This document shows, one piece after another, positions 1 through 64,000 of a DNA stretch of 64,000 nucleotides. The notes beneath the pieces are model-generated. The model was not told the origin of the DNA. It did not search any database and saw only the letters and a list, made by a program, of their open reading frames with translations. The DNA lies in contig CAYHDT010000002.1 in NCBI GenBank assembly GCA_964355655.1, positions 15,598-79,597 on the forward strand. Reading direction: 5' to 3'. The translations under genes were made by a program, and so were the position numbers. Within the stretch, counting starts at the first letter, position 1; the number at the start of each line of letters is the position of its first letter. Source of the DNA: an uncultured Candidatus Saccharibacteria bacterium (GTDB lineage Bacteria; Patescibacteriota; Minisyncoccia; Phycocordibacterales; SBAW01).

Positions 1-1044
1 AATGCTCTTACCAAAAAGAGCGTTTTAGTCGCTAACTATCCGTTTGCCACTATCGACCCGTCGGTCGGGGTGGTGGCGGTACCAGACGAGCGGCTCGACA
101 AGCTTTCCGTATTCTCCAACACTAAAAAGAAAGTTCCCGCGGCGGTCGAGTTTGTCGACATTGCCGGCCTAGTAAAGGGGGCATCGGAGGGGGAGGGGCT
201 TGGCAATCAATTTCTTTCCCATATCCGCGAGGTAGACGCCATTGCCCACGTGGTGCGGATTTTTGACAACGCCAACATTACGCACGTCGATGTGGCTATC
301 GACCCGGTGCGCGACATTGAAACGATAAATCTGGAATTGGCGCTGGCTGATCTCGAAACTACCGGCAAGCGACTGCAGTCGCTCGAGCGCGACGTGCGTG
401 CCGGTAAAAAAGAGGCAATTGTCGAGCATTTGGCGACCGAGAAGGCCAACAAGGTGCTTGCCGAGGGCAAGTCCGCGCAGAGCGCACACTATACCGACGA
501 AGAGCGCGCCGCGCTTAAAGGCCTGCATCTTTTAACTATGAAGCCCATGCTGTATGTGCTTAACAAAGAGTCGGGCGGCCACAATCTCGACGAGCTGAAC
601 GACGGGCGCTTCCGCTCGCTAAAAGAGTATCTGGAGGAGCGTAGCGCCAAGTATGTAACGGTAGACGCGCATGTCGAAAGCGAGCTGCGCGAACTGCACG
701 CGGACGACAAGCAGACCTTCCGCCAGGAGTACGGGGTTTTTGACGACGGGATTAACGGGCTTATCCGCGGCGGTTACGAGCTTTTAGGCTTGATCTCGTT
801 CTTTACGACCGGTGAGGTGGAGACGCGGGCATGGACTATTGCACGGGGAGACACGGCCCCGGTCGCCGGCGCCGCTATACACTCCGACTTTCGAGACAAG
901 TTTATCCGCGCGGAGGTTATTAACTGGGCAAAGCTGTTGGAAGCTGGCTCATTTGCCAAAGCGCGCGAGCTCGGGCAGCTGCGCACCGAGGGTAAAGAAT
1001 ATGTCGTCCAAGACGGCGACGTGATGGAATTTCTCCATTCATAA
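1..1044 (+). CDS. ychF: Ribosome-binding ATPase YchF (Obg-family P-loop GTPase); 5' end lies upstream of the window
   Basis: The frame is open from nt 1 with no start codon. Its C-terminal TGS-like region (GEVETRAWTIARGDTAPVAGAAIHSDFRDKFIRAEVINW) is typical of YchF. The upstream P-loop is missing because the gene is truncated. Stop codon TAA at 1042-1044. Confidence 0.85.
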   Translation, partial: NALTKKSVLVANYPFATIDPSVGVVAVPDERLDKLSVFSNTKKKVPAAVEFVDIAGLVKGASEGEGLGNQFLSHIREVDAIAHVVRIFDNANITHVDVAIDPVRDIETINLELALADLETTGKRLQSLERDVRAGKKEAIVEHLATEKANKVLAEGKSAQSAHYTDEERAALKGLHLLTMKPMLYVLNKESGGHNLDELNDGRFRSLKEYLEERSAKYVTVDAHVESELRELHADDKQTFRQEYGVFDDGINGLIRGGYELLGLISFFTTGEVETRAWTIARGDTAPVAGAAIHSDFRDKFIRAEVINWAKLLEAGSFAKARELGQLRTEGKEYVVQDGDVMEFLHS

Positions 1045-1051
1045 ATAAAAA

Positions 1052-1076
1052 AGAGACGCGTGGGTTCGCGTCTCTA
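1052..1076. terminator. Hairpin between the convergent genes ychF(+) and the 1074-1475(-) ORF
   Basis: AGAGACGCG-tgggtt-CGCGTCTCT, preceded by an A-run (a T-run on the minus strand). The stop codon of the minus-strand gene lies within the 3' arm. Confidence 0.4.
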
Positions 1077-1475
1077 GAGCGGCGGGAGTTTTAAATCTTC
1101 CCGGATTTTCGCGCGCCGACACTTTTCTTTTTCTTGTAAGAATGTCCGCATGAAGTCAGGAGTGTGCGGATTAAGGGCCGCGAAGTACCAGACAAGATGA
1201 TACTTTGCGTCGCTGTGGATCATCCAATAGCCGATAAGCTCCGCCAAGCGGGGCGGGCAGAGCCGGTTGCCGAGTACGTTTGCCACCACTGCCGGTTCCC
1301 GGTCTTCAGCAAGACGTTCCAGAACATGCACCCGGTTTGTGCGGGCCGCAACACGCGCCCGCACAAACGGGCACGAATGGTACGAAAGAGCCTCCAACTC
1401 GATAGGGACTTCCGTCCGTATCGCATGGAGATAGTCGGCTGGGTATTGTAAGTCCCCGTTCACCGGCGCCTCCAT
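1074..1475 (-). CDS. Hypothetical protein with HEAT/PBS-lyase-like repeats
   Basis: VRARVAARTNRVHVLERLAEDREPAVVANVLGNRL resembles HEAT-like repeats. It is in the same frame as the upstream 377 aa ORF, separated by one TAA and 25 open codons. Confidence 0.4.
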   Translation of the reverse strand: MEAPVNGDLQYPADYLHAIRTEVPIELEALSYHSCPFVRARVAARTNRVHVLERLAEDREPAVVANVLGNRLCPPRLAELIGYWMIHSDAKYHLVWYFAALNPHTPDFMRTFLQEKEKCRRAKIREDLKLPPL

Positions 1476-1550
1476 GAGTTTGTTCTGCGGCGCACCATAC
1501 CAAATTTTTGCAACACCGACAATGCTTTTACAAAAAACGGCGCCTGCTGT

Positions 1551-2684
1551 TTAAGCAGACGCCGGGTGTTCGAGGTGAGGAATTAGTTGGACCACTTCCG
1601 GTTCCAACAAGACTTCGCTCCACAAGGGCTCCCGTAGAATCGCGGTATTTGTTTTGAGTTCGATTTTTGACCGGAGCCGCAGTACAAGCTGTCCCTTCCG
1701 GTAGTATGGCCGAGAGGGAATAGCGTAAGCGCACGTTTTTGTGAACGGGCATACCAGGCAGGTTTGTTCGAGGAGTTTGCGCCCCTTGTGCAGGACCCAC
1801 TGGTCGTGACTAAAAGTCTCTTCGACGCCATGGTGTGCAAACAAAGGTGTTCCGCCGTTCTGTTGTTTAGTAACAGTAACAGGCGAGTTGCCGCACATCA
1901 CGAGCGAGAAGAGCCAGAGCGCGTCGGCAACGGCAAGAGGGTCTGCCCGGCGCGTCTTAAGATACCGCATTACTACCGCGCGCCACGGCGCGGAAAGTTT
2001 TTCATTGGCGCTAAGCCGCTCGCCTTCGGCAAGTTCCACGACGATTACCTCGTTACCCAGTCCCAGACGAAAGTTATGGAAGTCCGCCGGAGACGGATAT
2101 AAGAAGCGCTTTTCGAGCCACCCTTCCCAGTCATAGAAGTAAATGAGCATCGAAACCATTTTGGGCTGGAAGCCGCGGAAGCCTTCGTTGCCAAGAGCCG
2201 CTTCGCGCAACTCCTTTTTAGTCGTTTTGTTTTTGATGCGGCACACTGCTTCGTCGTAGTCGCGCAGGCCTTTGAGCAAACAAAGCGGGTTTCCGCTCCA
2301 ATTGCGCGCGAGGCGCTTGGAGTTCTCCACCCAGCTGATGCTTGCGGATTTTGAGTCCCAACCGATGAACTTTTTTAACAGTTCCTGCACATTTTCGTGC
2401 CGGAGCCATTGAGCATAATGCGGATCAAAGAGCACCGGGTGCGCCCGCCACATCAGAATAAGGGCGTTGAAGGCCTGCAGACTTTCTATACCACCCCGCA
2501 TATAAATGCAGAGGTAGAAATAGAAACGCGCGAGTGTCAGCTTGTCCCGGCGGATGTCCTCCGGAATAATATTCTGCGGGATAATCGCGTCCGGTCGGTT
2601 GTACGGGTACTGCTTCGCCATCCAGCGTCCGACCAGTTCATCGAACAGGGCGAACGCTCTCTTTTCATCAATAGAGATGCGCAT
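1551..2684 (-). CDS. Hypothetical protein (377 aa) with a C-terminal Cys cluster CxxCx5C
   Basis: Long ORF. The CLVCPFTKTC motif is reminiscent of a partial Fe-S cluster loop as in HhH DNA glycosylases. No confident family assignment. Confidence 0.5.
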   Translation of the reverse strand: MRISIDEKRAFALFDELVGRWMAKQYPYNRPDAIIPQNIIPEDIRRDKLTLARFYFYLCIYMRGGIESLQAFNALILMWRAHPVLFDPHYAQWLRHENVQELLKKFIGWDSKSASISWVENSKRLARNWSGNPLCLLKGLRDYDEAVCRIKNKTTKKELREAALGNEGFRGFQPKMVSMLIYFYDWEGWLEKRFLYPSPADFHNFRLGLGNEVIVVELAEGERLSANEKLSAPWRAVVMRYLKTRRADPLAVADALWLFSLVMCGNSPVTVTKQQNGGTPLFAHHGVEETFSHDQWVLHKGRKLLEQTCLVCPFTKTCAYAIPSRPYYRKGQLVLRLRSKIELKTNTAILREPLWSEVLLEPEVVQLIPHLEHPASA

Positions 2685-2753
2685 GCCGTATTCCTTATTT
2701 TGTTTTAGACGAACGGTCTGCAGCGGTTATACCTTTTTAAAGTACGGTAGGTC

Positions 2754-2788
2754 AAATAAAAAAACCGCCGCTCCGTGAGGGGCGGCGG
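2754..2788 (-). terminator. Intrinsic terminator after the HNH endonuclease gene
   Basis: On the minus strand: GATGCCGCCGCCCC-tcac-GGAGCGGCGG followed by a T-run. Confidence 0.55.
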
Positions 2789-2790
2789 CA

Positions 2791-3528
2791 TCAGAAGGTT
2801 TCTTCAAGCGTAACTGCGGCACTTTGATTCAGAAGCGGCGGGAAAATAGGGTAGGTGACTTTTCCGCCGTTTTCGGGGAGTCCTCGATAACTGTGGAACT
2901 CTTTATGCCGGTTCAGGTACCAACGGTGAGCAGCTCTTTCTCCCTCCGGCGTTTTTGGCCATACTCGTACGGAACGATAAGTCACGCGGTGCACCATAAT
3001 CTGGCCGCCGTAGCGAGTGCCGCGGCGGCGCAGCTCGACGCCTTGTTTTAGTCCCGCATGAGTGGTGCGCCCCGTAGAACGACCGTTTGCCCGGTTGCCG
3101 CCGTGGTCGGTTACCCGCAAGGCTCGTTCGCGACAGTCGAGAGAAAGTCCGGACTTGTGGTCGACAATCACCGCCCTGCCCGCTTTTTTGATAAAGCGAT
3201 GCAGATAGACGTGAGTGCGCTTTCGTGCCCCTTTCTTTCTTGGAGGAGACCAACAGGCATAGACTTTAATAATCCGTCCCGTTTTGTCGTATTGGACGTT
3301 AGCCCACCATTTGCGTGTAAGGACACGGGCGGCCTCTTTTTTGTCGATAATGGCGAAGTACCCTTGCGTGAGAGGCACAACCGCGTAGTCGGGCTTAAAG
3401 TTGGCCCAATCGTACCGCTCCATCAGGAACAGCTCGTGCGACTCCCTCACGCTTATCGAGATGGAATGAGGCTGCTCCGGTACCAGGAGCAGCGAGTCGT
3501 CGCTTAACGCGTCGAGATGCTTCTCCAT
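2791..3528 (-). CDS. HNH endonuclease with a C-terminal AP2 DNA-binding domain (homing-endonuclease-like)
   Basis: HNH_3-type motif VIVDHKSGLSLDCRERALRVTDHGGNRANG. AP2-like segment YGGQIMVHRVTYRSVRVWPKTPEGERAAHRWYLNRHKEFHSYRG. Confidence 0.7.
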   Translation of the reverse strand: MEKHLDALSDDSLLLVPEQPHSISISVRESHELFLMERYDWANFKPDYAVVPLTQGYFAIIDKKEAARVLTRKWWANVQYDKTGRIIKVYACWSPPRKKGARKRTHVYLHRFIKKAGRAVIVDHKSGLSLDCRERALRVTDHGGNRANGRSTGRTTHAGLKQGVELRRRGTRYGGQIMVHRVTYRSVRVWPKTPEGERAAHRWYLNRHKEFHSYRGLPENGGKVTYPIFPPLLNQSAAVTLEETF

Positions 3529-3632
3529 TTTTTACCCCGGTTATTGAGAATTGGAACTTATAGCTTCTGAGGCCTAGTATACTCAAAAATGCTATACTGG
3601 TAAGGTTGATTAATCTTTAATCTCTTTTTTCT

Positions 3633-4580
3633 ATGGATAGACCAAAAGCGACGCCGAAGGACTTCTTTTTGTGGGCGGGAGCCGTTGTTTCGCTTTACGC
3701 GAGCATCGTGTCTTTTATCACGCTCCTGTTCGAATACATTGACCACACGTTCCGGGATACCGCCCTTGAGTCTTGGTATGACCCATACGCGGGAGGCGTG
3801 GCTTATGCCATGGCGTCTCTTATAGTGCTCGCGCCGGTGTTCCTGATATTGATGCGTGTCATCCGCCGCAACATTATCGCCGACCCGAGCCGCAACGAAG
3901 TGTGGGTCCGCCGCTGGGCGCTCTTTTTGACCGTCTTTCTTGCAGGGGCCACTATCGTCATCGACCTGATTGTCCTGTTAAACACTTTCCTTTCCGGAGG
4001 CGAGCTAACGACAGCCTTCCTGCTTAAAGTGCTGGTGGTGCTGTTGGTGGCCGGCGCGGGCTTTATGCACTTTCTTGCCGACCTGTGGGGTTACTGGGAC
4101 AAAAATCCGCACTACGCGCGCTACATCAACTGGGCTACCGGAGTACTCGTGGCACTGACCATTGCCGCAGGTTTCCTTATTATCGGCTCGCCGCAGAGCC
4201 AGCGCGCGCTGCGCATCGACAGTCAGCGCGTAAGCGACTTGCAGTCGCTCCAGTCGCAAATAGTGTATCTCTATCAGCAAAAAGAGCGCTTGCCTGCAAC
4301 CCTTGCCGAGCTTAACGACCCGCTCTCTTATTACACCGTGCCGATGGATCCGGAGAGCAAGGAAGCTTATGGCTACGCCGTCAAAGGTGCGCTGACCTTC
4401 GAGTTGTGCGCGGACTTTGCGACCGCGGGAACTGTCGACCAATACGGCAAAACAGTCGCGGCGCCTTCTATTTATGGCATGAGCGACAAATGGGAGCATA
4501 AAGCCGAGCGCACCTGCTTTAGCCGCACCATCGACCCACTCCTCTACCCGCCGTACTCTAAAGGCATTCCTGTCCGCTAA
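3633..4580 (+). CDS. DUF5671-like integral membrane protein, typical of CPR bacteria
   Basis: Multiple TM helices in the N-terminal half and a soluble C-terminal domain. Confidence 0.55.
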   Translation: MDRPKATPKDFFLWAGAVVSLYASIVSFITLLFEYIDHTFRDTALESWYDPYAGGVAYAMASLIVLAPVFLILMRVIRRNIIADPSRNEVWVRRWALFLTVFLAGATIVIDLIVLLNTFLSGGELTTAFLLKVLVVLLVAGAGFMHFLADLWGYWDKNPHYARYINWATGVLVALTIAAGFLIIGSPQSQRALRIDSQRVSDLQSLQSQIVYLYQQKERLPATLAELNDPLSYYTVPMDPESKEAYGYAVKGALTFELCADFATAGTVDQYGKTVAAPSIYGMSDKWEHKAERTCFSRTIDPLLYPPYSKGIPVR

Positions 4581-4615
4581 ACCGCCAAGGAGAGTCCTTG
4601 GAAACTGTGGATAAG

Positions 4616-4647
4616 TAAGAAAAAACCGTCGCGGATATCCGCGGCGG
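4616..4647 (-). terminator. Intrinsic terminator after the 4660-5496(-) gene
   Basis: CCGCCGCGGatatCCGCGACGG hairpin followed by a T-run on the minus strand. Confidence 0.5.
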
Positions 4648-4659
4648 TTGTCGTATAGG

Positions 4660-5496
4660 TCAGGCGTTGGCGCTATTTTCGCCGAGTGCCGGTTCGGACC
4701 TCATGATGAGTGCGTAGAGGCCGGCGACAATCGCCGAAGCGATGACACCGCCTACGAGCGGCACCATGCTGTATTCAAACAGCGTCGGCGAGACAGGGCC
4801 CGTGAGGACGAATCCTTCCGTAGCTATGCCGCCGCCAATCAGTCCGCTTATCATTACCATGAACCGTCTGTAAGAGGCGACGATGCGGATAAGCTTCCAG
4901 CCGCCCACAGGGATATCGCGGAAGCAGAAATAGAGAATCCCCAACAGAGTCCAGCCCGCAAGCTGGCCATAGCCGTATTCCCCGTCTGCAAGCACGAAGT
5001 CTTGGAAAAGCACGTATGGTTGTTGCTTATGCAGCGCAGCGTGTCCGATATCCGCAAAAATAGCGAATATAATGACACTGCAAAACCAGCATATCACCGA
5101 GGCGATAAAGAACAACGCTGTGATTCTCAGGGCATAGTGAGATTCGGGGTTCGGTATTCCAGGCACAAAGAAGAAGAGTGCTAGCGTTGCGAGTACTATT
5201 CCTGACGCAACCGTGTCGTACACGAACGGGTGTGGTTTACGAAACCATGCCCTGAATGCCGAGATCTCCTTCTTAAGGAATATGCGCGTGTTTCGCCCGG
5301 CGTCGACAGTTGTTTGAAATGCGACGGGGATAGCCCGCAACACATCGCCAAATTGGTACGCGAGGAAGCCGACTGAAACGCTCCCGAGTACCCCGAGCCA
5401 TAGTATCCCAGGAGCCCACAACAAGGACCCACCAACCAGCACGACGAAAGCAAAACCCGCGACAAATGCCGCCTGCATCAGCTTGCGAAGTTCCAT
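4660..5496 (-). CDS. Polytopic membrane protein, hypothetical
   Basis: About 7 predicted hydrophobic helices. No recognisable motif. Confidence 0.5.
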   Translation of the reverse strand: MELRKLMQAAFVAGFAFVVLVGGSLLWAPGILWLGVLGSVSVGFLAYQFGDVLRAIPVAFQTTVDAGRNTRIFLKKEISAFRAWFRKPHPFVYDTVASGIVLATLALFFFVPGIPNPESHYALRITALFFIASVICWFCSVIIFAIFADIGHAALHKQQPYVLFQDFVLADGEYGYGQLAGWTLLGILYFCFRDIPVGGWKLIRIVASYRRFMVMISGLIGGGIATEGFVLTGPVSPTLFEYSMVPLVGGVIASAIVAGLYALIMRSEPALGENSANA

Positions 5497-5611
5497 GACC
5501 TTCTCCTTATGTATGAGGAACCTATTCCAATCAGCAGGTTACTACGAGGGCGAGTTCGGTGTCAAAGAATAGATAGTAAAATCGAAATTCTGTGTTATTT
5601 TAAAAGGCATC

Positions 5612-8452
5612 ATGGCGGAAAAGTACGACCACAAAACCATCGAAAAAAAATGGCAGGAGCGATGGGAAAAGGAAGGCGCTTTCCGCGCGGAGGACACATC
5701 GGATAAGCCGAAACAATACATACTCGACATGTTCCCGTACCCTAGCGGCGACGGACTGCACGTGGGACACGTCGAAGGGTACACAGCGACCGATATCTAC
5801 AGCCGCTACAAGCGTATGAAAGGCTTTAAGGTTTTGCACCCGATGGGGTGGGACGCGTTTGGCCTGCCGGCGGAGAACTACGCCATAAAGACCGGCGTGC
5901 CACCGCAAGAGACGACTGATAAATCGATAAACAACTTCCGCAGGCAGATTAAAGCCCTTGGCCTTTCCTACGACTGGTCGCGCGAGATTGGTACGCACAA
6001 CCCGGATTACTATCGCTGGACGCAATGGCTCTTTGCCAAATTTTTTGAAAAGGGTTTGGTGTACAAAAAGAAAGCGCTGGTCAACTGGGACCCGGTCGAC
6101 CAGACCGTGCTCGCCAACGAGCAGGTCCTTCCCGACGGCACCGCCGAGAGAAGCGGCGCCAAAGTAGAGAAGCGTGACCTGGAGCAGTGGTTTTTTAAGA
6201 TTACCGATTATGCCGACGAGCTTGCCGACTCGCTCGACCAAGTAGACTGGCCCGAGTCGACCAAAATAAACCAGCGCAACTGGATAGGCCGCTCGGAAGG
6301 AGCAGAACTTACCTTCAAAATATCAAGGTCGAACCTTGATGTAAAAGTATTTACCACGCGGCCGGATACGCTTTTTGGCGCAACGTACCTGGTGTTGGCT
6401 CCTGAACACCAGGAAATCTCAAATCTCAAACAACAAATTACAAACTGGGACGAAGTACTTCGATATATCGAAGTGGCAAAAAACAAAAACGATATTGAGC
6501 GTTCTGCAGAAGGGAAGGAAAAAACGGGTGTTGAGCTTAAGGGTATTAAAGCGATTAATCCGGCAAATAAAGAAGAAATCCCCGTATATATCGCCGATTA
6601 TGTGCTCGGTCATTATGGAACAGGCGCGATTATGGCCGTCCCCGCGCACGACGAGCGCGACTTTGAGTTTGCTAAGAAGTTTAATTTGCCAATACGCGAG
6701 GTTGTAGTGCCGGACAGAATAGATCCAAAAAACCCTCCGCTGGAAGGAAAAAAGAATGTCCCACGCCGCACTGTCCAGGTGGTGTTGCGCCGCCCGGCTG
6801 ACGGCAAGATCGTCGTGTTGCACTGGAGCCACCACTCATGGAAGACGCTGCTTATCGGCGGAGTAGAGGAGGGCGAAGAATTGATAGGGGCGGCAAAAAG
6901 AGAGATTTTGGAAGAAGCAGGGTACAAGAATATCCGCTTTGTTAAAGAGTTGGGGGATATGTACGCGGGTTACTTCGCCTCGCATAAAGATGAGAATCGC
7001 CGCGCCTATGTAACCGGCCTGCTTTTTGAACTTGTTGACGAGGAAAAAGAAGAAATCTCCGCTGAAGAAAAAGCGAAGCATGAGCCGGTATGGATGACTA
7101 TTGAAGAGGCAAAGGCGATTGTCATTGGCGTCGAGCCCCCGATTTTCTTAGAGCGGCTGGAAAAAGATTTGTGGGTATATACAGGCAAGGGTACGCTCGT
7201 TCATTCCGGAGCTTTCGATGGCGTTTCAAACGAAGAAGCCAAGAAAAAAATAGCCGAGGCGGTAGGCGGAGTGATGAAGAAGACCTACCGCCTGCGGGAC
7301 TGGCTGATTAGCCGCCAGCGGTATTGGGGGGCGCCTATACCTATTGTGTATGACCCGGAAGGCAAACCGCACGCGGTGCCCGAGGAACACCTGCCTTGGA
7401 TGCTGCCTACCGACGTGGAGTTTAAGCCGACCGGTACCTCGCCTTTGGGGCAGTCAAAAGAGCTTTTGGAACGCACTGAAGCGTTGTTCGGCAAGGGCTG
7501 GAAGCCCGAGATAGATACCATGGACACTTTTGCCTGCTCGTCGTGGTACTTTTTTCGCTTTGCCGACCCACGCAATGAACGTGAGTTCGCAAGCAAGGAA
7601 CAAATGCAAAAATGGCTGCCTATCGACCTATACGTCGGCGGAGCCGAGCACACCGTGTTGCACTTACTGTACGCGCGCTTTTTTACCAAAGTCCTGCGCG
7701 ACATGGGGTACCTTTCCTTTGACGAACCGTTTCTTAAACTCCGGCATCAAGGGACCATCCTTGCAGAGGATAGCCGCAAGATGAGCAAACGCTGGGGCAA
7801 CGTTATCAACCCCGACGACATGGCCGACAGATTCGGCGCCGACGCGCTGCGTATGTACGAAATGTTTATGGGCCCGCTGGAGGCTATGAAGCCGTGGAGT
7901 ACCAAGAATATAGCCGGTCTAGAGCGTTTTTTGGAGCGTGTGTGGAAGCTCGGCGAAAATCAAGGACAGTCCTTGGAGAGCCCTGAGCTAAGGACTGTCC
8001 TTAGCCCGGCTCTTGAGACTCTGCTCAACCAAACCGTCAAAAAAATCGGGGAGGATATTGAAAATCTTAAGCTGAATACAGCCGTTTCGGCGTTGATGAT
8101 TTTGCTCAATGAGTTGGAGAAGGGAGCTCCTCGCGCCGCATACGAAACGTTTATACAATTACTTGCCCCTTTTTCTCCGCACATAGCCTCCGAGCTTGCG
8201 GAAAGGGCGGGTATCTCGATTGTGGAATGGCCTACGTATGACGAGTCTAAACTGCTTTCCGAGACGGTAAAAATCGCGGTTCAGGTCAACGGCAAGGTAA
8301 GGGTAACTCTGGAATTCCCGATATCAGTCACTAAAGAGGAAGCACTTGCTGCCGCCCGTCTAAACGCTATAGTATCAAAATGGCTAGGGGAGGAGGAGGT
8401 CAAAAAAGTAGTATACGTGCCGGGCAAGATTATTAGTTTTTCCACAGAATAG
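5612..8452 (+). CDS. leuS: Leucyl-tRNA synthetase carrying an inserted Nudix hydrolase domain (about aa 383-510)
   Basis: HVGH at the N-terminus, a TTRPDT editing motif, and GTGAIMAVPAHDERD. The inserted segment has a perfect Nudix box GGVEEGEELIGAAKREILEEAGY (GX5EX7REUXEEXGU). The sequence resumes with YRLRDWLISRQRYWG. Confidence 0.95.
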   Translation: MAEKYDHKTIEKKWQERWEKEGAFRAEDTSDKPKQYILDMFPYPSGDGLHVGHVEGYTATDIYSRYKRMKGFKVLHPMGWDAFGLPAENYAIKTGVPPQETTDKSINNFRRQIKALGLSYDWSREIGTHNPDYYRWTQWLFAKFFEKGLVYKKKALVNWDPVDQTVLANEQVLPDGTAERSGAKVEKRDLEQWFFKITDYADELADSLDQVDWPESTKINQRNWIGRSEGAELTFKISRSNLDVKVFTTRPDTLFGATYLVLAPEHQEISNLKQQITNWDEVLRYIEVAKNKNDIERSAEGKEKTGVELKGIKAINPANKEEIPVYIADYVLGHYGTGAIMAVPAHDERDFEFAKKFNLPIREVVVPDRIDPKNPPLEGKKNVPRRTVQVVLRRPADGKIVVLHWSHHSWKTLLIGGVEEGEELIGAAKREILEEAGYKNIRFVKELGDMYAGYFASHKDENRRAYVTGLLFELVDEEKEEISAEEKAKHEPVWMTIEEAKAIVIGVEPPIFLERLEKDLWVYTGKGTLVHSGAFDGVSNEEAKKKIAEAVGGVMKKTYRLRDWLISRQRYWGAPIPIVYDPEGKPHAVPEEHLPWMLPTDVEFKPTGTSPLGQSKELLERTEALFGKGWKPEIDTMDTFACSSWYFFRFADPRNEREFASKEQMQKWLPIDLYVGGAEHTVLHLLYARFFTKVLRDMGYLSFDEPFLKLRHQGTILAEDSRKMSKRWGNVINPDDMADRFGADALRMYEMFMGPLEAMKPWSTKNIAGLERFLERVWKLGENQGQSLESPELRTVLSPALETLLNQTVKKIGEDIENLKLNTAVSALMILLNELEKGAPRAAYETFIQLLAPFSPHIASELAERAGISIVEWPTYDESKLLSETVKIAVQVNGKVRVTLEFPISVTKEEALAAARLNAIVSKWLGEEEVKKVVYVPGKIISFSTE

Positions 8453-8459
8453 GGGTCGC

Positions 8460-8488
8460 TTGACCTATTTTGAGGGGCGTGATATACA
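8460..8488 (+). promoter_or_regulatory. Sigma-70-like promoter (TTGACC-N17-TATACA) giving a near-leaderless transcript of the sigma region-4 gene
   Basis: -35 TTGACC, 17 nt spacer, -10 TATACA. The ATG lies about 10 nt downstream of the -10 element. Confidence 0.4.
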
Positions 8489-8497
8489 ATAACACAC

Positions 8498-9544
8498 ATG
8501 GCAACACAAATAGCGGACAAAACGGGCTTTAAGCCCAAGGCAATCGTCAAAAAGCTCATGGTAGCGCTCCCGGAGCGCTCCCGCATTGTGCTTGAAAGCC
8601 GCTTTGGCCTAGGTGCTTCCCCCGAGCGGGTAACGCTCGAGGCTATCGGCAAGCGCTACGGCATTACCCGCGAGCGCGTCCGCCAGATAGAAAATCACGC
8701 TTTGGCAGCGCTTAAGAAGTCTCCCGCATTTGCCAGCGCCGAGGCGGCCTTTGAGGAGCTCGAGCGTATTATCGATGGGCTTGGCGGCATCGTCTGCGAG
8801 GACGACCTTTTGAACTTCATGACCAAGGACAAGTCGATGCAGAACCATATCTACTTCCTTTTGGTGCTCGGCGACCCGTTTAAGTTCCGCAAGGAAGACG
8901 ACGAGACTAATCGCTGCTGGTATGTCGATGCCGAACTGGCCAGCAAAGTAGAAGGCGCGCTTAAAACGCTCTATGGCGGGCTGTCCGACGAAGACCTTAT
9001 CCCGGAGGGCGAGATGATCGACCGCTTCCTTAAAGAGCTCCAAAACATCAACGACAAACACCGCAACCAGGAAGTGTTGCGCCGCTGGCTCACTATTTCG
9101 AAATCTATCGGCAAAAACCCGCTCGGGGAGTGGGGCCAGGCATCATCGCAGAATGTTAAGACAAAAGGCGTGCGCGACTTTGCCTACTTGGCGGTCAAAA
9201 AGCACGGCTCCCCGTTGCATTTCCGCGAGGTGGCGACACTGATTGAAAAGATGTTCGACCGTAAAGCGCATGTCGCCACTACCCACAACGAGCTTATTAA
9301 AGACGGGCGCTTCGTGCTGGTAGGCCGCGGCATGTACGCGCTGCGCGAGTGGGGCTACACCGAGGGCGTCGTGCGCGATGTTGTGCGCGAAGTTTTGCGC
9401 AAAAACGGTCCGATGACCCGCGACCAGATAATCGAAAAAGTGCTTAAAGAGCGCCATGTCAAACCGGGCACGATTGTCGTCAACCTCCAAAACCAAAAGT
9501 ATTTCAAGCGGGGCAAAGACGGCAAATTCTCCCTCGTTAAGTAA
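8498..9544 (+). CDS. Sigma-70 region-4 (HTH) domain protein, a CPR-typical stand-alone family
   Basis: TLEAIGKRYGITRERVRQIENHALAALKK matches the sigma-70 region 4 HTH. The rest of the protein has no sigma regions 2 or 3. Confidence 0.6.
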   Translation: MATQIADKTGFKPKAIVKKLMVALPERSRIVLESRFGLGASPERVTLEAIGKRYGITRERVRQIENHALAALKKSPAFASAEAAFEELERIIDGLGGIVCEDDLLNFMTKDKSMQNHIYFLLVLGDPFKFRKEDDETNRCWYVDAELASKVEGALKTLYGGLSDEDLIPEGEMIDRFLKELQNINDKHRNQEVLRRWLTISKSIGKNPLGEWGQASSQNVKTKGVRDFAYLAVKKHGSPLHFREVATLIEKMFDRKAHVATTHNELIKDGRFVLVGRGMYALREWGYTEGVVRDVVREVLRKNGPMTRDQIIEKVLKERHVKPGTIVVNLQNQKYFKRGKDGKFSLVK

Positions 9545-9574
9545 AAATCGCCCTTCGGGGCGATTTTTCGTTTA
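9545..9574. terminator. Bidirectional intrinsic terminator
   Basis: ATCGCCCttcgGGGCGAT flanked by an A-run and a T-run, between convergent genes. Confidence 0.6.
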
Positions 9575-9919
9575 GTGTCCGCCGGATTTGCCGGTCAGGA
9601 GGCCTTTGAGCCACGGCGCCCAGGCGGGGGAGAGCAATATCACTACCAACACAAGAGTGGACGAAGCCGGCACCTCGCCGAGCAAGACCCGGATACACTG
9701 CCATATGCCGAGTGTGACCATGCACAAATACAGCCCCCACAGCGCGCGCGTGCGGGCATGCTCCATATGGTCGGCGCTCTCATCATACGTAAAAATGTGT
9801 TTGATTCCGCCAAAAAATCCCGCAAAAAACAAAAGGGCTCCGGCGGCTCCAGCCGCGCTTAACAGATATCCGATATACAGCAGCGGGTTTTGGACAAGTT
9901 GCAGGATAAAGTTTTCCAT
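9572..9919 (-). CDS. Small membrane protein (about 115 aa), hypothetical
   Basis: Start chosen at MENFILQ... The upstream in-frame extension has no support. 3 TM helices. Confidence 0.4.
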   Translation of the reverse strand: MENFILQLVQNPLLYIGYLLSAAGAAGALLFFAGFFGGIKHIFTYDESADHMEHARTRALWGLYLCMVTLGIWQCIRVLLGEVPASSTLVLVVILLSPAWAPWLKGLLTGKSGGH

Positions 9920-9967
9920 AGGTTGCCGATGGTATGCACCTAAAGTATATCGTACAATACAGGGTAT

Positions 9968-11326
9968 ATGTTCCTGCATGATACTGCGCACAGTGCAAAT
10001 GCCTGGATAGACGGTTGGCACGTAGAAACCATAGTGGTGGCGGGGACGGCCATGTTTGTTTTTGTACTGACTGCTCTCGTGGTCGACCCCGATGCAGTGC
10101 TGGCTGCCGGGAGCGCGCTTGTGGCTCTCTCGCCGTTGTGGTTGCCGGTAACTCTATTTGTTATATTTTGGAAGATATGGATGCATTACATCCGCTATGC
10201 GTACTGGTTTCGCCAGCCGATGACTCTGTTGCATATCGAGCTGCCGCCCGAAGTAGCCAAATCGCCGCTTGCGATGGAGCTTGTATTGGTAGGCCTGTGG
10301 AATAACGGCAGTGAAACAACATTCATCCAGCGCATATGGAAGGGACAATTCAGAGCCATTTCAACGCTGGAGTTGGTAAGCAATGAAGGCCGTATCGGCT
10401 ACTATATCCACCTGCGCAAAAATTGGAAGGAGTTTATAGAGGCCAGAATATACGGACAATTTCCCGAGGCAAAAATTACCGAGGTGACCCGCGACTATGT
10501 CGATGAGGTGCCGTACAATACGGAAGAGTACGACTTGTGGGGAACTGAGTACGCAAAGGAGAGCAGCCTCGCCGAGGCGCTGCCTATTCGCACGTACATC
10601 GACTACGGCCTCGACAAAAATACCGACACACCCGAGATACACGTCGACCCGATGACTAACATTTTGGAATTTCTTTCCACTATCAAGACAGACGAGTACT
10701 TGTGGATACAAATCGTGATGAAGGCGCGCAAAAAAGACGAGTGGTACGGTTTTTATACCGGCAACCACTGGCTGGACGACGCTAAGACGAATATTAAAAA
10801 AATTACCGAAGCGGCCATCGAGCGCGCGCGGGGACTGACCTCCGACGAGGCCGAGCAAAAAAAAGTAGGTTCTCGCGGCGCGATGCTCCTGACCGGCGGG
10901 GAGAAGCTGATGGTTGAGTCCATAGAGCGCTCGCTCACAAAACAGGTGTTCGACTGCGGCTTCCGCACGGTGTATATAGTTAAAAAAGGAAAATTCGACC
11001 TTAGCCGCGTCAACAACTTGGTGCGCTTGTGGGACCCGTTCCGCGGAGAGAATACCAACAAGCTTAGTGTAGCGAGAGGCAAGTCTATATTCGATTATCC
11101 GTGGCAGGACTGGGACGGCATCCGCGCGACCATGATAAGCAAGAAGATGTTCTTTTGGTACAAGCATCGCGCTTATTTCTACGTGCCGTATGACCAAAAA
11201 GAAGTGTGCATGACCACTGAAGAGCTGGCGAGCATTTGGCACTTCCCGAACTCCGAGGTTAAAACACCGGCGCTGCAGCGCGTACCCAGCCGCCGGGCGG
11301 CGGCTCCGTCGGGACTCCCTATTTAA
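9968..11326 (+). CDS. Hypothetical membrane-anchored protein (452 aa)
   Basis: N-terminal TM helices followed by a large soluble domain. The antisense ORF 10361-11347 is rejected because its Leu/Arg/Val-rich composition is typical of shadow ORFs. Confidence 0.5.
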   Translation: MFLHDTAHSANAWIDGWHVETIVVAGTAMFVFVLTALVVDPDAVLAAGSALVALSPLWLPVTLFVIFWKIWMHYIRYAYWFRQPMTLLHIELPPEVAKSPLAMELVLVGLWNNGSETTFIQRIWKGQFRAISTLELVSNEGRIGYYIHLRKNWKEFIEARIYGQFPEAKITEVTRDYVDEVPYNTEEYDLWGTEYAKESSLAEALPIRTYIDYGLDKNTDTPEIHVDPMTNILEFLSTIKTDEYLWIQIVMKARKKDEWYGFYTGNHWLDDAKTNIKKITEAAIERARGLTSDEAEQKKVGSRGAMLLTGGEKLMVESIERSLTKQVFDCGFRTVYIVKKGKFDLSRVNNLVRLWDPFRGENTNKLSVARGKSIFDYPWQDWDGIRATMISKKMFFWYKHRAYFYVPYDQKEVCMTTEELASIWHFPNSEVKTPALQRVPSRRAAAPSGLPI

Positions 11327-11327
11327 T

Positions 11328-11411
11328 ATGGTCCCGTTAGAGGCCACAAGTTTTTTATGATCAATAAAAATATTACTAGTATAATAGGGCGTCTGAGCCT
11401 CTAACGGGATG
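11328..11411 (+). repeat. Palindromic element copy 1 (ATG-g-TCCCGTTAGAGGC ... GCCTCTAACGGGA-TG), ending at the mltG start codon
   Basis: 13 bp perfect stem at 11332-11344 and 11397-11409, with a 52 nt AT-rich loop containing a TAGTATAAT box. The element is flanked by ATG on both sides. Confidence 0.7.
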
Positions 11412-12413
11412 GCTTGGCATCATACCCACCTTCCAACTTTTCATCGTGTGGCGGACTGGTACCGCAACCGCGACACCTTCGAGAAAGCGGCTATTAATCT
11501 TATCGCATGGGGAGGTATTTTGTGGATTTTATACGCGGCATTTTTGTCGGCTCCGTTCGGTTTTCCCAGCGGGGCGTACATAAACATAGAAGAGGGGATG
11601 GGGCTGCGGACTATTGCCGCGCGGTTCGAAGAGCGAGGCGTTGTCGGCAACGCCAAGCTTTTTGAGCTTATAACCCGCGTGCTCGGAGACGATAGGTATA
11701 TACCTGCGGGGCAATATTTCTTTTCCCGCAAAGACAATATGGTTTGGATAGCGATGCGGATATTGAGCGGCGATTTTGAGACGTCGCCGATACGCATCAC
11801 GATACCGGAAGGCTCTGCCATAAAGGATATTGTCAAAATTATGGTCAGAAAAGTGCCGGGATTCAGCCGCCAACAATTTGTCGAGCGTGCGCGGGAAGGG
11901 TATATGTTCCCCGACACTTATTTTTTCCGGCCCGGGCAATCTACCGAAGCGATATTGAGCGTGTTCGAAAACAATTTCCGCGTCAAATTGCTTAAAGTGC
12001 AAAAAGAAATTACCGCTTCGGACCACTCGCTCGATGAACTGCTGACAATGGCCTCGATTCTTGAAAAAGAGGCGTCTAAAACAAAAGACCGGCAGCTGAT
12101 AGCCGGGGTCCTGTGGCATCGCATCGACATCGGCATGCCGCTGCAAACAGACGCGACGTTCCCGTACTATCTTGGCCGCAATACGTTTGAAGTGACACTT
12201 GAAGACTTGCGTGCTGACCATCCGTACAATACCTATACCAATAAAGGCCTCCCTCCCGGTCCGATAGGGAACCCGGGGCTGGACTCTATACTGGCCGCCG
12301 CCACGCCCACGAAGACAAAATACGTCTTCTTTCTGTCCGACCGACAGGGAGTCTTCCACTACAGCGTGACATACGAAGGCCACCTGGCCAACAAAAGAAA
12401 ATATTTAGACTAA
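11409..12413 (+). CDS. mltG: Endolytic murein transglycosylase MltG (YceG family)
   Basis: N-terminal TM helix. YceG-like motifs LTMASILEKEASK and PYNTYTNKGLPPGPIGNPG. Confidence 0.85.
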   Translation: MAWHHTHLPTFHRVADWYRNRDTFEKAAINLIAWGGILWILYAAFLSAPFGFPSGAYINIEEGMGLRTIAARFEERGVVGNAKLFELITRVLGDDRYIPAGQYFFSRKDNMVWIAMRILSGDFETSPIRITIPEGSAIKDIVKIMVRKVPGFSRQQFVERAREGYMFPDTYFFRPGQSTEAILSVFENNFRVKLLKVQKEITASDHSLDELLTMASILEKEASKTKDRQLIAGVLWHRIDIGMPLQTDATFPYYLGRNTFEVTLEDLRADHPYNTYTNKGLPPGPIGNPGLDSILAAATPTKTKYVFFLSDRQGVFHYSVTYEGHLANKRKYLD

Positions 12414-12418
12414 TCTGT

Positions 12419-12703
12419 ATGCACTTAACTTCTCTGGAAATAATTCTTATCATCTCTACTGTGCTTGAATTTAACCCGCTATTTCAAGCGGTCAAAAGTA
12501 TTCGGACCAAAAAAGTTAATGATCTTTCGGTGTGGACATTCTTGTCTATTTTTGTAATTGGGGGACTATGGCTGTATTACGGCATCACTATTATGAGCGT
12601 TCCTCTTATTATCGGTAACACCATAAAACTTTTTACCGCATTAGTGGTTATTTTCATTTATTTTAAATACAGAAATAAAAATTTGGCTATAACTGTCAAA
12701 TAA
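12419..12703 (+). CDS. SemiSWEET-like PQ-loop small sugar transporter (3 TM, 94 aa)
   Basis: Architecture matches bacterial SemiSWEETs (NPLFQAVKSIRTKKVNDLS ... WLYYGI ... PLIIGNTIKLFTALVVIF). It sits in a locally AT-rich segment of about 40% GC. Confidence 0.55.
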   Translation: MHLTSLEIILIISTVLEFNPLFQAVKSIRTKKVNDLSVWTFLSIFVIGGLWLYYGITIMSVPLIIGNTIKLFTALVVIFIYFKYRNKNLAITVK

Positions 12704-12816
12704 AAAGATAATTTGGTTCCAACATATTCCCATACTGCCAGCTCGACATTTTAAATATTTTGTTGTAGTGTTTACTTTAGATTAAAAACGCTTCTTCGGG
12801 AGAAAAGGGGAGTTTA

Positions 12817-13104
12817 ATGGACGACAAATATTTATATCCTACGCCCGGGGGATTGTGGGCCATCAGACGCTGGGTTGAGGGCAAATGGATAACCCTTGTC
12901 CAAGATTCTTACATGGACGAGCCGGGGGCTATAGAGGCTATTATGCGCGTGCTGCGCATCCCGCACACTCAAGCGAGTCTTGATCGGTTTTTCCCTGTCC
13001 AAGCCGAGGCGGGCCGGTGTCCAACGTTGGAGCTCATGGAGCTCTGTAATGTGCTGGATCCGACCAACCCGCATATCAAGAACAGGAAGGAGTATGGAGT
13101 ATAG
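12817..13104 (+). CDS. Hypothetical protein (95 aa)
   Basis: ORF only. No motif recognised. Confidence 0.35.
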   Translation: MDDKYLYPTPGGLWAIRRWVEGKWITLVQDSYMDEPGAIEAIMRVLRIPHTQASLDRFFPVQAEAGRCPTLELMELCNVLDPTNPHIKNRKEYGV

Positions 13105-13167
13105 CGCACCAGCGGCCGTTAACGGCCGCTTTTTCTTTTGCAGCACACGGTATGGTATAACTTGCCC

Positions 13168-14379
13168 ATGTTTCTGGGGGATAAGAAAATATCACGCAAA
13201 CCTAAAGTGTTTGTAGGTTTAAGCGGCGGGGTGGACTCGGCTGTTTCAGCCGCTTTGCTGCAAAAAGAGGGCTACAATGTGACCGGCGTTTTTATACGCA
13301 TCGCAATCGACGGCTACCCGTGTACCGCCGGAGAAGACAAGCTTGACGCCATGCGTGTCGCGGCGCATTTAAAAATACCTTTTCGTACAATTGATTTGTC
13401 GGAAGAGTACAAAAAGAAAGTTTTTGATATTTCAATAAAAGAATTTGAGAAGGGGAGAACCCCAAACCCCGATGCGTTGTGTAACCGTGAAATAAAATTT
13501 GGCCTCTTCTTCGACTGGTGTATGGAGCAGGGCGCCGCCTTGGTCGCTACGGGGCATTATGCGCAAATTGCTCCAGCAAAATCTGTCCAGAAAAAGGTCC
13601 TCGGGTCTCCTGTCTCGGCCAAGACGGAAGAGGCCGGCAGGCCAGACCATTTTTCTAAACAGATTTTGCTTCTGGCTGGTGCAGATCCCGACAAGGACCA
13701 GTCTTACTTCTTGTGGGCCGTACCCGAAACAAAGCTGCGTAAAACGCTGTTTCCTGTCGGGAATTTAACTAAGCCGGAGGTGCGCAAACTGGCGACAGCG
13801 TTTGGTCTGCCGAATGCCGCTCGGAAAGACAGTCAGGGACTCTGTTTTCTTGGGCCTGTATCGATGGACGATATGCTCCGGCAGGAACTAGCACTTGTCC
13901 CCGGTGATGTGATTGATATGCAAGGCGCCCCCATAGGCCGGCACGAAGGCGCGGCCGCCTATACGCTCGGCCAGCGGCACGGGTTTGAGCTTAATGCTCA
14001 TACTCCCGATATTCGACCTCACTTTGTGGTGGCAAAAAATGTCGCGGCAAACACTATTACCGTGTCTACCGAGCGGTTTCCTCAATCTGCGACAGAAACA
14101 CAAATCGAGTTAAGCGATACTAATTGGATAGGGCCTTACTCCGCTGAAGCTACGGAGGGCAAAAAGCTTGCAGCAAGGTATCGTTATCGGCAAAAGCTTA
14201 TTCCGGCTGAGGTAGATTTTGACAAAAGCATCGTTACACTTTTTGAGCCGCACTTTGTGCCGGAAGGCCAGTCGCTTGTTTTGTACGACGGGCAGCGGTG
14301 TCTCGGCGGCGGTGTTATACTAACTGCCAAGTATGGCGATATTCATCGCGAAAGCGGACGGCACGCAAGAGCCGTATAA
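13168..14379 (+). CDS. mnmA: tRNA-specific 2-thiouridylase MnmA
   Basis: PP-loop VFVGLSGGVDSAVSA, catalytic CNREIKF region, and GLCFLG motif. Start chosen at MFLGDKK. Confidence 0.9.
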   Translation: MFLGDKKISRKPKVFVGLSGGVDSAVSAALLQKEGYNVTGVFIRIAIDGYPCTAGEDKLDAMRVAAHLKIPFRTIDLSEEYKKKVFDISIKEFEKGRTPNPDALCNREIKFGLFFDWCMEQGAALVATGHYAQIAPAKSVQKKVLGSPVSAKTEEAGRPDHFSKQILLLAGADPDKDQSYFLWAVPETKLRKTLFPVGNLTKPEVRKLATAFGLPNAARKDSQGLCFLGPVSMDDMLRQELALVPGDVIDMQGAPIGRHEGAAAYTLGQRHGFELNAHTPDIRPHFVVAKNVAANTITVSTERFPQSATETQIELSDTNWIGPYSAEATEGKKLAARYRYRQKLIPAEVDFDKSIVTLFEPHFVPEGQSLVLYDGQRCLGGGVILTAKYGDIHRESGRHARAV

Positions 14380-15175
14380 TCCGGAAAAACTTGTTTCCTC
14401 ACTCATGCGCGCCGGCGCTGAACAGCAATTGGCCCGCGATATTTCCCGCGCCGTCGAGTCGGAGCTCTACGCGGGCATTACCACTCAGGAGATTTACCGG
14501 CACGCTTTTTCCAAACTGCGCGAGTCCAGGCGGGGAGCGGCCGCCCGTTACAGCCTAAAGCGCGCGATACTTGAATTTGGCCCGTCCGGATTTCCCTTCG
14601 AAGCTTATATATCGGAGCTTTTCCGCGCCGAAGGAGCACAGACGCAAATAGACCAGATAATTAAAGGAGCGTGCGTCGAGCACGAAGTCGACGTAGTTGT
14701 GCATCAAAACGGTGCGATAACCTACGTGGAGGCAAAATTCCACAACGCGGCCGGTTTTAAGACAGACCTGAAAACAGTTCTGTATGTTAAAGCGCGCCTC
14801 GATGATATTGCCGCGGCCCGCAAACAAAGAGGTTTGCACGAGCCCATGCGCGGGTTGGTGGTGACTAACACCAAATTTACGAGTGTTGCCGCACAATACG
14901 CTTCTTGCGCCGGGGTTGAAATTTTGGGATGGGAAGAGCCGGACGGCAAAACTCTCCACGACCGCATAGACGCGGCCGGATTGTACCCCGTAACGGCGCT
15001 CACAACGCTCAATCGGCGCGAAAAAATAGCTCTTCTTAGCCAAAAAATAGTGCTCTGCAATGCGCTGGGCGCAGACACCCGGGCTCTTGCCAGGACCGGT
15101 ATAACGGGACAAAAGGCCGATCATGTGTTGGAAGAGGTGGGAGCCTTGTGCGTACCGGGTAAGGATATAGAATAG
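14333..15175 (+). CDS. ATP-cone domain fused to an Mrr-like (PD-(D/E)XK) restriction endonuclease domain
   Basis: N-terminal ATP-cone (MAIFIAKADGTQEPYNPEKLVSSLMRAG...). Mrr_cat-like core VDVVVHQNGAITYVEAKF. Overlaps the mnmA 3' end by 47 nt. Confidence 0.65.
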   Translation: MAIFIAKADGTQEPYNPEKLVSSLMRAGAEQQLARDISRAVESELYAGITTQEIYRHAFSKLRESRRGAAARYSLKRAILEFGPSGFPFEAYISELFRAEGAQTQIDQIIKGACVEHEVDVVVHQNGAITYVEAKFHNAAGFKTDLKTVLYVKARLDDIAAARKQRGLHEPMRGLVVTNTKFTSVAAQYASCAGVEILGWEEPDGKTLHDRIDAAGLYPVTALTTLNRREKIALLSQKIVLCNALGADTRALARTGITGQKADHVLEEVGALCVPGKDIE

Positions 15176-15187
15176 GGACGGGCCCCG

Positions 15188-15224
15188 CCCGTACCGAACG
15201 GTACGTTCGGTACGGGAATTTTAT
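15188..15224 (+). terminator. Strong intrinsic terminator
   Basis: CCCGTACCGAACG-gta-CGTTCGGTACGGG (13 bp perfect stem) followed by AATTTTAT. Confidence 0.7.
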
Positions 15225-15252
15225 AAAAAACGTTTAAATACAGCACAGCGGT

Positions 15253-15900
15253 ATGCAAGAAAAAAACAGCGGCACAGAGAAACAGGGAGGTTTGTCATGG
15301 TCTACGCCGGCTTCCTCTCCGGCTCAACCGCAAAAACCGGCACAAGCGCAGCAGAAGCCCCCGGCTTTCAGTAAGCCTCCGGCGCCGGCTGCCACGGCCT
15401 CAAGTTCGACAAAATACGCGGGTATGATAGCCGCCGGTATTGTCGCGGGAGTTCTTATCGCATGGGGATGGAGCGCGCTGCGCACTCCCGGCAGCAGCGC
15501 GCAGCAAGCGCAAAATAACGCCGCAACTACCTCTACCGACACCGGATTGGGTATCGGCACAAGCACGGTGCCGGCACTGGGCTCTGATCCGGCGCTCACT
15601 ATTGTGAGCCCGCAGCCTGCGGGGAACTCCGTCGCGGTCGCCAAGGCTATTGTTTCGGGCCCAACATGGGTTGTTATATACGAAAACAAAGACGGCCAGC
15701 CCGGCAATGCTCTTGGGGCGGCGCTCTTTTGGCCGGAAAAACAAAATGGAACCGTTGAACTTTTGCGCTCGACCATGCCGGGCAAATCGTACTTGGCGGT
15801 CAAGCAAACAGACAACGGCGACCGCAAGTTCTCTCTTAAGGACGATCAATTTCTGAGCGAGGGCGGAGCGGTGCAGTGGGTAACGTTCGAGACAAAATAA
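15253..15900 (+). CDS. Membrane-anchored or secreted protein with a low-complexity Pro/Ala/Gln-rich N-terminus
   Basis: PAQPQKPAQAQQKPPAFSKPPAPAA followed by a TM helix and then a soluble domain. Confidence 0.5.
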   Translation: MQEKNSGTEKQGGLSWSTPASSPAQPQKPAQAQQKPPAFSKPPAPAATASSSTKYAGMIAAGIVAGVLIAWGWSALRTPGSSAQQAQNNAATTSTDTGLGIGTSTVPALGSDPALTIVSPQPAGNSVAVAKAIVSGPTWVVIYENKDGQPGNALGAALFWPEKQNGTVELLRSTMPGKSYLAVKQTDNGDRKFSLKDDQFLSEGGAVQWVTFETK

Positions 15901-15921
15901 TCCCAGGGTACAATTACAACC

Positions 15922-16380
15922 ATGGGACTTGAAAACGAGTTTGTGTGGAGGTTGGCGGCAGCGGCTCTACTGGGGGCGCTGCTTGGCCTTGAGCGCTCCT
16001 TGGCGGGCAAGCATGCCGGGATGCGCACGTACGCGCTCGTTTCGATGGGCTCGGCGCTCTTTACCGTCTTGGGAATCGCCGCCAGCTACCAGTTCTCGAT
16101 GTTCCCCGGAGTAAACCCGCTGCAGCTCGCCGGTTTTGTCATCGTCGGCATCGGCTTTATAGGCTCGAGCCTCGGAGGCTTGGGCGGCAGCCATCCCGCG
16201 GAGCTGACTACCGCGTCGGGCGTCTGGGTAGCCGCCGGCATCGGCATTGCAGCCGGTTTCGGGTACGGGTCGGTTGCTTTTGCCGCTACGGTATTTGCGA
16301 TACTTATATTTTCGGTGCTTGCCCGCGTTGAACATAAAATACGAACCAAATTCGGCGAACGCTACGCTCAGCACGAATAG
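15922..16380 (+). CDS. mgtC: MgtC/SapB family membrane protein
   Basis: WRLAAAALLGALLGLERSLAGKHAGMRTYALVSMGSALF is a typical MgtC N-terminus. Confidence 0.8.
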   Translation: MGLENEFVWRLAAAALLGALLGLERSLAGKHAGMRTYALVSMGSALFTVLGIAASYQFSMFPGVNPLQLAGFVIVGIGFIGSSLGGLGGSHPAELTTASGVWVAAGIGIAAGFGYGSVAFAATVFAILIFSVLARVEHKIRTKFGERYAQHE

Positions 16381-16414
16381 GGAAATCGCCCCTCTTACGC
16401 TAAAATAGACCGGC

Positions 16415-16502
16415 ATGAGTCCCGTTAGAAATTGTGGAAGTATTAACTGGCAGGATTCTTTATTAGTATTTGGAAGCAAAGCTTCCTATTTCTAACGGGA
16501 TG
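16415..16502 (+). repeat. Palindromic element copy 2 (ATG-ag-TCCCGTTAGAAAT ... ATTTCTAACGGGA-TG), ending at the start codon of the Cas4-like nuclease gene
   Basis: Arms at 16420-16432 and 16488-16500, with a 55 nt loop. The stem extension covaries relative to copies 1 and 3 (AAT/ATT versus GGC/GCC and GAT/ATC). Confidence 0.7.
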
Positions 16503-17354
16503 AGCCAGTACTACAAGCCGAACCGCCAGCCCGACTACAACTTCGGCGGTCCAAAGTGGCGCCTGTCGCGTTCTAAAATAGACCTCTTTTTAGAATGTCC
16601 GCAATGTTTTTATATCGATAATAAGCTCGGTGTCGCCCGCCCGCCCGGCTATCCGTTTAACCTCAACTCCGCGGTGGACGAATTGTTGAAAAAAGAATTT
16701 GATATCCATCGCGCCAACGGCACGCAGCACCCCTTGGCCAAAAGCTACGGCGTAGAGGCAGTCCCTTTTGACGATCCTAGGATGGACGAGTGGCGCGACG
16801 CTTTGCGGCGCGGGATACAGTGCGTGCACAAAGCGACCGGGCTTACGGTGCGCGGAGGTGTGGACGATGTGTGGGTAGACAAAGACGGCCAACTTATCAT
16901 TGTCGATTATAAAGCGACGAGCAAAAGCGGCAAAATAGAATCTCTTGACGAAGAGTGGCACCGCGGCTACAAGCGCCAGCTTGAAATATATCAATGGCTC
17001 TTTCGCCAGAACGGATTTAAAGTCTCCGACACCGGCTACTGGGTGTACGCCAACGCGAGCAAGGACCGCGCGGCTTTTGACGGCAAATTGGACTTCGAGG
17101 TGACGCTCGTCCCTTACATCGGAAATAGCGACTGGGTCGAGGGGGCGCTGATTAACTTGAAAGCGTGTCTAGACAGCGATAGTATTCCCGAAGCGCTGTC
17201 CGATTGCGACTACTGCCGTTACCGGGGAGCCGCAGGCAAAGCGCTGTTGGCGGCTAAAAGTAAAAATGCCCCGACGCGCGAAGCGGTCAGCGTCCCGGCC
17301 AAAGTGTCGGGGAAAAATAACGACCATGAAAAGAAAACAAATCAGCTTTTCTGA
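16500..17354 (+). CDS. PD-(D/E)XK nuclease, Cas4/RecB-like with putative Fe-S cysteines
   Basis: LIIVDYKATSK (D..YK motif), QLEIYQW (QxxxY), N-terminal CPQC and C-terminal CLDSDSIPEALSDCDYC. Start set at ATG 16500 (MSQYYK); the tracked ORF starts at an upstream TTG inside the repeat. Confidence 0.7.
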   Translation: MSQYYKPNRQPDYNFGGPKWRLSRSKIDLFLECPQCFYIDNKLGVARPPGYPFNLNSAVDELLKKEFDIHRANGTQHPLAKSYGVEAVPFDDPRMDEWRDALRRGIQCVHKATGLTVRGGVDDVWVDKDGQLIIVDYKATSKSGKIESLDEEWHRGYKRQLEIYQWLFRQNGFKVSDTGYWVYANASKDRAAFDGKLDFEVTLVPYIGNSDWVEGALINLKACLDSDSIPEALSDCDYCRYRGAAGKALLAAKSKNAPTREAVSVPAKVSGKNNDHEKKTNQLF

Positions 17355-17595
17355 AAAAGTATACAGAGTAGTGGCGCGTATTCCGCGCGGCAAGACCATG
17401 AGCTACAAGCAGGTGGCCGCCAAGGCGGGCAACCCCAGAGCGGCCCGCGCGGTAGGCACACTTATGTCGCACAACTACGACCCAAAAATACCGTGCCACC
17501 GGGTTGTGCGCAGCGACGGAAAAATAGGCGACTATAATCGCGGCGGTCCGAGCCGTAAAATAGAGCTATTGCTCGAGGAGGCGTATAAACGCTAA
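17326..17595 (+). CDS. ogt: Methylated-DNA-protein-cysteine methyltransferase (MGMT/Ogt DNA-binding and catalytic domain)
   Basis: Active-site PCHRVV motif, preceded by the HTH region VAAKAGNPRAARAVGTLMSHN. Confidence 0.75.
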   Translation: MKRKQISFSEKVYRVVARIPRGKTMSYKQVAAKAGNPRAARAVGTLMSHNYDPKIPCHRVVRSDGKIGDYNRGGPSRKIELLLEEAYKR

Positions 17596-18138
17596 GGCTT
17601 CTTCAAACACCGCATCTTTCGACTGAGTCGCGTCAATTATTTTAAAAGGAACGCCTGAACTGTGCGCGTACTCATTTTCCGCCCCCGCAGCTGCAAGACG
17701 CTTTTCTACATCTATGCGCGAGGGGTCCTCTCCGAGGCGCCGGCGCAGCTCATCTTGGTCGGCAATATAAAGGAACAGGAAGAGCACCTTATTAATTTTG
17801 TTAACTTCTTGCGCGTAGCAAAACAACTTTTTTGGCGCCGTACCCGCTAAGAGGGGTATATATACGCCGCTGTCGAGCGCTTCGTCCACGGCGCGCCTCC
17901 GGGTCCCGTACCAGTAGGTAGTGTTGAAAGGCTTTTCGGCCCAAAGGAATTCTCCCGCATCCAGCTGTTTCTTAAATTCACCTTCGGATATATACGTTAA
18001 TTCTCCTTCGACATCCGAGGCACGCTTGGATCGAGTGGTAAAGCTTTCGAGGGGTTTGGCCCCGGGAATAGCGGCTTGAAGCTGCTTCATAAGTGTCGTT
18101 TTACCGCTTCCTGAGGCGCCGGTAAGTACGATAATCAT
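17566..18138 (-). CDS. gmk: Guanylate kinase
   Basis: P-loop LTGASGSGKTTL. GMP-binding motifs ESFTTRSKRASDVEGELTYISEGEF and NTTYWYGT. Confidence 0.75.
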   Translation of the reverse strand: MIIVLTGASGSGKTTLMKQLQAAIPGAKPLESFTTRSKRASDVEGELTYISEGEFKKQLDAGEFLWAEKPFNTTYWYGTRRRAVDEALDSGVYIPLLAGTAPKKLFCYAQEVNKINKVLFLFLYIADQDELRRRLGEDPSRIDVEKRLAAAGAENEYAHSSGVPFKIIDATQSKDAVFEEALAFIRLLEQ

Positions 18139-18163
18139 AGGGAGAGTATACTACGGCAACGCG

Positions 18164-18841
18164 TTGACTATGATAAAAATTGACCCAAGCTGGAAAGAAG
18201 TTCTGCAAGCCGAATTCGGCAAAGATTATTTTGCGGCTCTGACCGCTTTTGTTAAAGATGAGTACAAAAAAGGCGGGGTGTACCCTGCGCCTAAAAATAT
18301 TTTCAGGACTTTTGACCTGACTCCGTTTGATAAAGTAAAAGTCGTCATTCTGGGGCAGGATCCGTACCACGGGAAAGGACAGGCAAACGGCCTGTGCTTT
18401 GCGGTCGGGGAAGGGATGGCGTTACCGCCGTCTTTGCAGAATATATACAAAGAACTCGAAAGCGACCTGCATAATCAAGGACGGTCCTTGATTAAAACAG
18501 GGGATTTGGAACGATGGGCTAAGCAGGGAGTATTGCTGTTAAATGCGACACTGACCGTGCGGGCCGCCAGCCCCGGCTCGCATCAAAAAAAGGGCTGGGA
18601 GGAGTTTACCGACACGGCGATTAAAGCGCTATCGGAAAAACGGGAACATTTGGTATTTATCCTGTGGGGCAATTACGCCAAGCAAAAAGGAGTGCACATT
18701 GATCGCACTAAGCATTTGGTTATAGAGTCGCCGCACCCGTCGCCTTTTTCGGCGCATAGCGGCTTCTTTGGCTCGCGTCCATTCAGCAAGACAAATGAGT
18801 ATTTAACATCCACCGGCCAGCAACCAATCAGCTGGTTATAA
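18164..18841 (+). CDS. ung: Uracil-DNA glycosylase, family 1
   Basis: GQDPYHG, LLLNATLTV and HPSPFSAH motifs. Confidence 0.9.
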   Translation: MTMIKIDPSWKEVLQAEFGKDYFAALTAFVKDEYKKGGVYPAPKNIFRTFDLTPFDKVKVVILGQDPYHGKGQANGLCFAVGEGMALPPSLQNIYKELESDLHNQGRSLIKTGDLERWAKQGVLLLNATLTVRAASPGSHQKKGWEEFTDTAIKALSEKREHLVFILWGNYAKQKGVHIDRTKHLVIESPHPSPFSAHSGFFGSRPFSKTNEYLTSTGQQPISWL

Positions 18842-18862
18842 ATAAAAGGTGACACCTTTTAT
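18842..18862. terminator. Bidirectional AT-rich hairpin between ung(+) and pepO(-)
   Basis: AAAAGGTGacaCCTTTT flanked by A/T runs. Confidence 0.45.
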
Positions 18863-20794
18863 TTACCAAACCTTGGCGCGGGAGGAGGGCTCGCGGTAGA
18901 GCTTGTCTCCTTTTTTAACGCCGAACGCCTGGTAAAACGGATCGAAGTTGGAGAGCGGGCCGTTGACGCGCCAAAAGCTTTCAGCATGGGGGTCGGTCAG
19001 GGCGGCGAGTTTTTTAAACTCAGGCCGCGCGACCTCCCGCTCCATTTGCGCGTAGCCAAAAAAGAAACGCTCTTCCGGCGAAAGGCCGGCGATAGTTTTG
19101 CGGCCCGCTTTTTTAAGATGCCGCTGGTATGCTTCGTACGCGATTACCAACCCGCCCATATCAGCCATATTCTCGCCGAGCGTTAGCTGGCCGTTGATAT
19201 GCACGCCGGGCTCTACTTCAATTTTGTTCGCCTGCGATACAAACAATTTGCTCTTTTGCATAAAGCGCTTGCGATCTGCAGCAGTCCACCAGCTTTTCAT
19301 ATTGCCTTTGGCGTCAAACTTCGAGCCTTGGTCGTCAAAGCCGTGCGTTATCTCGTGGCCGATGACCGAGCCGATGCCGGCATAATTGATCGCCATGTCA
19401 GCACGCGGGTCAAAGAACGGCCATTGTAAAATAGCGGCAGGAAAAACTATTTCATTGAGATTCGAGTGGTGGTAAGCATTGACCGTTTGCGGGTACATAA
19501 ACCACTCGGCGCGGTCTATCGGCTTGCGCAGCTTACTCATCTGCTTGCGGTGGTGCCACTGTGCCGCCCGCAACATGTTGCCGAAATAATCGCCCGAATC
19601 TATCGCCAGCCCTTTATACCTCTCCCACTTGGACGGGTAGCCTATTTTGCGCGCCATGGCGCGCAGTTTGATTACCGCTTTGCGCTTGGTGGGGAGAGAC
19701 ATCCAGTCGAGATTTTTTATATGGCTTTCATAAACGTCGAAAAGGTCGCTTACCAATGCGTCCATGGTCCGCTTAGAGGCCGCGGGGAAGTGACGTTTGA
19801 CATACAGGGCCCCAAGCGCTTCGCCGACGGCGCTGGTGCTTCCTAGCGCCCGGCGCCATGGCGCGCGCATCTTTTTTTGCCCGGTAAGCACGGAGGTATA
19901 TTTGAAATTTTCTTTAATAAACCGCGACGAGAGCAGGGAGGAGGTGCCGCTTATGACGTGCCACTCGAGATACGTCTTCCAGTCTTCAAGAGGAATGGTC
20001 TCAAGCATTGTGCTTACTGTTTTAAAAAAATTCGGCTGGCCGACAATGAGCGTTTTGATGCCCCGCGCATGAGTGCGGGCGAAGTAGGCGGCCCAGTCAA
20101 CCTGGGGCGAAAGCTTTTGCAGCTGCGCGACGCTCAACTTGTGGTACACCTTTTCAGAATCACGGGTGTCTTCCTGCCGCATTGAGGCTTCTGCCAGAGC
20201 GGTCTCTATCTTCATGACCGTTTTCTGCGCGCCCGTAATGCGGCTGGGGTCAAAAGCGGCGAGTTTCAGCAGTCGACCAATGTATTCAATATAGGCGGCG
20301 CGCACGCGTTTTTGCTCGGGTGCATCAAGCAGATAATAATCGCGCTCGGGCATCCCCAGGCCCCCCTGCCATAGATGGAGCAGATATTTCGAGGAATCTT
20401 TGGCGTCCTGGTCGACTACGCTGCCCCAGCAGCCCGAGACGCCGAGCACGTGCAGCCGCGCGATAACCCCCAGCAGGTCTTCTTTGGTCTTTATATCGCG
20501 CACCAGCATGCGCAGCGGAGCCATCGGCCCCATGTCGAGTTTGTTGCGGGTCTTCATGTCGATAGCGGAGCAGTAGATTCCGCTTACCAACGGGTGCTTT
20601 GTGCCCGTGACTATTTTTTTGAGCTGCTGCTCGGTCCGGTAGCGCAGGGCCGTAAAGGACCCCCAGCGCGACTCCTCAGGTGGAATCTTCGTCCTCTTAA
20701 GCCAGCTGCCGTTGGTGTAATGATAGAAATCATCCTGCGGCCGCACCGAGCGGTCGATGTCTTTCGTATCAAATCCCCAGTACTTTTTAGTCAT
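18863..20794 (-). CDS. pepO: M13-family zinc metalloendopeptidase (PepO/neprilysin-like)
   Basis: HEITH zinc-binding motif (VIGHEITHGFDDQG). Length and overall layout typical of M13. Confidence 0.85.
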   Translation of the reverse strand: MTKKYWGFDTKDIDRSVRPQDDFYHYTNGSWLKRTKIPPEESRWGSFTALRYRTEQQLKKIVTGTKHPLVSGIYCSAIDMKTRNKLDMGPMAPLRMLVRDIKTKEDLLGVIARLHVLGVSGCWGSVVDQDAKDSSKYLLHLWQGGLGMPERDYYLLDAPEQKRVRAAYIEYIGRLLKLAAFDPSRITGAQKTVMKIETALAEASMRQEDTRDSEKVYHKLSVAQLQKLSPQVDWAAYFARTHARGIKTLIVGQPNFFKTVSTMLETIPLEDWKTYLEWHVISGTSSLLSSRFIKENFKYTSVLTGQKKMRAPWRRALGSTSAVGEALGALYVKRHFPAASKRTMDALVSDLFDVYESHIKNLDWMSLPTKRKAVIKLRAMARKIGYPSKWERYKGLAIDSGDYFGNMLRAAQWHHRKQMSKLRKPIDRAEWFMYPQTVNAYHHSNLNEIVFPAAILQWPFFDPRADMAINYAGIGSVIGHEITHGFDDQGSKFDAKGNMKSWWTAADRKRFMQKSKLFVSQANKIEVEPGVHINGQLTLGENMADMGGLVIAYEAYQRHLKKAGRKTIAGLSPEERFFFGYAQMEREVARPEFKKLAALTDPHAESFWRVNGPLSNFDPFYQAFGVKKGDKLYREPSSRAKVW

Positions 20795-20904
20795 TGTGCT
20801 ACATCATAACAAAAAACACTCTCTGTTGCTCGGGAATGGATTGACAATAAGGCATTTTCTATTTAAAACTAAAGCAGGATCATGCTCTTTGAGAGGAGTC
20901 TGCA

Positions 20905-21660
20905 ATGGCAATCTATAAGGGTTCGACGGCGCAATGCCTCCGGCATTTCGCCCAGGCCGACTTTGAGGGCGATAAGCGGCGGGCGCTTATGGAGTTTGCC
21001 GGCGTTACGGCCAATTCCACAATCCGTCGCTGGCTCAACCAGGGGGAACTCCCTGCCGGGGAGCAGCTTCTGCGGATGCGCCATTACCTCGAACATCTGG
21101 GCTACGAAGTAACCGAGCTCCGCAAGCTCACGCCGTCTGTGCGCGAACTCGGGCGCCTCATTGCGTTCAACGTGCTTCCGATTGCGCAAGCCGCGGCAAG
21201 GATAGGCGTCCCTCCCGCCAAGAAGGGGGGCGGACAGCTCACGACCATCCTCTTGGGCGGTCAAGGAGTTTCGTCCGAGCGGAACAGCAGAATCGCAGCG
21301 CTTAATGCGGAGTTCAGCGACCTGCTCAAGAAGCAAGTCGCAAAAGTTCCGCATCTCACGCTTCGCGGTAGCAATAGCGCCGGCCCCGCTTCGGTGTCAG
21401 TACACCGTGCCGATCCGACTGTTCAAACGGAACAGCCTATCGACAAAGACAGCCTGATGAAAGGCTTTGCGCATATGGTGCAAGGGCTGCTTCATCAGTC
21501 GGACTTCATGCTTTCGGATGCCTTTACGGCAGACGACAGGGACAAAGTTCGGCAACTAACCGGAGGGGACGGGATATTCCTCCTTTCCAACCGACTCAAC
21601 CGTCTTTGCGGCGAGCGTGCTCGCCGCGAGATATCCAACGCTTCGGGAGACAACAAATGA
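20905..21660 (+). CDS. XRE-like HTH domain protein (251 aa)
   Basis: HTH-like segment LMEFAGVTANSTIRRWLNQGELPAGEQLLRMRHYLEHLGY. Its stop overlaps the next start (ATGA). Confidence 0.5.
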   Translation: MAIYKGSTAQCLRHFAQADFEGDKRRALMEFAGVTANSTIRRWLNQGELPAGEQLLRMRHYLEHLGYEVTELRKLTPSVRELGRLIAFNVLPIAQAAARIGVPPAKKGGGQLTTILLGGQGVSSERNSRIAALNAEFSDLLKKQVAKVPHLTLRGSNSAGPASVSVHRADPTVQTEQPIDKDSLMKGFAHMVQGLLHQSDFMLSDAFTADDRDKVRQLTGGDGIFLLSNRLNRLCGERARREISNASGDNK

Positions 21661-23348
21661 CGAAGAACACCAGCGAGGTGAACTTCAGCCAAGGAAGGGC
21701 TCTTTGCAAGATTGCAGGGGAATACCCGACTTTGTATGAAGTCATTATGGAGTCAGTACAAAACGCCATTGACGCGGGCGCGACCGACATCGAAATCTTG
21801 CTCAATCGCAAGAACTGCAACATCGTCATCCACGACAATGGCTGCGGCGTCGGCATGGCCGACTTTCAAAACGCGCTCAATCGCGTCTGCGAGTCGGTTA
21901 AGGAGCGGGGCAAGCTCGGCCAGTTCGGCATCGGGCTTATCTCGCCTCTCGGCAAATGCGCACGCTTTACCTTCACCTCTTGTCCGAAGGGTCTTGCGGC
22001 GCCGTATGTCGAGTGGACTTTCGAGACCGAGAAAATCCGCGAGCAGTCCGACCAGGTTACCGTGCCTCATCGGACGCGCAACGACCTCGTGCATGTCTCC
22101 GGACATGGTGGCGGCCATCGGCGCGGGATTACCCCCGTTGAATGGCGGACCGAGGTCGCGATCTACGGCTACACCAAGGACAAGGTCGTCAACCGCATCC
22201 AAGGTGCCGACGCTTTGCTTGAAGGCATTACCGAGCGTTATGGCGCCGCCATGCGGCGCAATGATGTCAAAGTCGGTATCGCCATTATCAACGAGGACGG
22301 CACCCAGGATCTGAAGACCGGCAAGGCCAAACGGTGGAGCGGAAAGAAGCTGGAAGAAAGAAAGGTCAACAACTATCACGGAGGCGACACCACCGTCCGG
22401 CTCTACCTGGCCAAGAAAACCGACAAAGGCTATCAAGGCCAGGTCATGATGGGCGAGGCGGACAACGACTTCCGTATTCGTCTCTCTCAGTTCGGCAAGT
22501 CTGCAGGGCAGCTTATCGACGCTGATGTCGTCGAGGTGCTGTCTTCCGGAATTTTTGAGGGGGAAATCCTCACTCAAAAAGCCCGGCTGCATGAGAACCG
22601 GCGCAGCTTCGTCCAAAACGAAGGCCTGCTCGGCTTCTGCGAGGGTATCGACGAGTGGTTTCGCCAGCACGGCAAACGCTACTACGACGATGCTCAGGAG
22701 CAGCAGGAGGACCAGCGCTACCAGGACTTGGGGCTGCGGTCGATGAAGAACATCGAGTCGCTGCTCCGCGATCCGATGTTCGCTGATGTGCTGGATGTCG
22801 TCGGCAAGTTCAAGCGCGGCAGCATCGGCGATGGCCATCAGGCCCCCGCCGGCGCCTCCGTCTTGGGCAAGCAGAAGGAGAAGTCGATTGCAATCGGAGG
22901 AAACCCCAACGGCCATGAGGGCTCCGATACAAAAGAGCGTCAGCCGGCTGAGAATCTATCGAACCATCATCCCTATACGGTCGCCGGTCCAAGTGGCCGG
23001 CACCGCACTGTGGTGAAGTCCGACAGTCTCGGCCTGCAGTTCTCCCACACCGCTATGGAAGGGTCGGATAAGTTGTTCGTGCTGGATACCCTCAACGGCA
23101 TCCTGCACTTCAACATCCGACATCCGATATGGGTGGCGTGTGACCGCGATGGCAAGGGCAACCGGGAGATCATGCAGCTCCAGGAATTCGTCACCATTCA
23201 GGCCCTCCTTTTGGAGACCCGGCCGGACGAATGGCGAAAAGTCAACGACTTCTATGTCGAAGACATGCTCAAGCCGATGGCGCACCTCATTTGCATGAGC
23301 GGCGCCTATCGGGTTATCGGCCGTCCAGCCAAGGCTGCCGAGAATTGA
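21658..23348 (+). CDS. GHKL-superfamily ATPase (HATPase_c / MORC-MutL-Hsp90-like Bergerat fold), 563 aa
   Basis: N-box ESVQNAIDAG, G1 box DNGCGVG, G2 box GQFGIG. The C-terminal roughly 350 aa are uncharacterised. Translationally coupled to the upstream HTH gene. Confidence 0.7.
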
Positions 23349-23373
23349 GCGACTTCTACGACAACCCCGCGGG

Positions 23374-23402
23374 CCCCGGCACCAGTGCCGGGGCTTTTTT
23401 AT
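23374..23402 (+). terminator. Intrinsic terminator
   Basis: CCCCGGCAC-ca-GTGCCGGGG followed by CTTTTTTAT. Confidence 0.7.
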
Positions 23403-23478
23403 ATCTATTGACGGCGCGATGTTTATTTAGTATGTTGCGTTTAGTAGCGTTTTTTTGACTGCAACCAGGGAGGCCTAT

Positions 23479-23958
23479 ATGGCCAAGCGGATTATCAAGG
23501 CTGACTTGGAGAAGGCTAAGGCAGCCGTTCTCTCAAGCCAGAAGGCCGATTACGTGTCAATGAAGACGGTCCTCGGGACCAACAGCATCAGCCACATCAA
23601 GCGCGCCCTCGAGAAGCTCGCCAAGCAAGGCGTCGTTGCTCAGGGCAAGCGCCGGCGTTGGCTGGTGTTGCTCAACCCGGACGGTACCAAGAAGGAAGGC
23701 ATCGTTCTGCCGCCCAAGAAGCGCCGGCGCAAGATTCGGCGCAACCGCAAGGCGGCGGCGAAGCCGGCGAAGGTTGCGGCAGCTCCTGTCCGCCGCCAGC
23801 GCAAGTTCAACGGCGTCTTCACGATGGAGCAGAAGCTCAAGAAGATCCACCAGATGACGGTCGGTGCGGGGCCCAACAGCACGACCCTCCTGCGCTCCAT
23901 TGCCGAGGATGTTTCGGCAGCTTATGTGGCCGGGGTGCACCCGGCACTCAAGGACTAA
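23479..23958 (+). CDS. Lys/Arg-rich small protein, possibly DNA-binding (histone H1-like or winged-helix N-terminus)
   Basis: Start preceded by a GGGAGG Shine-Dalgarno. Central KKRRRKIRRNRKAAAKPAKVAAAPVRRQRK tract. Confidence 0.45.
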   Translation: MAKRIIKADLEKAKAAVLSSQKADYVSMKTVLGTNSISHIKRALEKLAKQGVVAQGKRRRWLVLLNPDGTKKEGIVLPPKKRRRKIRRNRKAAAKPAKVAAAPVRRQRKFNGVFTMEQKLKKIHQMTVGAGPNSTTLLRSIAEDVSAAYVAGVHPALKD

Positions 23959-23967
23959 TCTCCAAGA

Positions 23968-23999
23968 CCGGCCCGCACCTCGTGTGCGGGCTTTTTTTA
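23968..23999 (+). terminator. Intrinsic terminator
   Basis: GCCCGCACctcgtGTGCGGGC followed by TTTTTTT. Confidence 0.7.
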
Positions 24000-24028
24000 T
24001 TGCATGAAATGCGGTACTTTTAAGCACA

Positions 24029-25867
24029 ATGACTCCGAATGAGGTTCGCAGGAAATACTTGGAATTTTTTAAAGCGCGCGGGCATGTGGTCATCCCGTCG
24101 GCCCCCTTGGTGCCCGAAAACGACCCGACGACGCTGTTTACCAGTTCCGGTATGCAACCGCTGGTGCCATATCTCCTCGGACAAAAACACCCGTCCGGCA
24201 AGCGCTTGGTGGACCTGCAAAAGTCGGTCCGTACCGGCGATATAGAAGAAGTGGGAGACAATCGGCACCTGACTTTTTTTGAAATGTTCGGAAACTGGTC
24301 CTTGGGCGACTATTTTAAACAGGAACAACTGCCGTGGGTATTTGAACTTTTGACTAAAGAATTAAATCTCGATGAAAAACGTTTGTGGGTGACTTGTTTT
24401 GAGGGCGATGCGTCGCTTAGCATACCTAAAGACACCGAGTCCGCGGAGATATGGAAAAGTCTCGGGATTCCGGAGGAACGCATACATTTTTACAATGCCA
24501 AGAAAAATTGGTGGAGCCGAAGTGGTACGCCGGATAAGATGCCTGTCGGCGAACCAGGCGGGCCGGATTCTGAAGTGTTTTATGAATTTACGCATATCGA
24601 ACATAAGCCGGAGTTTGGCGAGCGGTGCCACCCAAACTGTGACTGCGGCCGGTTTGTCGAGATAGGCAACTCCGTATTTATGGAGTACATAAAAAAAGAA
24701 GACGGCTCTTTTGGAAAGCTGGCCCAGCGCAATGTCGATTTTGGCGGCGGATTTGAACGCCTGGCGGCCGCTATCAATAACAGCGACGATGCATACGCCA
24801 CCGGCGCTTTGCAGTCTGAAATTAAAAAGCTCGAGGAGTGGTCGGGCAAAAAATACAGCGACCCGCAATATATAAAAGCTTTCCGGGTTGTTGCAGACCA
24901 CGTGCGCGCGGCGGTGTTTTTGATAGGGGACGGCGTGCGACCGGGCAATGTCGAGCGTGGGTATGTGGTGCGCCGACTCCTGCGCCGCGCGGTGCGGTTT
25001 TCCGATGTGTTGGAAGTGCCCGCTGGCAATTTAAAAAATCTGGTCTCTCTTGTCGCTGAAGATTACAAAGCCAGCTACATCAATATCACCGAGCAGTCCG
25101 CAAACATAACTCAGGAAATAGGGCAGGAAGAGGAACAATTTAGAAAAACGTTGGAGCGCGGGATGAAGGAGTTAGCACGGTTTATTCAAGGTGGTTCGCT
25201 TTCTGCGCGAGACACATTCCAACTGGTGACAACCTATGGCTTTCCCATAGAGCTTATTGCCGAAGAGGCGGGGCTGAAGGGGATTAAACAAATAGATTTT
25301 GAAGGTTTTAAAGAATTGCTCAAAGAACACCAAAATCTTAGCCGCGCGGGGAGCGAGCAGAAGTTTAAGGGCGGCTTGGCTGATACTAGTGAGAAGACGA
25401 CACGCTTGCATACCGCGCACCACCTTCTGCTTAAAGCCCTCCAGCAGGTGCTGGGGCCCGAAGTTCATCAGCGGGGCTCTAACATCACACAAGAAAGATT
25501 GCGCATAGACTTTAGTTACGGGCAAAAGATGACCCCGGAACAAAAGGCCGAGGTGGAGCGCATCGTGAACGAAAAAATTAAAGAAGATTTACCAGTGGTG
25601 CGTACCGAGATGGCTCTTGCCGAGGCGGAAAAGTTGCATGCCGAGCACGAGTTTGGCGCAAAATATCCGGAACGTGTATCAGTTTATTCTGTCGGTCCGC
25701 TGGACAACGCTTTTTCGATAGAATTTTGCGGCGGCCCGCATGTGTCCAGTACGGGTGAGCTCAGTAAGTCAGACTTACTGGGGAAGTCTGACTTACTGAA
25801 GTTTAGGATTTTGAAAGAAGAAGCGGTGGCCCAAGGCGTGCGTCGGATCAAGGCAATACTCCAATAA
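24029..25867 (+). CDS. alaS: Alanyl-tRNA synthetase, short form (catalytic, tRNA-binding and editing domains; no C-Ala domain)
   Basis: KYLEFFKARGHVVIPSAPLVPENDPTTLFTSSGM N-terminus. Editing-domain HxxxH (HTAHHLL) and CGGPHV. Only 612 aa. Confidence 0.9.
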   Translation: MTPNEVRRKYLEFFKARGHVVIPSAPLVPENDPTTLFTSSGMQPLVPYLLGQKHPSGKRLVDLQKSVRTGDIEEVGDNRHLTFFEMFGNWSLGDYFKQEQLPWVFELLTKELNLDEKRLWVTCFEGDASLSIPKDTESAEIWKSLGIPEERIHFYNAKKNWWSRSGTPDKMPVGEPGGPDSEVFYEFTHIEHKPEFGERCHPNCDCGRFVEIGNSVFMEYIKKEDGSFGKLAQRNVDFGGGFERLAAAINNSDDAYATGALQSEIKKLEEWSGKKYSDPQYIKAFRVVADHVRAAVFLIGDGVRPGNVERGYVVRRLLRRAVRFSDVLEVPAGNLKNLVSLVAEDYKASYINITEQSANITQEIGQEEEQFRKTLERGMKELARFIQGGSLSARDTFQLVTTYGFPIELIAEEAGLKGIKQIDFEGFKELLKEHQNLSRAGSEQKFKGGLADTSEKTTRLHTAHHLLLKALQQVLGPEVHQRGSNITQERLRIDFSYGQKMTPEQKAEVERIVNEKIKEDLPVVRTEMALAEAEKLHAEHEFGAKYPERVSVYSVGPLDNAFSIEFCGGPHVSSTGELSKSDLLGKSDLLKFRILKEEAVAQGVRRIKAILQ

Positions 25868-25895
25868 AAAATCTCCGGTTTTCCGGAGCTTTCAT
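25866..25895. terminator. Hairpin terminator between alaS(+) and the 25899-26306(-) ORF
   Basis: CTCCGGttttCCGGAG with flanking A and T runs. Confidence 0.45.
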
Positions 25896-25898
25896 CAT

Positions 25899-26306
25899 TT
25901 AACCCGCACTTTCGCGCGGAGGAGCAGGAAAGAGGGCGGCACACAGTGCATCGCCGACTTCGTTGCAAAGCGTTCCGCAGGCCTCCAGCGTACTGCGCGC
26001 GTCCTGATTGGCTGCAAATCCGAACACTCTGGTAAAAGCAGCCAATTCGTAGGGCTTTGACCATCCGAACGGCGCGGTATGTTCAAGAAGGCTGACGTCT
26101 TCCTGTAAAGATACGCGGTCGGCATCCGTGAGTCGGATAGTCTTGTTCAGCAGCCCTTTCGTATGGTTGAGGAACATGTCGCGCTGTCCTTCGCCGGCCG
26201 GTGCCGCGACCGCATACACCGCATATCCGACCGTGACCACCAGAATTTTGGCGGAAACGATGCCTAACGCAAGATATTTCAATCCCACACCAAGAGTAAG
26301 GGACAT
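25899..26306 (-). CDS. Hypothetical small protein with an N-terminal TM helix
   Basis: ORF only. Position fits a convergent terminator. Confidence 0.35.
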   Translation of the reverse strand: MSLTLGVGLKYLALGIVSAKILVVTVGYAVYAVAAPAGEGQRDMFLNHTKGLLNKTIRLTDADRVSLQEDVSLLEHTAPFGWSKPYELAAFTRVFGFAANQDARSTLEACGTLCNEVGDALCAALFPAPPRESAG

Positions 26307-26434
26307 TACAATCTCCTCTGTTATACCGGATACTCCGGCGACTAACTCCCCACACTATACACCCCCTATTTTTTGATTGAAATGAAGTCTCAAATAAGCC
26401 TTTATTTAAGGTGTTTTTAACCCTTTCGGAGCCC

Positions 26435-26463
26435 TTGACATAATTAGCACTATAGTGTAAATA
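26435..26463 (+). promoter_or_regulatory. Sigma-70-like promoter TTGACA-N17-TAAATA ahead of a ~115 nt structured leader
   Basis: Perfect -35. The leader contains TTGAC-N12-GTCAA and a GCCGCTCC-accc-GGAGCGGC hairpin. A strong RBS AAGGAG precedes ATG 26585. Confidence 0.45.
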
Positions 26464-26584
26464 CACAGATGGAACGGAGTGGGGGTAAAACGCCATTTCC
26501 ACCGGTTCGTTGACAACCTCATAACAGTCAACAAAACAGTTCAACCGCCGCTCCACCCGGAGCGGCAAAGCCAAGGAGATACTC

Positions 26585-27991
26585 ATGGCCCCTCAGGCCG
26601 CTACCACGCTTACCAAGGGCGGATTCGCTGAGTCGCAAGTCTCGCTTGCGGCGATGGAAACCGCGATGGCCGGCTTTGAACGGACGACACTGGCTGATCT
26701 GCTGACACAGCAGGAAACGCTGGTGAAACAATCCAACGAAGTCGCTCAGCTCGATGATGCGGGCGTGCGCGCGGCGCGCCAGGAGATCATCGACTCCAAT
26801 ATGGAAAAGCTCGCCGCAAAGATCGCCGCATACCGCGACGATACGGCCGAGCTCATCGCCGGACTCGAAGCTCAGTTCGAAAAGCTCGGAATGGATTTCT
26901 CGAACTTGCAGAAGCCGACGGCCGAGGACCTGCAACTCATGCAGACGGCTGAAACCTATCTGAAGCAGCTCGTGGAACTCGACGGTCCGACGGCCCGTGC
27001 GCTCTTGGTTCAGGCTATCGCCGACGCCAAAGGCAGTTGGAACCCGATCGGCAGGGACGCGCGCGTTCTTGACGCGGAAAAAGCTCTCGAGGCGTTTGAC
27101 ATCCAACAGGCGACGGATGTCGTCGCGGCTAAGACCGCCGTGGAAGAGACCAAGGCCGAAGTCCAACGGTTGCGCAATAAGCGCATTCGTGAAGCCGAGT
27201 TTGACTCGCAGTTCGAACGCTTTATCGCGTTCGCGCAGCAGATCATGCAGAAGCTTCTTGAAAACGTCCGCAACAGCGAGGTGCGGATGAGCGAGACCCA
27301 GAAGGCCTTCAACGATTCCCTTGTCCAAAAGGAGAAAAAGGCCGCTCAACTCAATAACCTGGACGTCAAGATCAAGCAGGCCGAAGACGCCGTCATGACG
27401 CTCCAGACAGAGCTGGGCAGTGCCGTCGATCAAGAAGCACGCGCACGTGTGGAAACCCGCTTGGGTGCGGCGAACCAAATCCTCGCCGATCTCAACGGCA
27501 CGAAGCAAGAGACTCAAGTGGCCCACAACGCCCTTGAGGCTGCTGCCTCCAAGCACGAGAAGATGCTGGCGACCCTGCAGGTGCAGCGCGACAATCAGCG
27601 GGCACATGCGGTCAAGCTGAACATCGACTCGAGGTCGCGGTTCACCCAGGCGCAAAATATCGTCAGGATTATCCAGAACACCACGCAAGAAGACGCCGCT
27701 TCGCGGCTTCATGTTGCCGGTTCGTCTCTGGACAAGATCGGTCTGGAGCTCTCGGTGCGGGCGCTTATCGCGTCTGAACGGGAGCGGCTGAAGATGCTGA
27801 CCGGTCATGAGGCCGATATGAAGCGGTTCGACGTGATCGGCGGTGCCCTCGCAGAGGGCCGCGCGCAGATCGCCATCGAAGACGCGGAGATCGCGGCTCG
27901 TATGCGTCAAAACTACGGCATCGATCCGCTCAAGGCCAGTTGGCTCCATGTTGCAGAGGGTATGGGCAACTCCGGCAATCCGCCAGCTTAA
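26585..27991 (+). CDS. Coiled-coil protein (468 aa), hypothetical
   Basis: Ala/Glu/Gln/Lys-rich with heptad-like periodicity throughout. The antisense ORF 26528-27949 is rejected as a shadow ORF. Confidence 0.6.
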   Translation: MAPQAATTLTKGGFAESQVSLAAMETAMAGFERTTLADLLTQQETLVKQSNEVAQLDDAGVRAARQEIIDSNMEKLAAKIAAYRDDTAELIAGLEAQFEKLGMDFSNLQKPTAEDLQLMQTAETYLKQLVELDGPTARALLVQAIADAKGSWNPIGRDARVLDAEKALEAFDIQQATDVVAAKTAVEETKAEVQRLRNKRIREAEFDSQFERFIAFAQQIMQKLLENVRNSEVRMSETQKAFNDSLVQKEKKAAQLNNLDVKIKQAEDAVMTLQTELGSAVDQEARARVETRLGAANQILADLNGTKQETQVAHNALEAAASKHEKMLATLQVQRDNQRAHAVKLNIDSRSRFTQAQNIVRIIQNTTQEDAASRLHVAGSSLDKIGLELSVRALIASERERLKMLTGHEADMKRFDVIGGALAEGRAQIAIEDAEIAARMRQNYGIDPLKASWLHVAEGMGNSGNPPA

Positions 27992-28029
27992 CCCGCTTCG
28001 TAACAGGGTTACGCACTACTTATCTACAA

Positions 28030-28058
28030 GGGCGCCGGATCCCCGGCGCCCTTTTTTC
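28030..28058 (+). terminator. Intrinsic terminator
   Basis: GGGCGCCGGatccCCGGCGCCC followed by TTTTTT. Confidence 0.75.
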
Positions 28059-28089
28059 TCTCCCGGCTAGAACTAGAAAGGAAAAGACC

Positions 28090-29172
28090 GTGCAAACTCA
28101 AAATAATGACGCGGTGCTTTTGGTCAATACCGGCGATGGACGCTACGCGCGTTACTTTGCCGAACTTGGCCGAGCACTCGGCATGGTCTCGTCTTGGGCT
28201 AAGCAGTGGTCCGGAGGGACGCTTGACGCATCCCAACACACAGACTATCTGCGCGGCCTTGTAGCATGCTTTAACATGCTACAGAGCCGGTTCAATTTCG
28301 AGACCAGCGACCCACTCATGGTGGATCTGTCCAACTCCGGATTTCCGCACGGCTATATGTTGGCGCGGATAGCGGCAGATAGGGCGGAGGCAACAGCCGA
28401 GCATCTCAAAGGAGACGCTTTCGGTCCGACCCAGCTCAAGCAGGTCTTCTTAGACGACTTGTTTGCGAGCGGCTCGGTTAACCAAGCGCTGCTCAACAGG
28501 ATCGCGTGCGCCAAATATGCCGAGGTGGTAACCGCCATGGACGTGGCGTTCGACCCTCGGTTTATGTGCGGTAAACCGCAAAACGGGACCGCTGATAAGC
28601 GGTACCGACTGCAGTGGAGCACGTTCGACCCGGCGCTTAATCTGCCGGTGTTGTGCGGCATGATCTTCGAATACGGAGGGCTCGATTTAACCCGGACCCT
28701 TGAGGGATTGAAGCTCGTGCTTAAGTATGAGACCAAGGCCGGAGTCTCGGTCGCGGCGCTCGCGCACAACATCGACACCGGTGTTGCGGATATCCGCGTT
28801 ATTGCCCTTAGTCGGGCAATCATGGGTCCTCTGCATTTGCCCGGCCTTACCGATCAAAGCGCTCCGTGCGCATTACCGAGCGTCAAGCTCGGGGAGGATA
28901 TCGTGGTTGATATAACCGTCGATCATACTCATTCGGTAAGCATCAAAAAGCCGACCACGCTTGCGGTGCGGTTTGGAGTAAGTCCGGCCGAACAACAAGT
29001 GTACTCGATTCGCACCGCAGATCCGCTGTGCTACATGCGGGGAGCGGATGCGGTCGAACGTATCGTTATCCTGCCGCACCGCATGCTGCAAGGCATGTCT
29101 GCGGCGGACAAACAAGACAGCATGGGCGAGTTTACGCTCGTGCCTTACATCAAGGAAGGAGAACTTCAGTGA
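28090..29172 (+). CDS. Hypothetical protein (about 360 aa), first gene of a three-gene operon
   Basis: GTG start 8 nt after an AAAGGAAAAG RBS. No recognisable domain. Its stop overlaps the next start (GTGA). Confidence 0.5.
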   Translation: MQTQNNDAVLLVNTGDGRYARYFAELGRALGMVSSWAKQWSGGTLDASQHTDYLRGLVACFNMLQSRFNFETSDPLMVDLSNSGFPHGYMLARIAADRAEATAEHLKGDAFGPTQLKQVFLDDLFASGSVNQALLNRIACAKYAEVVTAMDVAFDPRFMCGKPQNGTADKRYRLQWSTFDPALNLPVLCGMIFEYGGLDLTRTLEGLKLVLKYETKAGVSVAALAHNIDTGVADIRVIALSRAIMGPLHLPGLTDQSAPCALPSVKLGEDIVVDITVDHTHSVSIKKPTTLAVRFGVSPAEQQVYSIRTADPLCYMRGADAVERIVILPHRMLQGMSAADKQDSMGEFTLVPYIKEGELQ

Positions 29173-31091
29173 ACGGGAGCTCACGAGTGGAGATCAAGGA
29201 GAAGCAAATCGCAGAAAAACTGCGTAATGCCGACTCCTTGGTAACGAAAGCGGAGTGGCAGCCGCGAGCAAGTGCTCCTCCTCCGGGGGAGTTACATCGC
29301 CAGCGGTTGCTCAACCAAGTGCAACCGATGCCCAGCGCCTCGCTCCAAGAGAGCCTCAAGCTTGTCCGCAAAGACGGCTCGGCTATCTTGGGCGGCATGG
29401 AACATCGAGTGCTGCATGGAGTCCGTCACGGCATCCAGATAGCTCTGGCTGCGGCGGACGAATATCGGCGTCTGACCGGCATCGATCAGATGGGCGACCT
29501 CTCAAACCTGAGTACGGATAAACGGTCCGAGATTCAGGACAAGATGCGCACTGCGTCAGCCATCGTGCTCTTTACGCTGGCGCGCTTCGTCGAGGAAGGT
29601 CTCGGTGAAGTCAGTGACGAGGACGCGCACCGGGAGCACGTAATGCTTCCGGAATGCGTCTTCGACGAGCCGATTACAGCCCTGCGCTGTATCATCTTCT
29701 ATCTGTGTGCCAACCTCGCACACCCGAAGGTTAACAACGACAAGGCCCTCGGGGCTACGGTAGGAGTCTTCTTCGAGAAGGTCATAAGCGAGATTGAAAC
29801 CCGCAAAGCGACCTTCATGCACCTCGAGCAGTTCCAAGCGATCTCATTCGGGGTCGAAGGGAGCGAGTTCACGATCGAGGGACTTGTGCGCCACGACACC
29901 GGTGTCGTGAGCGTGGAATTTAAACGGAAAGAGCTTTCCGAAAACGTCGGCAATGCCGACGCCAAGCACTTCATTCGGCGCCTTGCGCGCCGTTTGGTAA
30001 GCTATAATCCGAAAGAAAAGAAAAATGTCTTCATGGAATTGGGCGGTATTATGGACCCGTGGATGGGCTACGGCAAGCCGGGTACCGGCAAGTCGGACCT
30101 CATCGCGATCCTTGCGACCATGCTCGATGATCTGTGCAAGGCGCGTAAAATACCGTTCCTGTTCAATCCGTTGCCGGACAATCTGATCGATTCGTATCAG
30201 GGCAACTCGGCCCGAAACATGGTCAAGTGGATGCTGCAGATGCAGGCGACCGATAAGATCGTCTACGCATCTATCGACGACGCCGAAAACGTACTCGAGG
30301 AGAGGACCCGTCAGGGCGTCTCCGAAGGTGTGCGTGCCGTTATCGGAGTGTTCCTCCGCTATACGGAAGGCGCCTATGCGATACGCCGGGGCAACTCGAC
30401 GATCGGCATCATGACCAATCTGCCCGAGCAGCTCGACGCAGCCGTTCGCTCCCGGGTACAGGGACGGATGGTCATCGACGGCTTTAAAACTGTCGAGGAT
30501 GCGCTCGATCAGTCTCATCTGTGGTGGAAGAAGCGGTACGGCGGACAAGAAGGATTCGTAAATCTCAAGGACCCCACCGCTTACATGTATCAGAGCGCCC
30601 AAAAGGAGCTCAAATCCGCCGCCGAGGCAGCGCAGACCCGCGACTCTCCGGAGCACGGGATTATGAAAGATATCTTTGAGCGCGTGCTCAAGGAAAACGA
30701 CCCCGAAAGCCACGAGTTCATTGCAAAATGGATGGTGGCGGTCATGGAACGGTACCCCGCGTTCTCTTCGCGAGACATGCGGAATATCCACTCCGCGGTG
30801 GACCTTCGCGTCATGGATTTCGATATCCCCGACCGTTGGTTCGAACCCGCGACACTGGGTGAGTTTCATGACCAGCCGTACGAGCAACAGCTGGGGATGG
30901 TCAAAGAACTTCGCACCGCCAATATGAAGGGGCTGAAGTTTGGCGACATGCTCCGGCAGGAAAGCGTGCGGTATCTCGACAACTACGCTCTGATTGCCGA
31001 TGCGCAATTCGACCGCGAGGTCGACGAGCGCATCAAGCAAATCCGGATCGAGCAGGAAGTCGAAAGACGTCTGCGGCAAAAAGCCGCGTAA
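29169..31091 (+). CDS. Classical-clade AAA+ ATPase with a long N-terminal extension (about 640 aa)
   Basis: Walker A GYGKPGTGKS, Walker B IVYASIDDAE, sensor-1 IMTN, SRH-like LDAAVRSRVQGRMVIDGF. GTG start overlapping the upstream stop. Confidence 0.65.
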   Translation: MNGSSRVEIKEKQIAEKLRNADSLVTKAEWQPRASAPPPGELHRQRLLNQVQPMPSASLQESLKLVRKDGSAILGGMEHRVLHGVRHGIQIALAAADEYRRLTGIDQMGDLSNLSTDKRSEIQDKMRTASAIVLFTLARFVEEGLGEVSDEDAHREHVMLPECVFDEPITALRCIIFYLCANLAHPKVNNDKALGATVGVFFEKVISEIETRKATFMHLEQFQAISFGVEGSEFTIEGLVRHDTGVVSVEFKRKELSENVGNADAKHFIRRLARRLVSYNPKEKKNVFMELGGIMDPWMGYGKPGTGKSDLIAILATMLDDLCKARKIPFLFNPLPDNLIDSYQGNSARNMVKWMLQMQATDKIVYASIDDAENVLEERTRQGVSEGVRAVIGVFLRYTEGAYAIRRGNSTIGIMTNLPEQLDAAVRSRVQGRMVIDGFKTVEDALDQSHLWWKKRYGGQEGFVNLKDPTAYMYQSAQKELKSAAEAAQTRDSPEHGIMKDIFERVLKENDPESHEFIAKWMVAVMERYPAFSSRDMRNIHSAVDLRVMDFDIPDRWFEPATLGEFHDQPYEQQLGMVKELRTANMKGLKFGDMLRQESVRYLDNYALIADAQFDREVDERIKQIRIEQEVERRLRQKAA

Positions 31092-31106
31092 GAAAGGGAG
31101 CCAAGC

Positions 31107-32372
31107 ATGCCCATCATGCATGAGCTTATCGAAGCGGGGTTGTTCGGCCGGGGACTTATCCCGGTCGACAACCCGATTCTGGTGGCGCGCTACAACGCGT
31201 GCCTCAAGGACATGGGTCTTGTGCCCACGCGATTGAAGCGTTTCCAGCTCGACAAAATGGGCTGGAGCCCCGAAATAGCGGCCGAGCAAGGCCATGATTA
31301 TTATCTATCGCACGGGGACGCAAATCCTCTTGCGATAGTGTTGGTCCCCGAGCAGAGCAGCTCGAAAGTCCCCATCTATTATCCGTTCCACTCGTACGAT
31401 TGGGATCTGATGGGAGCCTGGGGTACCGCAAACCGGACACCTATCTTCGAGTTAACCAAGGACACGGCGATCTGGCTCGATATTGATCAAGAAGTTGATC
31501 TTTATCAGACGCCGGCAGATCTGCGCAGTGTATATGAAGTTATCGTGCGTGCACACACGCCCGACAACATCATCGGAAAAGCTATCGAACAGCGTGATCT
31601 GGTTACCGAGTTCATCCGCAAGGAGGATTCGCATCAGGATATGGCGCTGATCGAGAAAATCCGGGATAGCCGCGAACGGGTCGGGGACCTCCAAAACCGG
31701 AGTCTCATAATCCGAGACTACACTTTTACCGACGTGCGCAACTTCTACTCGCGTGCGTTCGGCGGAGTGTTCGTACTCCGTTCTAGAGACGGCGAGGCTC
31801 TAATCTTCTGCCGCGACCCGAAGGTCGCCAAGAAGCATGGTCTCCTCGTGGCAAACACGAGCGCGCTCGATACGCTTATCGAACACGGGTATGCCGAGCG
31901 AGATACCGCCTGGTGGAGGGACAATCTCTATCGCCTGCGGATCATTGCGGAGTCGTTTCTGATGGAGGTGCTGGACGAAGAGGAACCGGAACTTGAGTTT
32001 CTCTCGCTTAATCGGGCGGAACAAAAGGCCGTCGTTCAAAAGTACGGTGACCAGCTCGGGATGTATGTGCAGCTCAACCGCTTAATTCGAACACTCGAGC
32101 AAGGCAAAGAACCTGCTGCGGTGCCGCCGGCAGTGGCCGACCTTCTGGTGCATCCGTCTCATGACCTGACTCCCGTATCGCGGGAAGTCGTGGGACAACT
32201 GCTTTCGTATATTTACGGCGGCAGGCTGGTACCGCTCTTCTACAGGCACCAGAAGACGGCGTTCGTCTCCAAGTACACACGGGTTTGGAAGACCCCTCGC
32301 AGACAGTGGGCCCTGGAACGCATCCGGGAGCACTACGATCTCGCAAGCAAGTCCTCCAACATCCCTTCGTAG
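31107..32372 (+). CDS. Hypothetical protein (421 aa), last gene of the operon
   Basis: AAGGGAG RBS. A weak GxxG...LDID arrangement, not convincing as a nucleotidyltransferase. Confidence 0.5.
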   Translation: MPIMHELIEAGLFGRGLIPVDNPILVARYNACLKDMGLVPTRLKRFQLDKMGWSPEIAAEQGHDYYLSHGDANPLAIVLVPEQSSSKVPIYYPFHSYDWDLMGAWGTANRTPIFELTKDTAIWLDIDQEVDLYQTPADLRSVYEVIVRAHTPDNIIGKAIEQRDLVTEFIRKEDSHQDMALIEKIRDSRERVGDLQNRSLIIRDYTFTDVRNFYSRAFGGVFVLRSRDGEALIFCRDPKVAKKHGLLVANTSALDTLIEHGYAERDTAWWRDNLYRLRIIAESFLMEVLDEEEPELEFLSLNRAEQKAVVQKYGDQLGMYVQLNRLIRTLEQGKEPAAVPPAVADLLVHPSHDLTPVSREVVGQLLSYIYGGRLVPLFYRHQKTAFVSKYTRVWKTPRRQWALERIREHYDLASKSSNIPS

Positions 32373-32394
32373 TTCTTTCGTTCCAACAGTCAAA

Positions 32395-32426
32395 CATGGA
32401 AGGTACCCCCTTCCATGTTTTTTTAT
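32395..32426 (+). terminator. Intrinsic terminator
   Basis: CATGGAAGG-taccc-CCTTCCATG followed by TTTTTTTAT. Confidence 0.75.
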
Positions 32427-32511
32427 TATATGGTATAATTGAGGCAGACTAGAAAGCCCAAAAAAGGCTTACGGCTCTTCAAAATATCAAACTCTCACAA
32501 GGAGAAATACG

Positions 32512-33114
32512 ATGATGCTTGCAGCTTTCGGTGCATGGTTTGCCAGTTACTTGGCACCGCTATTGGTGGTGTTTATGGTCGCAGGAGCGATCCTTGAGAT
32601 CGCGGACCGCTATATTGGCGTTCCGTTCTACCGATGGTACTACAACCGCGGCGACACTCACGGGAAACCGATGCCCGTCGACCAGATGGGCTTCTTCTAC
32701 GGCCGCACACTCAAACAGCAGCACAACCGCGCTCTGTTTCTGTCGGCCGCTCAAAGCGTGCTGGCAGTTTCCTTCGGCAATTACACGCCGTGGGAGATTG
32801 TCGCAGAAATTCCCGCTCTCTTTTTGGAGGGATGGTTCCTGGTTCCGGGCCTGTGGCTCGGAGACAAGATTTTTGTCCACGTCATCAGGCGACAGGATAA
32901 AATCTTCGATGCTCTCGACCACAGGGAGGAAACCGTCAAAAACCTGTTCTCATGGGTGCTTGGCCTTTCTTCGAAATTCCGGAGCATCATTCCAGCGACA
33001 AAGCCTGTCGAGCAACCTCAGCCGCCTGCGTCCGAGGTCACCTCGGCGCCGGCAAAGCCCACGCGGAACATGAGCGCAAAGAGCGTTCTGCAACGTCATT
33101 CCGACGGGAGATAG
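32512..33114 (+). CDS. Membrane protein (200 aa), hypothetical
   Basis: 3-4 TM helices. Pro/Ala-rich C-terminus. Confidence 0.5.
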   Translation: MMLAAFGAWFASYLAPLLVVFMVAGAILEIADRYIGVPFYRWYYNRGDTHGKPMPVDQMGFFYGRTLKQQHNRALFLSAAQSVLAVSFGNYTPWEIVAEIPALFLEGWFLVPGLWLGDKIFVHVIRRQDKIFDALDHREETVKNLFSWVLGLSSKFRSIIPATKPVEQPQPPASEVTSAPAKPTRNMSAKSVLQRHSDGR

Positions 33115-33117
33115 ATG

Positions 33118-34820
33118 TGAACAAAACTGCGCTCGATACCACCGACTGGGAATGGCGCAAGCCGTCTTTCAGAGTCTTTCTTGAAAGTCTCTGGGACGAC
33201 TTCGTGGAATTTCTGCGAAGCAAGTCCTGGCGCGAGTGGCACTGGGGGCTGCGGCTCGCTGTCGCAATACTCATACCGGCCGCTATCGTCAGCGTCTATA
33301 TCTTCCGTTATCTCTGGGAGCCGTATGCATTCTTCGTTCCGCGCATCTATGCCGGAGCGGGTTTACTGGCTCTCGTCTTGACGGTGGGTTGTTGGTTTGG
33401 GATCGGCACCTTCGTTGGGTGGCTGTTTCCTTCATCAAAAGTGCTTGTGCGATATTTGCGGCCGGTCGGAGCCTTGCTCGGGCTGGTGCTCGTACTATCC
33501 GGAGCCGGCTACGCAAAGCCGCTTCATACCTTCTTCTCGCAGTACTGGCGCTTTCAGACGTTGAACATAGTCGAGCCAAAGGTCGACCCTTTGACCGACC
33601 ATGAGCGCATCTGGTCGCTGGACGGAATTCAAACTTTTGTCCGCCGGCAGATGCGTGATACCGAAACGCCTTCGAAAGCACACCTCGTGCGCGAGGGCAG
33701 TGGGTACAACTGGACGATGGGCATCGAGCCCACGACCTGGCTGTTGCAGTACTGGGACCCTGTCGAGGAGGTGGTCAGGATACGTGCCGACATCACCTCC
33801 TTTGATCTGCATCGCGGCAGAAATGCCCGCTTTGCAACGGGGGAGAGCCTCAAGTTCTCGCGCAACATCTACACCTGCGTACAGAGGCGCTTCTGGTTTT
33901 GGAATTCCTTCAGCCACGAAGTCGCCCGCACTACCATGTATCTGAAAAATGATACAGGGAAAGAGGTGCAGGTGGTGCCCATTACTCGTTGGGCGGGCTG
34001 GGCTTTCCCCCGGCGGGAGTTTGGCGGCGTTATGGTCATCGATGAAACTCCTGAGCGGTCCTGGCTGGGTGAGCGTCTCGAAACTCTGAAAAGAGTCTTT
34101 TGGGGATGCGGCACCTGGGTTGGTCCCGACCAAATTGCCTCGTACCTGTACCTCGTGGGCCAAAATCTGGTACCCTTCGAGGTGACCCGCGACATGGCGG
34201 CGAGTCTGCGCTTTAGAAACGGTTTCTTTGCGCCGACTTGGTTTAGGAGAGAGGGTGATATCCGCATCGCGGACATGCCCGACGATCAAAACGAGCAGCC
34301 CTTTACTCTCTTCTTCCACATCCGGAACGACGAGGGCAAGGTGGTTGCTTCGAAGCTTTTCCAGTATGTGGCACTCGAGCCGTACGACTCTGCACACCAG
34401 GGTCACGCGGCCGAGTTTCTGCATCCCGGAGACGGCATCGGGCCGTCGTACGTATTCCAATTTTTCGGCGAGCGGGAGTCGCTTACAGGCGTCACCGCGG
34501 TGCCGGGATGGGTACGGTCGTCAAGGCGGAACTACGATTGGCCAACCAATCTGCCCAATGAGCACCGGCCGTATATCAAGGATATCCCGGACTCTAACGG
34601 CACCGTCAAGACGCGGCGCATGTGGCTGACGGCGGTTGTGACGATTGATAAGGAAAAGTACGACAAGAAGGATCCGAAAGGGTTCATCACCGGCAGTCCG
34701 GATATTGTCATCACCGATGCGCGAAAAAACAAATCGGTGTGGGTCAAGAGTGACAACCCGAAAGACTGGCCGGAGCAGCTGCACAAGGAACTTGGTCCGA
34801 TTTGGGCCGAGAAGCCCTGA
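33118..34820 (+). CDS. Large membrane-anchored hypothetical protein (about 567 aa)
   Basis: GTG start immediately after the upstream stop (TAGATGTG). The alternative ATG 32952 would overlap the upstream gene by 160 nt. Three N-terminal TM helices, then a Trp-rich soluble domain. Confidence 0.45.
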
Positions 34821-34856
34821 AAGCGCAAAGTTCTTTCGTCCGACCTCAAACAGCTG

Positions 34857-34888
34857 GGCGCCTCTACCAAGAGGCGCCTTTTTCTTTT
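34857..34888 (+). terminator. Intrinsic terminator
   Basis: GGCGCCTCtaccaaGAGGCGCC followed by TTTTTCTTTT. Confidence 0.7.
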
Positions 34889-34962
34889 CCTTCAAACGCT
34901 TGTGATTATACGAATTTCTTGTATAATATTTTTAGACGTCATCGTTATTTTAAGGGGGCCAA

Positions 34963-35943
34963 ATGGACTATAGCCAAGGCGGTTTTGAGCGCAACGGGTC
35001 GATATTCCGGCACTTGCGGCTTAAAAAAGAGATGCTCCAACATGCCGACGCCGGCCATCGGGAAATTCGCCCTGTCCTGCTTGGACTGTCAGGAGTTTTC
35101 CGCGGCGTGCGATGCGGGGCACAGCTGAAAGTGCTGCACGACCATGGATACAATGACTCGTTCGACCATGCAGTTGCGGTCTCGACGAGCGCTCCGGCCA
35201 TCGGCTACTCGCTTGCCGGCCAGCCAGCTTTGGGGTTGAGCATTTACTGGGACGAATGCCTTTCGGGCAAATTCATACCCACCCACTATTCGCAGCTGCC
35301 GTGGGAGGTCTTGAAGATGTTTTGGACGAAAGGCAAAGATCCGCTTATGGATATCGAGTATCTTTGCGACGTCTTCCGCGGCAAGGTGTCTAACAAAGCG
35401 CTCGACCAAGAAGCCGCGCGGCGATGCCGTACCCGTTTTTCTGTGGCGGTCACCCGCTGCAACGACGGGGAAGGGATGTTGCTGGACGCTAAAAAAACCA
35501 ATCCGGACATGGTCGAGGCTATCCGAGCTTCGATTGCGGTGCCGGGGGTATCTAATGGCAAGGTGCGCATTGACGGAGTCGAATATATCGACGGCGTCGG
35601 TGCGATGCCCTTCCCGATAGAGCTTATCTTGCGAGAATTGGATCCGACGGATATTTTGGTTTTGGCCAACCGCGCGGAAGACGAGAGTATCCATCTTGTC
35701 GAGCACTTGCTTACCAGTCTGGCGCTCCATTCGGAAGTTGCGCGCGTGCAGGAAGAATTTAGCACGCGCGAAATCCGCTTTGCTCAGAGCCTCGAGCTTT
35801 TGCGCAATTGGAAAGGCCGGTGGGGAATCGTGTGGTGTCCGCCGGATCTTCACGCGGTTGAAGTCAACCCCGACAAGCTCCAGCGCGCGGCAAAAGAAGC
35901 GGAGAGTATTATGACTACACTTTTGCGCCACGAAACTCAGTAA
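34963..35943 (+). CDS. Patatin-like phospholipase (divergent motifs)
   Basis: SGVFRGV (GGxRG-like), AVSTSAPAIG (GxSxG-like with a central Ser), and YIDGVGA (catalytic DGG-like) in the canonical order and spacing. Confidence 0.5.
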   Translation: MDYSQGGFERNGSIFRHLRLKKEMLQHADAGHREIRPVLLGLSGVFRGVRCGAQLKVLHDHGYNDSFDHAVAVSTSAPAIGYSLAGQPALGLSIYWDECLSGKFIPTHYSQLPWEVLKMFWTKGKDPLMDIEYLCDVFRGKVSNKALDQEAARRCRTRFSVAVTRCNDGEGMLLDAKKTNPDMVEAIRASIAVPGVSNGKVRIDGVEYIDGVGAMPFPIELILRELDPTDILVLANRAEDESIHLVEHLLTSLALHSEVARVQEEFSTREIRFAQSLELLRNWKGRWGIVWCPPDLHAVEVNPDKLQRAAKEAESIMTTLLRHETQ

Positions 35944-35953
35944 TTAATATGTA

Positions 35954-35980
35954 TGGCGTCCTCACGGACGCCATTTCTTT
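35954..35980 (+). terminator. Intrinsic terminator
   Basis: TGGCGTCCtcacGGACGCCA followed by TTTCTTT. Confidence 0.6.
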
Positions 35981-35993
35981 ATCCGGAAAGGCA

Positions 35994-36022
35994 TTGACAA
36001 AATAGGCTATAAGTCCTATAAA
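35994..36022 (+). promoter_or_regulatory. Sigma-70-like promoter TTGACA-N17-TATAAA
   Basis: Consensus -35 and near-consensus -10, about 50 nt upstream of ATG 36073, with an AAGGGAG RBS. Confidence 0.45.
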
Positions 36023-36072
36023 GGCAGGGGTATAGTCGCGCCTAAACGGGGCGCAGCACAAGGGAGATTTAG

Positions 36073-36594
36073 ATGTTGGACGTCAAGGAAGTCAAGAGAA
36101 CTTGGGAGAGCAACCCCATCTTTTGGACCATTGTGGCCGTCGTCGGCACCGTGCTCACGGTCATTCTGGTGAAATGGTTTATCAGCATCCTCTGGGCCGT
36201 TATCGGATACGTCTTCGGGTTCGGTATCTTTGGCATCGCACTCTATGCCTTGGATTTCCACACCTTCGGATTCCTCGGCCGGCGCCAGCGGCGCATCTAT
36301 GTCGCCGGCGGCATCGCCGTCCTCTGGGCCGGCCTGGCCTCGTCGAGCCTGCTGAGCTTCCAGTTCGCGGAGAACATTATTCTTGCGTTCTGGAGCACCT
36401 TCATCATGTTCGTGGCCTTCAGCATCGGCGCGATGATCATGAAAAATCGCGACACCATCGTGAGTCGGTTCGATGATGTCGTTCAGCGGCGCGCGAAGCC
36501 GCTGGATGTGCTCAAAGAAGCCGCCGACGCGACGAAGTCTTCGGTCAAGGGTGGGGTCGATGACGCCCGCAAGGCGACTTTCGGCAAAAACTAG
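36073..36594 (+). CDS. Membrane protein (173 aa), hypothetical
   Basis: 4 TM helices. The antisense acidic low-complexity ORF is rejected. Confidence 0.5.
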   Translation: MLDVKEVKRTWESNPIFWTIVAVVGTVLTVILVKWFISILWAVIGYVFGFGIFGIALYALDFHTFGFLGRRQRRIYVAGGIAVLWAGLASSSLLSFQFAENIILAFWSTFIMFVAFSIGAMIMKNRDTIVSRFDDVVQRRAKPLDVLKEAADATKSSVKGGVDDARKATFGKN

Positions 36595-36600
36595 TTTGAC

Positions 36601-36629
36601 GCCCCGCACACTGCGGGGCTTTTTCTTTT
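36601..36629 (+). terminator. Intrinsic terminator
   Basis: GCCCCGCAcactGCGGGGC followed by TTTTTCTTTT. Confidence 0.7.
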
Positions 36630-36681
36630 GTGGGGGCGGCGTATTCCGGGTTTCGCCAAAGGCGGTGCTATACTTTTACTA

Positions 36682-37671
36682 ATGACACCACTCTTCGGCA
36701 AAAAGAAAGGGGCCCAACAAGAACGGACGGTGCTTATTCTTGATATCGAAAACGGGAGTGCCGGCAGCGCGCTTGTGCGGGTGTCGCCCGGCAAGCAGCC
36801 AAAGCTCTTCGGCGAAATACGCGGCTATACGCCGCTTGGTTTTCGCGTCACGGGCGCGACCCTCTCCGGGGATATCGAGCGGGCCGCAACTTCCGCTATA
36901 CGCAACGCCGGCGCGGTTGCCGGCCGTCTCCGCAACACAACGGCGGGCGAGGCGCGGACAAAAGAGCTGCGGGACATGGGCACCATCGACACCGTAGCTG
37001 TTTTTTTGGCGCCGCCGTGGGGCAAACCAAACCTTGAGGCCGGGCAACCTGACTTTATGCCGGAAATGTCGCAGTATCTGCGCACCGAGCTGCAAAGCGT
37101 AGTCGATGACGCCCCTGTTTCTTTTTATACCGCCGCGGGCGCAGCCGCTTTTGGCACGCGCGCGCTGTTTGCTCCCGAACCCTGTTTAGTCTGCAGCGTT
37201 ACCGGCGAGGTTTCGGAATTATTGCGCATGGACGGCCATGGGGTACGGGCGCATGCCACTATCCCGACCGGTTTGCACTCATTGTTGCGCACCTTGCGCA
37301 CGCACGGCGGCCTTTCGGAGGAGGAAGCTCGTTCTGTGGCTAAACTCCCTTTTAACACCGGACATCCCGCCGCCGAGGCTGCGCGCAGCGCGGCGTCCGA
37401 GTTTGCCGGCCATTTTAAAGATGCCGCCAAAGAGCTGCTCGGCCCCGGAGACGTATTGCGGGTGCGCATTATAGCGCATGAGCCGGCGGGTGAATGGTTT
37501 GCGCAAGCTCTTTCTGCCGACGAATCTCTCTCTGAGCTGTTTCCTCACGGCGGGGAAGTACGCGCGGTCAGATCTCATCATTTAACTCCGCACATCGAAG
37601 CGCGTGCCGAAACACCCGACTTAGCGCTGTTGCTCGAAGCTCTGTTTGTGGACAATCATTTTAATAACTAG
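36682..37671 (+). CDS. Hypothetical protein; possible actin-fold ATPase (PilM/FtsA-like phosphate-1 motif)
   Basis: TVLILDIENGSAGSALVRV resembles the DxGxxxxK/R phosphate-1 motif of PilM/FtsA. Weak. Confidence 0.35.
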   Translation: MTPLFGKKKGAQQERTVLILDIENGSAGSALVRVSPGKQPKLFGEIRGYTPLGFRVTGATLSGDIERAATSAIRNAGAVAGRLRNTTAGEARTKELRDMGTIDTVAVFLAPPWGKPNLEAGQPDFMPEMSQYLRTELQSVVDDAPVSFYTAAGAAAFGTRALFAPEPCLVCSVTGEVSELLRMDGHGVRAHATIPTGLHSLLRTLRTHGGLSEEEARSVAKLPFNTGHPAAEAARSAASEFAGHFKDAAKELLGPGDVLRVRIIAHEPAGEWFAQALSADESLSELFPHGGEVRAVRSHHLTPHIEARAETPDLALLLEALFVDNHFNN

Positions 37672-37694
37672 CAATGCAGGTATAATCAAAATAT

Positions 37695-38987
37695 ATGCGC
37701 GACATCCGGAATGCCAACGAAGAGAGCGGCGAGCGGTCTATCCGGAATATTCCTTTGCATAAGCGCGCCCGGAACTCGGCCTCTGCCGACCGTAAAGAAC
37801 TTTCCTCCGACGGCCCCGCCGAACTGCCTCACCGCCATAAGCGCCGCAGGCCAAGGCGGTTTTGGTTTGTCGCGGCCGGCGTAGTGGCGGTTTGCGCCAT
37901 ATTCGGCCTTTTGCTTTCGACTGTATTTGCGGGGGCAACCGTGACAATCTATCCGCGCACTGAAACAGTAGGACTCCCCGCGACTCTTCAGGCCCGGCCA
38001 AATGCGCCGGCAGGCACCTTGTCCTATAAAATAATAACCGTCACCCGTTCCGCAAACCTTTCGGTGCCGGCGCAGGGAACAACCCGCGTTTCGCGCCCCG
38101 CAACAGGAGTCATTACGATAACCAACACCTACAATTCTTCGAGCCAGCGGCTTATCGCCAACACCCGATTTGAAGCTCCGGACGGCAAAATTTACAGGAT
38201 ACACGATTCGATAACCGTACCGGGAACGACCGGCACAGGGTCATCACTTAAACCGGGTACGGCCATTGTCACCATTTACGCCGACTCTCCCGGCCCCGAA
38301 TACAACAAGCCGGCGGGGACAACCTTTACTATTCCTGGCTTTAAGGGCGATCCGCGATATGCAAAATTTTCCGCCAAGGCCGGGGGAGCGCTTACCAACG
38401 GTTTTATAGGCGACGAACCTGCTGTAGCGGCGGCGGACCTTTCCACAGCTAAACTTTCTTTGCAAAAGAAACTCGATACCGATGTCAGGTCCGCCGCCAC
38501 GGCAGAAATACCAGCAGGCCACGCCGCAGTCCCCGGCACGCTTGAAGTGACGTTTGCCGATTTGGTACAAACACCTGGCGCAGACAAGACCGCGACTATC
38601 AGCCAGAGCGCCATGGCAAGCTGGGCTATTATCCGGCAAAGCGACTTAGCAAACGCTATTGCGCAGACAGAAGTAGACCGGTACCAAGGCGAAGCGCTAA
38701 ACTTCGGCGATGTATCTGAAATGGAAGTGACTCTCGCGTCTACCAGCAAGCGCAGCGATGGCATATTGACGCTTAACCTAAAAGGCAAGACGACACTGGT
38801 CTGGCAGTTTGACAAAGAAGCATTCCTTGCCGCTTTGGTGGGGAAGGGCAAAGTTGAACTGCAGGCGACTATACAGGCTTTCCAGCCCGCGATAGCCAAA
38901 GCCGACGCGACCATCCGGCCGTTCTGGAGAGGAGCGTTTCCATCCGACGCCGCCAAAATAAAAATAAAAATAGCAGGCGAGAAATAA
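37695..38987 (+). CDS. Membrane-anchored protein with a basic N-terminus, a single TM helix and a large extracytoplasmic Thr/Ala-rich domain
   Basis: RRRPRRFWFVAAGVVAVCAIFGLL TM anchor. No domain call. Confidence 0.5.
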   Translation: MRDIRNANEESGERSIRNIPLHKRARNSASADRKELSSDGPAELPHRHKRRRPRRFWFVAAGVVAVCAIFGLLLSTVFAGATVTIYPRTETVGLPATLQARPNAPAGTLSYKIITVTRSANLSVPAQGTTRVSRPATGVITITNTYNSSSQRLIANTRFEAPDGKIYRIHDSITVPGTTGTGSSLKPGTAIVTIYADSPGPEYNKPAGTTFTIPGFKGDPRYAKFSAKAGGALTNGFIGDEPAVAAADLSTAKLSLQKKLDTDVRSAATAEIPAGHAAVPGTLEVTFADLVQTPGADKTATISQSAMASWAIIRQSDLANAIAQTEVDRYQGEALNFGDVSEMEVTLASTSKRSDGILTLNLKGKTTLVWQFDKEAFLAALVGKGKVELQATIQAFQPAIAKADATIRPFWRGAFPSDAAKIKIKIAGEK

Positions 38988-38989
38988 TA

Positions 38990-39028
38990 TAAAAAAGAAA
39001 AGCACCCTCGTAGGGTGCTTTATTAGTT
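38990..39028. terminator. Hairpin terminator
   Basis: AGCACCCTcgtaGGGTGCT flanked by A and T runs. Confidence 0.55.
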
Positions 39029-39083
39029 GGGGGAGTATCCTGCCCCTGCTTTTGCACTTAAACAAATATATGAGTTGTTGGCA

Positions 39084-39128
39084 TGAAAAACGAAAGGGCG
39101 GACAGGTCAGTCCGACCTTCCGCCCCTT
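39084..39128 (-). terminator. Intrinsic terminator after the 39142-39681(-) gene
   Basis: Minus strand: AAGGGGCGGAA-loop-TCCGCCCTTTCGTTTTT. Confidence 0.5.
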
Positions 39129-39141
39129 ATAATATTCAGAC

Positions 39142-39681
39142 TCAGACGTTGATCAAGTCGGGCCGCCTTGTTTCTTCGGAGCCAAATTTAACCTCCACCG
39201 TCTTTCCGTGTGTGTGACCGCGGCCGATGACCCAATTTTCGGCGCTCGCATCACTGAGCCATCGGGCCGAATCGTGGGTCCAGATGACTGGCGTGACTGA
39301 GCCATGGTAGTAGTCAAAGCGAGCGATGTACTTCTTGTAGTCGCGGCCTTTTCTCCAGCCATCGCCGATGAAAATCTCGGGAATGGAAGTAGACTGTCCG
39401 ATGTTGCTCACCCGCCATACGTTGTCGGTGCCTCTGCGCACCGCCAGATTAAGCACTCCGACTTTGATCTGGGTGATTTCTCCGTCCGATTTGCGGACGA
39501 GGTAGACAGCGTCGAAGTTTTCGAGCACCTTTTCGTCATTGCTGTAGGAATAGATCGAAAAGGAAGTATGCTTCGGAAATACTTGGCACCCAGTGATAAC
39601 CTCAAGGGCCAACTCCACCGCGCGCAAGGCCGTATGGACTGCGGCGTATGTATCAATCTGCTTCTTCGTTTTGCCGAACAT
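39142..39681 (-). CDS. Hypothetical protein (about 179 aa)
   Basis: Start chosen at MFGKTKKQ. Followed by its own terminator. Confidence 0.45.
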   Translation of the reverse strand: MFGKTKKQIDTYAAVHTALRAVELALEVITGCQVFPKHTSFSIYSYSNDEKVLENFDAVYLVRKSDGEITQIKVGVLNLAVRRGTDNVWRVSNIGQSTSIPEIFIGDGWRKGRDYKKYIARFDYYHGSVTPVIWTHDSARWLSDASAENWVIGRGHTHGKTVEVKFGSEETRRPDLINV

Positions 39682-39818
39682 GATTGTATCCCTTCTCAAA
39701 GGACTGCATCTCGGACTCATTCCGAGCGCACCGCTTTTGCGGTACTCAATATGGTATCATATAAGTAAATGAAAGTCAAGTGGTCGAAAATACCCTTATT
39801 TTTGGGCTCCCGGGGGGT

Positions 39819-39847
39819 TTGACACTTATTACGGGGTAGGTTAGGAT
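39819..39847 (+). promoter_or_regulatory. Candidate promoter TTGACA-N17-TAGGAT for the infA/ribosomal operon
   Basis: Perfect -35, acceptable -10, located 15 nt upstream of the infA ATG. Confidence 0.35.
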
Positions 39848-39861
39848 AGGGAACGTCGTTA

Positions 39862-40071
39862 ATGGATAGCCAAGCACCAGAAACTCAAGGCGTCGTTGAA
39901 GAAGCCTTGCCTAATACGTTGTTCAAAGTCTCTTTGGAGAACGGTGAGGTGGTGTTGTGTTATCTCGCGGGCAAAATGCGGCTTCACCGGATTAAAGTGC
40001 TTGTGGGAGACAAGGTCCTGATGAAGCTCGACCCCTATGGGGGGAAGGCCCGCATCACGCGGCGATTGTAG
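39862..40071 (+). CDS. infA: Translation initiation factor IF-1
   Basis: TLPNTLFKVSLENGEVVLCYLAGKMRLHRIKVLVGDKVLMKLDPYGGKARITRR is an S1-like IF-1 sequence. Confidence 0.9.
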   Translation: MDSQAPETQGVVEEALPNTLFKVSLENGEVVLCYLAGKMRLHRIKVLVGDKVLMKLDPYGGKARITRRL

Positions 40072-40074
40072 TAA

Positions 40075-40165
40075 ATGAATCCCGTTAGAGATGACGACGT
40101 TAAAAATATGACCATTAGCAAAATAACTACGGAAATGCTTTGCATTTCCTATCTCTAACGGGATG
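40075..40165 (+). repeat. Palindromic element copy 3 (ATG-aa-TCCCGTTAGAGAT ... ATCTCTAACGGGA-TG) between infA and rpmJ, ending at the rpmJ start codon
   Basis: Arms at 40080-40092 and 40151-40163, with a 58 nt AT-rich loop. Confidence 0.7.
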
Positions 40166-40276
40166 AAAGTAAAAGCTTCGATAAAACCCCGGTGCGCTAA
40201 CTGCAAAATGGTCCGCCGCAAGGGGCGGATTTATGTAGTGTGCATCAACCCGCGCCATAAGCAGCGTCAAGGATAA
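40163..40276 (+). CDS. rpmJ: 50S ribosomal protein L36
   Basis: [37 protein letters not shown] (37 aa, zinc-ribbon Cys/His). Too short for the ORF track. Confidence 0.85.
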
Positions 40277-40285
40277 TTTTAATTC

Positions 40286-40663
40286 ATGCGTATTTCAGGT
40301 ATAACAATTCCTAATAAACGAGTCGTCTTTGCTTTGACGGCCCTTTATGGTGTCGGACCTTCACGCTCCGCGGCGATATTAAAAAAAGCGAAGATTGATT
40401 TGCAAAAGAAAGCGGACGATTTGACCGCCGAGGAAGAGAACGCCATCCGCCGCGAGCTGGAGGTTATCAAGCTCGAGGGAGACCTCAAGCGCGAGGTTTC
40501 AGGCAATATCAAGCGGCTCAAAGACATCGGCGCGTACCGCGGGCTGCGCCACACCAAGAGGCTTCCGGTCCGCGGTCAGCGCACTAAAACTAACTCGCGC
40601 ACCGTGCGCGGCAATGTGCGCAAAACGATGGGCTCCGGCCGCCGCAAGGAGAGCAAGACATAA
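40286..40663 (+). CDS. rpsM: 30S ribosomal protein S13
   Basis: MRISGITIPNKRVVFALTALYGVGPSRS and GLRHTKRLPVRGQRTKTNSRT. Confidence 0.95.
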   Translation: MRISGITIPNKRVVFALTALYGVGPSRSAAILKKAKIDLQKKADDLTAEEENAIRRELEVIKLEGDLKREVSGNIKRLKDIGAYRGLRHTKRLPVRGQRTKTNSRTVRGNVRKTMGSGRRKESKT

Positions 40664-40671
40664 TATTTTAT

Positions 40672-41097
40672 ATGGGAAAGAAACGCATAGTTAAAAAAGG
40701 CGGAGATTCGAGCGGCGCAAGCGCTGCTTCTTCCGCGCGCTCCCGCCGCAAGCTCGCCGACGGCATCCTTTTTGTCGAGGCGACCTACAACAACACCAAG
40801 GTCTGCCTGGGTGATAAGTCCGGCAACATCGTCACATGGTCGTCTTCCGGCTCCCTGGGATTCTCCGGAGCCAAAAAAGGCACGCCGTTTGCGGCCGCTA
40901 AGGTGGGCGAGGTTATCGGCGAACGCGCCACTGCCATGGGAGTAAAAGAAGTTTCGGTAGTCGTCTCAGGAGTAGGAGCGGGCAGAGAGTCCAGCATCCG
41001 CGCTTTTTCATCCAAAGGCATCCAAATTACCGCCATCAAAGACATGACCCCGGTGCCGCACAACGGCCCCCGTCCGCCTAAAGCGCGCCGAATTTAA
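40672..41097 (+). CDS. rpsK: 30S ribosomal protein S11
   Basis: ATYNNTKVCLGDKSGNIVTWSSSGSLGFSGAKKGTPFAA and TPVPHNGPRPPKARR. Confidence 0.95.
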   Translation: MGKKRIVKKGGDSSGASAASSARSRRKLADGILFVEATYNNTKVCLGDKSGNIVTWSSSGSLGFSGAKKGTPFAAAKVGEVIGERATAMGVKEVSVVVSGVGAGRESSIRAFSSKGIQITAIKDMTPVPHNGPRPPKARRI

Positions 41098-41126
41098 TAT
41101 GCACTACTTTAATTTGTCGCATTAAT

Positions 41127-41735
41127 ATGCTCCTGGGACCTAAATATAAAATCTGCAAACGCCTCGGCGCCTCTGTGTTTGAAAAGTGCCAGACGCAAAA
41201 GTTCCAGCTGGCGGAGGCTCGCGCCCCGCGGAAGGTCGCGCGGCGCCGCGGCGGCAGCGACTTCGGCGTGCAGCTGCTCGAAAAGCAGAAAGCCCGCTTT
41301 ACGTACGGCCTCTCCGAAAGCCAGTTTTCCCGCTATGTACACGAAGCGATGGAGAAAAAAGGTAAGGATTCTATTACGGGTCTTCTCACCCGTTTGGAGT
41401 CGCGCCTCGACAATGTCATTTACCGCGCCGGTTTTGTGAAGACTCGCCGCGCTGCGCGCCAAATGGTCTCTCACGGCCATGTATTGGTTAATGGCCAGCG
41501 CCTCAATATCCCGTCTTTTAAAGTAGAAAAAGGCATGGTTGTCTCTATCCGTCCCGAAAGCCGCGGCAGCGCGCTCTATACCAACCGCACTGAAGCTGTC
41601 GCCGAAACAAAGGCGCCTGCGTGGATGACTTTCGAAGACCAAGGTTTTGCTATCAAAGTGATAGCCGATCCGTCGGTCACAGAAGGGGAGGCGCCGTTTA
41701 GCGCCCCGGTTATCATACAGTTCTACAGCCGCTAA
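41127..41735 (+). CDS. rpsD: 30S ribosomal protein S4
   Basis: KYKICKRLGASVFEKCQ N-terminus and an S4 RNA-binding domain (RLDNVIYRAGFVKTRRAARQMVSHGHVLVNGQR). Confidence 0.95.
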   Translation: MLLGPKYKICKRLGASVFEKCQTQKFQLAEARAPRKVARRRGGSDFGVQLLEKQKARFTYGLSESQFSRYVHEAMEKKGKDSITGLLTRLESRLDNVIYRAGFVKTRRAARQMVSHGHVLVNGQRLNIPSFKVEKGMVVSIRPESRGSALYTNRTEAVAETKAPAWMTFEDQGFAIKVIADPSVTEGEAPFSAPVIIQFYSR

Positions 41736-41798
41736 CTGTCGCATAGTTAGCAAATAAAAGAGTTAATTATTAAGTTTTTAAGAATAAAAGATTGAGTT

Positions 41799-42749
41799 AT
41801 GATGGAATATTCTATAGCACTGCCCTCTAAACCGCGCGTGGTTTCTGAGGCCGAGTTTGAGGGCGTTTACGAGATAGACGGACTGTACCCGGGCTACGGG
41901 CACACGCTGGGCAACTCGCTGCGCCGGATTATCCTTTCCTCCCTCCCCGGAGCCGCCGTTACAAGCGTAAAAATCGAAGGCGTCGAGCATGAGTTTTCGA
42001 CCATTCCCGGCATCCGCGAAGACGTGGTTACTATCCTGCTTAACCTCAAAAAGCTCCGCTTTGAGATACTGACGAGCGAGGCGCAGACTATATCGCTGTC
42101 TATCAAAGGCCCTAAAAAAGTTTCCGGAGCGGACCTTACGGTGCCGGGACAGGTGCGCCTGCTCAATCCGAACTCCTATATTTGCGAGATAACCGACAAA
42201 ACAGAGCTTAATGCGGAGTTCCACATCGAGCGAGGCTTAGGCTATGTGTCGCGCGAAGCGCACAAGAAAGACCGTGTCGAGATAGGCGAGATAGCGGTAG
42301 ACGCGATATTTTCTCCGATACGCCGCGTTAATTACGAAGTAGAAAATATGCGCGTCGGCGACCGCACCGATTTTAACCGCTTGCGTATTTCTATCGAGAC
42401 CGACGGCACGCTTACCCCAAAAGCGGCGCTCGAACACGCTATCGAGATTATGATTACCCAGCTTAAGGCAGTGGTAGGCTTCCGCGAAGATGAAATAGCC
42501 TCCTCCGCCGCGGAAACAGCTTCAGCCCCGGTCTTGGCTGTAGACTCCACTGAAGCGATGAAGACCCGCGTCGAGGACCTCGAGCTCTCTTCGCGCACTA
42601 TCTCCTCCTTGGAGAAAGCAAACATCCGCACCGTCGGCGGACTTGCCCGAAAGAAAGAGGCTGACCTCGTCGACATTGAAGGCCTGGGCCCGAAAGCGAT
42701 ACAAGAAATCAAACGTGCTTTGGCGAACTTCGGAATTGTATTAAAATGA
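41799..42749 (+). CDS. rpoA: DNA-directed RNA polymerase subunit alpha
   Basis: GHTLGNSLRRIILSS and NTD/CTD layout. C-terminal HhH region LELSSRTISSLEKANIRTVGGL. Confidence 0.95.
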   Translation: MMEYSIALPSKPRVVSEAEFEGVYEIDGLYPGYGHTLGNSLRRIILSSLPGAAVTSVKIEGVEHEFSTIPGIREDVVTILLNLKKLRFEILTSEAQTISLSIKGPKKVSGADLTVPGQVRLLNPNSYICEITDKTELNAEFHIERGLGYVSREAHKKDRVEIGEIAVDAIFSPIRRVNYEVENMRVGDRTDFNRLRISIETDGTLTPKAALEHAIEIMITQLKAVVGFREDEIASSAAETASAPVLAVDSTEAMKTRVEDLELSSRTISSLEKANIRTVGGLARKKEADLVDIEGLGPKAIQEIKRALANFGIVLK

Positions 42750-42795
42750 TAACAAGGCGAAACCTTGTAATACAAGGTTTCACCTTGTAAACACT

Positions 42796-43143
42796 ATGAG
42801 ACACGGAAATGTAAACAGAAAATTCGGCAGAGAGAAGGGCCAGCGTGCGGCTTTGCTCAAGTCGCTTGCCCGCTCGCTCCTGCTCCGCGGCAAAATGACC
42901 ACCTCTTTGGCTAAGGCTAAAGAAATCCGCCCGATGGTGGAAAAAATGGTTACCAAGGGCAAAAGTGCTACGCTTGCCAACCGCCGCCTCCTTATCTCGC
43001 AGCTTGGTGATGAACGCCTGGTAACAAAACTCTTTAAGACCGCCGCGACTTACAAAGACCGTACGGGAGGCTACCTGCGCATCGTTAAGATGGGTCCGCG
43101 CAAGGGTGATGCCGCCGAGATGGCCGTAATTGAGTTCGTATAA
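42796..43143 (+). CDS. rplQ: 50S ribosomal protein L17
   Basis: MRHGNVNRKFGREKGQRAALLKSLARSLL. Confidence 0.95.
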   Translation: MRHGNVNRKFGREKGQRAALLKSLARSLLLRGKMTTSLAKAKEIRPMVEKMVTKGKSATLANRRLLISQLGDERLVTKLFKTAATYKDRTGGYLRIVKMGPRKGDAAEMAVIEFV

Positions 43144-43171
43144 TGTGTAACCCGTCTTCTAATAAAAAAGT

Positions 43172-43534
43172 ATGATTACTATCGACGCACAAGACAAAAC
43201 GCTAGGACGAGTGGCATCGGCCGCGGCTAAGGCGCTTATGGGCAAGCACAAAGTCGGCTTCGTCAAAAACCAGATAATGGGGGAGGAAGTGACTATCCTC
43301 AATGCCACCAAAATCAAGGTCACGGGCGCCAAGGAGCGCGACAAAGTGTACCTGCGCTACTCGGGCTACCCGGGCGGGCAAAAAAAAGAGACCTATGCTA
43401 TGTTGACAGCTCCGACCGAGACCACAAAAGCCCGTCGGGGACACAAAGAGGCAATCCGGCGCGCAATTATGGGCATGCTTCCGAAAAATCGCCTGCAGGA
43501 TCGCCGTATCAAGCTTTTGACGATACAAAATTAA
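43172..43534 (+). CDS. rplM: 50S ribosomal protein L13
   Basis: IDAQDKTLGRVASAAAKALMGKHK and YLRYSGYPGG. Confidence 0.95.
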   Translation: MITIDAQDKTLGRVASAAAKALMGKHKVGFVKNQIMGEEVTILNATKIKVTGAKERDKVYLRYSGYPGGQKKETYAMLTAPTETTKARRGHKEAIRRAIMGMLPKNRLQDRRIKLLTIQN

Positions 43535-43536
43535 TT

Positions 43537-43953
43537 ATGGCTGCCACTACTACAAAAAAAGATGAGCGCTACATCGAGGCTGTCGGCCGCCGCAAGACGG
43601 CTATTGCCCGCGCGCGCCTAACGCCGGCTTCTAAGATGTCCGTGATTATTAACGGCAAGGATATCAACGAGTACTTTAAGACAGCCGCTCTGCAGACAAT
43701 AGCACTCGAAGCTTTTCTTAAAGTCGGGCTTACGACCCAGTTTGCGGTTACCGTGGTGGTCAAGGGCGGCGGTATCGCCGGACAGGCTGTCGCGGTGCGC
43801 CACGCCATCTCCAGAGCCCTTATCGACTACGACATCAACCTCCGCGGAGCACTCAAGAAAGAAGGTTTCCTTAAACGTGACCCGCGCGCCAAAGAGCGCC
43901 GCAAGGCCGGCTTTGTAAAAGCCCGCAAGCGCAAGCAGTGGTCGAAACGCTAG
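43537..43953 (+). CDS. rpsI: 30S ribosomal protein S9
   Basis: AVGRRKTAIARARLTP and the C-terminal ARKRKQWSKR. Confidence 0.95.
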   Translation: MAATTTKKDERYIEAVGRRKTAIARARLTPASKMSVIINGKDINEYFKTAALQTIALEAFLKVGLTTQFAVTVVVKGGGIAGQAVAVRHAISRALIDYDINLRGALKKEGFLKRDPRAKERRKAGFVKARKRKQWSKR

Positions 43954-43963
43954 TTTGACAAAT

Positions 43964-43986
43964 TAGCCCTTCGGGGCTAGTTTTGT
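43964..43986 (+). terminator. Intrinsic terminator after rpsI
   Basis: TAGCCCttcgGGGCTA followed by GTTTTGT. Confidence 0.6.
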
Positions 43987-44221
43987 AACAGACTGTTTAG
44001 CGGCTGGTGTGGTTTTAACCTGTGAACCCCACAAACAACTAAAAGCGGGGCATTCGCCCTGCACCATCCGGCCGCTCTTTTTCTCCAATTTAGCCCAAAG
44101 CCAAAGGTGGATTCCTCAGCCCCCCAGCCCCCCACCATTGGCCTCGGCCCCTCGCGCGCACCTTGCGCGCGAGGGGAACCAATCAGCCGCTGTCTTTGAC
44201 AGCGGCGTTTTTTTGTTTACA

Positions 44222-44713
44222 ATGGTGTCTCGTATGGACTCCTCGGATGAAGAATTTGTGCCGGAAGAAGAGGCCGAAACCGGCCCCGCGGCGCTCAAAT
44301 CGATTCGCGAGAAGCTTAAGATAGCAATTGCTGAAAAGCAGGAGTATCTTGAAGGCTGGCAACGGGCGCGGGCCGACCTGATCAACTACAAAAAAGAGAC
44401 TGCAGCAGGACACGGAGAGTCGCGAGGGCGCATTAAAGCGGAGTTTATCGAGGAGCTGCTCCCGGCGCTGGACGTTCTTGAGCTTTCGGTCAAGCACGAC
44501 AAAAATCCGACGCTTACAATGCTCGAAAAGCAGTTTCTGGATTCATTAAAAAAATTAGATATAGAGCGGTTCGGTTCGGTAGGGGACGACTTTGACCCGC
44601 ACAAGCACGAAGCGCTCGCCGAGCGGGGAAAGAAGCACAAAGTTGAATCAGTGGAACGCAGCGGATACCGCGCAGGCGGCAAAATTATAAGACCGGCACA
44701 AGTAATTATATAA
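44222..44713 (+). CDS. grpE: Nucleotide exchange factor GrpE
   Basis: Coiled-coil N-terminus and the GrpE C-terminal beta domain (GDDFDPHKHEALAERGKKHKVESVERSGYRAGGKIIRPAQV). The tracked ORF start at 44009 is a 5' extension through structured noncoding sequence; ATG 44222 is used. Confidence 0.85.
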   Translation: MVSRMDSSDEEFVPEEEAETGPAALKSIREKLKIAIAEKQEYLEGWQRARADLINYKKETAAGHGESRGRIKAEFIEELLPALDVLELSVKHDKNPTLTMLEKQFLDSLKKLDIERFGSVGDDFDPHKHEALAERGKKHKVESVERSGYRAGGKIIRPAQVII

Positions 44714-44745
44714 AATAATCGAGGACCGTCCTTGATTTAAAATAG
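44711..44745 (+). repeat. Palindrome-containing repeat upstream of dnaK (AAATAATCGAGGACCGTCCTTGATT)
   Basis: 17 bp near-perfect palindrome TCGAGGACCGTCCTTGA at 44719-44735. An almost identical copy lies downstream of dnaK. Confidence 0.6.
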
Positions 44746-44751
44746 AAAAGT

Positions 44752-46659
44752 ATGGGAAAAATTCTTGGAATCGATTTAGGCACCACTAACTCCGCCGCGG
44801 CGATAGTACAGGGCGGAGAGCCTAGAGTGCTCGAAAACGCGGAAGGTGCGCGCACCACTCCGTCGGTTGTCGCTACCTCTAAAACCGGCGAGCGTCTGGT
44901 CGGCCTTATTGCGCGCCGCCAAGCGGTCACCAATCCTAAAAACACGGTCTACCAAATTAAGCGCTTTATCGGCCATAGCTTCGACGAAGCAAATGTACAA
45001 AAAGACAAGGCTGTTGTTCCTTTTGAGATGCGCAAATCCGCAAACGGCGGCATCGAGGTCAAAATGGGCGACCTGCCTGCCGGCGGGCAGGGGCATTGGG
45101 TGCGCCCCGAGGAAGTCTCAGCCATGATTTTAGGCAAATTGAAGGCGGATGCTGAAAAGCGCCTGGGCGAGCCGATAACTGAAGCGGTCATAACCGTACC
45201 GGCGTATTTTAACGATGCTCAGCGCGCCGCCACGCGCGACGCGGGCAAGATTGCCGGGCTCGAGGTTAAACGCATCATTAACGAGCCTACCGCCGCGGCG
45301 CTTGCCTATGGCTTTGATAAAAAGAAGGACGAAAAAGTAGTTGTCTTCGACTTTGGAGGAGGTACCTTCGACGTGTCGGTGCTGGAAGTGAGTGCTGATG
45401 TTATCGAGGTCCGCTCCACCGACGGCGACGCGCATCTTGGCGGCAAGGACATCGACCAAAAAATAATAGACTGGCTGGCGGTCGAATTCCAGAAAGAGTC
45501 CGGTATCGACGTGCGCAACGACGCGCTGGCCCGCCAGCGCCTCGACGAGGCGGCGGAAAAGGCAAAAATAGAGCTTTCTACCTCCATGGAAACCGAGGTA
45601 AATATTCCGTTTATTACCTCGGACGCCTCCGGTCCGCGCCATTTGCTCGTAAAGATGAGTCGCTCGAAGCTCGAAGAGCTGACGGCGGAATACATTGACC
45701 GCGCGCTCGCCATTACCAAGCGCGCCATGGAGGCCTCGCCGTTTAAAATAGGCGACATCAACGAAGTCATACTTGTCGGCGGCCAAACCCGCATGCCGGC
45801 TCTGCAGGCAGCGGTTGAAAAATATTTCGGCAAAAAACCGAACATGTCGGTAAATCCCGACGAGGTAGTGGCTATCGGCGCCGCTATCCAGGGCGGTATA
45901 CTCGGCGGCGAGGTGCGCGATGTGCTTTTGCTCGACGTCATTCCGCTTTCTTTAGGCATCGAGACTATGGGCGGCGTGGCAACCAAATTGATAGACCGCA
46001 ACACAACTATCCCCACCGCAAAATCGCAGACATTCTCTACCGCGGCCGACAACCAAACAAGCGTGGAGATACACATAACACAGGGCGAGCGCGCCATGGC
46101 CAGCGACAACAAAAGTCTTGGCAAGTTTGTACTCGACGGCATTCCCCCCGCGCCCCGCGGACTCCCACAGGTTGAGGTAACCTTTGATGTCGACGCCAAC
46201 GGCATACTCAGCGTCAAGGCAAAAGACAAAGCCACCGGCAAAGAGCAGGCTATCCGTATCGAGGCAAGCTCAGGGCTAGCCGACGCCGACATTGAGCGCA
46301 TGCGCAAAGAGGCCGAGGCAAACGCCGAAACCGACAAGCAGAAAGTTGAGCTGGTAGAAGCGCGCAACATGGCCGACCAAGCGGTGTACGGCGCGCGTAA
46401 AGCTCTTGGCGACAACAAAGATAAAATCCCCATGGAGCTCGCGACCGCAATCAACGAAAAAGTTTCCGCCCTAGAATCCATTAAGGGGGGAGATGACTTT
46501 GTAAAAATAAAATCCGCAACCGAAGAACTGTCGAAAGAATTGTCCAAAGTCTACGAAGCGGTGCAAAAAGCCGGAGGTACTCCTCCGCCTCCGCCGGCCA
46601 GCGGAGAAACCCCTCCGGGCACTCAACAAGCGCCAACCGATACTCCGGAGCAGAAATAA
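44752..46659 (+). CDS. dnaK: Chaperone DnaK (Hsp70)
   Basis: [17 protein letters not shown] and [11 protein letters not shown] signatures, with a full-length SBD. Confidence 0.97.
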
Positions 46660-46687
46660 TCAAGGACCGTCCTTGATTATTTTAGGT
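46655..46687 (+). repeat. Second copy of the palindromic repeat (AAATAATCAAGGACCGTCCTTGATTATTTT), immediately after the dnaK stop
   Basis: Perfect palindrome TCAAGGACCGTCCTTGA at 46660-46676 followed by a T-rich tract. It may also act as a terminator. Confidence 0.6.
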
Positions 46688-46732
46688 TTGTAGAAATACA
46701 AGCCTTTTCCTTTTCTGTCAAATCGTGCTATA

Positions 46733-48607
46733 ATGTACCGGATGCAGAGGGAAACGAAGAAATTGGCACCGCCAAAAGCGGTACTCAAGGCTTATTGGCC
46801 GTATGTAAAGCGGCACCCTTTTCTATTGTCTATAGTGCTCGGGAGCGGCGTGGCAATGCAGGTGGTAAGCCTGTTTGCGCCGTGGTACATGCGGCAGTTT
46901 TTTAACACACTCGCACTCGCACAACCGAGCGCTGAAGCCGCCGCGGCCTTATTTGCCACATTGTCTATTATTGCGGCATTGTGGGTGGCTGACCGGATTT
47001 TCCGCCGGCTCGAGGACCATGGCAATATTTATATGCAATCGCGGATAATGACCGAACTGTATGAAGACTCGTTCAGTTATCTGCTGGGACATTCGTACAA
47101 TTTTTTTGCATCCAACTTCGCTGGTTCGCTCACGCATAAAGTAAGCCGCTATACGCGTGCCTTCGAAACTATTGCAGACAATATCCTCATACAATTTTTC
47201 CCCACAACTCTCTTCGTTCTCGGGGCGGTCGGCGTGCTTTTTATGCGCAATCACTGGCTCGGAGCAGCGCTGGGCGCATGGTGCGTGCTCTTTGTCTGGT
47301 TCCAGATATTCATCGCCCGAGTGCGTCAGCCGGTGCGCGCCGCCCGCTCCGAGGCGGATACTCGGGTGACCGGCGTCTTAGCCGACGCCGTCTCAAATCA
47401 GTCGACTATCGCGCTCTTCTCCGGATTTGCATTCGAGAGCCTACAGCTCAAGGAAGTGGTCGCTGACTGGCATACAAAAACTCTCCGCAACTGGCTGGTC
47501 GATGGCTGGATGTGGTTTGCCATCGGACTCTTTGTGGTGGCTATCCAAGTGGGGCTCATGTGGGGCGCGGTTATTCTTTGGCGAGCGGGCTCGCTAACTC
47601 TCGGGGACTTCGTACTCATCCAATCCTACCTCCTCACGGTCTTCAATCAGCTGATGGGCATCGGATTTAACCTGCGCCGGTTTTACGACGCGTTTGCTGA
47701 TGCGGGGGAAATGGTGGCAATACTGCAAACTCCGCATACCATCACGAATAAAAAAGATGCAAAAAAATTGCAGGTAACCAAAGGAGAAATTTGGTTTGAC
47801 GATGTTTCCTTCGGCTTCAATGACGGGACGCCGGTGCTGGACAACTTTAACCTCAAAATAAAGGGGGGCGAAAAGATAGCGCTGGTCGGGCCCTCCGGCG
47901 CAGGTAAGACGACCGTTACCAAACTTCTGCTCCGTTTGTACGACGTAAAGAAAGGTGCCATAAAAATAGACGGGCAAAATATTGCCGAGGTGACACAAGA
48001 CAGTTTGCGCGACGCAATCAGCTTTGTGCCGCAGGAGCCGATACTCTTCCACCGCACGCTTATGGAGAACATCCGCTACGGCCGGCGCGACGCGAGCGAC
48101 GCGGAAGTTATAGCAGCCGCGCGTCAGGCGCACTGCCACGAGTTTATAGACAAACTTCCGGAAAAATATAACACCTTCGTCGGCGAGCGCGGCGTCAAAC
48201 TTTCCGGCGGCGAGCGCCAGCGGGTGGCTATCGCGCGCGCTTTGCTTAAGAACGCTCCTGTGCTGGTGCTCGACGAAGCAACCTCCAGCCTCGACTCGGA
48301 GTCCGAGGCGCTTATACAAGACGCGCTTGAAACGCTTATGCAGGGAAAAACGGTTATCGTGATAGCACACCGGCTCTCTACTATTATGAAGATGGACCGC
48401 ATAGTGGTCGTACAAGACGGCGGGATAGTTGCGCAGGGCACACACTTGGAACTGGTTAATCAGGAGGGCCTTTACCGCAAACTTTGGAGCATACAGGCAG
48501 GGGGATTTATCGGAGACGGGCATAAACCCGCTGATAATAGTGCGGAGGAAGTGCTTGATGAAGCCGAGGAAACAGACGACCTTGCGGACGAAGAAAAACC
48601 GCAGTAA
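46733..48607 (+). CDS. ABC transporter, fused permease/ATP-binding exporter (MsbA/multidrug type)
   Basis: Six N-terminal TM helices. Walker A GPSGAGKTT, signature LSGGERQR, Walker B VLVLDEATS. Confidence 0.9.
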   Translation: MYRMQRETKKLAPPKAVLKAYWPYVKRHPFLLSIVLGSGVAMQVVSLFAPWYMRQFFNTLALAQPSAEAAAALFATLSIIAALWVADRIFRRLEDHGNIYMQSRIMTELYEDSFSYLLGHSYNFFASNFAGSLTHKVSRYTRAFETIADNILIQFFPTTLFVLGAVGVLFMRNHWLGAALGAWCVLFVWFQIFIARVRQPVRAARSEADTRVTGVLADAVSNQSTIALFSGFAFESLQLKEVVADWHTKTLRNWLVDGWMWFAIGLFVVAIQVGLMWGAVILWRAGSLTLGDFVLIQSYLLTVFNQLMGIGFNLRRFYDAFADAGEMVAILQTPHTITNKKDAKKLQVTKGEIWFDDVSFGFNDGTPVLDNFNLKIKGGEKIALVGPSGAGKTTVTKLLLRLYDVKKGAIKIDGQNIAEVTQDSLRDAISFVPQEPILFHRTLMENIRYGRRDASDAEVIAAARQAHCHEFIDKLPEKYNTFVGERGVKLSGGERQRVAIARALLKNAPVLVLDEATSSLDSESEALIQDALETLMQGKTVIVIAHRLSTIMKMDRIVVVQDGGIVAQGTHLELVNQEGLYRKLWSIQAGGFIGDGHKPADNSAEEVLDEAEETDDLADEEKPQ

Positions 48608-48619
48608 AGTAAACTCATA

Positions 48620-49705
48620 ATGTCCGGTAAACGAGATTACTACGAGTTGCTGGGAGTCCAAAAAGGAGCCTCTAAGGAGGAAATTAAAAAAGCGTTCCAC
48701 AAGCTTGCGCACAAATTCCACCCTGATAAAAAAGAAGGGGACGCGAGCAAGTTTAAAGAGGTTTCCGAAGCGTACTCCATTTTGAGCGACGACAAAAAGC
48801 GCGCCGAGTACGACTCGTACGGCCGCGTCTTCGGAGGCGGGGGAGCCGCGGGCGCGGGGGCCGCGGGCGGTTTTAATACGGCGGGCTTTGATTTCTCTCA
48901 ATTCCAGGACGCCTTCAACCAAGGCGGCTTTGACATGGGGGATATTTTTAGCGATCTGTTTACGGGCGGCAATGTCCGGCAAAAGCGCGGCCGCGATATT
49001 TCTATCGACCTGGAAATAAGCTTCCGCGACTCGGTCTTCGGCGTTAAGCGCACTGTGCTTCTGGCCAAGACCAGCGTTTGCAACTCGTGCCAGGGCTCGG
49101 GCGCCGCAAAGGGTACAGAGACAGTTACCTGTACCCACTGCAACGGACAGGGCAAAGTGCACGAAACAACAAACTCTTTCTTCGGCACGGTTACGATGGT
49201 CCAACCCTGCAAACCGTGTAAAGGCAAGGGCAAGATTCCTAAAGAAAAGTGCCAGACCTGCCGCGGCGAAGGCGTCTACAAAAAGCAGGATGAAATAGAG
49301 ATAGCGGTGCCGGCCGGCATCGACGGCGGAGAGATGATACGCCTGACCGGCATGGGAGAGGCTGTGGCGGGCGGCTCCGCGGGAGACTTGTACGTCAAGG
49401 TGCATGTAAGCCCCGACCCACGCTTTAAAAAAGACGGTCCCAATCTTATTACGGAGCTTTCGGTCAAGCTGTCCGACGCACTGCTCGGCGCCAGCTATAA
49501 AATAGAAACGCTCGACGGCCAAGAAACGCTGGATATCCCGCAAGGAGTAACTCACGGCGAAATGTTGAACTTAAAAGGCCGGGGCGTACCAACCGCCCGC
49601 GGCAAGCGCGGCGACCTGTATGTTAAGGTTAAAATAAACCTGCCGAGCAAACTTTCAAAATCAGCCCGCGGATTGGTGGAGAAACTCCGAGAGGAAGGGA
49701 TATAA
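48620..49705 (+). CDS. dnaJ: Chaperone DnaJ
   Basis: J-domain with HPD (HKFHPDKK), G-rich linker, and four CxxCxGxG zinc-finger repeats. Confidence 0.95.
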
Positions 49706-49738
49706 AAAAACGGCGGCCCGGAGGCTGCCGTTTCGATT
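49706..49738 (+). terminator. Intrinsic terminator after dnaJ
   Basis: CGGCGGCCcggaGGCTGCCG followed by TTTCGATT. Confidence 0.55.
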
Positions 49739-49993
49739 GATCCAATATTCAGGGACAAACGACTGTCGCTGTCTTGGAGACAATCTGGAAGTTCGACTCG
49801 AAGTAGGCAATTGCTACCATGGAGGCCAAGAGAAATAGAGCAAACGGCCATTGGTTTACCAAGCTGCGGATCAAAGGCATCGAAACATCTCCCGTGAAGA
49901 TCTGACGGTATAGATTGTACTCCGTGTTGTTAAAAAGTCAATAGGCGATTAGAACTTCAGAAATAAGGGTTTTGTTGGTACACTAAGCCCCAT

Positions 49994-50965
49994 ATGGCAG
50001 GAGGCAAAAAGCGGCTTTTGACCGGTTTACAGTCGTCGGGCCGGTTGCATATAGGCAACTACCTCGGCGCGTTGAAGCCTTTTGTTAACTTGTACGCCGA
50101 GTACGAAAGCATGCTGATGGTCGCCGACTATCACGCGCTCACCTCGCTTAAAGACCCCGCGGCTGTGCGCGAGGGGATAGTAGACGTAGTGGCCGACTAC
50201 CTTGCCATAGGGGTAGACCCTACCAAAGCGACGATTTTTAAACAGTCGGACGTGCTGGAACACACCGAGCTGGCGTGGATTTTTGACTGCTTGGTAACCG
50301 TGCCGTTTTTGCAACAGGCGCATGCCTACAAAGACAAGGTTGCCAAAGGCTTGGAGGCCAATGCAGGGCTGTTTACCTACCCGATGCTCATGGCGGCCGA
50401 CATACTGCTGTACGACACCAATGTGGTGCCGGTAGGCGAGGATCAGCGCCAGCATGTCGAGTACGCGCGCGAGGCGGCTAAAAAATTTAATATCGCGTAC
50501 GGGCAAACTTTTATAGAGCCTGAGGAAATGATACTAAAAGGCGTCGGTGTTATCCCCGGTACTGACGGCAAAAAAATGTCCAAAAGCTATGGCAACACCA
50601 TACCGCTCTTTGGCAGCGACGACGACATCCGCACCGCGGTTATGTCTATTAAGACCGATTCCACCGCCGTGGGCGAGCCGCTTAACCCCGCCACGGACAT
50701 TACCTTCCAACTGCATATGCACTTTACCCCCAACCTGGCCGAGGTGCAGAAGCGCTATATGGACGGCACTATCGGCTACAAAGAATCTAAAGAGTTGCTG
50801 GCCAACAATATCATCGCGACCATCTCACCCATGCGCGAGCGCCGGGCGGCCCTAAGCCGCGAGGCGATTATTCAGGTGCTCAAAGACGGCGCCGAGGTTG
50901 CCCGCGCCCGCGCGAGCACAAAAATGAAAGAGGTGCGCGAGAAAGTGGGCGTCGGGTTGTATTAA
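49994..50965 (+). CDS. trpS: Tryptophanyl-tRNA synthetase
   Basis: LTGLQSSGRLHIGNYLGA (HIGH-like) and KMSKSYGN (KMSKS). Confidence 0.92.
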   Translation: MAGGKKRLLTGLQSSGRLHIGNYLGALKPFVNLYAEYESMLMVADYHALTSLKDPAAVREGIVDVVADYLAIGVDPTKATIFKQSDVLEHTELAWIFDCLVTVPFLQQAHAYKDKVAKGLEANAGLFTYPMLMAADILLYDTNVVPVGEDQRQHVEYAREAAKKFNIAYGQTFIEPEEMILKGVGVIPGTDGKKMSKSYGNTIPLFGSDDDIRTAVMSIKTDSTAVGEPLNPATDITFQLHMHFTPNLAEVQKRYMDGTIGYKESKELLANNIIATISPMRERRAALSREAIIQVLKDGAEVARARASTKMKEVREKVGVGLY

Positions 50966-51000
50966 AAATAGCAAAACGGCGGAGCTTGTGGGCTCCGCCG
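50965..51000. terminator. Hairpin CGGCGGAGCttgtggGCTCCGCCG; the T-run is on the minus-strand side, so it terminates the 51008-51379(-) ORF
   Basis: 9 bp GC-rich stem. On the plus strand an A-run precedes the hairpin. Confidence 0.5.
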
Positions 51001-51007
51001 CTGACGC

Positions 51008-51379
51008 TTAGTGCGCATATTTTTGATCGAAGTCTTCGCCGACATTACCACCAAGACCATAGTCCTGGGCAATGATGTTGTCGACGCTAAGACCAGCGAC
51101 CATCTTTTGTTCGCTGTTACACCTGGGCTGCATAGCGCCAACCAGCTTCCATTGGTCGTTGTCACCGGCAACGAGGTCACAGAGTACCGTGTCGCTATAC
51201 TGGACCCTTCCCTGATCGTTTGCGATCTGCAGGGTTGCCCGCACCCCTTTGGGACTCTTGTCTTGTGCCAAAGGCGGTTTCGGCATCTTCACGAATAGTG
51301 AGATCATCGTCTTGTCCTCTATGTGTGATGGAAAGGCGGCTTGTGGTGGCTCCGGACAAACCTGCTCTCCATTGTACAC
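51008..51379 (-). CDS. Hypothetical protein (at most 123 aa)
   Basis: Its stop abuts a terminator whose T-run is on this strand. The competing + ORF 51011-51298 is judged less likely. Confidence 0.4.
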   Translation of the reverse strand: MYNGEQVCPEPPQAAFPSHIEDKTMISLFVKMPKPPLAQDKSPKGVRATLQIANDQGRVQYSDTVLCDLVAGDNDQWKLVGAMQPRCNSEQKMVAGLSVDNIIAQDYGLGGNVGEDFDQKYAH

Positions 51380-51455
51380 CTGAAATACCTTTTTGTCAAG
51401 TATAATCCACCAAGCCAGGTAAGACTTTTTTTGCTATAGTTAACGGAACATTTAT

Positions 51456-52742
51456 ATGGAGCGCACTCTTATTGCCGATTTGCAAAACAAAAAAGGGGAG
51501 GCGGTAACCATCCAGGGCTGGGTTAGCGTGCGGCGCGACCAGGGCAAGATGGTATTTTTTGACTTCCGCGACCGCTCGGGCGTGGTACAGGGCGTTACCT
51601 TACCCGCTTCGCCGGCGATAGAAACCGCTAAAGAGGTGCGCAATGAGTACGTGGTTTCGGTCGAAGGCAAGGTCAACGAGCGCCCGGAAAAAAATCGCAA
51701 GGAGGGTGTGCAAAACGGCGATATCGAGTTGGAAGTACTGGGTATAGAAATAATCTCCAAGGCAGAAATTCCGTTTGAGCTGGGCACTGAAGTCAATCTC
51801 GATACGTATCTCGACCACATGCCCTTTACCCTACGGGCAGAAAAGGCGAAGCAGATTTTTAAAGTACAGCAGGCGATAATCGAAGGATTTCGAGAGGGAA
51901 TGAAAGCCCAGGACTTTACCGAATTTCAGGCGCCCGCGCTGGTGGGCGGCGACGCCGAGGGCGGAGCCGCGGCTTTTAAGGTTGACTATTACTACGAGCA
52001 AAAAGCCTACCTAGCAACCAGCCCGCAACTGTACAAACAAATAATGGTGGGTGTTTTTGAAAGGGCTTTTACCACGCCTAAGATATTCCGTGGAGAAAAG
52101 CACGCTACCACGCGCCACCTCAGCGAGTATACATCGCTCGACTTTGAAATGGGTTTTATTAAAGACCATACCGACGTAATGGCCGCGCTGGCGAAGACCA
52201 TGCGAATAATCGTCAAGAAAACGGGTATTGACGTTGCCATACCGGAACAGATTCCTGTATTAAAATTGCGCGAAGTGCAAAAGATACTTGGTGTGGGAGA
52301 GGAGCCCGACCTCGAGCCCGAGCATGAGCGCGCCATTTGCGAGTGGGCGCTGCGTGAGCACAACTCAGATTTTGTGTTTGTGACGCACTACCCCGTCAGC
52401 AAGCGGCCATTCTACACTTACGAAGACGAGGCCGACCCGGGTTTTACCAAAAGTTTTGACCTCCTCTTCCGCGGGCTAGAGATTACGACCGGCGGCCAAC
52501 GCATCCACAACTACGACGCGCTGGTGGCCGCTGCAAAGGCAAAAGGGCTCGACCCAAGCAAGTTTTCTTATTATCTGGAGACGTTTAAAGTCGGCATGCC
52601 GCCGCACGGCGGCTCGGCCACGGGGCTCGAGCGCCTGACCGCCCGCTTGCTTAACCTCCCCAATGTCAAAGAAGCAACTCTCTTCCCCCGCGACCTCAAC
52701 CGCATCGACATCCTCCTCTCGACAGATAAAAAAGAAGAATAA
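51456..52742 (+). CDS. aspS: Aspartyl-tRNA synthetase, archaeal/eukaryal type (probably non-discriminating)
   Basis: N-terminal OB fold. Class II motifs include FRGLEITTGGQRIHN, VGMPPHGGSATGLERL and TLFPRD, which match archaeal-type AspRS rather than AsnRS. Confidence 0.8.
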   Translation: MERTLIADLQNKKGEAVTIQGWVSVRRDQGKMVFFDFRDRSGVVQGVTLPASPAIETAKEVRNEYVVSVEGKVNERPEKNRKEGVQNGDIELEVLGIEIISKAEIPFELGTEVNLDTYLDHMPFTLRAEKAKQIFKVQQAIIEGFREGMKAQDFTEFQAPALVGGDAEGGAAAFKVDYYYEQKAYLATSPQLYKQIMVGVFERAFTTPKIFRGEKHATTRHLSEYTSLDFEMGFIKDHTDVMAALAKTMRIIVKKTGIDVAIPEQIPVLKLREVQKILGVGEEPDLEPEHERAICEWALREHNSDFVFVTHYPVSKRPFYTYEDEADPGFTKSFDLLFRGLEITTGGQRIHNYDALVAAAKAKGLDPSKFSYYLETFKVGMPPHGGSATGLERLTARLLNLPNVKEATLFPRDLNRIDILLSTDKKEE

Positions 52743-52750
52743 ACTTCTAT

Positions 52751-53518
52751 ATGCTTGAAAAAATTTCTTCAACAATCAAAGATTTTTTAGGGGATTCAAA
52801 TGAATTTATCGAATCAGCAACAATAGCCGCGGAAGACAGAATAACTTCCCCTTTTTACGGTTATTTCCTTATTTCCTGGTTTATATTTAACTGGAAAATT
52901 GTATATGTAGCTTTCTTTATTGATCAAACCAAACTTTATGAAAAAACAGGCTTGTTGCGTAATGAATATTTAAATTCTATAATCCCCTCGCACTTGAGTT
53001 GGAATTTTTGGTTCTATTTTGCTATTTGTCCTTTTTTACTGACGGTGTTCTTCTTTTGGATATCACCATATTTTACTCGACATTTCTTTAGGAAAAATAT
53101 CCGGAATAAAAAACAATTAAAAATAATTGAACTCCAAGAAAGTCAGGAGGTAAAGAAAGAGGAAAAGGCTTTAGTAAAAGCTGAAACCGCACTCATTGAA
53201 GAGAAGGTAGAAAAAGTTAAACGCGAAAAAAAAGCTGTAAAAGAAACTCCTGAAGTTATTTGGGAAAATGAATTTGAAATTTTTAGAAAGCACCCAATCT
53301 ATAGTGGAATGGATAGCCTAAAAAAAATACTTTATGAAAGAAGCGGCCTGACACGGGAATGGGATGGTAATCAGTATCGTCTCATGATTAACTCTGATAT
53401 CTTGGCTGCTGCAGACTCAAGAGGGCTAGTAGAAATTCAGGGTAGTGGAAAATTAGAAAAAATTGAACTTACACCAAAAGGAAAATTTTTTATGGCAAAA
53501 TTCTTGGAAGGAAAATAA
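52751..53518 (+). CDS. Hypothetical membrane/coiled-coil protein (255 aa) encoded in low-GC DNA
   Basis: TM helices followed by a Lys/Glu-rich coiled coil. Local GC is about 27-42%. Confidence 0.5.
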   Translation: MLEKISSTIKDFLGDSNEFIESATIAAEDRITSPFYGYFLISWFIFNWKIVYVAFFIDQTKLYEKTGLLRNEYLNSIIPSHLSWNFWFYFAICPFLLTVFFFWISPYFTRHFFRKNIRNKKQLKIIELQESQEVKKEEKALVKAETALIEEKVEKVKREKKAVKETPEVIWENEFEIFRKHPIYSGMDSLKKILYERSGLTREWDGNQYRLMINSDILAAADSRGLVEIQGSGKLEKIELTPKGKFFMAKFLEGK

Positions 53519-53524
53519 CGCCGA

Positions 53525-53878
53525 ATGAAACTCGTGTACAAAACTGCAGCAGAGGGTATATTTCTGCTCCACCTCTGCTTAGTTTTGCTTGTTGTGTTTT
53601 TTGGTTGGTATATACCCGCGCTGTGGCCCTGGTATGTGGCGGCGCTCGTTGCCACACTCGTCTCAGACCTCTTGTTCGGCTACTGCATACTCAGCAAATG
53701 GGAGTTTGATCTACGGCGCAAGGTCAACCCCGACACCGACTACGATTTTGCCTGGGCGACTTACTACACCTACAAAATTACCAACAAACGCATCTCCAAC
53801 GTTTTGTATTGGCGATTATCGATATTCTTTCTAACTGCGTCTCTCGGTATCAGTCTCTACTCCCGTTTTTTTATATAA
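53525..53878 (+). CDS. Small membrane protein (117 aa), hypothetical
   Basis: 3-4 TM helices. Lies in the low-GC insert. Confidence 0.45.
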   Translation: MKLVYKTAAEGIFLLHLCLVLLVVFFGWYIPALWPWYVAALVATLVSDLLFGYCILSKWEFDLRRKVNPDTDYDFAWATYYTYKITNKRISNVLYWRLSIFFLTASLGISLYSRFFI

Positions 53879-53936
53879 ATTAGCAAGATTTAGGAAAAAT
53901 TGACAACAAAAATTAGATAGTTTAAATTATCCCCAG

Positions 53937-54440
53937 TTGTTATCCAACCCAACCTGGGAGGAATTAATGTCCAAAATATCCGCAGTCGTGCCTGGTTTTA
54001 TATCCTACGAGGAGACTGACGGTCTGCTTGGTGTTGCCGTTGAGCTCTTTCGTGCCGGCAGTGGCGAAAACGTTGTCCGGGTTTCCCATGAATGGCTCAT
54101 GCAGATTAATAAAGTCGCCGGCTATAATTACGGCCGTCTTTCGGTGGTCATGCATCCGCAAGCTTTTACCGGCTACCAAGGCCAGCGCGGAATCTCTATT
54201 TCTATCGTACCGGGCAACTTTGACGGAAAGCTGAGCGAAGCCGAAAAAGACTTTCGAGAGCCGTTGCGGCCGTACCAATTGGGCAACTACGGTCATGCTG
54301 GTGGTTCTGGCTTCCATGAGGGAGTCTTTACCATCGATACCAACCTCGATGACGCCATTCGGTTGCATAAGGCTCTTGGCAAAGTCATCGCCAACGCGAA
54401 GCGTCTCGGCAAAAAACCGAAGCTCAAAAGCGCCGCCTAA
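53937..54440 (+). CDS. Hypothetical protein (167 aa)
   Basis: ORF of normal GC content. Followed by a terminator. Confidence 0.45.
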   Translation: MLSNPTWEELMSKISAVVPGFISYEETDGLLGVAVELFRAGSGENVVRVSHEWLMQINKVAGYNYGRLSVVMHPQAFTGYQGQRGISISIVPGNFDGKLSEAEKDFREPLRPYQLGNYGHAGGSGFHEGVFTIDTNLDDAIRLHKALGKVIANAKRLGKKPKLKSAA

Positions 54441-54452
54441 CTTGTTTCGAGC

Positions 54453-54477
54453 TCCTGTTTTTCAACAGGAGTTTTTA
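54453..54477 (+). terminator. Intrinsic terminator
   Basis: CTCCTGtttttcaaCAGGAG followed by TTTTT. Confidence 0.6.
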
Positions 54478-54480
54478 TAT

Positions 54481-54597
54481 AAACTGGAGCGCCTGACCGC
54501 CCGCCTGCTTAACCTCCCCAATGTCAAAGAAGCAACTCTCTTCCCCCGCGACCTAAATAGAATCGACACCCTGTTGAGTACCGATAAAGGAGAATAG
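54481..54597 (+). pseudogene. Duplicated 3'-terminal fragment of aspS (encodes ...LERLTARLLNLPNVKEATLFPRDLNRIDTLLSTDKGE*)
   Basis: About 72 nt are near-identical (2 mismatches) to 52625-52697. The tail encodes the same peptide with mostly synonymous, AT-shifted codons. No upstream catalytic domain. Confidence 0.7.
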
Positions 54598-54664
54598 GCG
54601 GTATATTGACTTATTCCGGTTTGTACGATTAAATACCCGCTAGGCAGAAAATGGGTACAAACAC

Positions 54665-55048
54665 ATGAGCACCTTCACGAGACAAGATTTCATTGATGCG
54701 GCTCTGCGCCTCAATTGGGAGTGGGTGGACAAGAACCTTAACGACGGGGACATCACCCCCGATGATATTCTTTGGGCCACAACTACCGGCATAAAGGACG
54801 CCAGCAAAGATATCCGCGACCTGGCGGCGACCTATCTCACCACATCGGTCCTGCCGCTCGCGCTTGAAGACGAGCGCAAGCTCGTACGGGTGATGCTGAC
54901 AGACCCGTACCATATCGTTCAATACCGCCTGGCGATCGCGCTCTACAAGCGCGGCAACCGCATCGTCGAAGTTGTAAATATGTTTCAGAAAGCTCTCGAC
55001 GACGAGGATGTCGGCCGGGTCGCGTTCACATATAAAGCCGCCGCGTGA
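54665..55048 (+). CDS. Hypothetical protein (127 aa), possibly helical-repeat
   Basis: ORF followed by a terminator. No motif. Confidence 0.45.
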   Translation: MSTFTRQDFIDAALRLNWEWVDKNLNDGDITPDDILWATTTGIKDASKDIRDLAATYLTTSVLPLALEDERKLVRVMLTDPYHIVQYRLAIALYKRGNRIVEVVNMFQKALDDEDVGRVAFTYKAAA

Positions 55049-55060
55049 GCGGCCTTATCA

Positions 55061-55083
55061 GCCGCCCAAGGGCGGCTTTTTTA
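55061..55083 (+). terminator. Intrinsic terminator
   Basis: GCCGCCCaagGGCGGC followed by TTTTTT. Confidence 0.65.
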
Positions 55084-55091
55084 CTTCGCAA

Positions 55092-55262
55092 AATAAAAAA
55101 CACCGGACTGAGCCGGTGCTGTGATAATAAGGCAGGTCCCCAAGGCTCGACGCGCTGGTAAGGAGGTAGGAACCGAGGGGACCCGTACTTTCTCCAGGAT
55201 CTCTCACCGGAGCGGGCAGGTTGGAACCTGGCCGTTTCACTCTCCTCCTCCTAGCTGAATCC
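55092..55262 (-). ncRNA. Candidate small structured RNA (about 170 nt) with its own intrinsic terminator; identity unresolved (SRP or 6S-like?)
   Basis: Minus-strand terminator CACCGGctcagtCCGGTG plus a T-run at 55092-55118. Upstream lie extended complementary segments (GGTCCCC/GGGGACC, CCGGTG/CACCGG). No ORF. Convergent with the + strand terminator. Confidence 0.35.
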
Positions 55263-55348
55263 ACAAACACTCTAGCATTATTTAATACAAAAACAAAAGC
55301 TAAACCGGCCTTTTGTTTTTGTTGAAAATGTTGTCTTTTAAAGGTATA

Positions 55349-56767
55349 ATGTTGCCTATGAAATTTCAGCCTAAAGCACCTAAAGGGGCCATTACTATCG
55401 AGGTTATCAGCGGCTCCACCGCGCGCTTCGATGGCAAGGTACTGTCTATCCCTTGCAAAGATAAAAATCAAACAAATAGGCGCAAGTTTGTCATAGTTAT
55501 GCGCAAAATCGTGACTACCGCCAAACAGCACAAGCTCAGCTCTGTTGCGATAAACTACGCTGAAATCAGGTCGCTGGCGCCTAAGGATATGCCTGACTAC
55601 GAAGTAGGGCGTGTCGCCGGCACCGCTTTTGCCATGGCGGACTACGAGCACAACACCTACAAAACCAAACCGAAGGAAGGTTGGAGCAATGTGGAAGTCA
55701 TTGCGATTCTTAAAACTCCCGAAGCAGGACAAGAGGGTTTTGCTGATGGCCTGATTATCGCAGGCGAAATTAACGCTACCCGCGAGCTTTCCAACACGCC
55801 GGGCGGGGACATGACGCCGAAACTTTTAGCCGCCGCGGCAAAAAAAGCAGTCAAAGGGACAAATAGTAAAGTAAAAGTTTTAGGGCTTAAAGAAATGACT
55901 AAGCTCGGTATGGGCGCCGTAGTCGGCGTAGGCAAAGGTGCGCAAGATGAGCCGCAATTTATCGTTATGGAATATTGGGGCGCCGGAAAACCCCGCGGAG
56001 GACAGTTCTCCGCAACTGGGGATAAGTCAAAAAAACCGGTGGTGCTGGTAGGCAAAGGAGTCACTTTTGATACCGGCGGACTCAACATCAAGACCAACCA
56101 TATGTATGAGATGCATATGGATATGTCGGGTGGCGCCGCGGTTATACACTCGGTTGCGCTGGCGGCAAAACTCAAACTAAAGGTAAACGTGGTAGGGCTT
56201 ATACCCGCGGTAGAAAACGCGGCCGGCCCGCAGTCTATGCGTCCGGGCGATATATTAAAATCGCTCTCGGGCAAGACAATCGAAATATTGGACACCGACG
56301 CTGAAGGCCGTGTCATTTTGGCTGACGCCATTACCTACGCCAAGCGCTACAATCCGGCAGTCGTCGCCGATGCGGCAACTCTTACCGGCGCGGCACTGAC
56401 CTGCTTTGGCGAGCACGCTAACGCGTTTATGACCAACCGGGACGAAATGATTATGGATTTCTTTAATCTCGCCGAAGAAAGCGGCGATTATATGTGGCCG
56501 ATGCCGCTGTGGAAAGAGTACGACTATATGGTAAAAGGGCGTTTTGGCGACGTCCCCAATATCCCCGCCACGGGCAACACCCGGTACGCGGGCGTTATTG
56601 GCGGAGGCAAATTTCTTGAAGTTTTTGCCAAAGAGCTGAATTGCCCGTGGATACACATTGACATGGCGCCAAAAATGACCGCCGCTCTGGACGAGTACTT
56701 GGCTAAAGGCGCCGCGGGCTCGCCGGTGCGCTTCTTTCTCGCGTTGATGGAAAAATATGCTGATTGA
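55349..56767 (+). CDS. pepA: Leucyl aminopeptidase (M17 family)
   Basis: NTDAEGRVILADAITYA M17 signature and VGKGVTFDTGG. The start is ambiguous among ATG 55328, 55349 and 55358, with an upstream TTG. Confidence 0.85.
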   Translation: MLPMKFQPKAPKGAITIEVISGSTARFDGKVLSIPCKDKNQTNRRKFVIVMRKIVTTAKQHKLSSVAINYAEIRSLAPKDMPDYEVGRVAGTAFAMADYEHNTYKTKPKEGWSNVEVIAILKTPEAGQEGFADGLIIAGEINATRELSNTPGGDMTPKLLAAAAKKAVKGTNSKVKVLGLKEMTKLGMGAVVGVGKGAQDEPQFIVMEYWGAGKPRGGQFSATGDKSKKPVVLVGKGVTFDTGGLNIKTNHMYEMHMDMSGGAAVIHSVALAAKLKLKVNVVGLIPAVENAAGPQSMRPGDILKSLSGKTIEILDTDAEGRVILADAITYAKRYNPAVVADAATLTGAALTCFGEHANAFMTNRDEMIMDFFNLAEESGDYMWPMPLWKEYDYMVKGRFGDVPNIPATGNTRYAGVIGGGKFLEVFAKELNCPWIHIDMAPKMTAALDEYLAKGAAGSPVRFFLALMEKYAD

Positions 56768-57488
56768 AGAAAAACTGAGCGTCAAAACACCCGTCTACGA
56801 AGGACCACTGGAGGTTCTTTTGGAACTTATCGAAAAAAGAAAACTGCTTATTAACGACATATCGCTCTCTTCGGTAACCGACGAATATATCGCTCGCGTC
56901 AACGCGCTTACCGAACTTCCGGTAGGGGAGACCGCGGAGTTTATCGCTCTGGCGGCCACGCTCCTTTTAATAAAGTCCCGCTCGCTTTTGCCGAATCTCG
57001 AAATTAGCGATGATGAGTCCCGCGATATCAAAGAGCTGGAGTACCGTCTGGCGCTCTACCAAATTATCAAAGAAGCTTCTGTAAATCTTGGAAGGAGCGC
57101 GGAAGTCTACTTGTACGAAGGCGCGCCGCGCGAGATGGAGGCGCTTTATATACCGGACCCTTCTGCCACGCCGGCGAGCCTGCGGGCGGCGGCGCAGACT
57201 CTTATAGACGGCTTTCCGTCGATGCCGGCGCTGCCGAAAGTCGAGGTCAAAAAAATAATGTCTCTTGAGGAGATGATAAACAGTATGGCCGCGCGTATTT
57301 CGAAAGCATTTAAAATGAGCTTTAAAGAATTTGCCGGCAAAAAAGAGCGCGGCGAGATAATCATAAGTTTTTTGGCGCTTCTTGAGTTGGTGAAACAGGG
57401 TATAATTAAAGCTGAACAGGAGGCGCGCCACGGAGACATTACTCTTGAAACGAGCGCCGTATCAACACCGTCTTATGGCTCACAATGA
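56757..57488 (+). CDS. scpA: Segregation and condensation protein A
   Basis: LEVLLELIEKRKLLINDISLSSVTDEYI is a ScpA N-terminus. Overlaps the pepA stop. Confidence 0.85.
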   Translation: MLIEEKLSVKTPVYEGPLEVLLELIEKRKLLINDISLSSVTDEYIARVNALTELPVGETAEFIALAATLLLIKSRSLLPNLEISDDESRDIKELEYRLALYQIIKEASVNLGRSAEVYLYEGAPREMEALYIPDPSATPASLRAAAQTLIDGFPSMPALPKVEVKKIMSLEEMINSMAARISKAFKMSFKEFAGKKERGEIIISFLALLELVKQGIIKAEQEARHGDITLETSAVSTPSYGSQ

Positions 57489-58089
57489 CCTTGCCCGAAA
57501 AATCGAAGCGCTGCTTTTTGCACTAGGCCGCCCCCTTGCCCGCAAAGAGCTCTCGCGGTTGCTTGACGCGGATAGAGGCGACATTTCGGCGGCGCTGACC
57601 GAACTTCAAAACACCCTGCAGGGAGGGGTGGTGCTGGTCGATGACGGCGATGAAGTTGAGTTGCGCGTGGGAGCCGAAAGCGCCGCGCTTATAGAAAAGG
57701 TGCGCAAAGATGAATATTCCCGCGATATCGGCAAAGCCGGCCTTGAGGCCCTGTCGGCAGTGTTGTATCGCGGCCCGCTGACCCGCAGCGAGATAGACTT
57801 CATACGCGGAGTTAACTCTTCGCAAACCCTGCGCACGCTTACACTGCGTGGGCTGATCCGCAAAGTAGAAAATGATGCAGGACGAACTCTGTCCGACTCG
57901 GCTCGACCGGCAGGCGGGGGCAGACGCGGCTCCTTTTTGTATGAACCCACGACCGAATTACTTGCAGAACTCGGCGTCTCCCGCATGCAGGATCTGCCCG
58001 ATTACGCGGACGTACGCCAAAAATTGCAAACGCTTGAAGAATCTTATCGGGTGTCCGGCCAAGAGCAAAAACAGTCCGAACAATCATGA
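57475..58089 (+). CDS. scpB: Segregation and condensation protein B
   Basis: IEALLFALGRPLARKELSRLL winged-helix ScpB motif. Overlaps scpA by 14 nt. Confidence 0.85.
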   Translation: MAHNDLARKIEALLFALGRPLARKELSRLLDADRGDISAALTELQNTLQGGVVLVDDGDEVELRVGAESAALIEKVRKDEYSRDIGKAGLEALSAVLYRGPLTRSEIDFIRGVNSSQTLRTLTLRGLIRKVENDAGRTLSDSARPAGGGRRGSFLYEPTTELLAELGVSRMQDLPDYADVRQKLQTLEESYRVSGQEQKQSEQS

Positions 58090-58991
58090 GCGATTTTTAT
58101 AAAAAAATAAATATGGGCATTGCGGCCGCGGCAATCACACTTTGCGCATTCGGCGCGGGAGTATACGGCGCGGTCAAAATCAATCCAAGCAGCTTAAGTG
58201 CCGCAGCCGCGGAGTCGCAAATGCGGTTGCCGGCAGTAGCGCTTGAAGACAGAGCGCTTGTGGCGAAGTCGGCCGTACTTTATGACCTCGGCACCAACCG
58301 CGTCTTGTATCAAAAAAATGCCTACGAGCAGCTGCCGCTGGCGTCGCTTACCAAGCTTATGGCGGTCGAGGTCGTGCTCTCCGTCAAATCACCCGATACT
58401 CCGGTCCAGATTACGCGCGACAATCTGCGGCCCGACGGCGACTCCGGTTTTAGGGTCGGGGAGACCGTGATGCTCGGCGATCTCATTAAATTCGCGTTGG
58501 TTGCCTCGAGCAACGATGCCATGGAAGCCGCGGCGGCGAGCCTCGGCGATGGCTCTATAGATAAAATGAACGCCGCGGCCGCCGCGATGGGCTTAACCCA
58601 AACACATTTTTTTAATGCCACCGGACTCGATGTCACGGATTCCGCCTCAGGCGCGTACGGTTCGGCCTACGATGTGGCCCGGCTTGCGGCTCTCTTTTAT
58701 CACGACCATCCGGATTACTTCGAGCTTACAACCCGGCCCGATATATCTATCGTCCAAAATGGCGAAGACCTTACAGCCGAGGCTACCGCGCTGCCATTAC
58801 AAACAATGCCCGGATTTGTGGCGGCTAAGACAGGATACACTGACCTTGCGGGCGGCAATCTGGTGGCGGTATTTGACCTGCAACCTGGACTGACGGTTAT
58901 AGCGGTTGCTATAGGCTCAACGCGCGAAGGGCGTTTTAGCGATGTTATAAAACTGATAGAAACCGCGCGCGCATCGCTGGCAAAACAATGA
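58086..58991 (+). CDS. dacA: D-alanyl-D-alanine carboxypeptidase (S11, PBP5-like)
   Basis: SLTK (SxxK) active site and a SNDAMEAAA (SxN-like) motif. N-terminal signal/TM segment. Confidence 0.75.
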   Translation: MSDFYKKINMGIAAAAITLCAFGAGVYGAVKINPSSLSAAAAESQMRLPAVALEDRALVAKSAVLYDLGTNRVLYQKNAYEQLPLASLTKLMAVEVVLSVKSPDTPVQITRDNLRPDGDSGFRVGETVMLGDLIKFALVASSNDAMEAAAASLGDGSIDKMNAAAAAMGLTQTHFFNATGLDVTDSASGAYGSAYDVARLAALFYHDHPDYFELTTRPDISIVQNGEDLTAEATALPLQTMPGFVAAKTGYTDLAGGNLVAVFDLQPGLTVIAVAIGSTREGRFSDVIKLIETARASLAKQ

Positions 58992-60040
58992 CTATAGACG
59001 TACTGCGCATTTTTATACCGGCGACGCTCGCGTTCCTTATCGGGATTGGTATTACACCGTTTCTGACGCACTTTCTTTATAAAAACAGGATGTGGAAGCC
59101 CAAAGCGGGGAAGACCGCCCTGGATGGTACTGAGGCAAGCGAGTTTAACCGATTGCATCAAAGCCGCGAAACCGGGACCCCGCGCTTCGGCGGGATAATA
59201 GTGTGGGCAAGCGTTCTATTAACCGCCGACCTTCTTTCGGCCCTTGCGTTTTTTTATCCCAGTGCCTTCGGCGATCTCGCTTTCATCAGCCGCAACCAAA
59301 CTTGGCTGCCGCTCGCCGCGCTCGCGATAGGCGCATTGGTCGGCTTTATCGACGACCTATTCGAGGTGGTGGGACGCCCCGGCATCAAACTGCGCGTTCG
59401 GCTGTTGGTAGTCGCCGCCGTAGCTCTATTTTGCGGATGGTGGTTCTACGACAAGCTGGATGTTACCTCGATTTCTTTTCCGTTTGTGGACGGACCGCTC
59501 CAGCTGGGGATGCTCATTATCCCTTTCTTTACGCTGGTGGCGCTCTTTATATACGCGGGCGGCGTAATAGACGGTATCGATGGACTGGCGGGCGGCATAT
59601 TCTCCTCGATTTTCGCCGCCTACGCGGGCATCGCCTTTTTCCAAAATCAAATGGACATCGCGGCGCTCGCGGCGGCTATCTCGGGAGGCCTGCTGGCCTT
59701 CTTATGGTTTAACATCCCGCCGGCGCGGTTTTACCTCTCCGAGACGGGTACTATGGCGCTGACGCTTACCCTGACGGTTATAGCTTTTTTGACAGACACC
59801 CTAGGCAATGGACACGGCGTCTCTGTACTTCCTATCATCGCGCTGCCTCTGGTCGTCACGGTACTGTCGAACATCCTGCAAATGTTCGGAAAAAAAGTGC
59901 TCGGCCGAAAAATTTTGCGCATCGCGCCGCTCCACCACCACTTCGAGGCGCTGGGGTGGCCGCCGTACAAAGTGACCATGCGCTATTGGATAGTCGGCAT
60001 AGTCGCCGCGATACTGGGGATGACCATCGCTTTGCTTTGA
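58988..60040 (+). CDS. mraY: Phospho-N-acetylmuramoyl-pentapeptide transferase
   Basis: GVIDGIDGLAGG and the HHHFE signature. 10 TM helices. Confidence 0.9.
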   Translation: MTIDVLRIFIPATLAFLIGIGITPFLTHFLYKNRMWKPKAGKTALDGTEASEFNRLHQSRETGTPRFGGIIVWASVLLTADLLSALAFFYPSAFGDLAFISRNQTWLPLAALAIGALVGFIDDLFEVVGRPGIKLRVRLLVVAAVALFCGWWFYDKLDVTSISFPFVDGPLQLGMLIIPFFTLVALFIYAGGVIDGIDGLAGGIFSSIFAAYAGIAFFQNQMDIAALAAAISGGLLAFLWFNIPPARFYLSETGTMALTLTLTVIAFLTDTLGNGHGVSVLPIIALPLVVTVLSNILQMFGKKVLGRKILRIAPLHHHFEALGWPPYKVTMRYWIVGIVAAILGMTIALL

Positions 60041-60041
60041 C

Positions 60042-61139
60042 ATGAAAAGTAAGTCCGCAGACACACCGTTCCTGCTCGTCTTTCTGGTTCTTATCGTATT
60101 TGGGCTCCTTATATTTACTTCCGCGGCACTGGGGCTGCTTGCCCGCGGCGGGGCAAGCTTTACCTCGGTGGCGGTATCGCAGCTGCTGCTCGGCTTTTTG
60201 TGCGGCGGAATCGCACTCGTCGTGCTTTCGCATATCGACTACCGGCTGTGGCGGCCTTATACGCCGTACTTCTTCGGGTTTGCGCTGCTACTAACACTGC
60301 TGACTTTCATACCCGGAATAGGGATAACACTCAAAGGCGCGGCGCGCTGGGTAAGTATGGGGCCCATCACTTTTCAACCCGCGGAATTGCTTAAATTCGC
60401 GGCAGTGGCTTTTATCGCCGGCATATACGCCTCGCGCATGCGCAGTGTAGGCACCCTGCGCGGCGGCGTGCTGCCGCTGGTGCTTATCGGCGGACTTTCA
60501 GCCGGAATTCTGCTCCTGCAGCCGGACACCGACGGTGCCGCGATTATTTTGCTCGCGTGCGCCGTAGTGCTCTTTACCGCCGGGGGGAAGGTATGGCATC
60601 TTCTTCTGCTCGGACTTATAGGGCTTTTGGCTCTTGGAGCGGTCGCGTATCAGCGTCCGTACCTCGCCGAGCGTTTTTTAACCTTTGTCAATCATTCCGC
60701 CGACCCGCAAGGCGCCGGCTGGCAGATACATCAGTCGCTCATTGCGGTCGGCTCCGGCCAGTGGTCGGGGAAAGGTTTCGGGCAAAGCATCGAAAAGTTT
60801 TCCTATCTACCGGAACCTATCGGCGACTCCATATTCGCCGTAGCAGCCGAAGAATTTGGTTTTGTGGGTTCTGTGGCGCTCGTCTTGCTATATGCCGGCG
60901 TGGCGCTCCTTGGGTTGCGCATCGCGGCGCGCGCGCCGGACCCTTTTGGCGGCCTGCTGGTAGTAGGGCTTATAACCGTAATCATCGGACAGTCGTTTAT
61001 GAACATAGCCTCGACCTTGGGGCTTATCCCTCTTTCGGGGCTGCCGCTTATATTTGTATCGCACGGCGGCACGTCGCTGGCGATAGCGCTCGCCGAAGTG
61101 GGCGTTATACTGAGCGTATCCAAGCGGATGCGAAATTAA
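60042..61139 (+). CDS. ftsW: SEDS-family peptidoglycan glycosyltransferase (FtsW/RodA)
   Basis: Polytopic. The C-terminal motif LPLIFVSHGGTSLAIALAEVGVIL is typical of SEDS proteins. Confidence 0.85.
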   Translation: MKSKSADTPFLLVFLVLIVFGLLIFTSAALGLLARGGASFTSVAVSQLLLGFLCGGIALVVLSHIDYRLWRPYTPYFFGFALLLTLLTFIPGIGITLKGAARWVSMGPITFQPAELLKFAAVAFIAGIYASRMRSVGTLRGGVLPLVLIGGLSAGILLLQPDTDGAAIILLACAVVLFTAGGKVWHLLLLGLIGLLALGAVAYQRPYLAERFLTFVNHSADPQGAGWQIHQSLIAVGSGQWSGKGFGQSIEKFSYLPEPIGDSIFAVAAEEFGFVGSVALVLLYAGVALLGLRIAARAPDPFGGLLVVGLITVIIGQSFMNIASTLGLIPLSGLPLIFVSHGGTSLAIALAEVGVILSVSKRMRN

Positions 61140-61143
61140 AGAT

Positions 61144-62271
61144 ATGAAAATACTTTTTACCGGCGGGGGGTCAGGCGGGCATTTTTATCCCATCATAGCG
61201 GTCGCCGAGGCTATCAACGACCTTACCCGCGAGCGCAAACTTTTGGAGCCTGAATTAATTTACGCCGCGCCGGACCCGTACGACCGCGAGATGCTTATCG
61301 CCAACGGGATACGCTTTGTGCCGACCTCGGCGGGCAAAATCCGGCGCTATTTTTCTGTGCTCAACTTTTTTGACTTCTTTAAGACCGGGTGGGGGATTCT
61401 GCGCAGTGTGCTGCGGATTTTCTTTCTTTATCCGGATATCGTCTTCGGCAAAGGCGGCTACGCGTCTTTCCCCACACTGCTCGCGGCCAAGCTTTTTAAA
61501 ATTCCGGTCATCATACACGAATCCGACGCAGAGCCCGGACGGGTCAACAAATGGGCGGGAAAATTCGCGGCCAAGATAGCGGTGTCATTCCCCGAGGCGG
61601 CGCATCATTTCCCGAAAGAAAAGGTTGCGTTTACCGGCAATCCTATACGCAAAGCGGTACTGGTGCCGGCCCGCGAAGGCGCGTTCGAATTTCTGAAGCT
61701 CAATAAAGAATTGCCGGTCATATATGTTACCGGCGGCTCGCAAGGCGCCCAGGCGCTTAACGAAGGACTACTTGCGGCGCTTCCGCAGCTCCTTAATAAA
61801 TATCAAATCATCCACCAGACGGGGGACGATAATCTTACAGACATTATCGGGCGCGCCAAGGTCATCTTGGGCGACTCCCCGAACGCCGAACGCTACAAGC
61901 CGGTTGGCTACCTTAACGACCTCGCCACGCGGATGGCCGCCGGCGCGGCAAGCCTTGTTATCTCGCGCGCGGGATCGACTATTTTTGAAATAGCCTCATG
62001 GGGAGTGCCGTCGATACTTATTCCGCTTCCGACCGCGGCCGAAGACCATCAAACCAAAAATGCCTACGCCTACGCGCGCGCCGGCGCCTGCGCCGTAATA
62101 GAGCAGAGCAATCTTACCCCGGGCCTGCTGGTCTCCGAGGTAAACCGGATATTGGACCACGAGCCCCTCAAACACGCGATGAGCAACGCGGCACGCGCGT
62201 TCTCGCGCGTGGACGGGGCGCGGCTCATCGCCGCCGCGCTGCTTGACATCGCTATCTCCCACGAGCAATAA
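61144..62271 (+). CDS. murG: Undecaprenyldiphospho-muramoylpentapeptide beta-N-acetylglucosaminyltransferase
   Basis: FTGGGSGGHFYPIIAVAEAI and the C-terminal GT-B domain GSQGAQALNE. Confidence 0.9.
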   Translation: MKILFTGGGSGGHFYPIIAVAEAINDLTRERKLLEPELIYAAPDPYDREMLIANGIRFVPTSAGKIRRYFSVLNFFDFFKTGWGILRSVLRIFFLYPDIVFGKGGYASFPTLLAAKLFKIPVIIHESDAEPGRVNKWAGKFAAKIAVSFPEAAHHFPKEKVAFTGNPIRKAVLVPAREGAFEFLKLNKELPVIYVTGGSQGAQALNEGLLAALPQLLNKYQIIHQTGDDNLTDIIGRAKVILGDSPNAERYKPVGYLNDLATRMAAGAASLVISRAGSTIFEIASWGVPSILIPLPTAAEDHQTKNAYAYARAGACAVIEQSNLTPGLLVSEVNRILDHEPLKHAMSNAARAFSRVDGARLIAAALLDIAISHEQ

Positions 62272-62299
62272 CAAGGGTTTTTTGGTACACTGCCCGAAT

Positions 62300-63604
62300 A
62301 TGGCCGACAAAGTAATTACGCGGTTTCCGCCCAGCCCTACGGGCCACTTGCACATCGGAGGGGTACGGACGGCGCTTTTTAACTACTTGTTTGCCGCGCA
62401 TAACGAAGGGCAGATGCTTTTGCGCTTTGAGGACACGGATAGGGAGCGCAGCAAACCGGAATTTGAAAAGGATATTGTAGACGGGCTCGCGTGGCTTGGC
62501 ATCCCGTATATGCTGGCCGAAAACCCGCGGCAGTCTGAGCGCCTGGAAATTTATCAACCGTACGTCGCCAGACTTATAACCGAGGGTCACGCGTACGAAG
62601 CGGAGGAATCCGAAAACACTCCCGGAAAAAAGGTCGTCCGGTTTAAAAATCCAAATAAAGCCGTCACCTTCCACGACGCGGTGCGGGGAGCGGTTACGTT
62701 TGATACGACCGAGCTTGGCGACTTTGTCATTGCGCGCACTATCGACGAACCACTTTACCATTTGGCGGTAGTTATCGACGACCATGATATGCGGGTAACG
62801 CACGTCATCCGCGGGGAGGACCATCTCTCAAATACCCAGCGGCAAATCCTGATAATCGAAGCATTGGGATTTATGCTCCCAGAGTACGCGCATATTCCTC
62901 TTATACTCGCGCTCGATAAAACAAAACTCTCCAAGCGCCACGGAGCGGTGTCGGTCAATGAATACCGGGCGCAAGGGTTTATCCCCGAAGCTTTTTTAAA
63001 TTATCTGGCGCTTTTAGGTTGGAATCCCGGCGGAGAAAAAGAAGTGTATTCACTTGAAGAGTTGGTGAGAGAGTTTACCCTCGACCGCGTGCACAAAGCC
63101 GGCGCGGTCTTTGATATCGAAAAGTTGAAATGGTTTAACCACGAGCATCTTAAAAAACTTTCCGACACCGAGTATGCCGCGCGATTGAAAGAATTTTCCG
63201 AGAAAGACGCTGATGCGCGGCTGGTGCCACTGCTTAAAGAACGCGCGCAGACGCTTAAGGAGGCCGCAACTATACTCGAGGGCGAGTTAGATTTTTTTGG
63301 GAGCATCTCGTACGAGCCCGCGCTGCTCCTGCAGGGCGGAAAGATTACGGCCGAGATTGCGTCAAATCATTTGAAGACGCTCTCCGAGATGCTGCAGCAT
63401 ATTCCCGATGAAGGATTTACCGCCGCACAACTTAAAAGCATCGTATGGCCGTACGCCACCGCGCAGGGCAGGGGAGACGTGCTTTGGCCGTTGCGCGTCG
63501 CGCTCTGCGGCAAAGAAAAGTCTCCTGACCCCTTCACGCTCTGTGAGCTTTTGGGCAAGGCCCGGACGCTCGAACGCATTGCTCAAGCGGTCAAAAACCT
63601 TTAA
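62300..63604 (+). CDS. gltX: Glutamyl-tRNA synthetase
   Basis: TRFPPSPTGHLHIGG (HIGH) and KLSKRHG (KMSKS). Start taken at ATG 62300, after the murG stop. Confidence 0.9.
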   Translation: MADKVITRFPPSPTGHLHIGGVRTALFNYLFAAHNEGQMLLRFEDTDRERSKPEFEKDIVDGLAWLGIPYMLAENPRQSERLEIYQPYVARLITEGHAYEAEESENTPGKKVVRFKNPNKAVTFHDAVRGAVTFDTTELGDFVIARTIDEPLYHLAVVIDDHDMRVTHVIRGEDHLSNTQRQILIIEALGFMLPEYAHIPLILALDKTKLSKRHGAVSVNEYRAQGFIPEAFLNYLALLGWNPGGEKEVYSLEELVREFTLDRVHKAGAVFDIEKLKWFNHEHLKKLSDTEYAARLKEFSEKDADARLVPLLKERAQTLKEAATILEGELDFFGSISYEPALLLQGGKITAEIASNHLKTLSEMLQHIPDEGFTAAQLKSIVWPYATAQGRGDVLWPLRVALCGKEKSPDPFTLCELLGKARTLERIAQAVKNL

Positions 63605-63614
63605 AATAAAGGGG

Positions 63615-64000
63615 ATGCACTTTCCCGTACGCGTGTTGGTATTGCTTTTGGCGGGTTTTTTGGCCGTGGGCGGAGGGCCGTTCGCCGCGGCGCAAACTCC
63701 CGATACGGCCGAGGAAACTTCGGCGCAAAAAGCCATACGGGAGGCCAACGAGGCGGCAGCGGCTGCGCGCGCCGCGGCTGAAGCTGCCGCGCAAGCGCAG
63801 ATAGACGCTACCAATGCCGAAATACAGCGGCTTAAAGATGAGATAGCCGCTCTGCAGCAAAACTTGAACTTAACCACCGCGCAAAAACAAACCTTGCAGA
63901 CGACTATCAAGGCGCTGGACCTCCAGATTCAAAAACTCCAAAAAAACGTCTCACTTACCACTACGCAGATAAGCCAAAAAGACAAAGAAATAGTTGTCAT
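63615..64000 (+). CDS. Secreted coiled-coil protein, 3'-truncated at the window edge (possibly an EnvC/M23-activator-like N-terminus)
   Basis: Signal peptide MHFPVRVLVLLLAGFLAVGGGPFAAAQ followed by Ala/Gln-rich coiled coil. No stop within the window. Confidence 0.5.
   Translation, partial: MHFPVRVLVLLLAGFLAVGGGPFAAAQTPDTAEETSAQKAIREANEAAAAARAAAEAAAQAQIDATNAEIQRLKDEIAALQQNLNLTTAQKQTLQTTIKALDLQIQKLQKNVSLTTTQISQKDKEIVV

Follow-up and report, generated by a model that had tools for sequence, protein, structure and literature searches.

What is a compact unit of three genes doing between pepO and alaS in an uncultured Candidatus Saccharibacteria bacterium, and could it be a defence system? Patescibacteria are tiny episymbionts for which few defence systems have been recognised (PMC12366544). 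The stretch of DNA analysed here, referred to as the window, is 64,000 nucleotides long. It contains three open reading frames, g1, g2 and g3, all on the + strand between pepO, whose product is an M13 peptidase, and alaS, whose synteny is conserved with tRNA-synt_2c loci. An earlier note on this DNA had described them as a terminator-bounded set made up of an XRE-type helix-turn-helix (HTH) protein, a GHKL ATPase and a basic protein, and had proposed a new defence or regulatory system. The three genes lie where that note had placed them, and the features of the locus are listed in Table 1.

Table 1. Features of the pepO-alaS insertion, in window coordinates.
Feature	Position	Strand	Description
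Insertion relative to nearest relatives	20795..23995	.	~3.2 kb; bears g1-g3, promoter-like sites and terminators
Possible g1-g2 promoter	20841..20868	+	TTGACA/16 nt/TAAAAC; by-eye reading only
g1	20905..21660	+	251 aa; N-terminal ~150 residues HTH-like, variable linker, conserved C-terminal helical domain ~180-250
g2	21657..23348	+	563 aa from ATG; Bergerat fold ~1-180, S5-type transducer ~185-310, long helix 322-383, C-terminal domain 388-547
Intrinsic terminator closing the g1-g2 operon	23371..23402	+	11-bp stem, 8 GC pairs, T run
Candidate g3 promoter	23408..23436	+	TTGACG/17 nt/TATGTT; 9/12 matches in consensus scan; consensus match only
g3	23479..23958	+	159-aa basic protein; weak N-terminal winged-helix signal, KKRRRKIRRNRK run, C-terminal helical part
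Intrinsic terminator 3' of g3	23970..24000	+	right edge of insert; 9-bp stem, 7 GC pairs, T run

The region between pepO and alaS is a variable hotspot, and the three genes sit on an accessory insertion within it. DNA alignments place the left edge of the insert at the pepO start codon and its right edge just past the g3 terminator, some 35 nt before the alaS ATG. The distance from pepO start to alaS start is 40-60 bp in two close relatives (L071 and L072, alaS 86% identical) and in more than 15 further relatives. The pair g1-g2 shows a presence/absence polymorphism, and at this site it is missing from the nearest relatives, whose alaS identities are 86, 80, 77, and 72%. Other relatives carry different cargo in the gap, including RelB/YafQ toxin-antitoxin pairs, a DinG helicase that matches a type IV-A CRISPR-associated model, and further unknown genes. 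The insert edges were searched for an integrase, a transposase, and convincingly long flanking repeats, and none was found. The only repeat is an inverted one of 12 nt, perfect, across the two start codons; by our estimate, about 0.4 such matches are expected by chance. The module had been called GC-richer by eye. This is true (0.579 for the insert vs. 0.538 for the window) but the excess is mild. The gene GC z-scores are +1.05 for g1, +0.82 for g2, and +1.74 for g3, and the sole outlier is the GC3 of g3 (0.82, z +2.4). The strong terminators reported after g2 and g3 are confirmed by folding, with hairpins of -21.7 kcal/mol (z -3.0) at 23371-23396 and -17.4 kcal/mol (z -4.7) at 23970-23992. 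The possible promoter of g1-g2 went unreported by the consensus promoter scan, which requires a T at the last position.

The g2 protein belongs to the GHKL+S5 ATPases of MutL/MORC/SMCHD1 type; it also has a long helix and a C-terminal domain without any known match. It matches Pfam HATPase_c_3 with E=4e-14 and 53 bits (cutoff 25). Its fold matches GyrB, Hsp90, and MutL, which places it in the GHKL (Bergerat-fold) superfamily, and the S5 domain 2-like transducer that immediately follows the ATPase marks it as a MutL/MORC-type GHKL+S5 protein. The nearest folds are those of SMCHD1, MutL, and MORC. The N (E32, N36, D39), G1 (D60, G62, G64), and G2 (G88-G93) boxes, which the earlier note had called complete, were traced through 31 homologues: there is no variation at E32, N36, D39, G62, G64, G88, and G93 and almost none at D60. 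The C-terminal domain has a beta-plus-helix make-up and is family-specific. The C-terminal half used as a profile against PDB and Pfam returned no match, in line with the earlier picture of a MORC-like ATPase with an unknown second half. Conserved C-terminal residues are N486, H489, Q509, E510, R450, and H394. A sensor histidine kinase was considered for g2 and rejected: the ATPase starts from residue ~20 with no domain upstream, the S5 transducer follows it, and no receiver domain is found in g1 by Pfam or in its AF2 model.

The stop codon of g1 overlaps the start codon of g2 at AAATGACG (ATGA), as had been noted. The assignment of g1 as an XRE-HTH protein is weakly supported. Its Pfam matches to HTH_17 and MerR are both below cutoff, and one homologue has a faint HTH_3 match. 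A family model built from 10 sequences matched an XRE protein in the PDB (3op9, E=3e-4) and the P22 C2 repressor (0.05); a database search with the g1 profile returned at least 7 proteins. The AF2 model of g1 is wholly helical with a pLDDT of 80. Foldseek with this model gave no significant fold match; ClgR and C.BclI were matched locally but without significance. Across g1 homologues W43 and R212 are invariant and R216 and L234 are nearly so. The window and locus L001 are 36% identical in g1, 62% in g2, and 63% in alaS, and by these identities g1 evolves much faster than g2. In both, the module occupies the same site and g2 has diverged as much as alaS, which also fits long vertical inheritance.

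The conserved unit is g1 plus g2, and the partnership is essentially obligate. In 63 of 65 loci the gene immediately upstream of g2, on the same strand, is a g1 homologue; of the other two loci, one is at a contig edge and one has a truncated gene. The same arrangement is found in five more loci (L067-L070 and L151). The pairing is kept down to 26% g2 identity (about 65 complete loci), with a spacing that ranges from an 8-nt overlap to ~60 nt, and g1 without g2 was found in none of 80 related alaS control loci. The g2 family comprises about 424 clusters at E<=1e-30, uniformly 550-590 aa long, among 1.84 billion representatives, and 62 loci among 185,579 species genomes. All of its named sources are Patescibacteria-type MAGs, and the family is apparently restricted to Patescibacteria so far. 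The flanks of the pair differ in nearly every locus, and most are ordinary housekeeping genes (clpP/tig, rpsB/tsf, and RNase Y/HU in L067-L070) rather than defence islands. Relatives of g1-g2 were sought in phage and plasmid collections without a match; the sole IMG/VR match is flanked by genes of cellular appearance (ThyX, dUTPase, sulfatase). The g1-g2 family was not found described in literature searches. The module is accessory and is not CPR housekeeping: it is absent here from the nearest relatives, and one genome (L053) keeps a 5'-truncated remnant with the g2 C-terminus alone. The earlier note had named a common CPR housekeeping role of the GHKL protein as one outcome that would undo its proposal, and the absence from the nearest relatives speaks against such a role.

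We tentatively favour the reading that g1-g2 is an accessory, Patescibacteria-restricted, paraMORC-like module for DNA-directed conflict or defence, and we put this a little short of an even chance. The HTH region of g1 would bind DNA and its C-terminal domain would bind g2 to form a complex. In a g2 dimer, the N-terminal ATPase gates may shut on ATP binding in the manner of MutL and MORC, and DNA would thereby be trapped or remodelled. The C-terminal domain, with its conserved residues, may hold the dimer together or carry an effector activity. The target of the module would be foreign or selfish DNA, which would put it among the paraMORC-type conflict or defence modules, together with GHKL-Shedu and the GHKL ATPases found in restriction-like systems. 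In favour of this reading are the g1-g2 pairing, the invariant ATPase motifs, the discreteness of the family, its accessory status, the fast evolution of g1, and the precedents of paraMORC and GHKL-Shedu. Against the conflict reading, the pair encodes no recognised effector such as a nuclease, methylase, or helicase. The unmatched C-terminal domain, the partial PADLOC matches described below, the housekeeping flanks, the lack of phage or plasmid relatives, and the equal divergence of g2 and alaS at the site shared with L001 are further observations on the side opposed to conflict.

An unlikely alternative is that g1 only controls transcription, like the C-protein of a restriction-modification system or an XRE repressor, and that g2 is self-sufficient and forms no complex with it. 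The local resemblance of the g1 N-terminus to XRE repressors and to C.BclI/ClgR fits this, as does its fast evolution, and a position upstream of g2 with an overlap is typical of controller genes. However, g1 is three times the typical controller length and has a second conserved domain at its C-terminus, where R212 and the nearly invariant R216 and L234 lie. The pairing also shows no loss over the whole range of g2 identity, which is stricter than is usual for dispensable regulators.

It is distinctly less probable that g1-g2 serves lineage-specific chromosome maintenance (DNA repair, compaction, or segregation) and replaces MutL- or SMC-like functions in reduced genomes. The fold relationship of g2 to SMCHD1, MutL, and MORC, the housekeeping flanks, and the equal divergence of g2 and alaS between the window and L001 would all suit such a role. 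A maintenance function is, however, hard to reconcile with the four identity levels at which relatives lack the pair, the rarity of the family among species genomes and sequence clusters, the truncated remnant, and an insertion site shared with toxin-antitoxin cargo.

We consider it very unlikely that the pair is an addiction or mobile-element maintenance system, in which g1 would be the XRE-type antitoxin or repressor of a toxic GHKL protein and would secure post-segregational persistence. The HTH-first order with overlapping stop and start codons is typical of type II toxin-antitoxin pairs, RelB/YafQ pairs occur in the same hotspot, and the distribution is accessory. On the other side, the insert edges are free of an integrase, a transposase, and convincingly long repeats, and a remnant that keeps the g2 C-terminus alone is unlike antitoxin retention. 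To our knowledge, no toxin has the fold class and size of g2.

The third gene, g3, is probably a separately transcribed basic protein of DNA-binding type and an optional neighbour of the pair. It is highly basic, as had been claimed (pI 11.4, 24% K+R, KKRRRK at residues 80-85). Its likeliest start is the ATG at 23479, 6 nt 3' of GGGAGG; the alternative TTG at 23455 is less likely. It has a weak HTH_Crp_2 match (E 0.02) and no match in PADLOC. A terminator and a promoter-like site separate it from g2. Homologues of g3 stand next to the pair only in L001/L002 and L005, which are the closest lineages (60-62% g2 identity), and a further homologue in L080 lies beside other genes on a contig that ends 1 kb upstream. 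It diverges far faster than g2 (26% vs. 62% identity to L001). The neighbourhood survey proposed in the earlier note therefore has a split result: the HTH-GHKL partnership is conserved, while the basic protein accompanies it only in the closest lineages. Sequence-unrelated proteins with a K/R run and the same layout occur within 800 bp of the pair in ~10 of 60 loci (~15%) and are rare elsewhere, so a basic protein is a recurrent optional neighbour and is not part of the core. The three K/R-run families have no homology to one another detectable by hhalign. It is most improbable that the HTH, GHKL, and basic proteins form one obligate system of three genes, and this reading is largely refuted. 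In its favour, the window, L001/L002, and L005 all have g3 after the pair, and the three basic families recur near it. On the other side, no such neighbour is present in at least 50 loci, a promoter-like site and terminators of its own set g3 apart, the three basic families are not detectably homologous, and the L080 homologue stands among other genes, though near a contig end.

Other proteins associate with the pair elsewhere. A 100-aa protein, g0, precedes g1 in ~40% of loci and is absent from this window; its profile returned nothing from PDB or Pfam, and neither g0 nor the other associated proteins matched PADLOC. A protein of 293-347 aa with a DGxHR motif, found near g0-like genes, was considered as ParB-like, and this was unsupported by Pfam and PDB profile searches. 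Repeats in L081 were considered as a CRISPR array and proved to be hairpins with irregular spacing. With these neighbours in mind, it is conceivable, though rather improbable, that the pair is a Patescibacteria-specific, MORC-like core for DNA-trapping immunity or silencing, in which an ATP-driven GHKL clamp is aimed at foreign DNA by interchangeable DNA-binding adaptors. The adaptors would be the obligate g1 and, optionally, g0, the K/R-run winged-helix proteins, and the DGxHR-motif protein. If true, the system would parallel, in prokaryotes, the partner-recruited silencing by MORC/SMCHD1 in eukaryotes, with a new C-terminal effector or dimerisation domain.

The favoured reading of a conflict or defence module makes g1-g2 a plausible new defence-type module. 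The pair is phylum-restricted and strictly co-inherited, and it has no family annotation beyond the ATPase domain. It lies in a strain-variable hotspot with toxin-antitoxin genes and is a concrete, clonable candidate of two genes and ~2.5 kb. If defensive, it would give the paraMORC-type GHKL systems an HTH-partnered branch whose C-terminal domain is new, and would be a simple bacterial model for the targeting of a MORC/SMCHD1-like clamp by a separate DNA-binding protein. If it is not defensive, what remains is an accessory module for DNA transactions, as yet unexplained, in a phylum that is poorly understood.

How does the pair compare with known systems? The earlier note could name no defence system for it, and PADLOC agrees. 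In PADLOC-DB 2.0, g2 has partial N-terminal ATPase matches only (MzaB 7e-8, TmtA 3e-7, residues ~27-114), g1 has chance-level matches only, and no full system is recovered; the other components of the MZA and TmtA systems are absent near g1-g2 loci. NCBIfam and PHROGs scans of g1-g3 gave generic N-terminal ATPase matches only. The N-terminal ATPase of MutL (LN40) is a further comparison: the best MutL model reaches 36.5 bits on residues 28-76, where the cutoff is 180, and the NCBIfam MutL matches extend over residues 28-80 only. Unlike MutL, g2 has no C-terminal dimerisation/endonuclease domain and no MutS context, and we do not class it as MutL. SMCHD1 and MORC2/3 are related to g2 in sequence only within the ATPase; g2 has no SMC hinge and no CW or other zinc-finger match in Pfam. 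A functional analogy with eukaryotic SMCHD1/MORC may nevertheless be drawn.

The GHKL-nuclease Shedu (VcSduA, formerly paraMORC3) has been shown experimentally to act in anti-phage defence and needs its ATPase glutamate (PMC12137116). It is similar to g2 in size and in its order of a GHKL ATPase, a clamp-like middle, and a C-terminal domain (PMC12137116). The glutamate that it needs corresponds to the invariant E32 of g2. VcSduA differs in that it ends in a DUF4263 PD-(D/E)xK nuclease and acts alone, whereas g2 has an obligate HTH partner. DUF4263 was sought in 14 g2-family C-terminal halves and gave no Pfam match at E<=5; PADLOC gave no SduA match, and the g2 alignment has no conserved D...(D/E)xK pattern, which sets g2 apart from Shedu type I-D/paraMORC3. 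The paraMORC GHKL+S5 proteins, which carry lineage-specific C-terminal domains, work in restriction and defence systems (Iyer, Abhiman and Aravind 2008, PMC2292703). Like g2, paraMORC and prokaryotic MORC proteins combine an N-terminal GHKL domain with intact ATP motifs, an S5 transducer, and a lineage-specific C-terminal extension, and like g1-g2 the paraMORC proteins have a sporadic accessory distribution and a predicted action on DNA that involves their operon partners (PMC2292703).

The interval between pepO and alaS is filled by three plus-strand open reading frames, as the earlier note had claimed. We refer to them as g1 (HTH-like partner protein), g2 (GHKL ATPase) and g3 (basic protein). 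The stop of g1 does overlap the ATG of g2, as ATGA, and the strong terminators described after genes 2 and 3 were recovered. The most likely start of g3 lies six bases downstream of GGGAGG. Because a terminator follows both g2 and g3 and a promoter-like site lies between the two, g1-g2 and g3 look in sequence like separate transcription units. The excess of GC that had been judged by eye is small but real (0.579 for the insert vs. 0.538 for the window), and g3 alone among the insert genes is an outlier in third-position GC (z +2.4).

Features of the pepO-alaS interval in window coordinates
Feature	Position	Strand	Remarks
pepO	18863-20794	minus	Peptidase_M13 match
g1	20905-21660	+	ORF, 251 aa
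g2	21657-23348	+	ORF, 563 aa
Intrinsic terminator after g2	23371-23396		-21.7 kcal/mol
Promoter-like site between the two terminators	23408-23436
g3	23479-23958	+	159 aa from the most likely ATG (23479)
Intrinsic terminator after g3	23970-23992		-17.4 kcal/mol
alaS	24029-25867

The pairing of g1 with g2 extends well beyond the window. From species-representative genomes 62 loci were collected, along with several metagenome contigs, and their ORFs were searched with g1 and g3 profiles and the g2 protein. In 63 of the 65 loci a g1 homologue lies directly upstream of the GHKL gene in the same orientation, and none occurs in 80 control loci of related bacteria, so that the surveyed neighbourhoods of GHKL homologues bear out a conserved partnership. 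The pairing holds down to 26% GHKL identity and recurs in four later loci and in the one IMG/VR locus (L151). The two exceptions are a locus whose contig ends 334 nt upstream (L045) and one with a 5'-truncated GHKL remnant (L053). The remnant (L053 4887-6023) retains the C-terminal ~350 residues, with neither ATPase domain nor g1, inside a 353-kb contig that has no masked bases upstream; it is an apparently decayed copy. L151, a 354-kb contig, is the only match in the viral collection. Its g1-g2 pair has ThyX, dUTPase, sulfatase and glycosyltransferase genes as neighbours, and the contig may come from a cellular genome and not from a virus. g1 may be an XRE-HTH protein, as the earlier note had it: its profile weakly matches XRE-type proteins (3op9, E 3e-4; P22 C2, 0.05) and one homologue has a faint HTH_3 match, but g1 belongs to no Pfam family and its model gave no significant fold match. 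The model consists of helices throughout, apart from a disordered linker, and its C-terminal domain of three helices is conserved.

The g2 product is a complete GHKL ATPase, as had been stated (HATPase_c_3, E 4e-14). In an alignment of homologues its ATP-binding residues (E32, N36, D39, D60, G62, G64, G88, G93) are invariant or nearly so, as are several polar residues in the C-terminal domain (among them R450, N486, H489, W492, Q509 and E510). The AF2 model (pLDDT 84.7) can be divided into four parts: the Bergerat ATPase at the N terminus, then the S5-type transducer, then a ~60-residue helix, and last a beta-rich domain with three helices after it. The C-terminal 245 residues matched nothing in PDB sequences or Pfam. 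A protein search gave 187 relatives, the best 120 of which are full-length matches (36-62% identity, query coverage 86% or more). Where a source is named, it is Parcubacteria, Paceibacterota, Portnoybacteria or Patescibacteria, the sole exception being one MAG labelled Acidobacteriaceae. In an exhaustive profile search, clusters at the 50% identity level numbered 424 for E<=1e-30 and 537 for 1e-10; at E<=0.001 the number leaps to 3,701, the extra clusters being presumably generic GHKL proteins. Family members are nearly all 550-590 aa long, and the family is discrete, with a single fixed architecture. Identification as MutL was rejected (36 bits vs. a cutoff of 180, residues 28-76 only), as were identification as a histidine kinase and, because DUF4263 is missing, as GHKL-Shedu.

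The third protein is as basic as had been described (pI 11.4, 24% K+R, with a KKRRRKIRRNRK run), but it is not a core part of the module, since its homologues follow the pair only in the nearest lineages (L001/L002 and L005). ORFs with K/R runs (at least 7 K/R in 8 residues) do cluster near the pair, no more than 800 bp away, in L001, L018, L022, L026, L027, L032, L034, L005 and the window. Only two lie farther away in GHKL loci, and the 80 control loci have just three, one of them a g3 homologue. These proteins form three families without detectable mutual homology. Another accessory gene, g0, lies ahead of g1 in some 40% of loci and is absent from the window; its ~100-aa product has a conserved SITFSL...W...GWRA core and matched no known family. 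The basic genes of L022 and L034 each adjoin a g0-like paralogue. A protein of 293-347 aa, in which a DGxHR motif is invariant and which has no Pfam or PDB match, is distributed much like the K/R-run proteins. Together with a g0-like gene it forms a mini-module, which stands alone in the pepO-alaS hotspot without GHKL (L079 991-2111, L088 85-1205), divergent to g1-g2 (L047 2960-4026), or downstream of g2 (L035 6747-7790; also L036). Flanking genes are otherwise unrelated between loci. Around the pair there is thus a loose set of accessory genes whose products probably bind DNA.

Relatives were compared at 80 loci fetched via alaS (51-87% alaS identity). The order PDDEXK, MGMT, UDG, pepO, alaS is kept in the two closest (86%) and at least 15 others, with the pepO start 40-60 bp from alaS. 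Neither g1 nor g2 was found in any of the 80, and L080 has a g3 homologue upstream of alaS, beside other genes. In DNA alignments the additional 3.2 kb is bounded on one side by the pepO start codon and on the other by a point ~35 nt ahead of the alaS ATG, directly after the g3 terminator. A perfect 12-nt inverted repeat (AGTCATTGTGCT at 20789-20800, AGCACAATGACT at 24023-24034) spans the pepO and alaS start codons, i.e., both edges; the estimated chance expectation for such matches in the stretch is ~0.4, and in the DNA alignment the sequence is not shared by insert-free relatives. In other relatives the gap carries RelB/YafQ toxin-antitoxin pairs (L079 and L080), the g3 homologue just mentioned (L080), a 293-aa protein gene paired with a g0-like one (L079 and L088), and one further unknown protein (L097). 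In L081 (1727-7417) it holds 5.7 kb of other cargo, including a 644-aa helicase (PADLOC type IV-A CRISPR-associated DinG model, 4e-31) and a YafQ-type toxin gene identical to that of L080. The site is therefore a hotspot at which the module is one cargo among several alternatives. Hairpin repeats in L081 (GGGGCGGG...CCCGCC) were rejected as a CRISPR array, their spacing being irregular. At the site used in the window, L001 has the set g0-g1-g2-g3, with 62% identity to the window in g2 and 63% in alaS. Either the module was inherited from far back and lost many times, or it was captured repeatedly at this hotspot. Identity is 36% for g1 and 26% for g3, which diverge much faster than g2.

A second strain-specific block of ~10.7 kb lies on the far side of alaS (25900-36600); in relatives L071, L072, L075, L078, L084, L087 and L105, the homologue of window ORF 36628-37671 comes immediately after alaS. 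The block encodes two unknown proteins (468 and 410 aa), a 687-aa AAA ATPase, a DUF6638 protein, a 622-aa unknown protein and a patatin-like phospholipase, and could be another accessory or defence-type cluster. A 255-aa ORF at 52751-53518 (GC 0.33 and GC3 0.28, ~5 sd below other window genes; no Pfam match) is probably recently acquired DNA. The ORF at 14333-15175 joins an ATP-cone domain to an Mrr_cat restriction-endonuclease domain, an unusual pairing.

We tentatively read g1-g2 as a conflict module (serving defence or the control of mobile DNA) and not as a housekeeping one, at somewhat under an even chance. The accessory distribution, the hotspot common to toxin-antitoxin and DinG genes, the decayed L053 copy and the fast-evolving partner point to such a role. 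Against it, the pair has no recognisable nuclease, housekeeping genes make up most flanks, and no copy was found in phage and plasmid collections. MutL, MORC and their GHKL+S5 relatives work as dimers: on ATP the ATPase domains close, and DNA or partner proteins are thereby clamped or remodelled (PMC2292703). Because the motifs are intact and the HTH-type partner is obligate and often overlapping, we propose that g1 would bind DNA and engage g2 via its conserved C-terminal domain, and that g2 would act as an ATP-gated clamp on g1-bound DNA. The C-terminal domain of g2 may be a constant dimer interface or an unrecognised effector.

A self-sufficient g2 with g1 as its transcriptional controller only, which partly overlaps the conflict reading, is unlikely. 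A lineage-specific role in chromosome maintenance is doubtful, being disfavoured by the presence/absence data. The gene order would fit an addiction-type cassette, but such a toxin is without precedent and we consider this improbable. The obligate system of HTH, GHKL and basic protein, suggested by the earlier note, is very improbable and largely refuted: its first two members pair almost throughout, but g3 homologues accompany them only in the nearest lineages.

The ATPase class is already known, as is the general theme of an accessory operon in which a GHKL+S5 protein carries a C-terminal domain specific to its lineage. In the libraries and literature searched, we found no description of this family, with its HTH partner, g0, C-terminal domain and restriction to Patescibacteria. 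Few defence systems are recognised in Patescibacteria (PMC12366544), and the module is a well-delimited, testable candidate. Its closest precedents are the paraMORC ATPases of restriction-like operons (PMC2292703) and the GHKL-Shedu protein VcSduA, which guards against phage and needs its ATPase glutamate (PMC12137116).

Follow-up and report, generated by a model that had tools for sequence, protein, structure and literature searches.

A conserved six-gene cluster built around a classical-clade AAA ATPase, possibly a membrane-coupled remodelling machine

Genes and signals at the locus

Within the window, a 64,000-nt stretch of DNA from an uncultured Candidatus Saccharibacteria bacterium, we delineated a cluster of six genes that spans 26585–34879 when its closing hairpin is included (Table 1). 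The original prediction had described an operon of three genes (360, 640 and 421 aa) at its centre, and their tight coupling is borne out. Ribosome-binding sites precede the coupled genes at 28090–32372, with AAAGGAAAAG read 5' of GTG 28090. At the start of the AAA gene, GGAAGGAG is followed by caGTGAac, in which GTG 29169 overlaps the TGA (29170–29172) of gene 1; the TAA of the AAA gene at 31089–31091 is then followed by AAAGGGAG, with a 15-nt gap to the DUF6638 ATG at 31107. The extent of the operon had been drawn too narrowly, as the unit comprises six genes, with the coiled-coil gene upstream and two membrane-protein genes downstream. A public 114,893-bp contig carries called genes with exactly these products (468, 360, 640, 421 and 567 aa).

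Terminators had been predicted on both sides of the three genes. The hairpins at 28028–28053 and 32392–32420 are indeed present and are the strongest two among 17 sites in the region (shuffles: 9.0 ± 3.4), but they lie a few bases from the predicted positions. The hairpins divide the cluster into three units, namely the coiled-coil gene, the gene 1–AAA–DUF6638 set, and the genes for the small and large membrane proteins. In the closest relative, locus L005, the first hairpin is missing and the gap between the coiled-coil gene and gene 1 is 21 nt; a near-identical copy of the second stands at L005 13222–13252, in the same place after the DUF6638 gene.

The neighbours of the cluster in the window include a GHKL ATPase gene (weak MzaB similarity) and a patatin gene, from both of which it is separated by housekeeping genes and terminators. 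A promoter-like site at 34900–34927 lies ahead of the patatin gene, which is unrelated to the cluster.

Table 1 Features of the cluster in the window
Feature	Coordinates	Strand	Basis
Coiled-coil gene, 468 aa	26585..27991	+	ORF; first gene of the cluster
Terminator-like hairpin with T-run, junction of coiled-coil gene and gene 1	28028..28053	+	11-bp stem, 9 G-C
Gene 1, 360 aa	28090..29172	+	GTG 28090, within ORF 27940-29172
AAA ATPase gene, 640 aa	29169..31091	+	GTG 29169, within ORF 29028-31091
DUF6638 gene (gene 3), 421 aa	31107..32372	+	ATG 31107; Pfam PF20343
Hairpin with T-run, 3' of DUF6638 gene	32392..32420	+	12-bp stem; kept in closest relative L005
Small membrane protein gene, 200 aa	32512..33114	+	ORF, topology prediction and iterated HMM search
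Large membrane protein gene, 567 aa	33117..34820	+	GTG 33117 start from public gene call
Terminator-like hairpin closing the cluster	34856..34879	+	10-bp stem, 7 G-C, T-run

A constant soluble core and two membrane modules

Four soluble genes form a constant set that travels jointly and in fixed order over distant phyla. We found this arrangement in Patescibacteria, Flavobacteriaceae, Verrucomicrobiota, a Pseudobdellovibrionaceae genome, Rhizobiaceae and on Vibrio megaplasmids, the order being kept in Flavivirga, Pelagicoccus, Yonathbacteria and 80 further genomes, and also in Sinorhizobium and Vibrio. The genes thus occur jointly well outside the source genome: the cluster is present in no fewer than five bacterial phyla, and the ATPase is encoded by at least 570 species genomes. 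Where the contig reaches far enough, co-occurrence of the soluble genes is 100%, with gene 1 present in all 84 related loci, the coiled-coil family in 81 (the three absences being contig ends) and DUF6638 in 77 (absences again being contig ends). The suggested association with the neighbouring coiled-coil gene therefore proved strong, holding in every locus whose contig suffices. Across loci, the median gap is 12 nt between gene 1 and the AAA gene and 118 nt between the coiled-coil gene and gene 1.

The cluster occupies a syntenic chromosomal site adjoining the same ABC-F gene in 38 loci, almost all of them from Flavobacteriaceae. It is also retained in the small genomes of Patescibacteria, which are cell-wall-poor and genome-reduced. 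A search of 2.9 million viral contigs turned up no relatives. The cluster can be tested directly, since both Sinorhizobium meliloti and cultivable marine Flavobacteriaceae carry it.

Behind the four soluble genes stands, in nearly all loci, one of two membrane modules, which share no homology yet take the same position; on the Vibrio megaplasmids, the soluble genes have no adjoining membrane module. In type A, found in this window and without a Pfam family, a small 3-TM protein is paired with another 3-TM protein that bears a large outside domain. Type B combines small TM proteins with DUF2333, a protein of one TM helix plus an outside domain. DUF2333 (PF10095) closes the type B clusters and is a family with a name and no function, for which a full-text literature search found one passing mention only.

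The small type A protein (200 aa, pI 10.3) has one or more N-terminal TM helices and a predicted basic cytoplasmic tail, and an iterated HMM search linked it to a gene of roughly 175 aa at the same position in 70 loci. The large protein (567 aa; family in 67 loci) is predicted to be N-in, with three TM helices and an extracytoplasmic domain of about 440 aa that is highly conserved and holds many invariant residues; it matched nothing in Pfam or the PDB. Topology prediction thus places the large domains of both modules outside and the basic tail of the small protein inside. In three Kordia-type loci, a signal peptidase S26 gene is inserted within the cluster.

Protein families of the cluster

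To our knowledge, bacterial classical AAA ATPases have nearly all been assigned to a few known jobs (FtsH, Clp, CbbX, SpoVK and EccA). By its sequence, the 640-aa protein is a classical-clade AAA ATPase, in agreement with the original prediction: it carries the motifs of the clade, exceeds the Pfam AAA (PF00004) cutoff (35.1 vs 21.2 bits, E 2.2e-8), a model that 10 of 10 aligned family members also hit (best E 2.4e-11), and has Vps4, AFG2, Cdc48, VAT, p97 and Rpt4 as its nearest solved relatives. An N-terminal extension of about 250–290 aa (roughly 290 aa found, against a predicted 300 or so) precedes the AAA core, and a conserved C-terminal region of about 170 aa follows it. Full-length orthologues at 40–68% identity form a lineage of their own.

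Across 204 family members, the lysine of Walker A (GxPGTGK[ST]), the QG of the [F/Y]QG pore loop, the N of sensor-1 TN and R429 of the SRH, the arginine-finger stretch of classical AAA proteins, are present in all, and the pore-loop aromatic and R433 in 203 and 202, respectively. Judged by these residues, the ATPase keeps all motifs that it would need to bind ATP, communicate between subunits and thread substrates. Its Walker B reads DD, not DE, in 203 of the 204 members, which may indicate slow hydrolysis or a switch-like ATPase and not a processive unfoldase.

A single-sequence phmmer search of solved structures ranked Vps4/SKD1 first (E 2.3e-6), and a profile of the AAA core searched against the PDB placed AFG2, Cdc48, VAT, p97 and Rpt4 on top, with Vps4 outside the best 60; all these neighbours are substrate-threading classical AAA proteins. 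At the sequence level, MIT (PF04212), Vps4_C and AAA_lid_3 were matched by none of 10 ATPase members at E<=1.

Two known identities were ruled out. FtsH is marked by N-terminal TM helices and a C-terminal M41 peptidase domain; in the cluster ATPase no TM segment was predicted, and neither Peptidase_M41 nor FtsH models (Pfam, NCBIfam) gave a match. CbbX/SpoVK was rejected as well, as CbbX models were likewise unmatched and NCBIfam yielded only IteA at 14 bits (cutoff 510). The protein is accordingly neither an FtsH nor a CbbX orthologue, the two identities that would have undercut the original prediction.

The coiled-coil protein (468 aa) is acidic (pI 5.3), has no TM segment or predicted signal peptide and matched no Pfam family. 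Fourteen close homologues were retrieved. Proteins of its family are 360–536 aa long and share an invariant YGID motif close to the C-terminus. ESCRT-III and PspA proteins, which fold as an alpha1–alpha2 hairpin plus alpha3–alpha5, measure about 220–260 aa and combine a basic N-terminal core with an acidic C-terminal part. The coiled-coil protein fails this pattern in both size and charge, being acidic throughout, with a net charge of zero or below in all 40-residue blocks except one. Kinship with ESCRT-III or PspA, which had been raised for it, found no sequence support: 15 members gave no match to Snf7 (PF03357), PspA_IM30 (PF04012) or TelA at E<=1, and a PDB profile search with the family (E<=10) returned generic coiled coils only and no ESCRT-III, PspA or Vipp1.

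The remaining two soluble proteins yielded confident models. Gene 1 encodes a soluble alpha/beta protein of a new family with a nearly invariant SGFP motif; its 142 cluster representatives (176–415 aa, most 340–415) have no added domains. Its AF2 model (pLDDT 91.7, pTM 0.90) had no significant Foldseek match in the PDB, the best being a GTP cyclohydrolase I T-fold at E 0.07. The 421-aa product of gene 3, also soluble, had been thought to lack a recognisable family, as had its two partners, but it is a full-length member of Pfam DUF6638 (PF20343; residues 16–411, E 1.7e-29, 103.4 bits, cutoff 27), and the domain is found in all 120 of its listed homologues. DUF6638 too is a name without a function, for which a full-text search found no paper, and the AF2 model (pLDDT 94.2, pTM 0.89) matched nothing in the PDB by Foldseek or in BFVD.

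Possible functions and comparison with known systems

We tentatively favour a membrane-coupled AAA remodelling machine for ATP-driven envelope or membrane maintenance, whose mechanism we infer as follows. On the cytoplasmic side of the membrane, a hexamer of the ATPase would use its [F/Y]QG pore loops to pull on a protein substrate. The acidic coiled-coil protein could be a scaffold or polymer that is assembled and dismantled, or the substrate itself; its transcription seems often to be separate from that of the other genes, and it may be produced in excess. The basic cytoplasmic tail of the small TM protein would anchor the soluble parts, and the large outside domain (or DUF2333) would sense the envelope or act upon it. 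The products of gene 1 and the DUF6638 gene might serve as adaptors or regulators of the ATPase, roles that are guesses because neither protein matches a known fold.

In favour of the remodelling machine we count gene order, co-occurrence and the spread of the ATPase over at least 570 species genomes, the coupling of gene 1 to the AAA gene, the intact ATPase motifs and threading-type PDB neighbours, together with the predicted topology, the modules at the same position, the synteny, the lack of viral relatives and of PADLOC system matches, and the retention in Patescibacteria. Counted against it are the DD Walker B, the unmatched folds of gene 1 and DUF6638, the module-free Vibrio loci, and the exchangeable membrane modules and patchy distribution across phyla, both of them common in conflict systems. 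Such a machine would match Psp or ESCRT-III/Vps4 in logic, with unrelated proteins.

A broader version appears possible, though doubtful: the cluster would represent an unrecognised membrane or envelope remodelling and repair system, ATP-driven and either ancient or widely transferred, analogous in function to ESCRT-III/Vps4 and Psp with unrelated folds, whose interchangeable TM modules would monitor the outer side of the membrane or act on it. Its parts would be a new coiled-coil family, two soluble proteins unmatched among solved or viral structures and a distinct classical AAA lineage with a DD Walker B. A literature search found no match for the cluster.

The cluster reveals a separate AAA lineage, conserved at full length in hundreds of species of Gram-negative phyla and Patescibacteria, which always has three constant soluble partners and almost always a membrane module. 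A characterised relative is missing for five of the six proteins, and two have confident models without a PDB match by Foldseek. If membrane remodelling or repair is correct, the cluster would add a third, independent solution to Psp/Vipp1 and ESCRT-III/Vps4; should its role be another, defence or export for instance, the machine would still be new.

Defence, which the original prediction had mentioned, seems improbable. Here the soluble core of an anti-phage or conflict system would sense infection and the ATPase would trigger a swappable membrane effector that kills the cell or arrests it. The two unrelated modules behind a constant core, the patchy spread over distant phyla, the presence on Vibrio megaplasmids, a weak IetA-like P-loop match and the GHKL ATPase and patatin neighbours would suit such a system, but those neighbours are set apart by housekeeping genes and terminators, the site is syntenic in the 38 loci, and viral contigs hold no relatives. 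The cluster encodes no nuclease, protease, NADase or other toxin domain, and its large, highly conserved outside domains differ from typical small TM effectors. PADLOC-DB 2.0 gave no system-level match. Its one hit, the IetA model at 18.9 bits, covers ATPase residues 299–352 and leaves the other five proteins matchless. Likeness to the IetAS anti-phage system, to whose IetA/IteA the ATPase is weakly similar in PADLOC and NCBIfam, is therefore confined to about 50 residues around the P-loop, and the cluster has no IetS-like protease partner.

We also regard as quite unlikely a machine for export, insertion or extraction in the manner of Msp1, FtsH, Bcs1 or EccA, in which the ATPase would unfold a client and deliver it to, or pull it from, a channel of the two membrane proteins. 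The intact aromatic pore loops, unfoldases as nearest relatives, two multi-TM partners (the smaller with a cytoplasmic tail ending in a conserved basic stretch) and the S26 gene of the Kordia-type loci are consistent with it; the ATPase, however, has neither a TM anchor nor a protease domain, there are only 3+3 TM helices and no channel family was recognised, and type B modules have still fewer TM helices. The coiled-coil protein and a membrane protein tail are the candidate clients, the former being without a signal peptide.

A true bacterial ESCRT-III/Vps4 or PspA pair, in which the coiled-coil protein has the ESCRT-III/PspA fold and polymerises on membranes and a Vps4 orthologue recognises it via an MIT-like N-domain, is very improbable, although a purely structural likeness is conceivable. 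For the pair speak the strict co-inheritance of the two proteins, the first rank of Vps4/SKD1 and its alignment with the ATPase (SYQGNSA with SKWLGESE in the pore loop, LDAAVRSRVQGRMVI with LDSAIRRRFEKRIYI in the SRH); against it speak the core profile, the absent MIT, Vps4_C, AAA_lid_3, Snf7, PspA_IM30 and TelA matches, the length and charge of the coiled-coil protein and the different partner, a TPR+6TM protein, of published bacterial Vps4-like transfers (PMC11237479).

The closest known counterparts of the ATPase are the classical AAA unfoldases (Cdc48/p97/VAT, AFG2/Drg1, proteasomal Rpt subunits, Vps4 and katanin). Shared with them are Walker A GxPGTGKS, an aromatic-x-Gly pore loop 1, the sensor-1 Asn, an SRH region with conserved Arg and a GAD-like FSSRD lid motif, and profile E-values to their PDB chains range from 1e-17 to 1e-12, at an identity of about 20–25% over the large subdomain only. 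They have a DE Walker B, whereas the cluster ATPase has DD(A)E, a single AAA domain and family-specific N- and C-terminal regions that match nothing.

ESCRT-III/Vps4 systems, such as archaeal CdvB/CdvC, likewise place a classical AAA protein next to a co-inherited helical coiled-coil protein; the cluster also holds membrane proteins. They differ in that the cluster ATPase has no detected MIT or Vps4_C, its coiled-coil partner, of double the length and acidic from end to end, gives no Snf7 or PspA signal, and the two further obligatory soluble proteins, of gene 1 and DUF6638, have no ESCRT counterpart. In the Psp system (PspA, PspB/PspC, PspF), the AAA+ protein PspF is of the sigma-54 enhancer-binding type and carries an HTH domain, in contrast to the classical-clade ATPase of the cluster; the cluster proteins gave no Pfam signal for PspA_IM30, PspB or PspC, and the cluster corresponds to no novel Psp partner in the catalogue of PMC11237479. 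In outline, the two parts lists are nevertheless alike: in each, small TM proteins are encoded jointly with an AAA+ protein and a coiled-coil protein of the cytoplasm. An envelope-stress role is plausible.

Extent and distribution of the gene cluster

The original prediction described a three-gene operon (360, 640 and 421 aa) built around an AAA+ ATPase. ORFs containing all three coupled genes are present in the ORF table, their GTGA overlap and 15-nt gap can be read directly in the DNA, and the terminators proposed to bracket them are matched by the region's two best terminator-like hairpins, of which the one 3' of the DUF6638 gene is also kept in L005, the closest relative. The real unit is larger than that operon and comprises six genes, which encode, from 5' to 3', a coiled-coil protein, gene 1, the ATPase, a DUF6638 protein, a small transmembrane (TM) protein (200 aa) and a large one (567 aa). 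On a public 114,893-bp contig, the called genes match the 468-, 360-, 640-, 421- and 567-aa products with identical starts; an identical stretch comes from a Hainich groundwater metagenome. A patatin-like phospholipase gene adjoins the cluster; it has a separate promoter-like site and terminator and is conserved there in 0 of 84 related loci.

Full-length homologues of the ATPase (40–68% identity) number in the hundreds, and a scan with each species represented by one genome placed it in at least 570 genomes, from which 80 loci were retrieved; the family counts in the table derive from iterated HMM searches over 84 loci. The genes do co-occur outside the window's genome: the same order (a ~450–500 aa gene, a ~350–370 aa gene, the AAA gene, DUF6638, a small gene and a large gene) is found in Flavivirga (Bacteroidota), Pelagicoccus (Verrucomicrobiota) and Candidatus Yonathbacteria, and contig ends account for every missing coiled-coil gene and DUF6638 among the 84 loci. 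The set of four soluble proteins has a motif-complete classical AAA ATPase at its centre and is strictly co-inherited. Since 38 loci, nearly all from Flavobacteriaceae, have the same ABC-F gene on their upstream side, the data argue for vertical inheritance at a fixed site in these genomes.

Elsewhere in the window, the editing domain of a 946-aa leucyl-tRNA synthetase is followed by an inserted NUDIX domain (residues 384-500), an unusual combination. A 251-aa gene without assignment precedes a 580-aa GHKL ATPase (HATPase_c_3; weak MutL, sacsin and MzaB similarity), and the two could be a MORC-like or defence-type pair; between them and the cluster stand the genes for a basic protein of 167 aa and for an alanyl-tRNA synthetase of the short form (612 aa, PRK01584 type). 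Taken with best hits in Patescibacteria/Saccharibacteria and the groundwater origin, this short enzyme indicates a CPR-type organism with a reduced genome. G+C content, ~0.53–0.55 elsewhere, dips to 0.43 over the last part of a gene for a class II tRNA synthetase (Asp/Asn/Lys type) and a 255-aa gene without assignment, and no tRNA genes were found in the whole 64 kb.

Features discussed (window coordinates unless a related locus is named) and number of related loci in which iterated HMM searches found each cluster family
Feature	Position	Strand	Loci with family	Remarks
Leucyl-tRNA synthetase gene	5612-8452	+		
251-aa gene and GHKL ATPase gene	20905-23348	+		GHKL gene 3' of 251-aa gene
Alanyl-tRNA synthetase gene	24029-25867	+		
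Coiled-coil gene	26585-27991	+	81/84	468 aa; ORF table
Terminator-like hairpin	28028-28053			
Gene 1, start	GTG 28090	+	84/84	AAAGGAAAAG precedes in DNA
ATPase gene, start (GTGA overlap)	29169-29172	+	83/84	GGAAGGAG precedes in DNA
DUF6638 gene, start	ATG 31107	+	77/84	AAAGGGAG within 15-nt gap before it
Terminator-like hairpin	32392-32420			3' of DUF6638 gene
Small TM gene			70/84	
Large TM gene, start	GTG 33117		67/84	immediately 3' of small TM gene
Terminator ending cluster	34856-34879	+		ahead of patatin gene
Promoter-like site, patatin gene	34900-34927			
Patatin-like phospholipase gene	34963-35943	+		directly 3' of cluster
Terminator, patatin gene	35953-35974			
G+C dip	52001-54000			
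255-aa gene	52751-53518			within G+C dip
mraY-ftsW-murG-gltX block	58988-63604			
NUDIX hydrolase gene, L001	9949-10557			Flavobacteriaceae
Insert site, L010	13792-14145			Flavobacteriaceae
Insert site, L015	11740-12438			Flavobacteriaceae
Insert site, L024	3674-4072			Flavobacteriaceae
P0133 fusion gene, L085	9001-11199			
DUF6638 without ATPase, L087	2074-3961			Desulfobacterales
Divergent ATPase, L088	6926-8830			
ATPase gene (probably SMc02733), L089	4955-6871			Sinorhizobium meliloti

An ATPase of the classical AAA clade

The proposed placement in the classical clade is borne out by a Pfam AAA match (35.1 bits; cutoff 21.2), by motifs kept across 204 family members and by classical AAA neighbours in the PDB. 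The Walker A lysine (GxPGTGK[ST]), the sensor-1 asparagine (TN), the QG of pore loop 1 ([F/Y]QG) and R429 of the SRH region are present in 204/204 members, the pore-loop aromatic residue in 203 and the second SRH arginine, R433, in 202. The lid carries FSSRDxRN at the place of the G-x-S-G-A-D motif of other classical AAA proteins. Because Walker B reads DD followed by A-E-N in 203/204 members and GDE in the divergent L088 protein, both D371 and E373 are in play, and either could be the catalytic residue. The L088 protein, which also has a GNGKT Walker A and a KMQGES pore loop, is useful for finding which acidic residue is catalytic.

A single-sequence PDB search ranked Vps4/SKD1 best (E 2.3e-6), ahead of Rpt subunits, katanin and fidgetin-like 1. 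A full-length AAA profile returned no match, but a profile of the AAA core did, with AFG2, Cdc48, VAT, p97 and Rpt4 on top (1e-17 to 1e-12). Models for MIT, Vps4_C and lid domains did not match the ATPase, and no TM segment was predicted in it. Taken together, motifs, structural neighbours and these negative results mark the ATPase as a distinct lineage of the classical clade, neither an FtsH nor a CbbX orthologue and not demonstrably Vps4.

Soluble partners, membrane modules and inserted genes

The view that none of the three proteins belongs to a recognisable family is wrong for the 421-aa protein, which falls in Pfam DUF6638 (103 bits; cutoff 27). No family in Pfam, NCBIfam, PHROG or PADLOC fits the coiled-coil protein, gene 1 or either downstream ORF. 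The AlphaFold model of DUF6638 is confident (pLDDT 94.2, pTM 0.89) and matches no structure in the PDB (best E 1, TM ~0.1) and no viral model. A Cys-His-Asp triad hinted at in a 16-sequence alignment of this protein was gone in one of 96 sequences. The gene 1 model is likewise confident (pLDDT 91.7, pTM 0.90); its best PDB hit, GTP cyclohydrolase I, is not significant (E 0.07), and we treat the apparent resemblance of residues ~170-290 to the ββααββ T-fold topology of that enzyme as a lead only. Its family comprises 142 cluster representatives without extra domains, ranging in length from 176 to 415 aa but mostly 340-415 aa, and hhalign detected no relationship between gene 1 and DUF6638. A concatenated query of coiled-coil protein and gene 1 yielded 14 coiled-coil and 0 gene 1 homologues, the latter being taken from the representative search. 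The coiled-coil protein is acidic over its whole length, and close to its C-terminus it has the invariant motif YGID.

In nearly all loci examined, the soluble set is coupled to one of two unrelated membrane modules with large domains predicted to face outward. In the window, the small TM protein has a basic tail, predicted to be cytoplasmic, whose basic end is conserved, and the 567-aa protein is predicted to have its N-terminus inside, three TM helices and a large outside domain, which contains many invariant residues and has no relative in Pfam or the PDB. In Yonathbacteria, Moraniibacteria and one Pseudobdellovibrionaceae genome, DUF6638 is instead followed by small TM proteins and DUF2333 (predicted N-in, one TM helix, domain outside), the form also found in Sinorhizobium meliloti; Vibrio megaplasmids carry the four soluble genes only. 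No homology between the modules was detectable, hhalign relating neither the 567-aa protein to DUF2333 nor the two kinds of small TM protein to each other. A Desulfobacterales locus (L087) has DUF6638 without the ATPase, adjoining a DUF3786 gene amid sensor kinases.

In 26 loci from Flavobacteriaceae, a NUDIX hydrolase gene (193-230 aa) separates the AAA gene from DUF6638, always at this one site, and in a locus of Pseudomonas fluorescens (PMC5256989) DUF2333 adjoins a NUDIX gene; these neighbours may indicate a functional link to a nucleotide-diphosphate compound. Other small inserts in Flavobacteriaceae clusters, 23S-rRNA-IVS-type four-helix proteins and GIY-YIG endonucleases, look like selfish insertions, and a signal peptidase S26 gene is inserted in three loci. 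Among apparent fusions, the 768-aa coiled-coil–gene 1 protein of L039, in which a run of X marks a scaffold gap, is an artefact, and an unverified gene 1–AAA fusion (1021 aa) in a metagenome-assembled genome (L060) was left out of the evidence. P0133 (732 aa), which joins coiled-coil residues 1-375 to a complete DUF2333, stands alone between murG and gltX without gene 1, AAA or DUF6638; we take it for what a deletion has left of a DUF2333-type cluster rather than for a Rosetta-stone fusion. The window contains the same mraY-ftsW-murG-gltX block without the fusion gene.

Possible roles and comparison with known systems

We tentatively favour a membrane-coupled remodelling or maintenance system, a plausible rather than a probable reading. 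The ATPase would form a hexamer that threads or remodels a protein at the inner membrane face; the coiled-coil protein would serve as scaffold or substrate, gene 1 and DUF6638 might be adaptors or regulators, and the TM proteins would provide the link to the envelope. Full-text searches found no paper on DUF6638 or the six-gene cluster, and literature on DUF6638, DUF2333, bacterial Vps4 and the S. meliloti locus tags yielded no functional information. A DNA fragment bound by the envelope-stress regulator ChvI has been reported inside S. meliloti SMc02733 (PMC3687685), which by gene order is probably the ATPase gene of the cluster; the S. meliloti cluster, flanked by tdk/choX and fhs, probably corresponds to SMc02730-SMc02735. 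Array data on a mutant of this species deficient in phosphatidylcholine show negligible changes in SMc02730 and SMc02735.

Secretion had also been proposed; an export or extraction machine is a reading that we consider unlikely. A defence system, the other suggestion, seems similarly improbable: the sole defence-related signal was a P-loop-only IetA match (18.9 bits, PADLOC), and no relatives of the ATPase or DUF6638 were found among 2.9 million viral contigs. Weaker still is true ESCRT-III/Vps4 or Psp homology, to which the coiled-coil gene and Vps4/SKD1 hit might point, as 15 coiled-coil members gave no Snf7, PspA_IM30 or TelA signal and PDB matches were to generic coiled coils only. The remaining weight goes to something not yet imagined.

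In conclusion, the finding is real, bigger than first described and uncharacterised; the ATPase motor itself is an ordinary kind of enzyme, and the system around it matches no known one. A survey of Psp systems reports other AAA–PspA/Snf7 associations and, in bacteria, Vps4-like genes whose partner is a TPR+6TM protein (PMC11237479), and the six-gene arrangement is absent from its associations. Although the cluster departs from Psp and ESCRT-III/Vps4 in every membership feature on which sequence gave a clear answer, it is like them in its parts list and plausible logic.

Follow-up and report, generated by a model that had tools for sequence, protein, structure and literature searches.

The window, that is, the whole 64-kb stretch of DNA analysed here, includes a ribosomal-protein operon in which infA (IF-1, 69 aa; positions 39862–40071, plus strand; Pfam PF01176, E = 2.5e-20) is followed by rpmJ (L36, 37 aa; 40163–40276, plus strand; PF00444, residues 1–37) and then by rpsM (S13, confirmed by Pfam; 40286–40663, plus strand), all three being present in the list of open reading frames (ORFs). 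A consensus scan recovered a promoter-like site upstream of infA, TTGACA-17-TAGGAT (39819–39847, plus strand), both hexamers of which are conserved in three related loci (L120, L123 and L124), and the transcript running through the element described below probably originates here. Relative to the same three loci, the window carries about 770 extra bases (c. 38990–39760), which separate a 430-aa gene from the infA promoter and hold a minus-strand ORF of 192 aa (39142–39720) with no Pfam match.

The infA-rpmJ junction and its counterpart in relatives

A palindromic element, the third of its kind in the window (copy 3), had been placed between infA and rpmJ by the initial annotation; its presence was confirmed, with slightly tighter limits of 40080–40163 (84 nt; no strand is assigned to it, its repeats, its flanks or its hairpin). 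The 84-bp body separates infA from rpmJ, begins and ends with 13-bp terminal inverted repeats, TCCCGTTAGAGAT on the left (TIR-L, 40080–40092) and ATCTCTAACGGGA on the right (TIR-R, 40151–40163), and is bordered by a target-site duplication whose two copies of TGAA lie at 40076–40079 and 40164–40167. One nucleotide from the right repeat, a subterminal hairpin, GGAAATGC-TTT-GCATTTCC (40131–40149), is predicted. infA terminates with TAG (40069–40071), followed by an in-frame TAA (40072–40074), and the rpmJ start codon is composite: the element contributes its final A, and the right-hand TGAA contributes the TG. Once the element and one copy of TGAA are taken away, the junction reads TAG TAA ATGAAAG, in agreement with the earlier claim that TAGTAA alone would otherwise part the two genes. 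The old rpmJ ATG (40075–40077) opens a plus-strand ORF of 27 codons (40075–40158), hereafter the relay ORF, which ends within the right repeat at TAA (40156–40158), 4 nt before the rpmJ AUG.

As RNA, copy 3 is predicted to fold into a 15-bp terminal helix and an 8-bp inner hairpin with an energy of -33.2 kcal/mol (z = -6.9), a value matched by none of 200 shuffled sequences, and the A and U of the rpmJ AUG would be the last two paired bases of the 15-bp helix. An intrinsic (Rho-independent) terminator was considered and rejected: positions 40075–40170 contain neither a plus-strand site nor a T-run, and the sole match is the inner hairpin on the minus strand. Searches against Rfam 15 gave no match in the whole window at the gathering score, and only two chance matches in positions 39950–40300 at E values up to 10.

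The ribosomal protein S13 places the source organism near Candidatus Adlerbacteria, Paceibacteria. For copy 3 alone, the same operon was compared in close relatives with 90–95% identity in S13 (eight loci: L120–L125, L132 and L133). In all eight, the infA stop is followed after 3–7 nt by a single ATGAAG, with no element and no structure, whereas the identical element is present in L131, a same-species contig from Hainich groundwater whose sequence is identical here. No exact empty allele of the source species at this junction was found in metagenomes. The single ATGAAG and the short spacer of the relatives indicate that copy 3 is a recent gain that duplicated TGAA. The spacer in related genomes, on which the initial annotation had made its reading depend, is short and unstructured, so that the insertion reading stands, and the earlier view that the element is tolerated within a ribosomal-protein operon holds as well, in that it is an extra insertion there, absent from the loci of the eight relatives. 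By this comparison of sequences, copy 3 was inserted recently into the start codon of rpmJ. What had been missed earlier is that a transposon-like insertion entered the start codon itself, duplicated TGAA and regenerated the ATG.

Two further copies are found in the window. When up to two mismatches are allowed, the 14-mer arm has six matches in the 64 kb, against 0.26 expected, and none of 100 shuffles reached six; four of the matches are the arms of copies 2 and 3 and one is the right arm of copy 1, while the match at 61297 was rejected as an element, being a chance match inside coding sequence. Copy 2 (16420–16500, 81 bp, flanked by TGAG; no strand assigned) lies exactly on the ATG of a PD-(D/E)XK nuclease gene; a TAAAAT hexamer ends 8 nt upstream of its old ATG, and its relay ORF (16415–16495, read from sequence and translation; 26 aa) is closed in the same way as that of copy 3, after 26 codons. 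Copy 1 (11332–11409, 78 bp; no strand assigned), which has only a 3-bp flanking repeat, TGG, lies exactly on the ATG of a YceG-family gene, and the ORF from its old ATG closes after 10 codons. In each of the three copies, the end coincides exactly with the downstream gene's ATG, and a short direct repeat flanks the element. The ends of the Correia elements (CREE/NEMIS) can create promoters. Because no consensus promoter was found in a scan of the interiors of the three window copies, a promoter-delivery role is unsupported here.

Other repeats also occur in the window. A second, unrelated palindrome family, AATCAAGGAC(S)GTCCTTGATT, is present at 18471–18497, 44715–44741 and 46656–46682, with weaker copies at 6319–6345 and 7956–7982. 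Two of these palindromes bracket a 635-aa ORF (44752–46659) whose product looks like DnaK, and the motif could be a heat-shock regulon operator, or else a terminator or REP-like repeat. A 111-nt direct repeat (52626–52736 and 54484–54594) has copies that are 86% identical and 1858 nt apart.

A family of small inverted-repeat elements

Further copies were sought with an exact-core scan (TCCCGTTAGA, a gap of 45–75 nt, then TCTAACGGGA), which matched at least 119 stretches when run on species-representative genomes and at least 120 when run on metagenomes. As 10 core bases of the repeat are fixed by this pattern, diverged relatives lie outside the family as sampled. Among the matches listed, the samples comprised 130 genome copies and 124 new metagenome copies, with start-codon subsets of n = 58 and n = 61, respectively. 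The hosts among these matches are mostly Patescibacteria of many lineages, and a minority carry the labels Omnitrophota, Planctomycetota, WOR-3, Nitrospirae, Stahlbacteria and Gammaproteobacteria; these genomes are metagenome-assembled, and some of the labels may be wrong. The core pattern matched no more than five viral contigs, and carriage of the family by phages was rejected on this ground.

The copies share the marks of transposition. Among the matches listed, a perfect 4-bp flanking repeat surrounds 86 of the 130 genome copies and 77 of the 124 metagenome copies (0–5 in shifted controls), and in a minority the duplication measures 3 bp or 2 bp. Symmetrising the target sites of these matches gives A|TNNA|T, in which the T and the A stand at 90%. 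The inverted repeat is exactly 13 bp long, since positions 11–13 vary and are complementary in 87–96% of copies, and pairing drops to 25%, the chance level, at position 14. The ends read TCCCG...CGGGA. Interiors vary widely in sequence and length within copies of 65–95 bp, a range fixed by the search pattern, and their longest ORF is about 27 codons. Subterminal hairpins were seen at the same position, with differing sequence, in 24 element ends of the family; in many copies they are perfect 6–8-bp stems that stand 1 nt from the repeat and have unrelated stem sequences. One subfamily was found in both orientations relative to the host gene.

In addition to the simple copies, composites of up to about 170 bp exist (L014 4620–4789, L017 3211–3381, L077 7140–7295, L040 1965–2134, L112 412–581 and L032 2088–2232). 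In these, a short GC-rich unit with its own repeats, usually without a duplication of its own, stands close to that end of a longer AT-rich unit which faces the gene; in L017 and L112 it lies in the loop of the hairpin of the longer unit. Many loci (for example L013, L001, L069, L039 and L070) contain an internal (A/T)AGCGGGAT 12–20 nt past the left repeat; this motif duplicates the terminus of the right repeat, and its pairing with TCCCG could give a small alternative hairpin. In L110 (2731–2821), a tRNA-Thr (TGT) gene sits directly between two 10-base repeat cores with no flanking duplication, and the repeats would lengthen its acceptor stem by 10 bp.

The duplication, the 13-bp repeats, the variable interiors and the occurrence of both orientations fit a non-autonomous, MITE-like transposon. 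Further features agree with this class: neither the simple elements nor the composites contain a transposase gene, the target duplication has the characteristic length of 4 bp, three copies are dispersed over the window in addition to those in the scanned genomes and metagenomes, and empty sites are available for copy 3. Bacterial MITEs are non-autonomous derivatives of insertion sequences. The family resembles them in its small size, terminal inverted repeats, duplication of fixed length, many dispersed copies, presence and absence between relatives and lack of a transposase gene; unlike them, it has no known parent insertion sequence, shares the same 10-base core among several phyla, and has two-thirds of its copies exactly on a start codon, which they rebuild. 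Long repeat pairs that would mark an autonomous element were absent from about 1.7 Mb of fetched loci, where the pairs found were separate small copies or chance; no recurrent transposase-like protein was seen near the elements, the 775 clustered ORFs from the loci representing housekeeping families only; and BLAST searches of the element against plasmid and phage collections returned chance matches only. A literature search turned up no paper that treats the motif as such an element and none on patescibacterial MITEs, and the family is apparently undescribed so far and cross-phylum.

Several known types of small palindrome were compared with the family. Descent from the repeats of single-strand transposases, either REP/REPIN with RAYT or palindromes derived from IS200/IS605, would account for the small size, the hairpin and the subterminal hairpins. 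Those repeats lack a target duplication and long terminal inverted repeats, REPs carry a GTAG or CGTC tag, and IS200/IS605-derived palindromes lie 3' of a fixed tetranucleotide. In the present family, about two-thirds of the copies have a 4-bp duplication, the repeats are 13 bp long, and the ends read TCCCG...CGGGA rather than the tag. Both candidates were rejected, and we give this origin almost no credence. The integron attC site was rejected because its RYYYAAC 5' and GTTRRRY 3' motifs are present in the opposite order (GTTAGA ... TCTAAC). Correia elements have repeats of about 24–26 bp and a TA duplication, are restricted to Neisseria, and are co-transcribed with neighbouring genes to give long hairpins in mRNA (PMC2229807). 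The present family is like them in the long hairpins that it is predicted to form in co-transcribed mRNA and in having ends that create or carry expression signals. It was distinguished from them by the sequence and length of its repeats, its TNNA duplication and its hosts, Patescibacteria and others, and Correia elements lie near genes, not within the start codon.

The same conservation and pairing could also be read as those of a host cis-regulatory RNA, such as a riboswitch- or thermosensor-like element or a leader-peptide attenuator, that was recruited before many genes and is not selfish. The closing helix is very well conserved across phyla (its cores are fixed by the search pattern), the variable repeat positions remain complementary, the subterminal hairpins change in sequence and keep their pairing, and the internal CGGGA of many copies could pair with the left arm in an alternative structure. 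These observations are outweighed, in our opinion, by the lack of an Rfam match at gathering or relaxed thresholds, by an interior that is conserved neither in sequence nor in length (65–95 nt), by functionally unrelated downstream genes (L36, YceG and a nuclease in the window), and by the target duplications, the empty sites in relatives and the two orientations, all of which are signs of mobility; a regulatory RNA is accordingly judged improbable, and the MITE-like transposon is retained as the class of the family.

Start codons and -35 boxes as sites of residence

Residence on start codons is a property of the family as a whole. Among the matches listed, an ORF of at least 60 codons has its ATG exactly at the element in 84 of the 130 genome copies, and an ORF of at least 35 codons does so in 83 of the 124 metagenome copies. 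At 114 of 260 element sides, an ORF of 60 codons or more is found in the frame of the ATG, against 22 and 16 in the other frames. Copies of the TGAA type are found at ORF starts in 76 of 89 cases (85%), against 13% expected if every TGAA site that is non-coding or at a start codon is taken as equally usable (p about 1e-53). In three copies, a GTG stands on the left and the rebuilt ATG on the right; therefore, the A is the element's own. In a different class, with TTGA as the duplication, 8 of 12 copies (L012, L016, L019, L063, L064, L078, L083 and L118) lie exactly on a TTGAC(A/T/G) box that is followed 16–18 nt later by TAnnnT; these copies sit at the first base of the -35-like box and rebuild the promoter on one side.

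The genes that receive an element at their start codon appear to be of two kinds. In 29 of the 58 start-codon copies of the first sample, a -10-like TANNNT hexamer ends 5–10 nt upstream, which gives the gene a leaderless look; in 30 of the 58, a co-directional upstream ORF ends no more than 40 nt away, so that the gene looks translationally coupled, as at infA-rpmJ. A Shine-Dalgarno-like motif upstream was seen in only 7 of the 58. Such a motif is present just inside the right repeat in 15 of the 58, against 2 of 58 in a mirror control. As a whole, the family resides at start codons that lack a Shine-Dalgarno leader, in seemingly leaderless or coupled genes.

The excess at start codons could arise from targeting or from the survival of harmless insertions. 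As a tentative proposal, which we regard as possible but rather less than probable, the family may be a transposon adapted to translation start sites: a widely shared enzyme would actively direct it to the opening bases of genes that lack a Shine-Dalgarno leader and to the first base of -35 boxes, the ends of the element would restore ATG or TTGACA, and the relay ORF would hand on translation. If this proposal is true, the family would be a portable 5' module that crosses phyla and could be used by its hosts to tune expression, and its removal would be difficult, since a gene loses its start whenever the element is lost imprecisely.

Possible translation across the element

The old ATG keeps its original context, and the family reads M-x-P-V-R from it into the element. 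The way in which the relay frame ends is set by the length of the element modulo 3, giving UAA-CGGG-AUG, an overlapping AUGA, or an in-frame fusion to the host protein (...SNGM...), the last being found in 7 of the 58 start-codon copies of the first sample. One case of an in-frame N-terminal extension is shared by the same gene in two related genomes (L107 782–846 and L111 7081–7145), where the inner hairpin has paired compensating changes (AGACATC/GATGTCT versus AGGTATC/GATACCT). The other two frames from the left ATG are closed by the left repeat, and therefore only the interiors, together with shuffled sequences, were used as a control. In the frame of the old ATG, the interior is stop-free in 35 of 58 copies, against 11 and 11 in the other frames and a mean of 12.6 (maximum 23) in 1000 shuffles; in the independent metagenome sample, 37 of 61 are open, against 18 and 15, with a shuffle mean of 16.6 and a maximum of 27. 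The frame is closed in about 40% of the start-codon copies, including window copy 1, some of which have a Shine-Dalgarno-like motif inside the right end. Lengths divisible by 3 were in excess in the first sample (30 of 58); the second (20 of 61) did not bear this out, and no weight is placed on it.

The hairpin had been predicted in the initial annotation to sequester the rpmJ initiation region. This stands insofar as the 15-bp helix is predicted to take in the A and U of the AUG; the 27-codon ORF that runs open through the hairpin instead points to read-through and unwinding by ribosomes. Taken over the family, the excess of open relay frames, a property of the sequences themselves, points to ribosomes that read through the element and unwind its hairpin rather than to simple sequestration.

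We consider it probable that copy 3 is a recent MITE insertion that rebuilt the rpmJ ATG and that may be tolerated by means of a translational relay. The sequences show that the 84-bp non-autonomous element entered the rpmJ start codon after its A and before its TG, with A|TGAA as the target. Because the element ends in A and the duplication begins with TG, an ATG is formed anew at the right-hand border, and L36 stays the same. Transcription from the infA promoter would now yield an RNA bearing a hairpin of -33 kcal/mol, the base of which covers the A and U of the rpmJ AUG, and the old ATG, still 3 nt past the infA stop, would open the 27-codon ORF across the whole element. Ribosomes that end infA may then restart on the old ATG, melt the hairpin by translating it, stop at the UAA in the right repeat, and restart on the rpmJ AUG 4 nt further on. 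Such a chain of coupling, from infA to the relay ORF to rpmJ, would leave the element harmless inside the operon.

Several known systems bear comparison with this model. Termination-reinitiation coupling uses close or overlapping stop and start codons (UGAUG/AUGA), needs no Shine-Dalgarno sequence, and lets the ribosome open local structure. The relay would be analogous, with a stop 4 nt before the next AUG or overlapping it, and would differ in that a mobile element provides the coupling frame, which would form a chain from infA by way of the relay ORF to rpmJ. Bypass inserts (phage T4 gene 60 and the 'byp' elements of Magnusiomyces mitochondria) are hopped over by the ribosome from a take-off codon to a landing codon. 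They share with copy 3 a hairpin-forming insert in an expressed gene with a repeated codon on both sides; copy 3, however, lies at the very start of the gene, a position that rules out a bypass insert and at which ordinary initiation or reinitiation suffices. To our knowledge, no relay ORF has been described for Correia elements. The Rickettsia palindromic elements (RPE) and ERIC/YPAL survive in expressed sequence by means of one open, translated frame (PMC2229807). The present family likewise has an open frame through the palindrome, and the seven fused copies resemble these elements further; RPEs, however, lie inside coding regions and join the protein, whereas the family usually has a separate short ORF that ends before the regenerated start.

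It is also conceivable, though we think it rather unlikely, that the same mobile element acts through its hairpin, which would hide the rpmJ start or be cut by an RNase III-type double-strand RNase and thereby lower or uncouple the expression of rpmJ and the downstream ribosomal protein genes, the small ORF being incidental. The pairing of the A and U of the AUG, the 15-bp helix and its z of -6.9 agree with this, as do comparable roles described for Correia/NEMIS hairpins and RNase III (PMC2229807) and the lack of an open relay ORF in about 40% of the family. However, sequestration alone does not predict a read-through frame that is open about three times as often as the other frames or the shuffles in two independent samples, the right repeat by construction places a stop 4 nt before the AUG or overlapping it, and the element stands upstream of further ribosomal protein genes and rpoA. 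The opposite emphasis, in which the small ORF would be a genuine gene and the element a vehicle for a functional peptide of about 20–27 residues, such as a toxin or a regulatory leader peptide, might be drawn from the open ORF in about 60% of start-codon copies; as only the residues encoded by the repeats are common (an M-x-PVR start, and a stop preceded by F or L), the central part differs wholly between subfamilies with no common length, and some copies are fused in frame to the host protein, we regard such a peptide as very improbable. The relay by reinitiation is therefore retained as the preferred explanation of how copy 3 may be tolerated.

Start codons and ribosomal protein operons are places in which a mobile element would be expected to do harm. 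The family appears to have solved this problem, by ends that re-form the start codon or a -35 box and by an open frame that can pass ribosomes on to the host gene. For annotation, the consequence is that gene callers will mis-call starts, add N-terminal extensions and miss short genes such as rpmJ beside the elements; the 13-bp ends provide a simple marker by which copies can be located. If the model is confirmed, selfish DNA would have a new means of persisting in the very compact patescibacterial genomes, and the family would offer a natural system in which to test how leaderless and reinitiation-type translation works in uncultured lineages.

Follow-up and report, generated by a model that had tools for sequence, protein, structure and literature searches.

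A three-gene islet between two copies of the aspS 3' end in a groundwater Parcubacterium

How does an uncultured bacterium with a tiny genome come to carry two ends of the same essential gene, with other genes between them? The window analysed here (the whole stretch of DNA under study, 64 kb) comes from a groundwater Parcubacterium and contains an islet of 1.7 kb, with three genes and a terminator, between two copies of the 3' end of aspS, the aspartyl-tRNA synthetase gene. We give roughly even odds (probability about 0.5) to the reading that accessory genes linked to aspS in a relative entered here by a homology-anchored insertion, and that the locus is the scar left when the resident 3' end was displaced.

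The 3' end of aspS is duplicated around three genes

The aspS gene is a complete open reading frame whose C-terminus matches those of relatives and whose last 117 nt form repeat copy A (Table 1). Its product is 57-88% identical to the AspRS of about 160 Parcubacteria. The direct repeat (52626-52736 and 54484-54594) is 111 nt long with 86% identity and a start-to-start spacing of 1858, and it is the sole long direct repeat within the window. Both copies run on in frame to stop codons, ending at 52742 (A) and 54597 (B). A preliminary description, made from the sequence alone, had reported a near-perfect repeat of the aspS end with tails that diverge but share a peptide, and we found both again: there are 2 mismatches, at repeat positions 3 and 22, over the first 71 nt against 12 over the following 34, and the tails spell out LNRID(I/T)LLSTDK(K/G)E in largely synonymous codons. 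In codons 24-33, 12 of the 13 differences between A and B are of the synonymous type. At the left edge of copy B (between 54483 and 54484) the terminator region abuts CTGGAG in a putatively illegitimate junction, and the islet ends about 5 nt beyond the T-run of the ORFC terminator.

Table 1. Features of the aspS locus, with positions in the 64-kb window.
Feature	Position	Strand	Description
aspS	51456..52742	+	428-aa archaeal/eukaryal-type AspRS; Pfam tRNA-synt_2 (2.2e-73), tRNA_anti-codon
Repeat copy A	52626..52742	+	functional aspS 3' end (LERL...STDKKEE, then stop)
49-nt block identical in A and B	52648..52696 = 54506-54554	+	likely crossover or conversion tract
Copy A tail	from 52697	+	TCG-type allele; L097/L099 closest
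ORFA	52751..53518	+	255 aa, GC 0.33, GC3 0.28; start 8 nt past the aspS stop codon
ORFB	53525..53878	+	117 aa, small membrane protein; GC 0.47, GC3 0.60
Promoter-like site ahead of ORFC	53900..53928	+	TTGACA-17-TAAATT; consensus match only
ORFC	53967..54440	+	157 aa, GC 0.53, GC3 0.58; rare family
Intrinsic terminator of ORFC	54449..54478	+	hairpin -14.3 kcal/mol, z = -4.5, U-run after
Repeat copy B	54484..54597	+	displaced aspS 3' pseudogene fragment, equivalent to codons 391-428, without upstream aspS sequence
Copy B tail	within 54484..54597	+	TTG-AGT-type allele; L011, L116, L183 closest
ORFD	54665..55048	+	127 aa, HEAT-like (PF13646 in a homolog); right flank of the duplication

Exactly the same order of aspS, islet and copy B was recovered from each of three replicate metagenomes of Hainich well H52 that had been assembled independently (L081, L082, L086), and from the source contig. 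Because the longest run identical between A and B (49 nt) is shorter than the usual assembly k-mers, an assembly artefact is unlikely. An assembly join is also unlikely, as each of the three independent assemblies contains the point where the ORFC terminator meets the aspS fragment. Coverage is low, about 4-5x, and at 52647 one replicate assembly carries a variant that brings copy A closer to copy B.

The islet is composite. ORFB and ORFC are host-like in codon usage and composition, and among the three genes only ORFA is strongly low in GC. The two low-GC genes of the preliminary description thus come down to one, and its third gene and terminator are ORFC and the hairpin that follows. ORFA is a foreign gene which inserts on its own in other Parcubacteria: of its 17 homologs, the named ones all belong to Parcubacteria/Paceibacterota and lie in unrelated contexts, and no direct repeats were found around solitary copies in other genomes. 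Its AF2 model (pLDDT 81) has two transmembrane helices, a helix of about 80 residues and a C-terminal winged-helix-like domain, and a fold search with this model returned weak winged-helix matches only; the N-terminal part matches PHROG 4780/13369. ORFB reaches 28 bits against DUF2784 (PF10861), below the curated cut-off. ORFB begins 6 nt after ORFA, so that a common transcript with aspS and ORFA is probable. The ORFC family has 31 representatives among 1.8 billion proteins. Neither ORFC nor the longer members of its family have a match in Pfam, PADLOC or NCBIfam, a sequence search of the PDB with ORFC gave no match, and its AF2 model was poor and unfit for a structure search. No recombinase was detected in ORFA, ORFB or ORFC by Pfam, PHROGs, PADLOC or NCBIfam; there is a small chance that ORFC, or ORFA with its membrane and winged-helix parts, acts in recombination or mobility and has escaped recognition. 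To the right of the duplication, ORFD is an accessory gene that the closest relatives lack, and its codon usage is the most host-like of all genes tested. A structured RNA in 55050-55312 was considered and rejected, with no Rfam match and a fold no better than that of shuffled sequence.

Repeat mosaicism and the aspS loci of relatives

Over repeat positions 1-71, copies A and B are 2 nt apart and are each other's closest known sequence; no sequence among 160 relatives comes nearer than 5-6 nt to either. Over positions 72-105 they are 12 nt apart, with A 2 nt from L097/L099 and B 6 nt from L011/L116/L183. Such a combination is foreign to natural aspS pairs: every one of the 5125 pairs with at least 12 tail differences had 9 or more differences upstream (Fisher p = 1.4e-6). 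The A and B tails derive from two different functional aspS alleles: nearly all of their differences are synonymous, and the relatives that they match are not the same. The abrupt switch in identity around the 49-nt block, which overlaps the KEATLFPRD codons that are almost invariant across the clade, is the trace expected from a homologous crossover or a heteroduplex tract.

The duplication is restricted to this lineage, in line with the insertion at the 3' end of aspS that the preliminary description had proposed. At the aspS loci of about 160 relatives we found no second copy of the aspS end and none of ORFA, ORFB or ORFC nearby; in most of them, pepA or scpA lies within 0-50 nt of aspS. 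The empty arrangement that had been suggested as a check, with aspS followed directly by a homolog of ORFD, is present in L016. An ORFC-family gene adjoins aspS in L183/L184, where the gene order is dnaJ-trpS-aspS-ORFC-like-...-pepA, and since this gene is only 37% identical to the ORFC of the islet, the shared position next to aspS could be coincidence. In other genomes, neither ORFA nor ORFB was found beside aspS.

Co-transfer of an aspS end with downstream DNA recurs among the relatives. Divergence between L096 and L184 is 5.4% in the aspS core and 19.7% in the last ~120 nt (p ~ 7e-7), and their aspS ends share an identical 47-nt middle block at the same position as the block in the islet repeat. 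L184 has an insert after aspS, and L096 has pepA 3 nt after it. The pair is an independent case of an aspS end transferred together with the DNA behind it. A common mobile cargo behind the AGT-type tails was rejected, as the downstream genes, none of them an integrase, vary by lineage (SET domain, amine oxidase, M20 peptidase, MurD). In ten relatives, the scanned gap genes belong to ordinary metabolic families or have no Pfam match, and none is a recombinase.

We also looked for the partners of the proposed event. An empty site in the same species was not found: this AspRS stands alone in its 90% cluster, and the protein collection does not contain the AspRS that an empty site with the B tail would be predicted to encode. 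The donor arrangement (aspS with an A-type tail, then ORFA, ORFB and ORFC, and no duplication) was not found either, nor was a further copy of the islet elsewhere. The exact 35-nt core, sought as a mark of an empty site or an excised circle, had no match in viral and metagenome contigs.

How the islet may have been inserted

The reading that we prefer starts from DNA of a related Parcubacterium, which would have brought the terminal part of its aspS and the accessory genes downstream of that aspS. Recombination between this incoming DNA and the resident chromosome would have taken place within the strongly conserved block of aspS that encodes motif 3 and the C-terminus. The gene would have stayed intact, its 5' 1170 nt being joined to a replacement tail that is followed by ORFA-ORFB-ORFC and the terminator, and the former resident 3' end (copy B) would have been shifted 1.86 kb downstream to remain as a dead fragment before ORFD. 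Most probably the exchange was of the RecA type rather than integrase-catalysed, and it may have gone through a single crossover with a circular intermediate or through homology-facilitated illegitimate recombination. We infer this mechanism, its direction and the order of acquisition. Displacement is favoured by the continuity of the conserved 5' part of aspS with the new end and the new genes, by the retention of the old end downstream, and by a breakpoint that falls in a highly conserved nucleotide block. The discordance between tail types and the phylogeny of the aspS core speaks for recombination as well. Homology-facilitated illegitimate recombination with displacement of 3' ends has precedents in T6SS and Rhs loci (PMC5361080). 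After a simple Campbell-type crossover with a diverged donor, one of the two 71-nt segments would be the donor's and the other the resident's. Their near-identity then calls for an extra assumption: the donor may have been conspecific, the resident segment may have been duplicated, or gene conversion may have followed.

Whenever DNA is inserted in one event, the downstream copy keeps its tail joined to the resident flank; copy B should thus be the resident's original end, and the import should be the tail that aspS carries today. In the annotation of E. coli K-12, the e14 element includes the last 165 nt of icd and the icdC fragment lies just outside the element. The A tail has 2 differences in 34 nt from L097/L099 despite a core divergence of ~23%, which fits an import. 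Codon usage points the opposite way, with a host-typical A tail (72nd percentile) and an atypical B tail (1.3rd percentile) that carries CTA, AGA and AGT. These codons are rare in the genome, which is odd for a resident sequence; each recurs at the same position in close relatives, for example L098, L001, L011 and L183. The aspS core is ~23% distant from all near relatives, about equally, and the tail types are scattered over the aspS tree in discordance with the core phylogeny, so that phylogeny favours neither tail as the native one. The preliminary description had derived the spare end from the aspS of a different host. Its view that two alleles are involved stands, and what appears to be its assignment of the copies runs against the insertion topology, although codon usage sides with it.

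The anatomy of the locus is equally like an integrase-made attL/attR pair, as at e14/icd. A decayed site-specific integrative element, of the e14/phage 21-icd or ICE-lysS type, is possible but doubtful. A tyrosine or serine integrase would have used an attP site that carried an aspS 3' end, the repeats would be attL and attR, and the integrase and most of the element would later have been deleted, leaving three cargo genes. The repeats do bound the insert and the target gene is kept whole, as in e14/icd; housekeeping genes, lysS among them, are documented as targets of integration at their 3' ends (PMC4701971), and ORFA is compositionally foreign with an N-terminal domain that matches phage protein families. 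However, we found no integrase, excisionase, transposase or other mobile-element gene in the islet or in the flanks scanned (about 41.1-64 kb, ~10 kb on each side), where all genes are housekeeping genes. Islet DNA had no match among plasmids and the ORFA protein had none among phages, and the search of IMG/VR gave a single distant match, to the N-terminal domain of ORFA; in the comparison with phage and plasmid databases that the preliminary description had suggested, and in viral contigs, no similar element was found. Comparable integrations are present in 0 of about 160 relatives, and the codon usage of ORFB and ORFC is host-like. Repeats of 111 nt far exceed the 13-17 bp of lysS ICEs (PMC4701971), and under a fixed crossover a near-identical 71 nt next to a 35%-diverged tail needs an extra assumption, whereas the differences in e14/icd are spread evenly. 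The preliminary description's finding that no integrase remains is borne out, its decayed element is doubtful, and homologous recombination fits at least as well, given the mosaic repeat and the aspS-linked relative of ORFC. A transposon or insertion sequence with a target-site duplication was rejected: there is no transposase, no terminal inverted repeats were found at the islet ends, and the repeat is 111 nt long and diverged.

It is unlikely that the A tail is native and the downstream copy foreign. In that case copy B, perhaps together with ORFD, would have hitch-hiked from an AT-richer or otherwise different lineage, and ORFB and ORFC would be old neighbours of aspS. The percentiles of the two tails, the host-like composition of ORFB and ORFC, the ORFC-family gene beside aspS in L183/L184 and the patchy distribution of ORFD, which follows aspS in L016, all agree with this course of events. 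It would require imported DNA that is near-identical to the resident over 71 nt and yet 35% diverged in its tail, so that gene conversion is needed here too. In addition, ORFD has the most host-like codon usage of the genes tested, the rare codons of B recur in relatives, and the closeness of A to L097/L099 fits A as the import.

That there is no insertion scar at all, and that a local tandem duplication diverged later or an assembly error joined two strains or an episome, is very unlikely: the low coverage and the variant at 52647 would agree with it, but the replicate assemblies with their common terminator junction and the identical run of only 49 nt argue against a mis-assembly, and neutral decay of a local duplicate was rejected outright because it would not yield almost purely synonymous differences and tails that match distinct natural alleles.

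Relation to known systems

On the reading as a homology-anchored insertion, the locus is a known type of recombination scar and no new molecular system. In anatomy it matches the integration of the cryptic prophage e14 / phage 21 into icd of E. coli K-12. There, too, an essential protein-coding gene has received the insertion at its 3' end, the replacement end differs mostly synonymously from the old one, and the old end survives at the far side of the insert. The e14/icd repeat is 165 nt long with 12 mostly synonymous differences, which make 2 amino-acid changes and are spread evenly, in contrast to the differences of the islet repeat, which are concentrated in its last 40 nt. The element e14 comprises 15 kb with intE and xisE, whereas the islet comprises 1.7 kb with no recombinase found, and its cargo lacks prophage genes, unlike that of e14.

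Streptococcal ICEs and IMEs sit in the 3' ends of lysS, rpsI, rplL, guaA and rpmG (PMC4701971). They share with the islet the use of a conserved housekeeping-gene 3' end, including that of an aminoacyl-tRNA synthetase gene, as well as a gene that remains functional and flanking direct repeats (PMC4701971). The kind of target that the preliminary description had emphasised, a protein-coding synthetase gene, thus has a precedent in lysS. In the streptococcal elements there are tyrosine integrases as well as modules for conjugation or mobilisation (PMC4701971), of which the islet has none.

Displacement in Rhs, CdiA and T6SS effector-immunity loci resembles the islet in other respects. In those loci the conserved upstream part of a gene is the recombination anchor, a new 3' end is installed with linked genes and no dedicated recombinase, and the former end becomes a downstream orphan that keeps part of the conserved stretch (PMC5361080 and references therein). 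The displaced ends of these loci encode different toxins and diversify function, whereas both ends at the islet encode essentially the same AspRS C-terminus; displacement here thus looks like a by-product of gaining the neighbouring accessory genes.

The locus offers a clean, datable case in which uncultured Patescibacteria with tiny genomes gain accessory genes beside essential genes and leave these undamaged, and it suggests that recombination can be anchored in the conserved ends of genes without an integrase. Because near-identical repeats of 49-71 nt allow scarless loss of the islet, the locus could serve as a marker of gene flux at strain level in the groundwater population of Hainich.

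A broader role, in which the aspS 3' end is a regular integrase-free 'homology handle' in Parcubacteria and tails and cassettes are swapped or stacked between lineages, seems to us improbable. Hints in its direction are the scattered tail types, the matching breakpoint of L096/L184 and the recurrence of TTG-AGT tails with inserts. The association of this tail variant with downstream inserts (10/13 versus 44/125, uncorrected p = 0.006) is a lead only.

Duplication of the aspS 3' end

The last 117 nt of aspS (52626-52742, copy A) are present again downstream as a displaced fragment (copy B), and between the copies lies an islet of three genes, ORFA, ORFB and ORFC, with a terminator. Our repeat finder returned 111 nt of 86% identity at a spacing of 1858 nt, the sole long direct repeat within the 64-kb window. 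In the alignment the copies differ at 2 of positions 1-71 (repeat positions 3 and 22), as in the preliminary description, and the 34 positions that follow have 12 differences. The similarity has an abrupt left edge, with aspS sequence 5' of copy A and the terminator of the preceding gene 5' of copy B. Each copy stays in frame down to the stop codon and encodes LERLTARLLNLPNVKEATLFPRDLNRID(I/T)LLSTDK(K/G)E, and 12 of the 13 nucleotide differences across codons 24-33 are synonymous-type; the diverged tails still encode essentially the same protein end. The arrangement was also found in three replicate metagenomes from the Hainich groundwater well H52 (L081, L082 and L086). We take the duplication structure as real because it is the same base for base, bar one SNP, in these separate assemblies and because the longest identical run between A and B is only 49 nt. 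In L082 (position 1016; 52647 in the window), repeat position 22 of copy A reads C instead of T and so equals the copy B base; this may hint at gene conversion, at a coverage of only about 4x, but could also reflect variation in the population or an effect of low coverage on the assembly.

Features of the aspS locus (window positions)
Feature	Position	Description
aspS	51456-52742	complete 428-aa class II AspRS
ORFA	52751-53518	starts 8 nt past the aspS stop; GC 0.33, GC3 0.28
ORFB	53525-53878	starts 6 nt past ORFA; small membrane protein, sub-threshold DUF2784 match
ORFC	53967-54440	promoter-like site ahead; good intrinsic terminator at end
Copy B	54484-54597	displaced aspS fragment, between the ORFC terminator and ORFD
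ORFD	54665-55048	HEAT-like; 3' of copy B, followed by pepA, scpA and scpB

Gene content and distribution of the insertion

The cargo genes of the islet are without known function. Two of them had been described as lying in low-GC DNA; this holds for a single gene, ORFA, the most extreme low-GC patch of the window, and codon usage is host-like in ORFB, ORFC and ORFD. The second-lowest GC patch is at 12401-13000 (0.39 vs about 0.54 elsewhere). None of the islet ORFs matched an integrase, transposase, phage or defence family, and a search of the islet ends found no inverted repeats. The flank genes scanned (about 41.1-64 kb) were all housekeeping (rpsD, rpoA, grpE, dnaK, ABC transporter, trpS, pepA, dacA, mraY, ftsW, murG and gltX; by position the region also includes dnaJ, scpA and scpB), in line with the earlier statement that no integrase remains.

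The 17 homologs of ORFA, the named ones from Parcubacteria/Paceibacterota, are at unrelated places. Solitary low-GC genes of this family occur in other Parcubacteria (L090, L094 and L092:8001-8762), and in L092 the gene is placed exactly between purM and purC, 9 nt from either neighbour, at a GC of about 0.30 against a background of 0.45 and without flanking repeats. ORFA behaves as a solitary mobile gene, which makes the islet probably composite. The ORFC family is rare: 4 homologs are close to ORFC, and 31 representatives turned up in a set of 1.8 billion proteins. One of the family immediately follows aspS in the relatives L183 and L184 (dnaJ-trpS-aspS-ORFC-like-198 aa-pepA), whose AspRS is 83% identical to that of the host and whose ORFC is only 37% identical. 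Their ORFC-like gene occurs in unrelated contexts too. In addition, in L185:962-4116 an identical 164-aa protein is preceded by IS30-like/rve transposase genes, not aspS, and the sequence is similar to L184 from about 27 nt ahead of the gene. The nearest homolog of ORFC, at 54% identity (L087:1-438), is downstream of a putative tRNA gene whose sequence shows a GGTTCGAGTCC-type T-arm.

The host organism is a Parcubacterium (Paceibacteria), and its AspRS is 57-88% identical to those encoded at 160 loci that were retrieved from genome and metagenome sequences. These relatives keep the gene order trpS-aspS-pepA and/or scpA-scpB. The gap from aspS to the next gene is 0-50 nt in most genomes, yet variable, and holds, by lineage, SET domain, amine oxidase, M29 and M20 peptidase, MurD, EamA or beta-lactamase genes, with no recombinase among them. 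In none of the relatives is the aspS end duplicated or ORFA, ORFB or ORFC present at the aspS locus, and in L016 an ORFD homolog is directly 3' of aspS, an empty site of the kind the preliminary description had suggested looking for. The insertion is thus lineage-specific. The trpS-aspS spacer (50966-51455, 490 nt) looks like another variable spot, spanning a few nt in many relatives and 430-680 nt in some; in the host it contains a minus-strand ORF of 123 aa (51008-51379), which matched no family and has a promoter-like site and a terminator of its own. Both strands of the 260-nt ORFD-pepA intergenic region (55050-55312) carry terminator-like hairpins; Rfam gave no hit even at E <= 1, the fold is not better than shuffles (z = -1.5), and no conservation was seen in relatives.

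Origin of the two tails and mechanism of insertion

Over positions 1-71, copies A and B are mutually the nearest known sequences, with 2 differences, whereas each of the 160 relatives is at least 5-6 differences away. Over positions 72-105, A is 2 differences from the relatives L097/L099 and 12 from B, and the nearest relatives of B (L011, L116/117 and L183) are each 6 differences away. Of 5125 natural pairs of aspS ends whose tails differ at 12 or more positions, none had <9 upstream differences (Fisher p = 1.4e-6). The tails of A and B therefore derive from two different functional aspS alleles, and their first about 70 nt have a single-lineage origin or have been homogenised.

The displaced copy had been ascribed to a different host. 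The codon usage of the B tail counts against B as the resident end: its codons CTA, AGA and AGT are rare in the host genome (1.3rd percentile), and the A tail is typical. Every one of these rare codons is shared, at the equivalent position, by one or other close relative. However, in any single insertion the tail of the downstream copy stays joined to the resident flank, so that B should be the former resident end and the tail that aspS now carries the import, the reverse of what the preliminary description seems to say. An imported A tail is also consistent with its unusual nearness to L097/L099 despite aspS cores about 23% diverged. We lean towards copy B as the resident end, at odds of roughly 3:1; the same assignment applies to e14, the cryptic prophage in the icd 3' end of E. 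coli K-12, where the downstream fragment is the resident's old end.

The generic reading first described, in which foreign DNA entered the 3' end of aspS and supplied a substitute for it, is well supported; the driver of the insertion is less certain. We favour homologous, RecA-type recombination, whose anchor would be the highly conserved part of aspS that encodes motif 3 and the C-terminus. It could proceed by one crossover through a circular intermediate or by homology-facilitated illegitimate recombination. We favour it because it accounts for the identical central block amid diverged sequence, for the absence of a recombinase, for ORFB and ORFC being host-like in composition, and for the linkage of an ORFC relative to aspS. 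A homology-facilitated mechanism has been proposed for 3'-end displacement at T6SS and Rhs loci (PMC5361080), and transformation generates duplications (PMC3784515), to which the mechanism at the host locus may be related. The weak points of homologous recombination are that searches for a donor arrangement and for a conspecific empty site found neither, and that the near-identical first 71 nt need an added assumption, namely a conspecific donor, duplication of a resident segment or later gene conversion.

The main rival is the decayed integrase-driven element of the preliminary description. The anatomy of e14/icd is a perfect precedent, with an annotated start 165 nt before the icd stop, a 165-nt icdC fragment just outside the far end, and a repeat with 12 differences, mostly synonymous; the lysS 3' end, moreover, is a known target of ICEs (PMC4701971). 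But e14 retains intE and xisE, whereas nothing mobile was found at the host locus, and the e14/icd differences are evenly spread, whereas those of the host repeat are mosaic. The original observation is confirmed and its interpretation partly supported. The host locus is an ordinary, if tidy, recombination scar that joins the known class of gene-end replacement and displacement, in an uncultured Parcubacterium.

Changes at aspS ends in other lineages

L096 and L184, which are closely related, diverge by 5.4% over the aspS core and by 19.7% over the last ~120 nt (p ~ 7e-7). Counted from the LERL codon, their differences lie at -4 to +41 and +89 to +107 and flank a 47-nt identical block; L184 has an insert 3' of aspS, and in L096 pepA is 3 nt from aspS. 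The pair is an independent case of an aspS end and downstream DNA changing together, with the geometry of the host locus. Tail types (TCN vs AGT serine codon) are scattered across the aspS core tree. The tail variant TTG AGT ACN GAT AA turns up repeatedly in lineages from different parts of that tree (L001, L011, L116/117 and L183/184). It is associated with inserts 3' of aspS (10/13 vs 44/125, p = 0.006 without correction for phylogeny), and these carry different cargo in different lineages.
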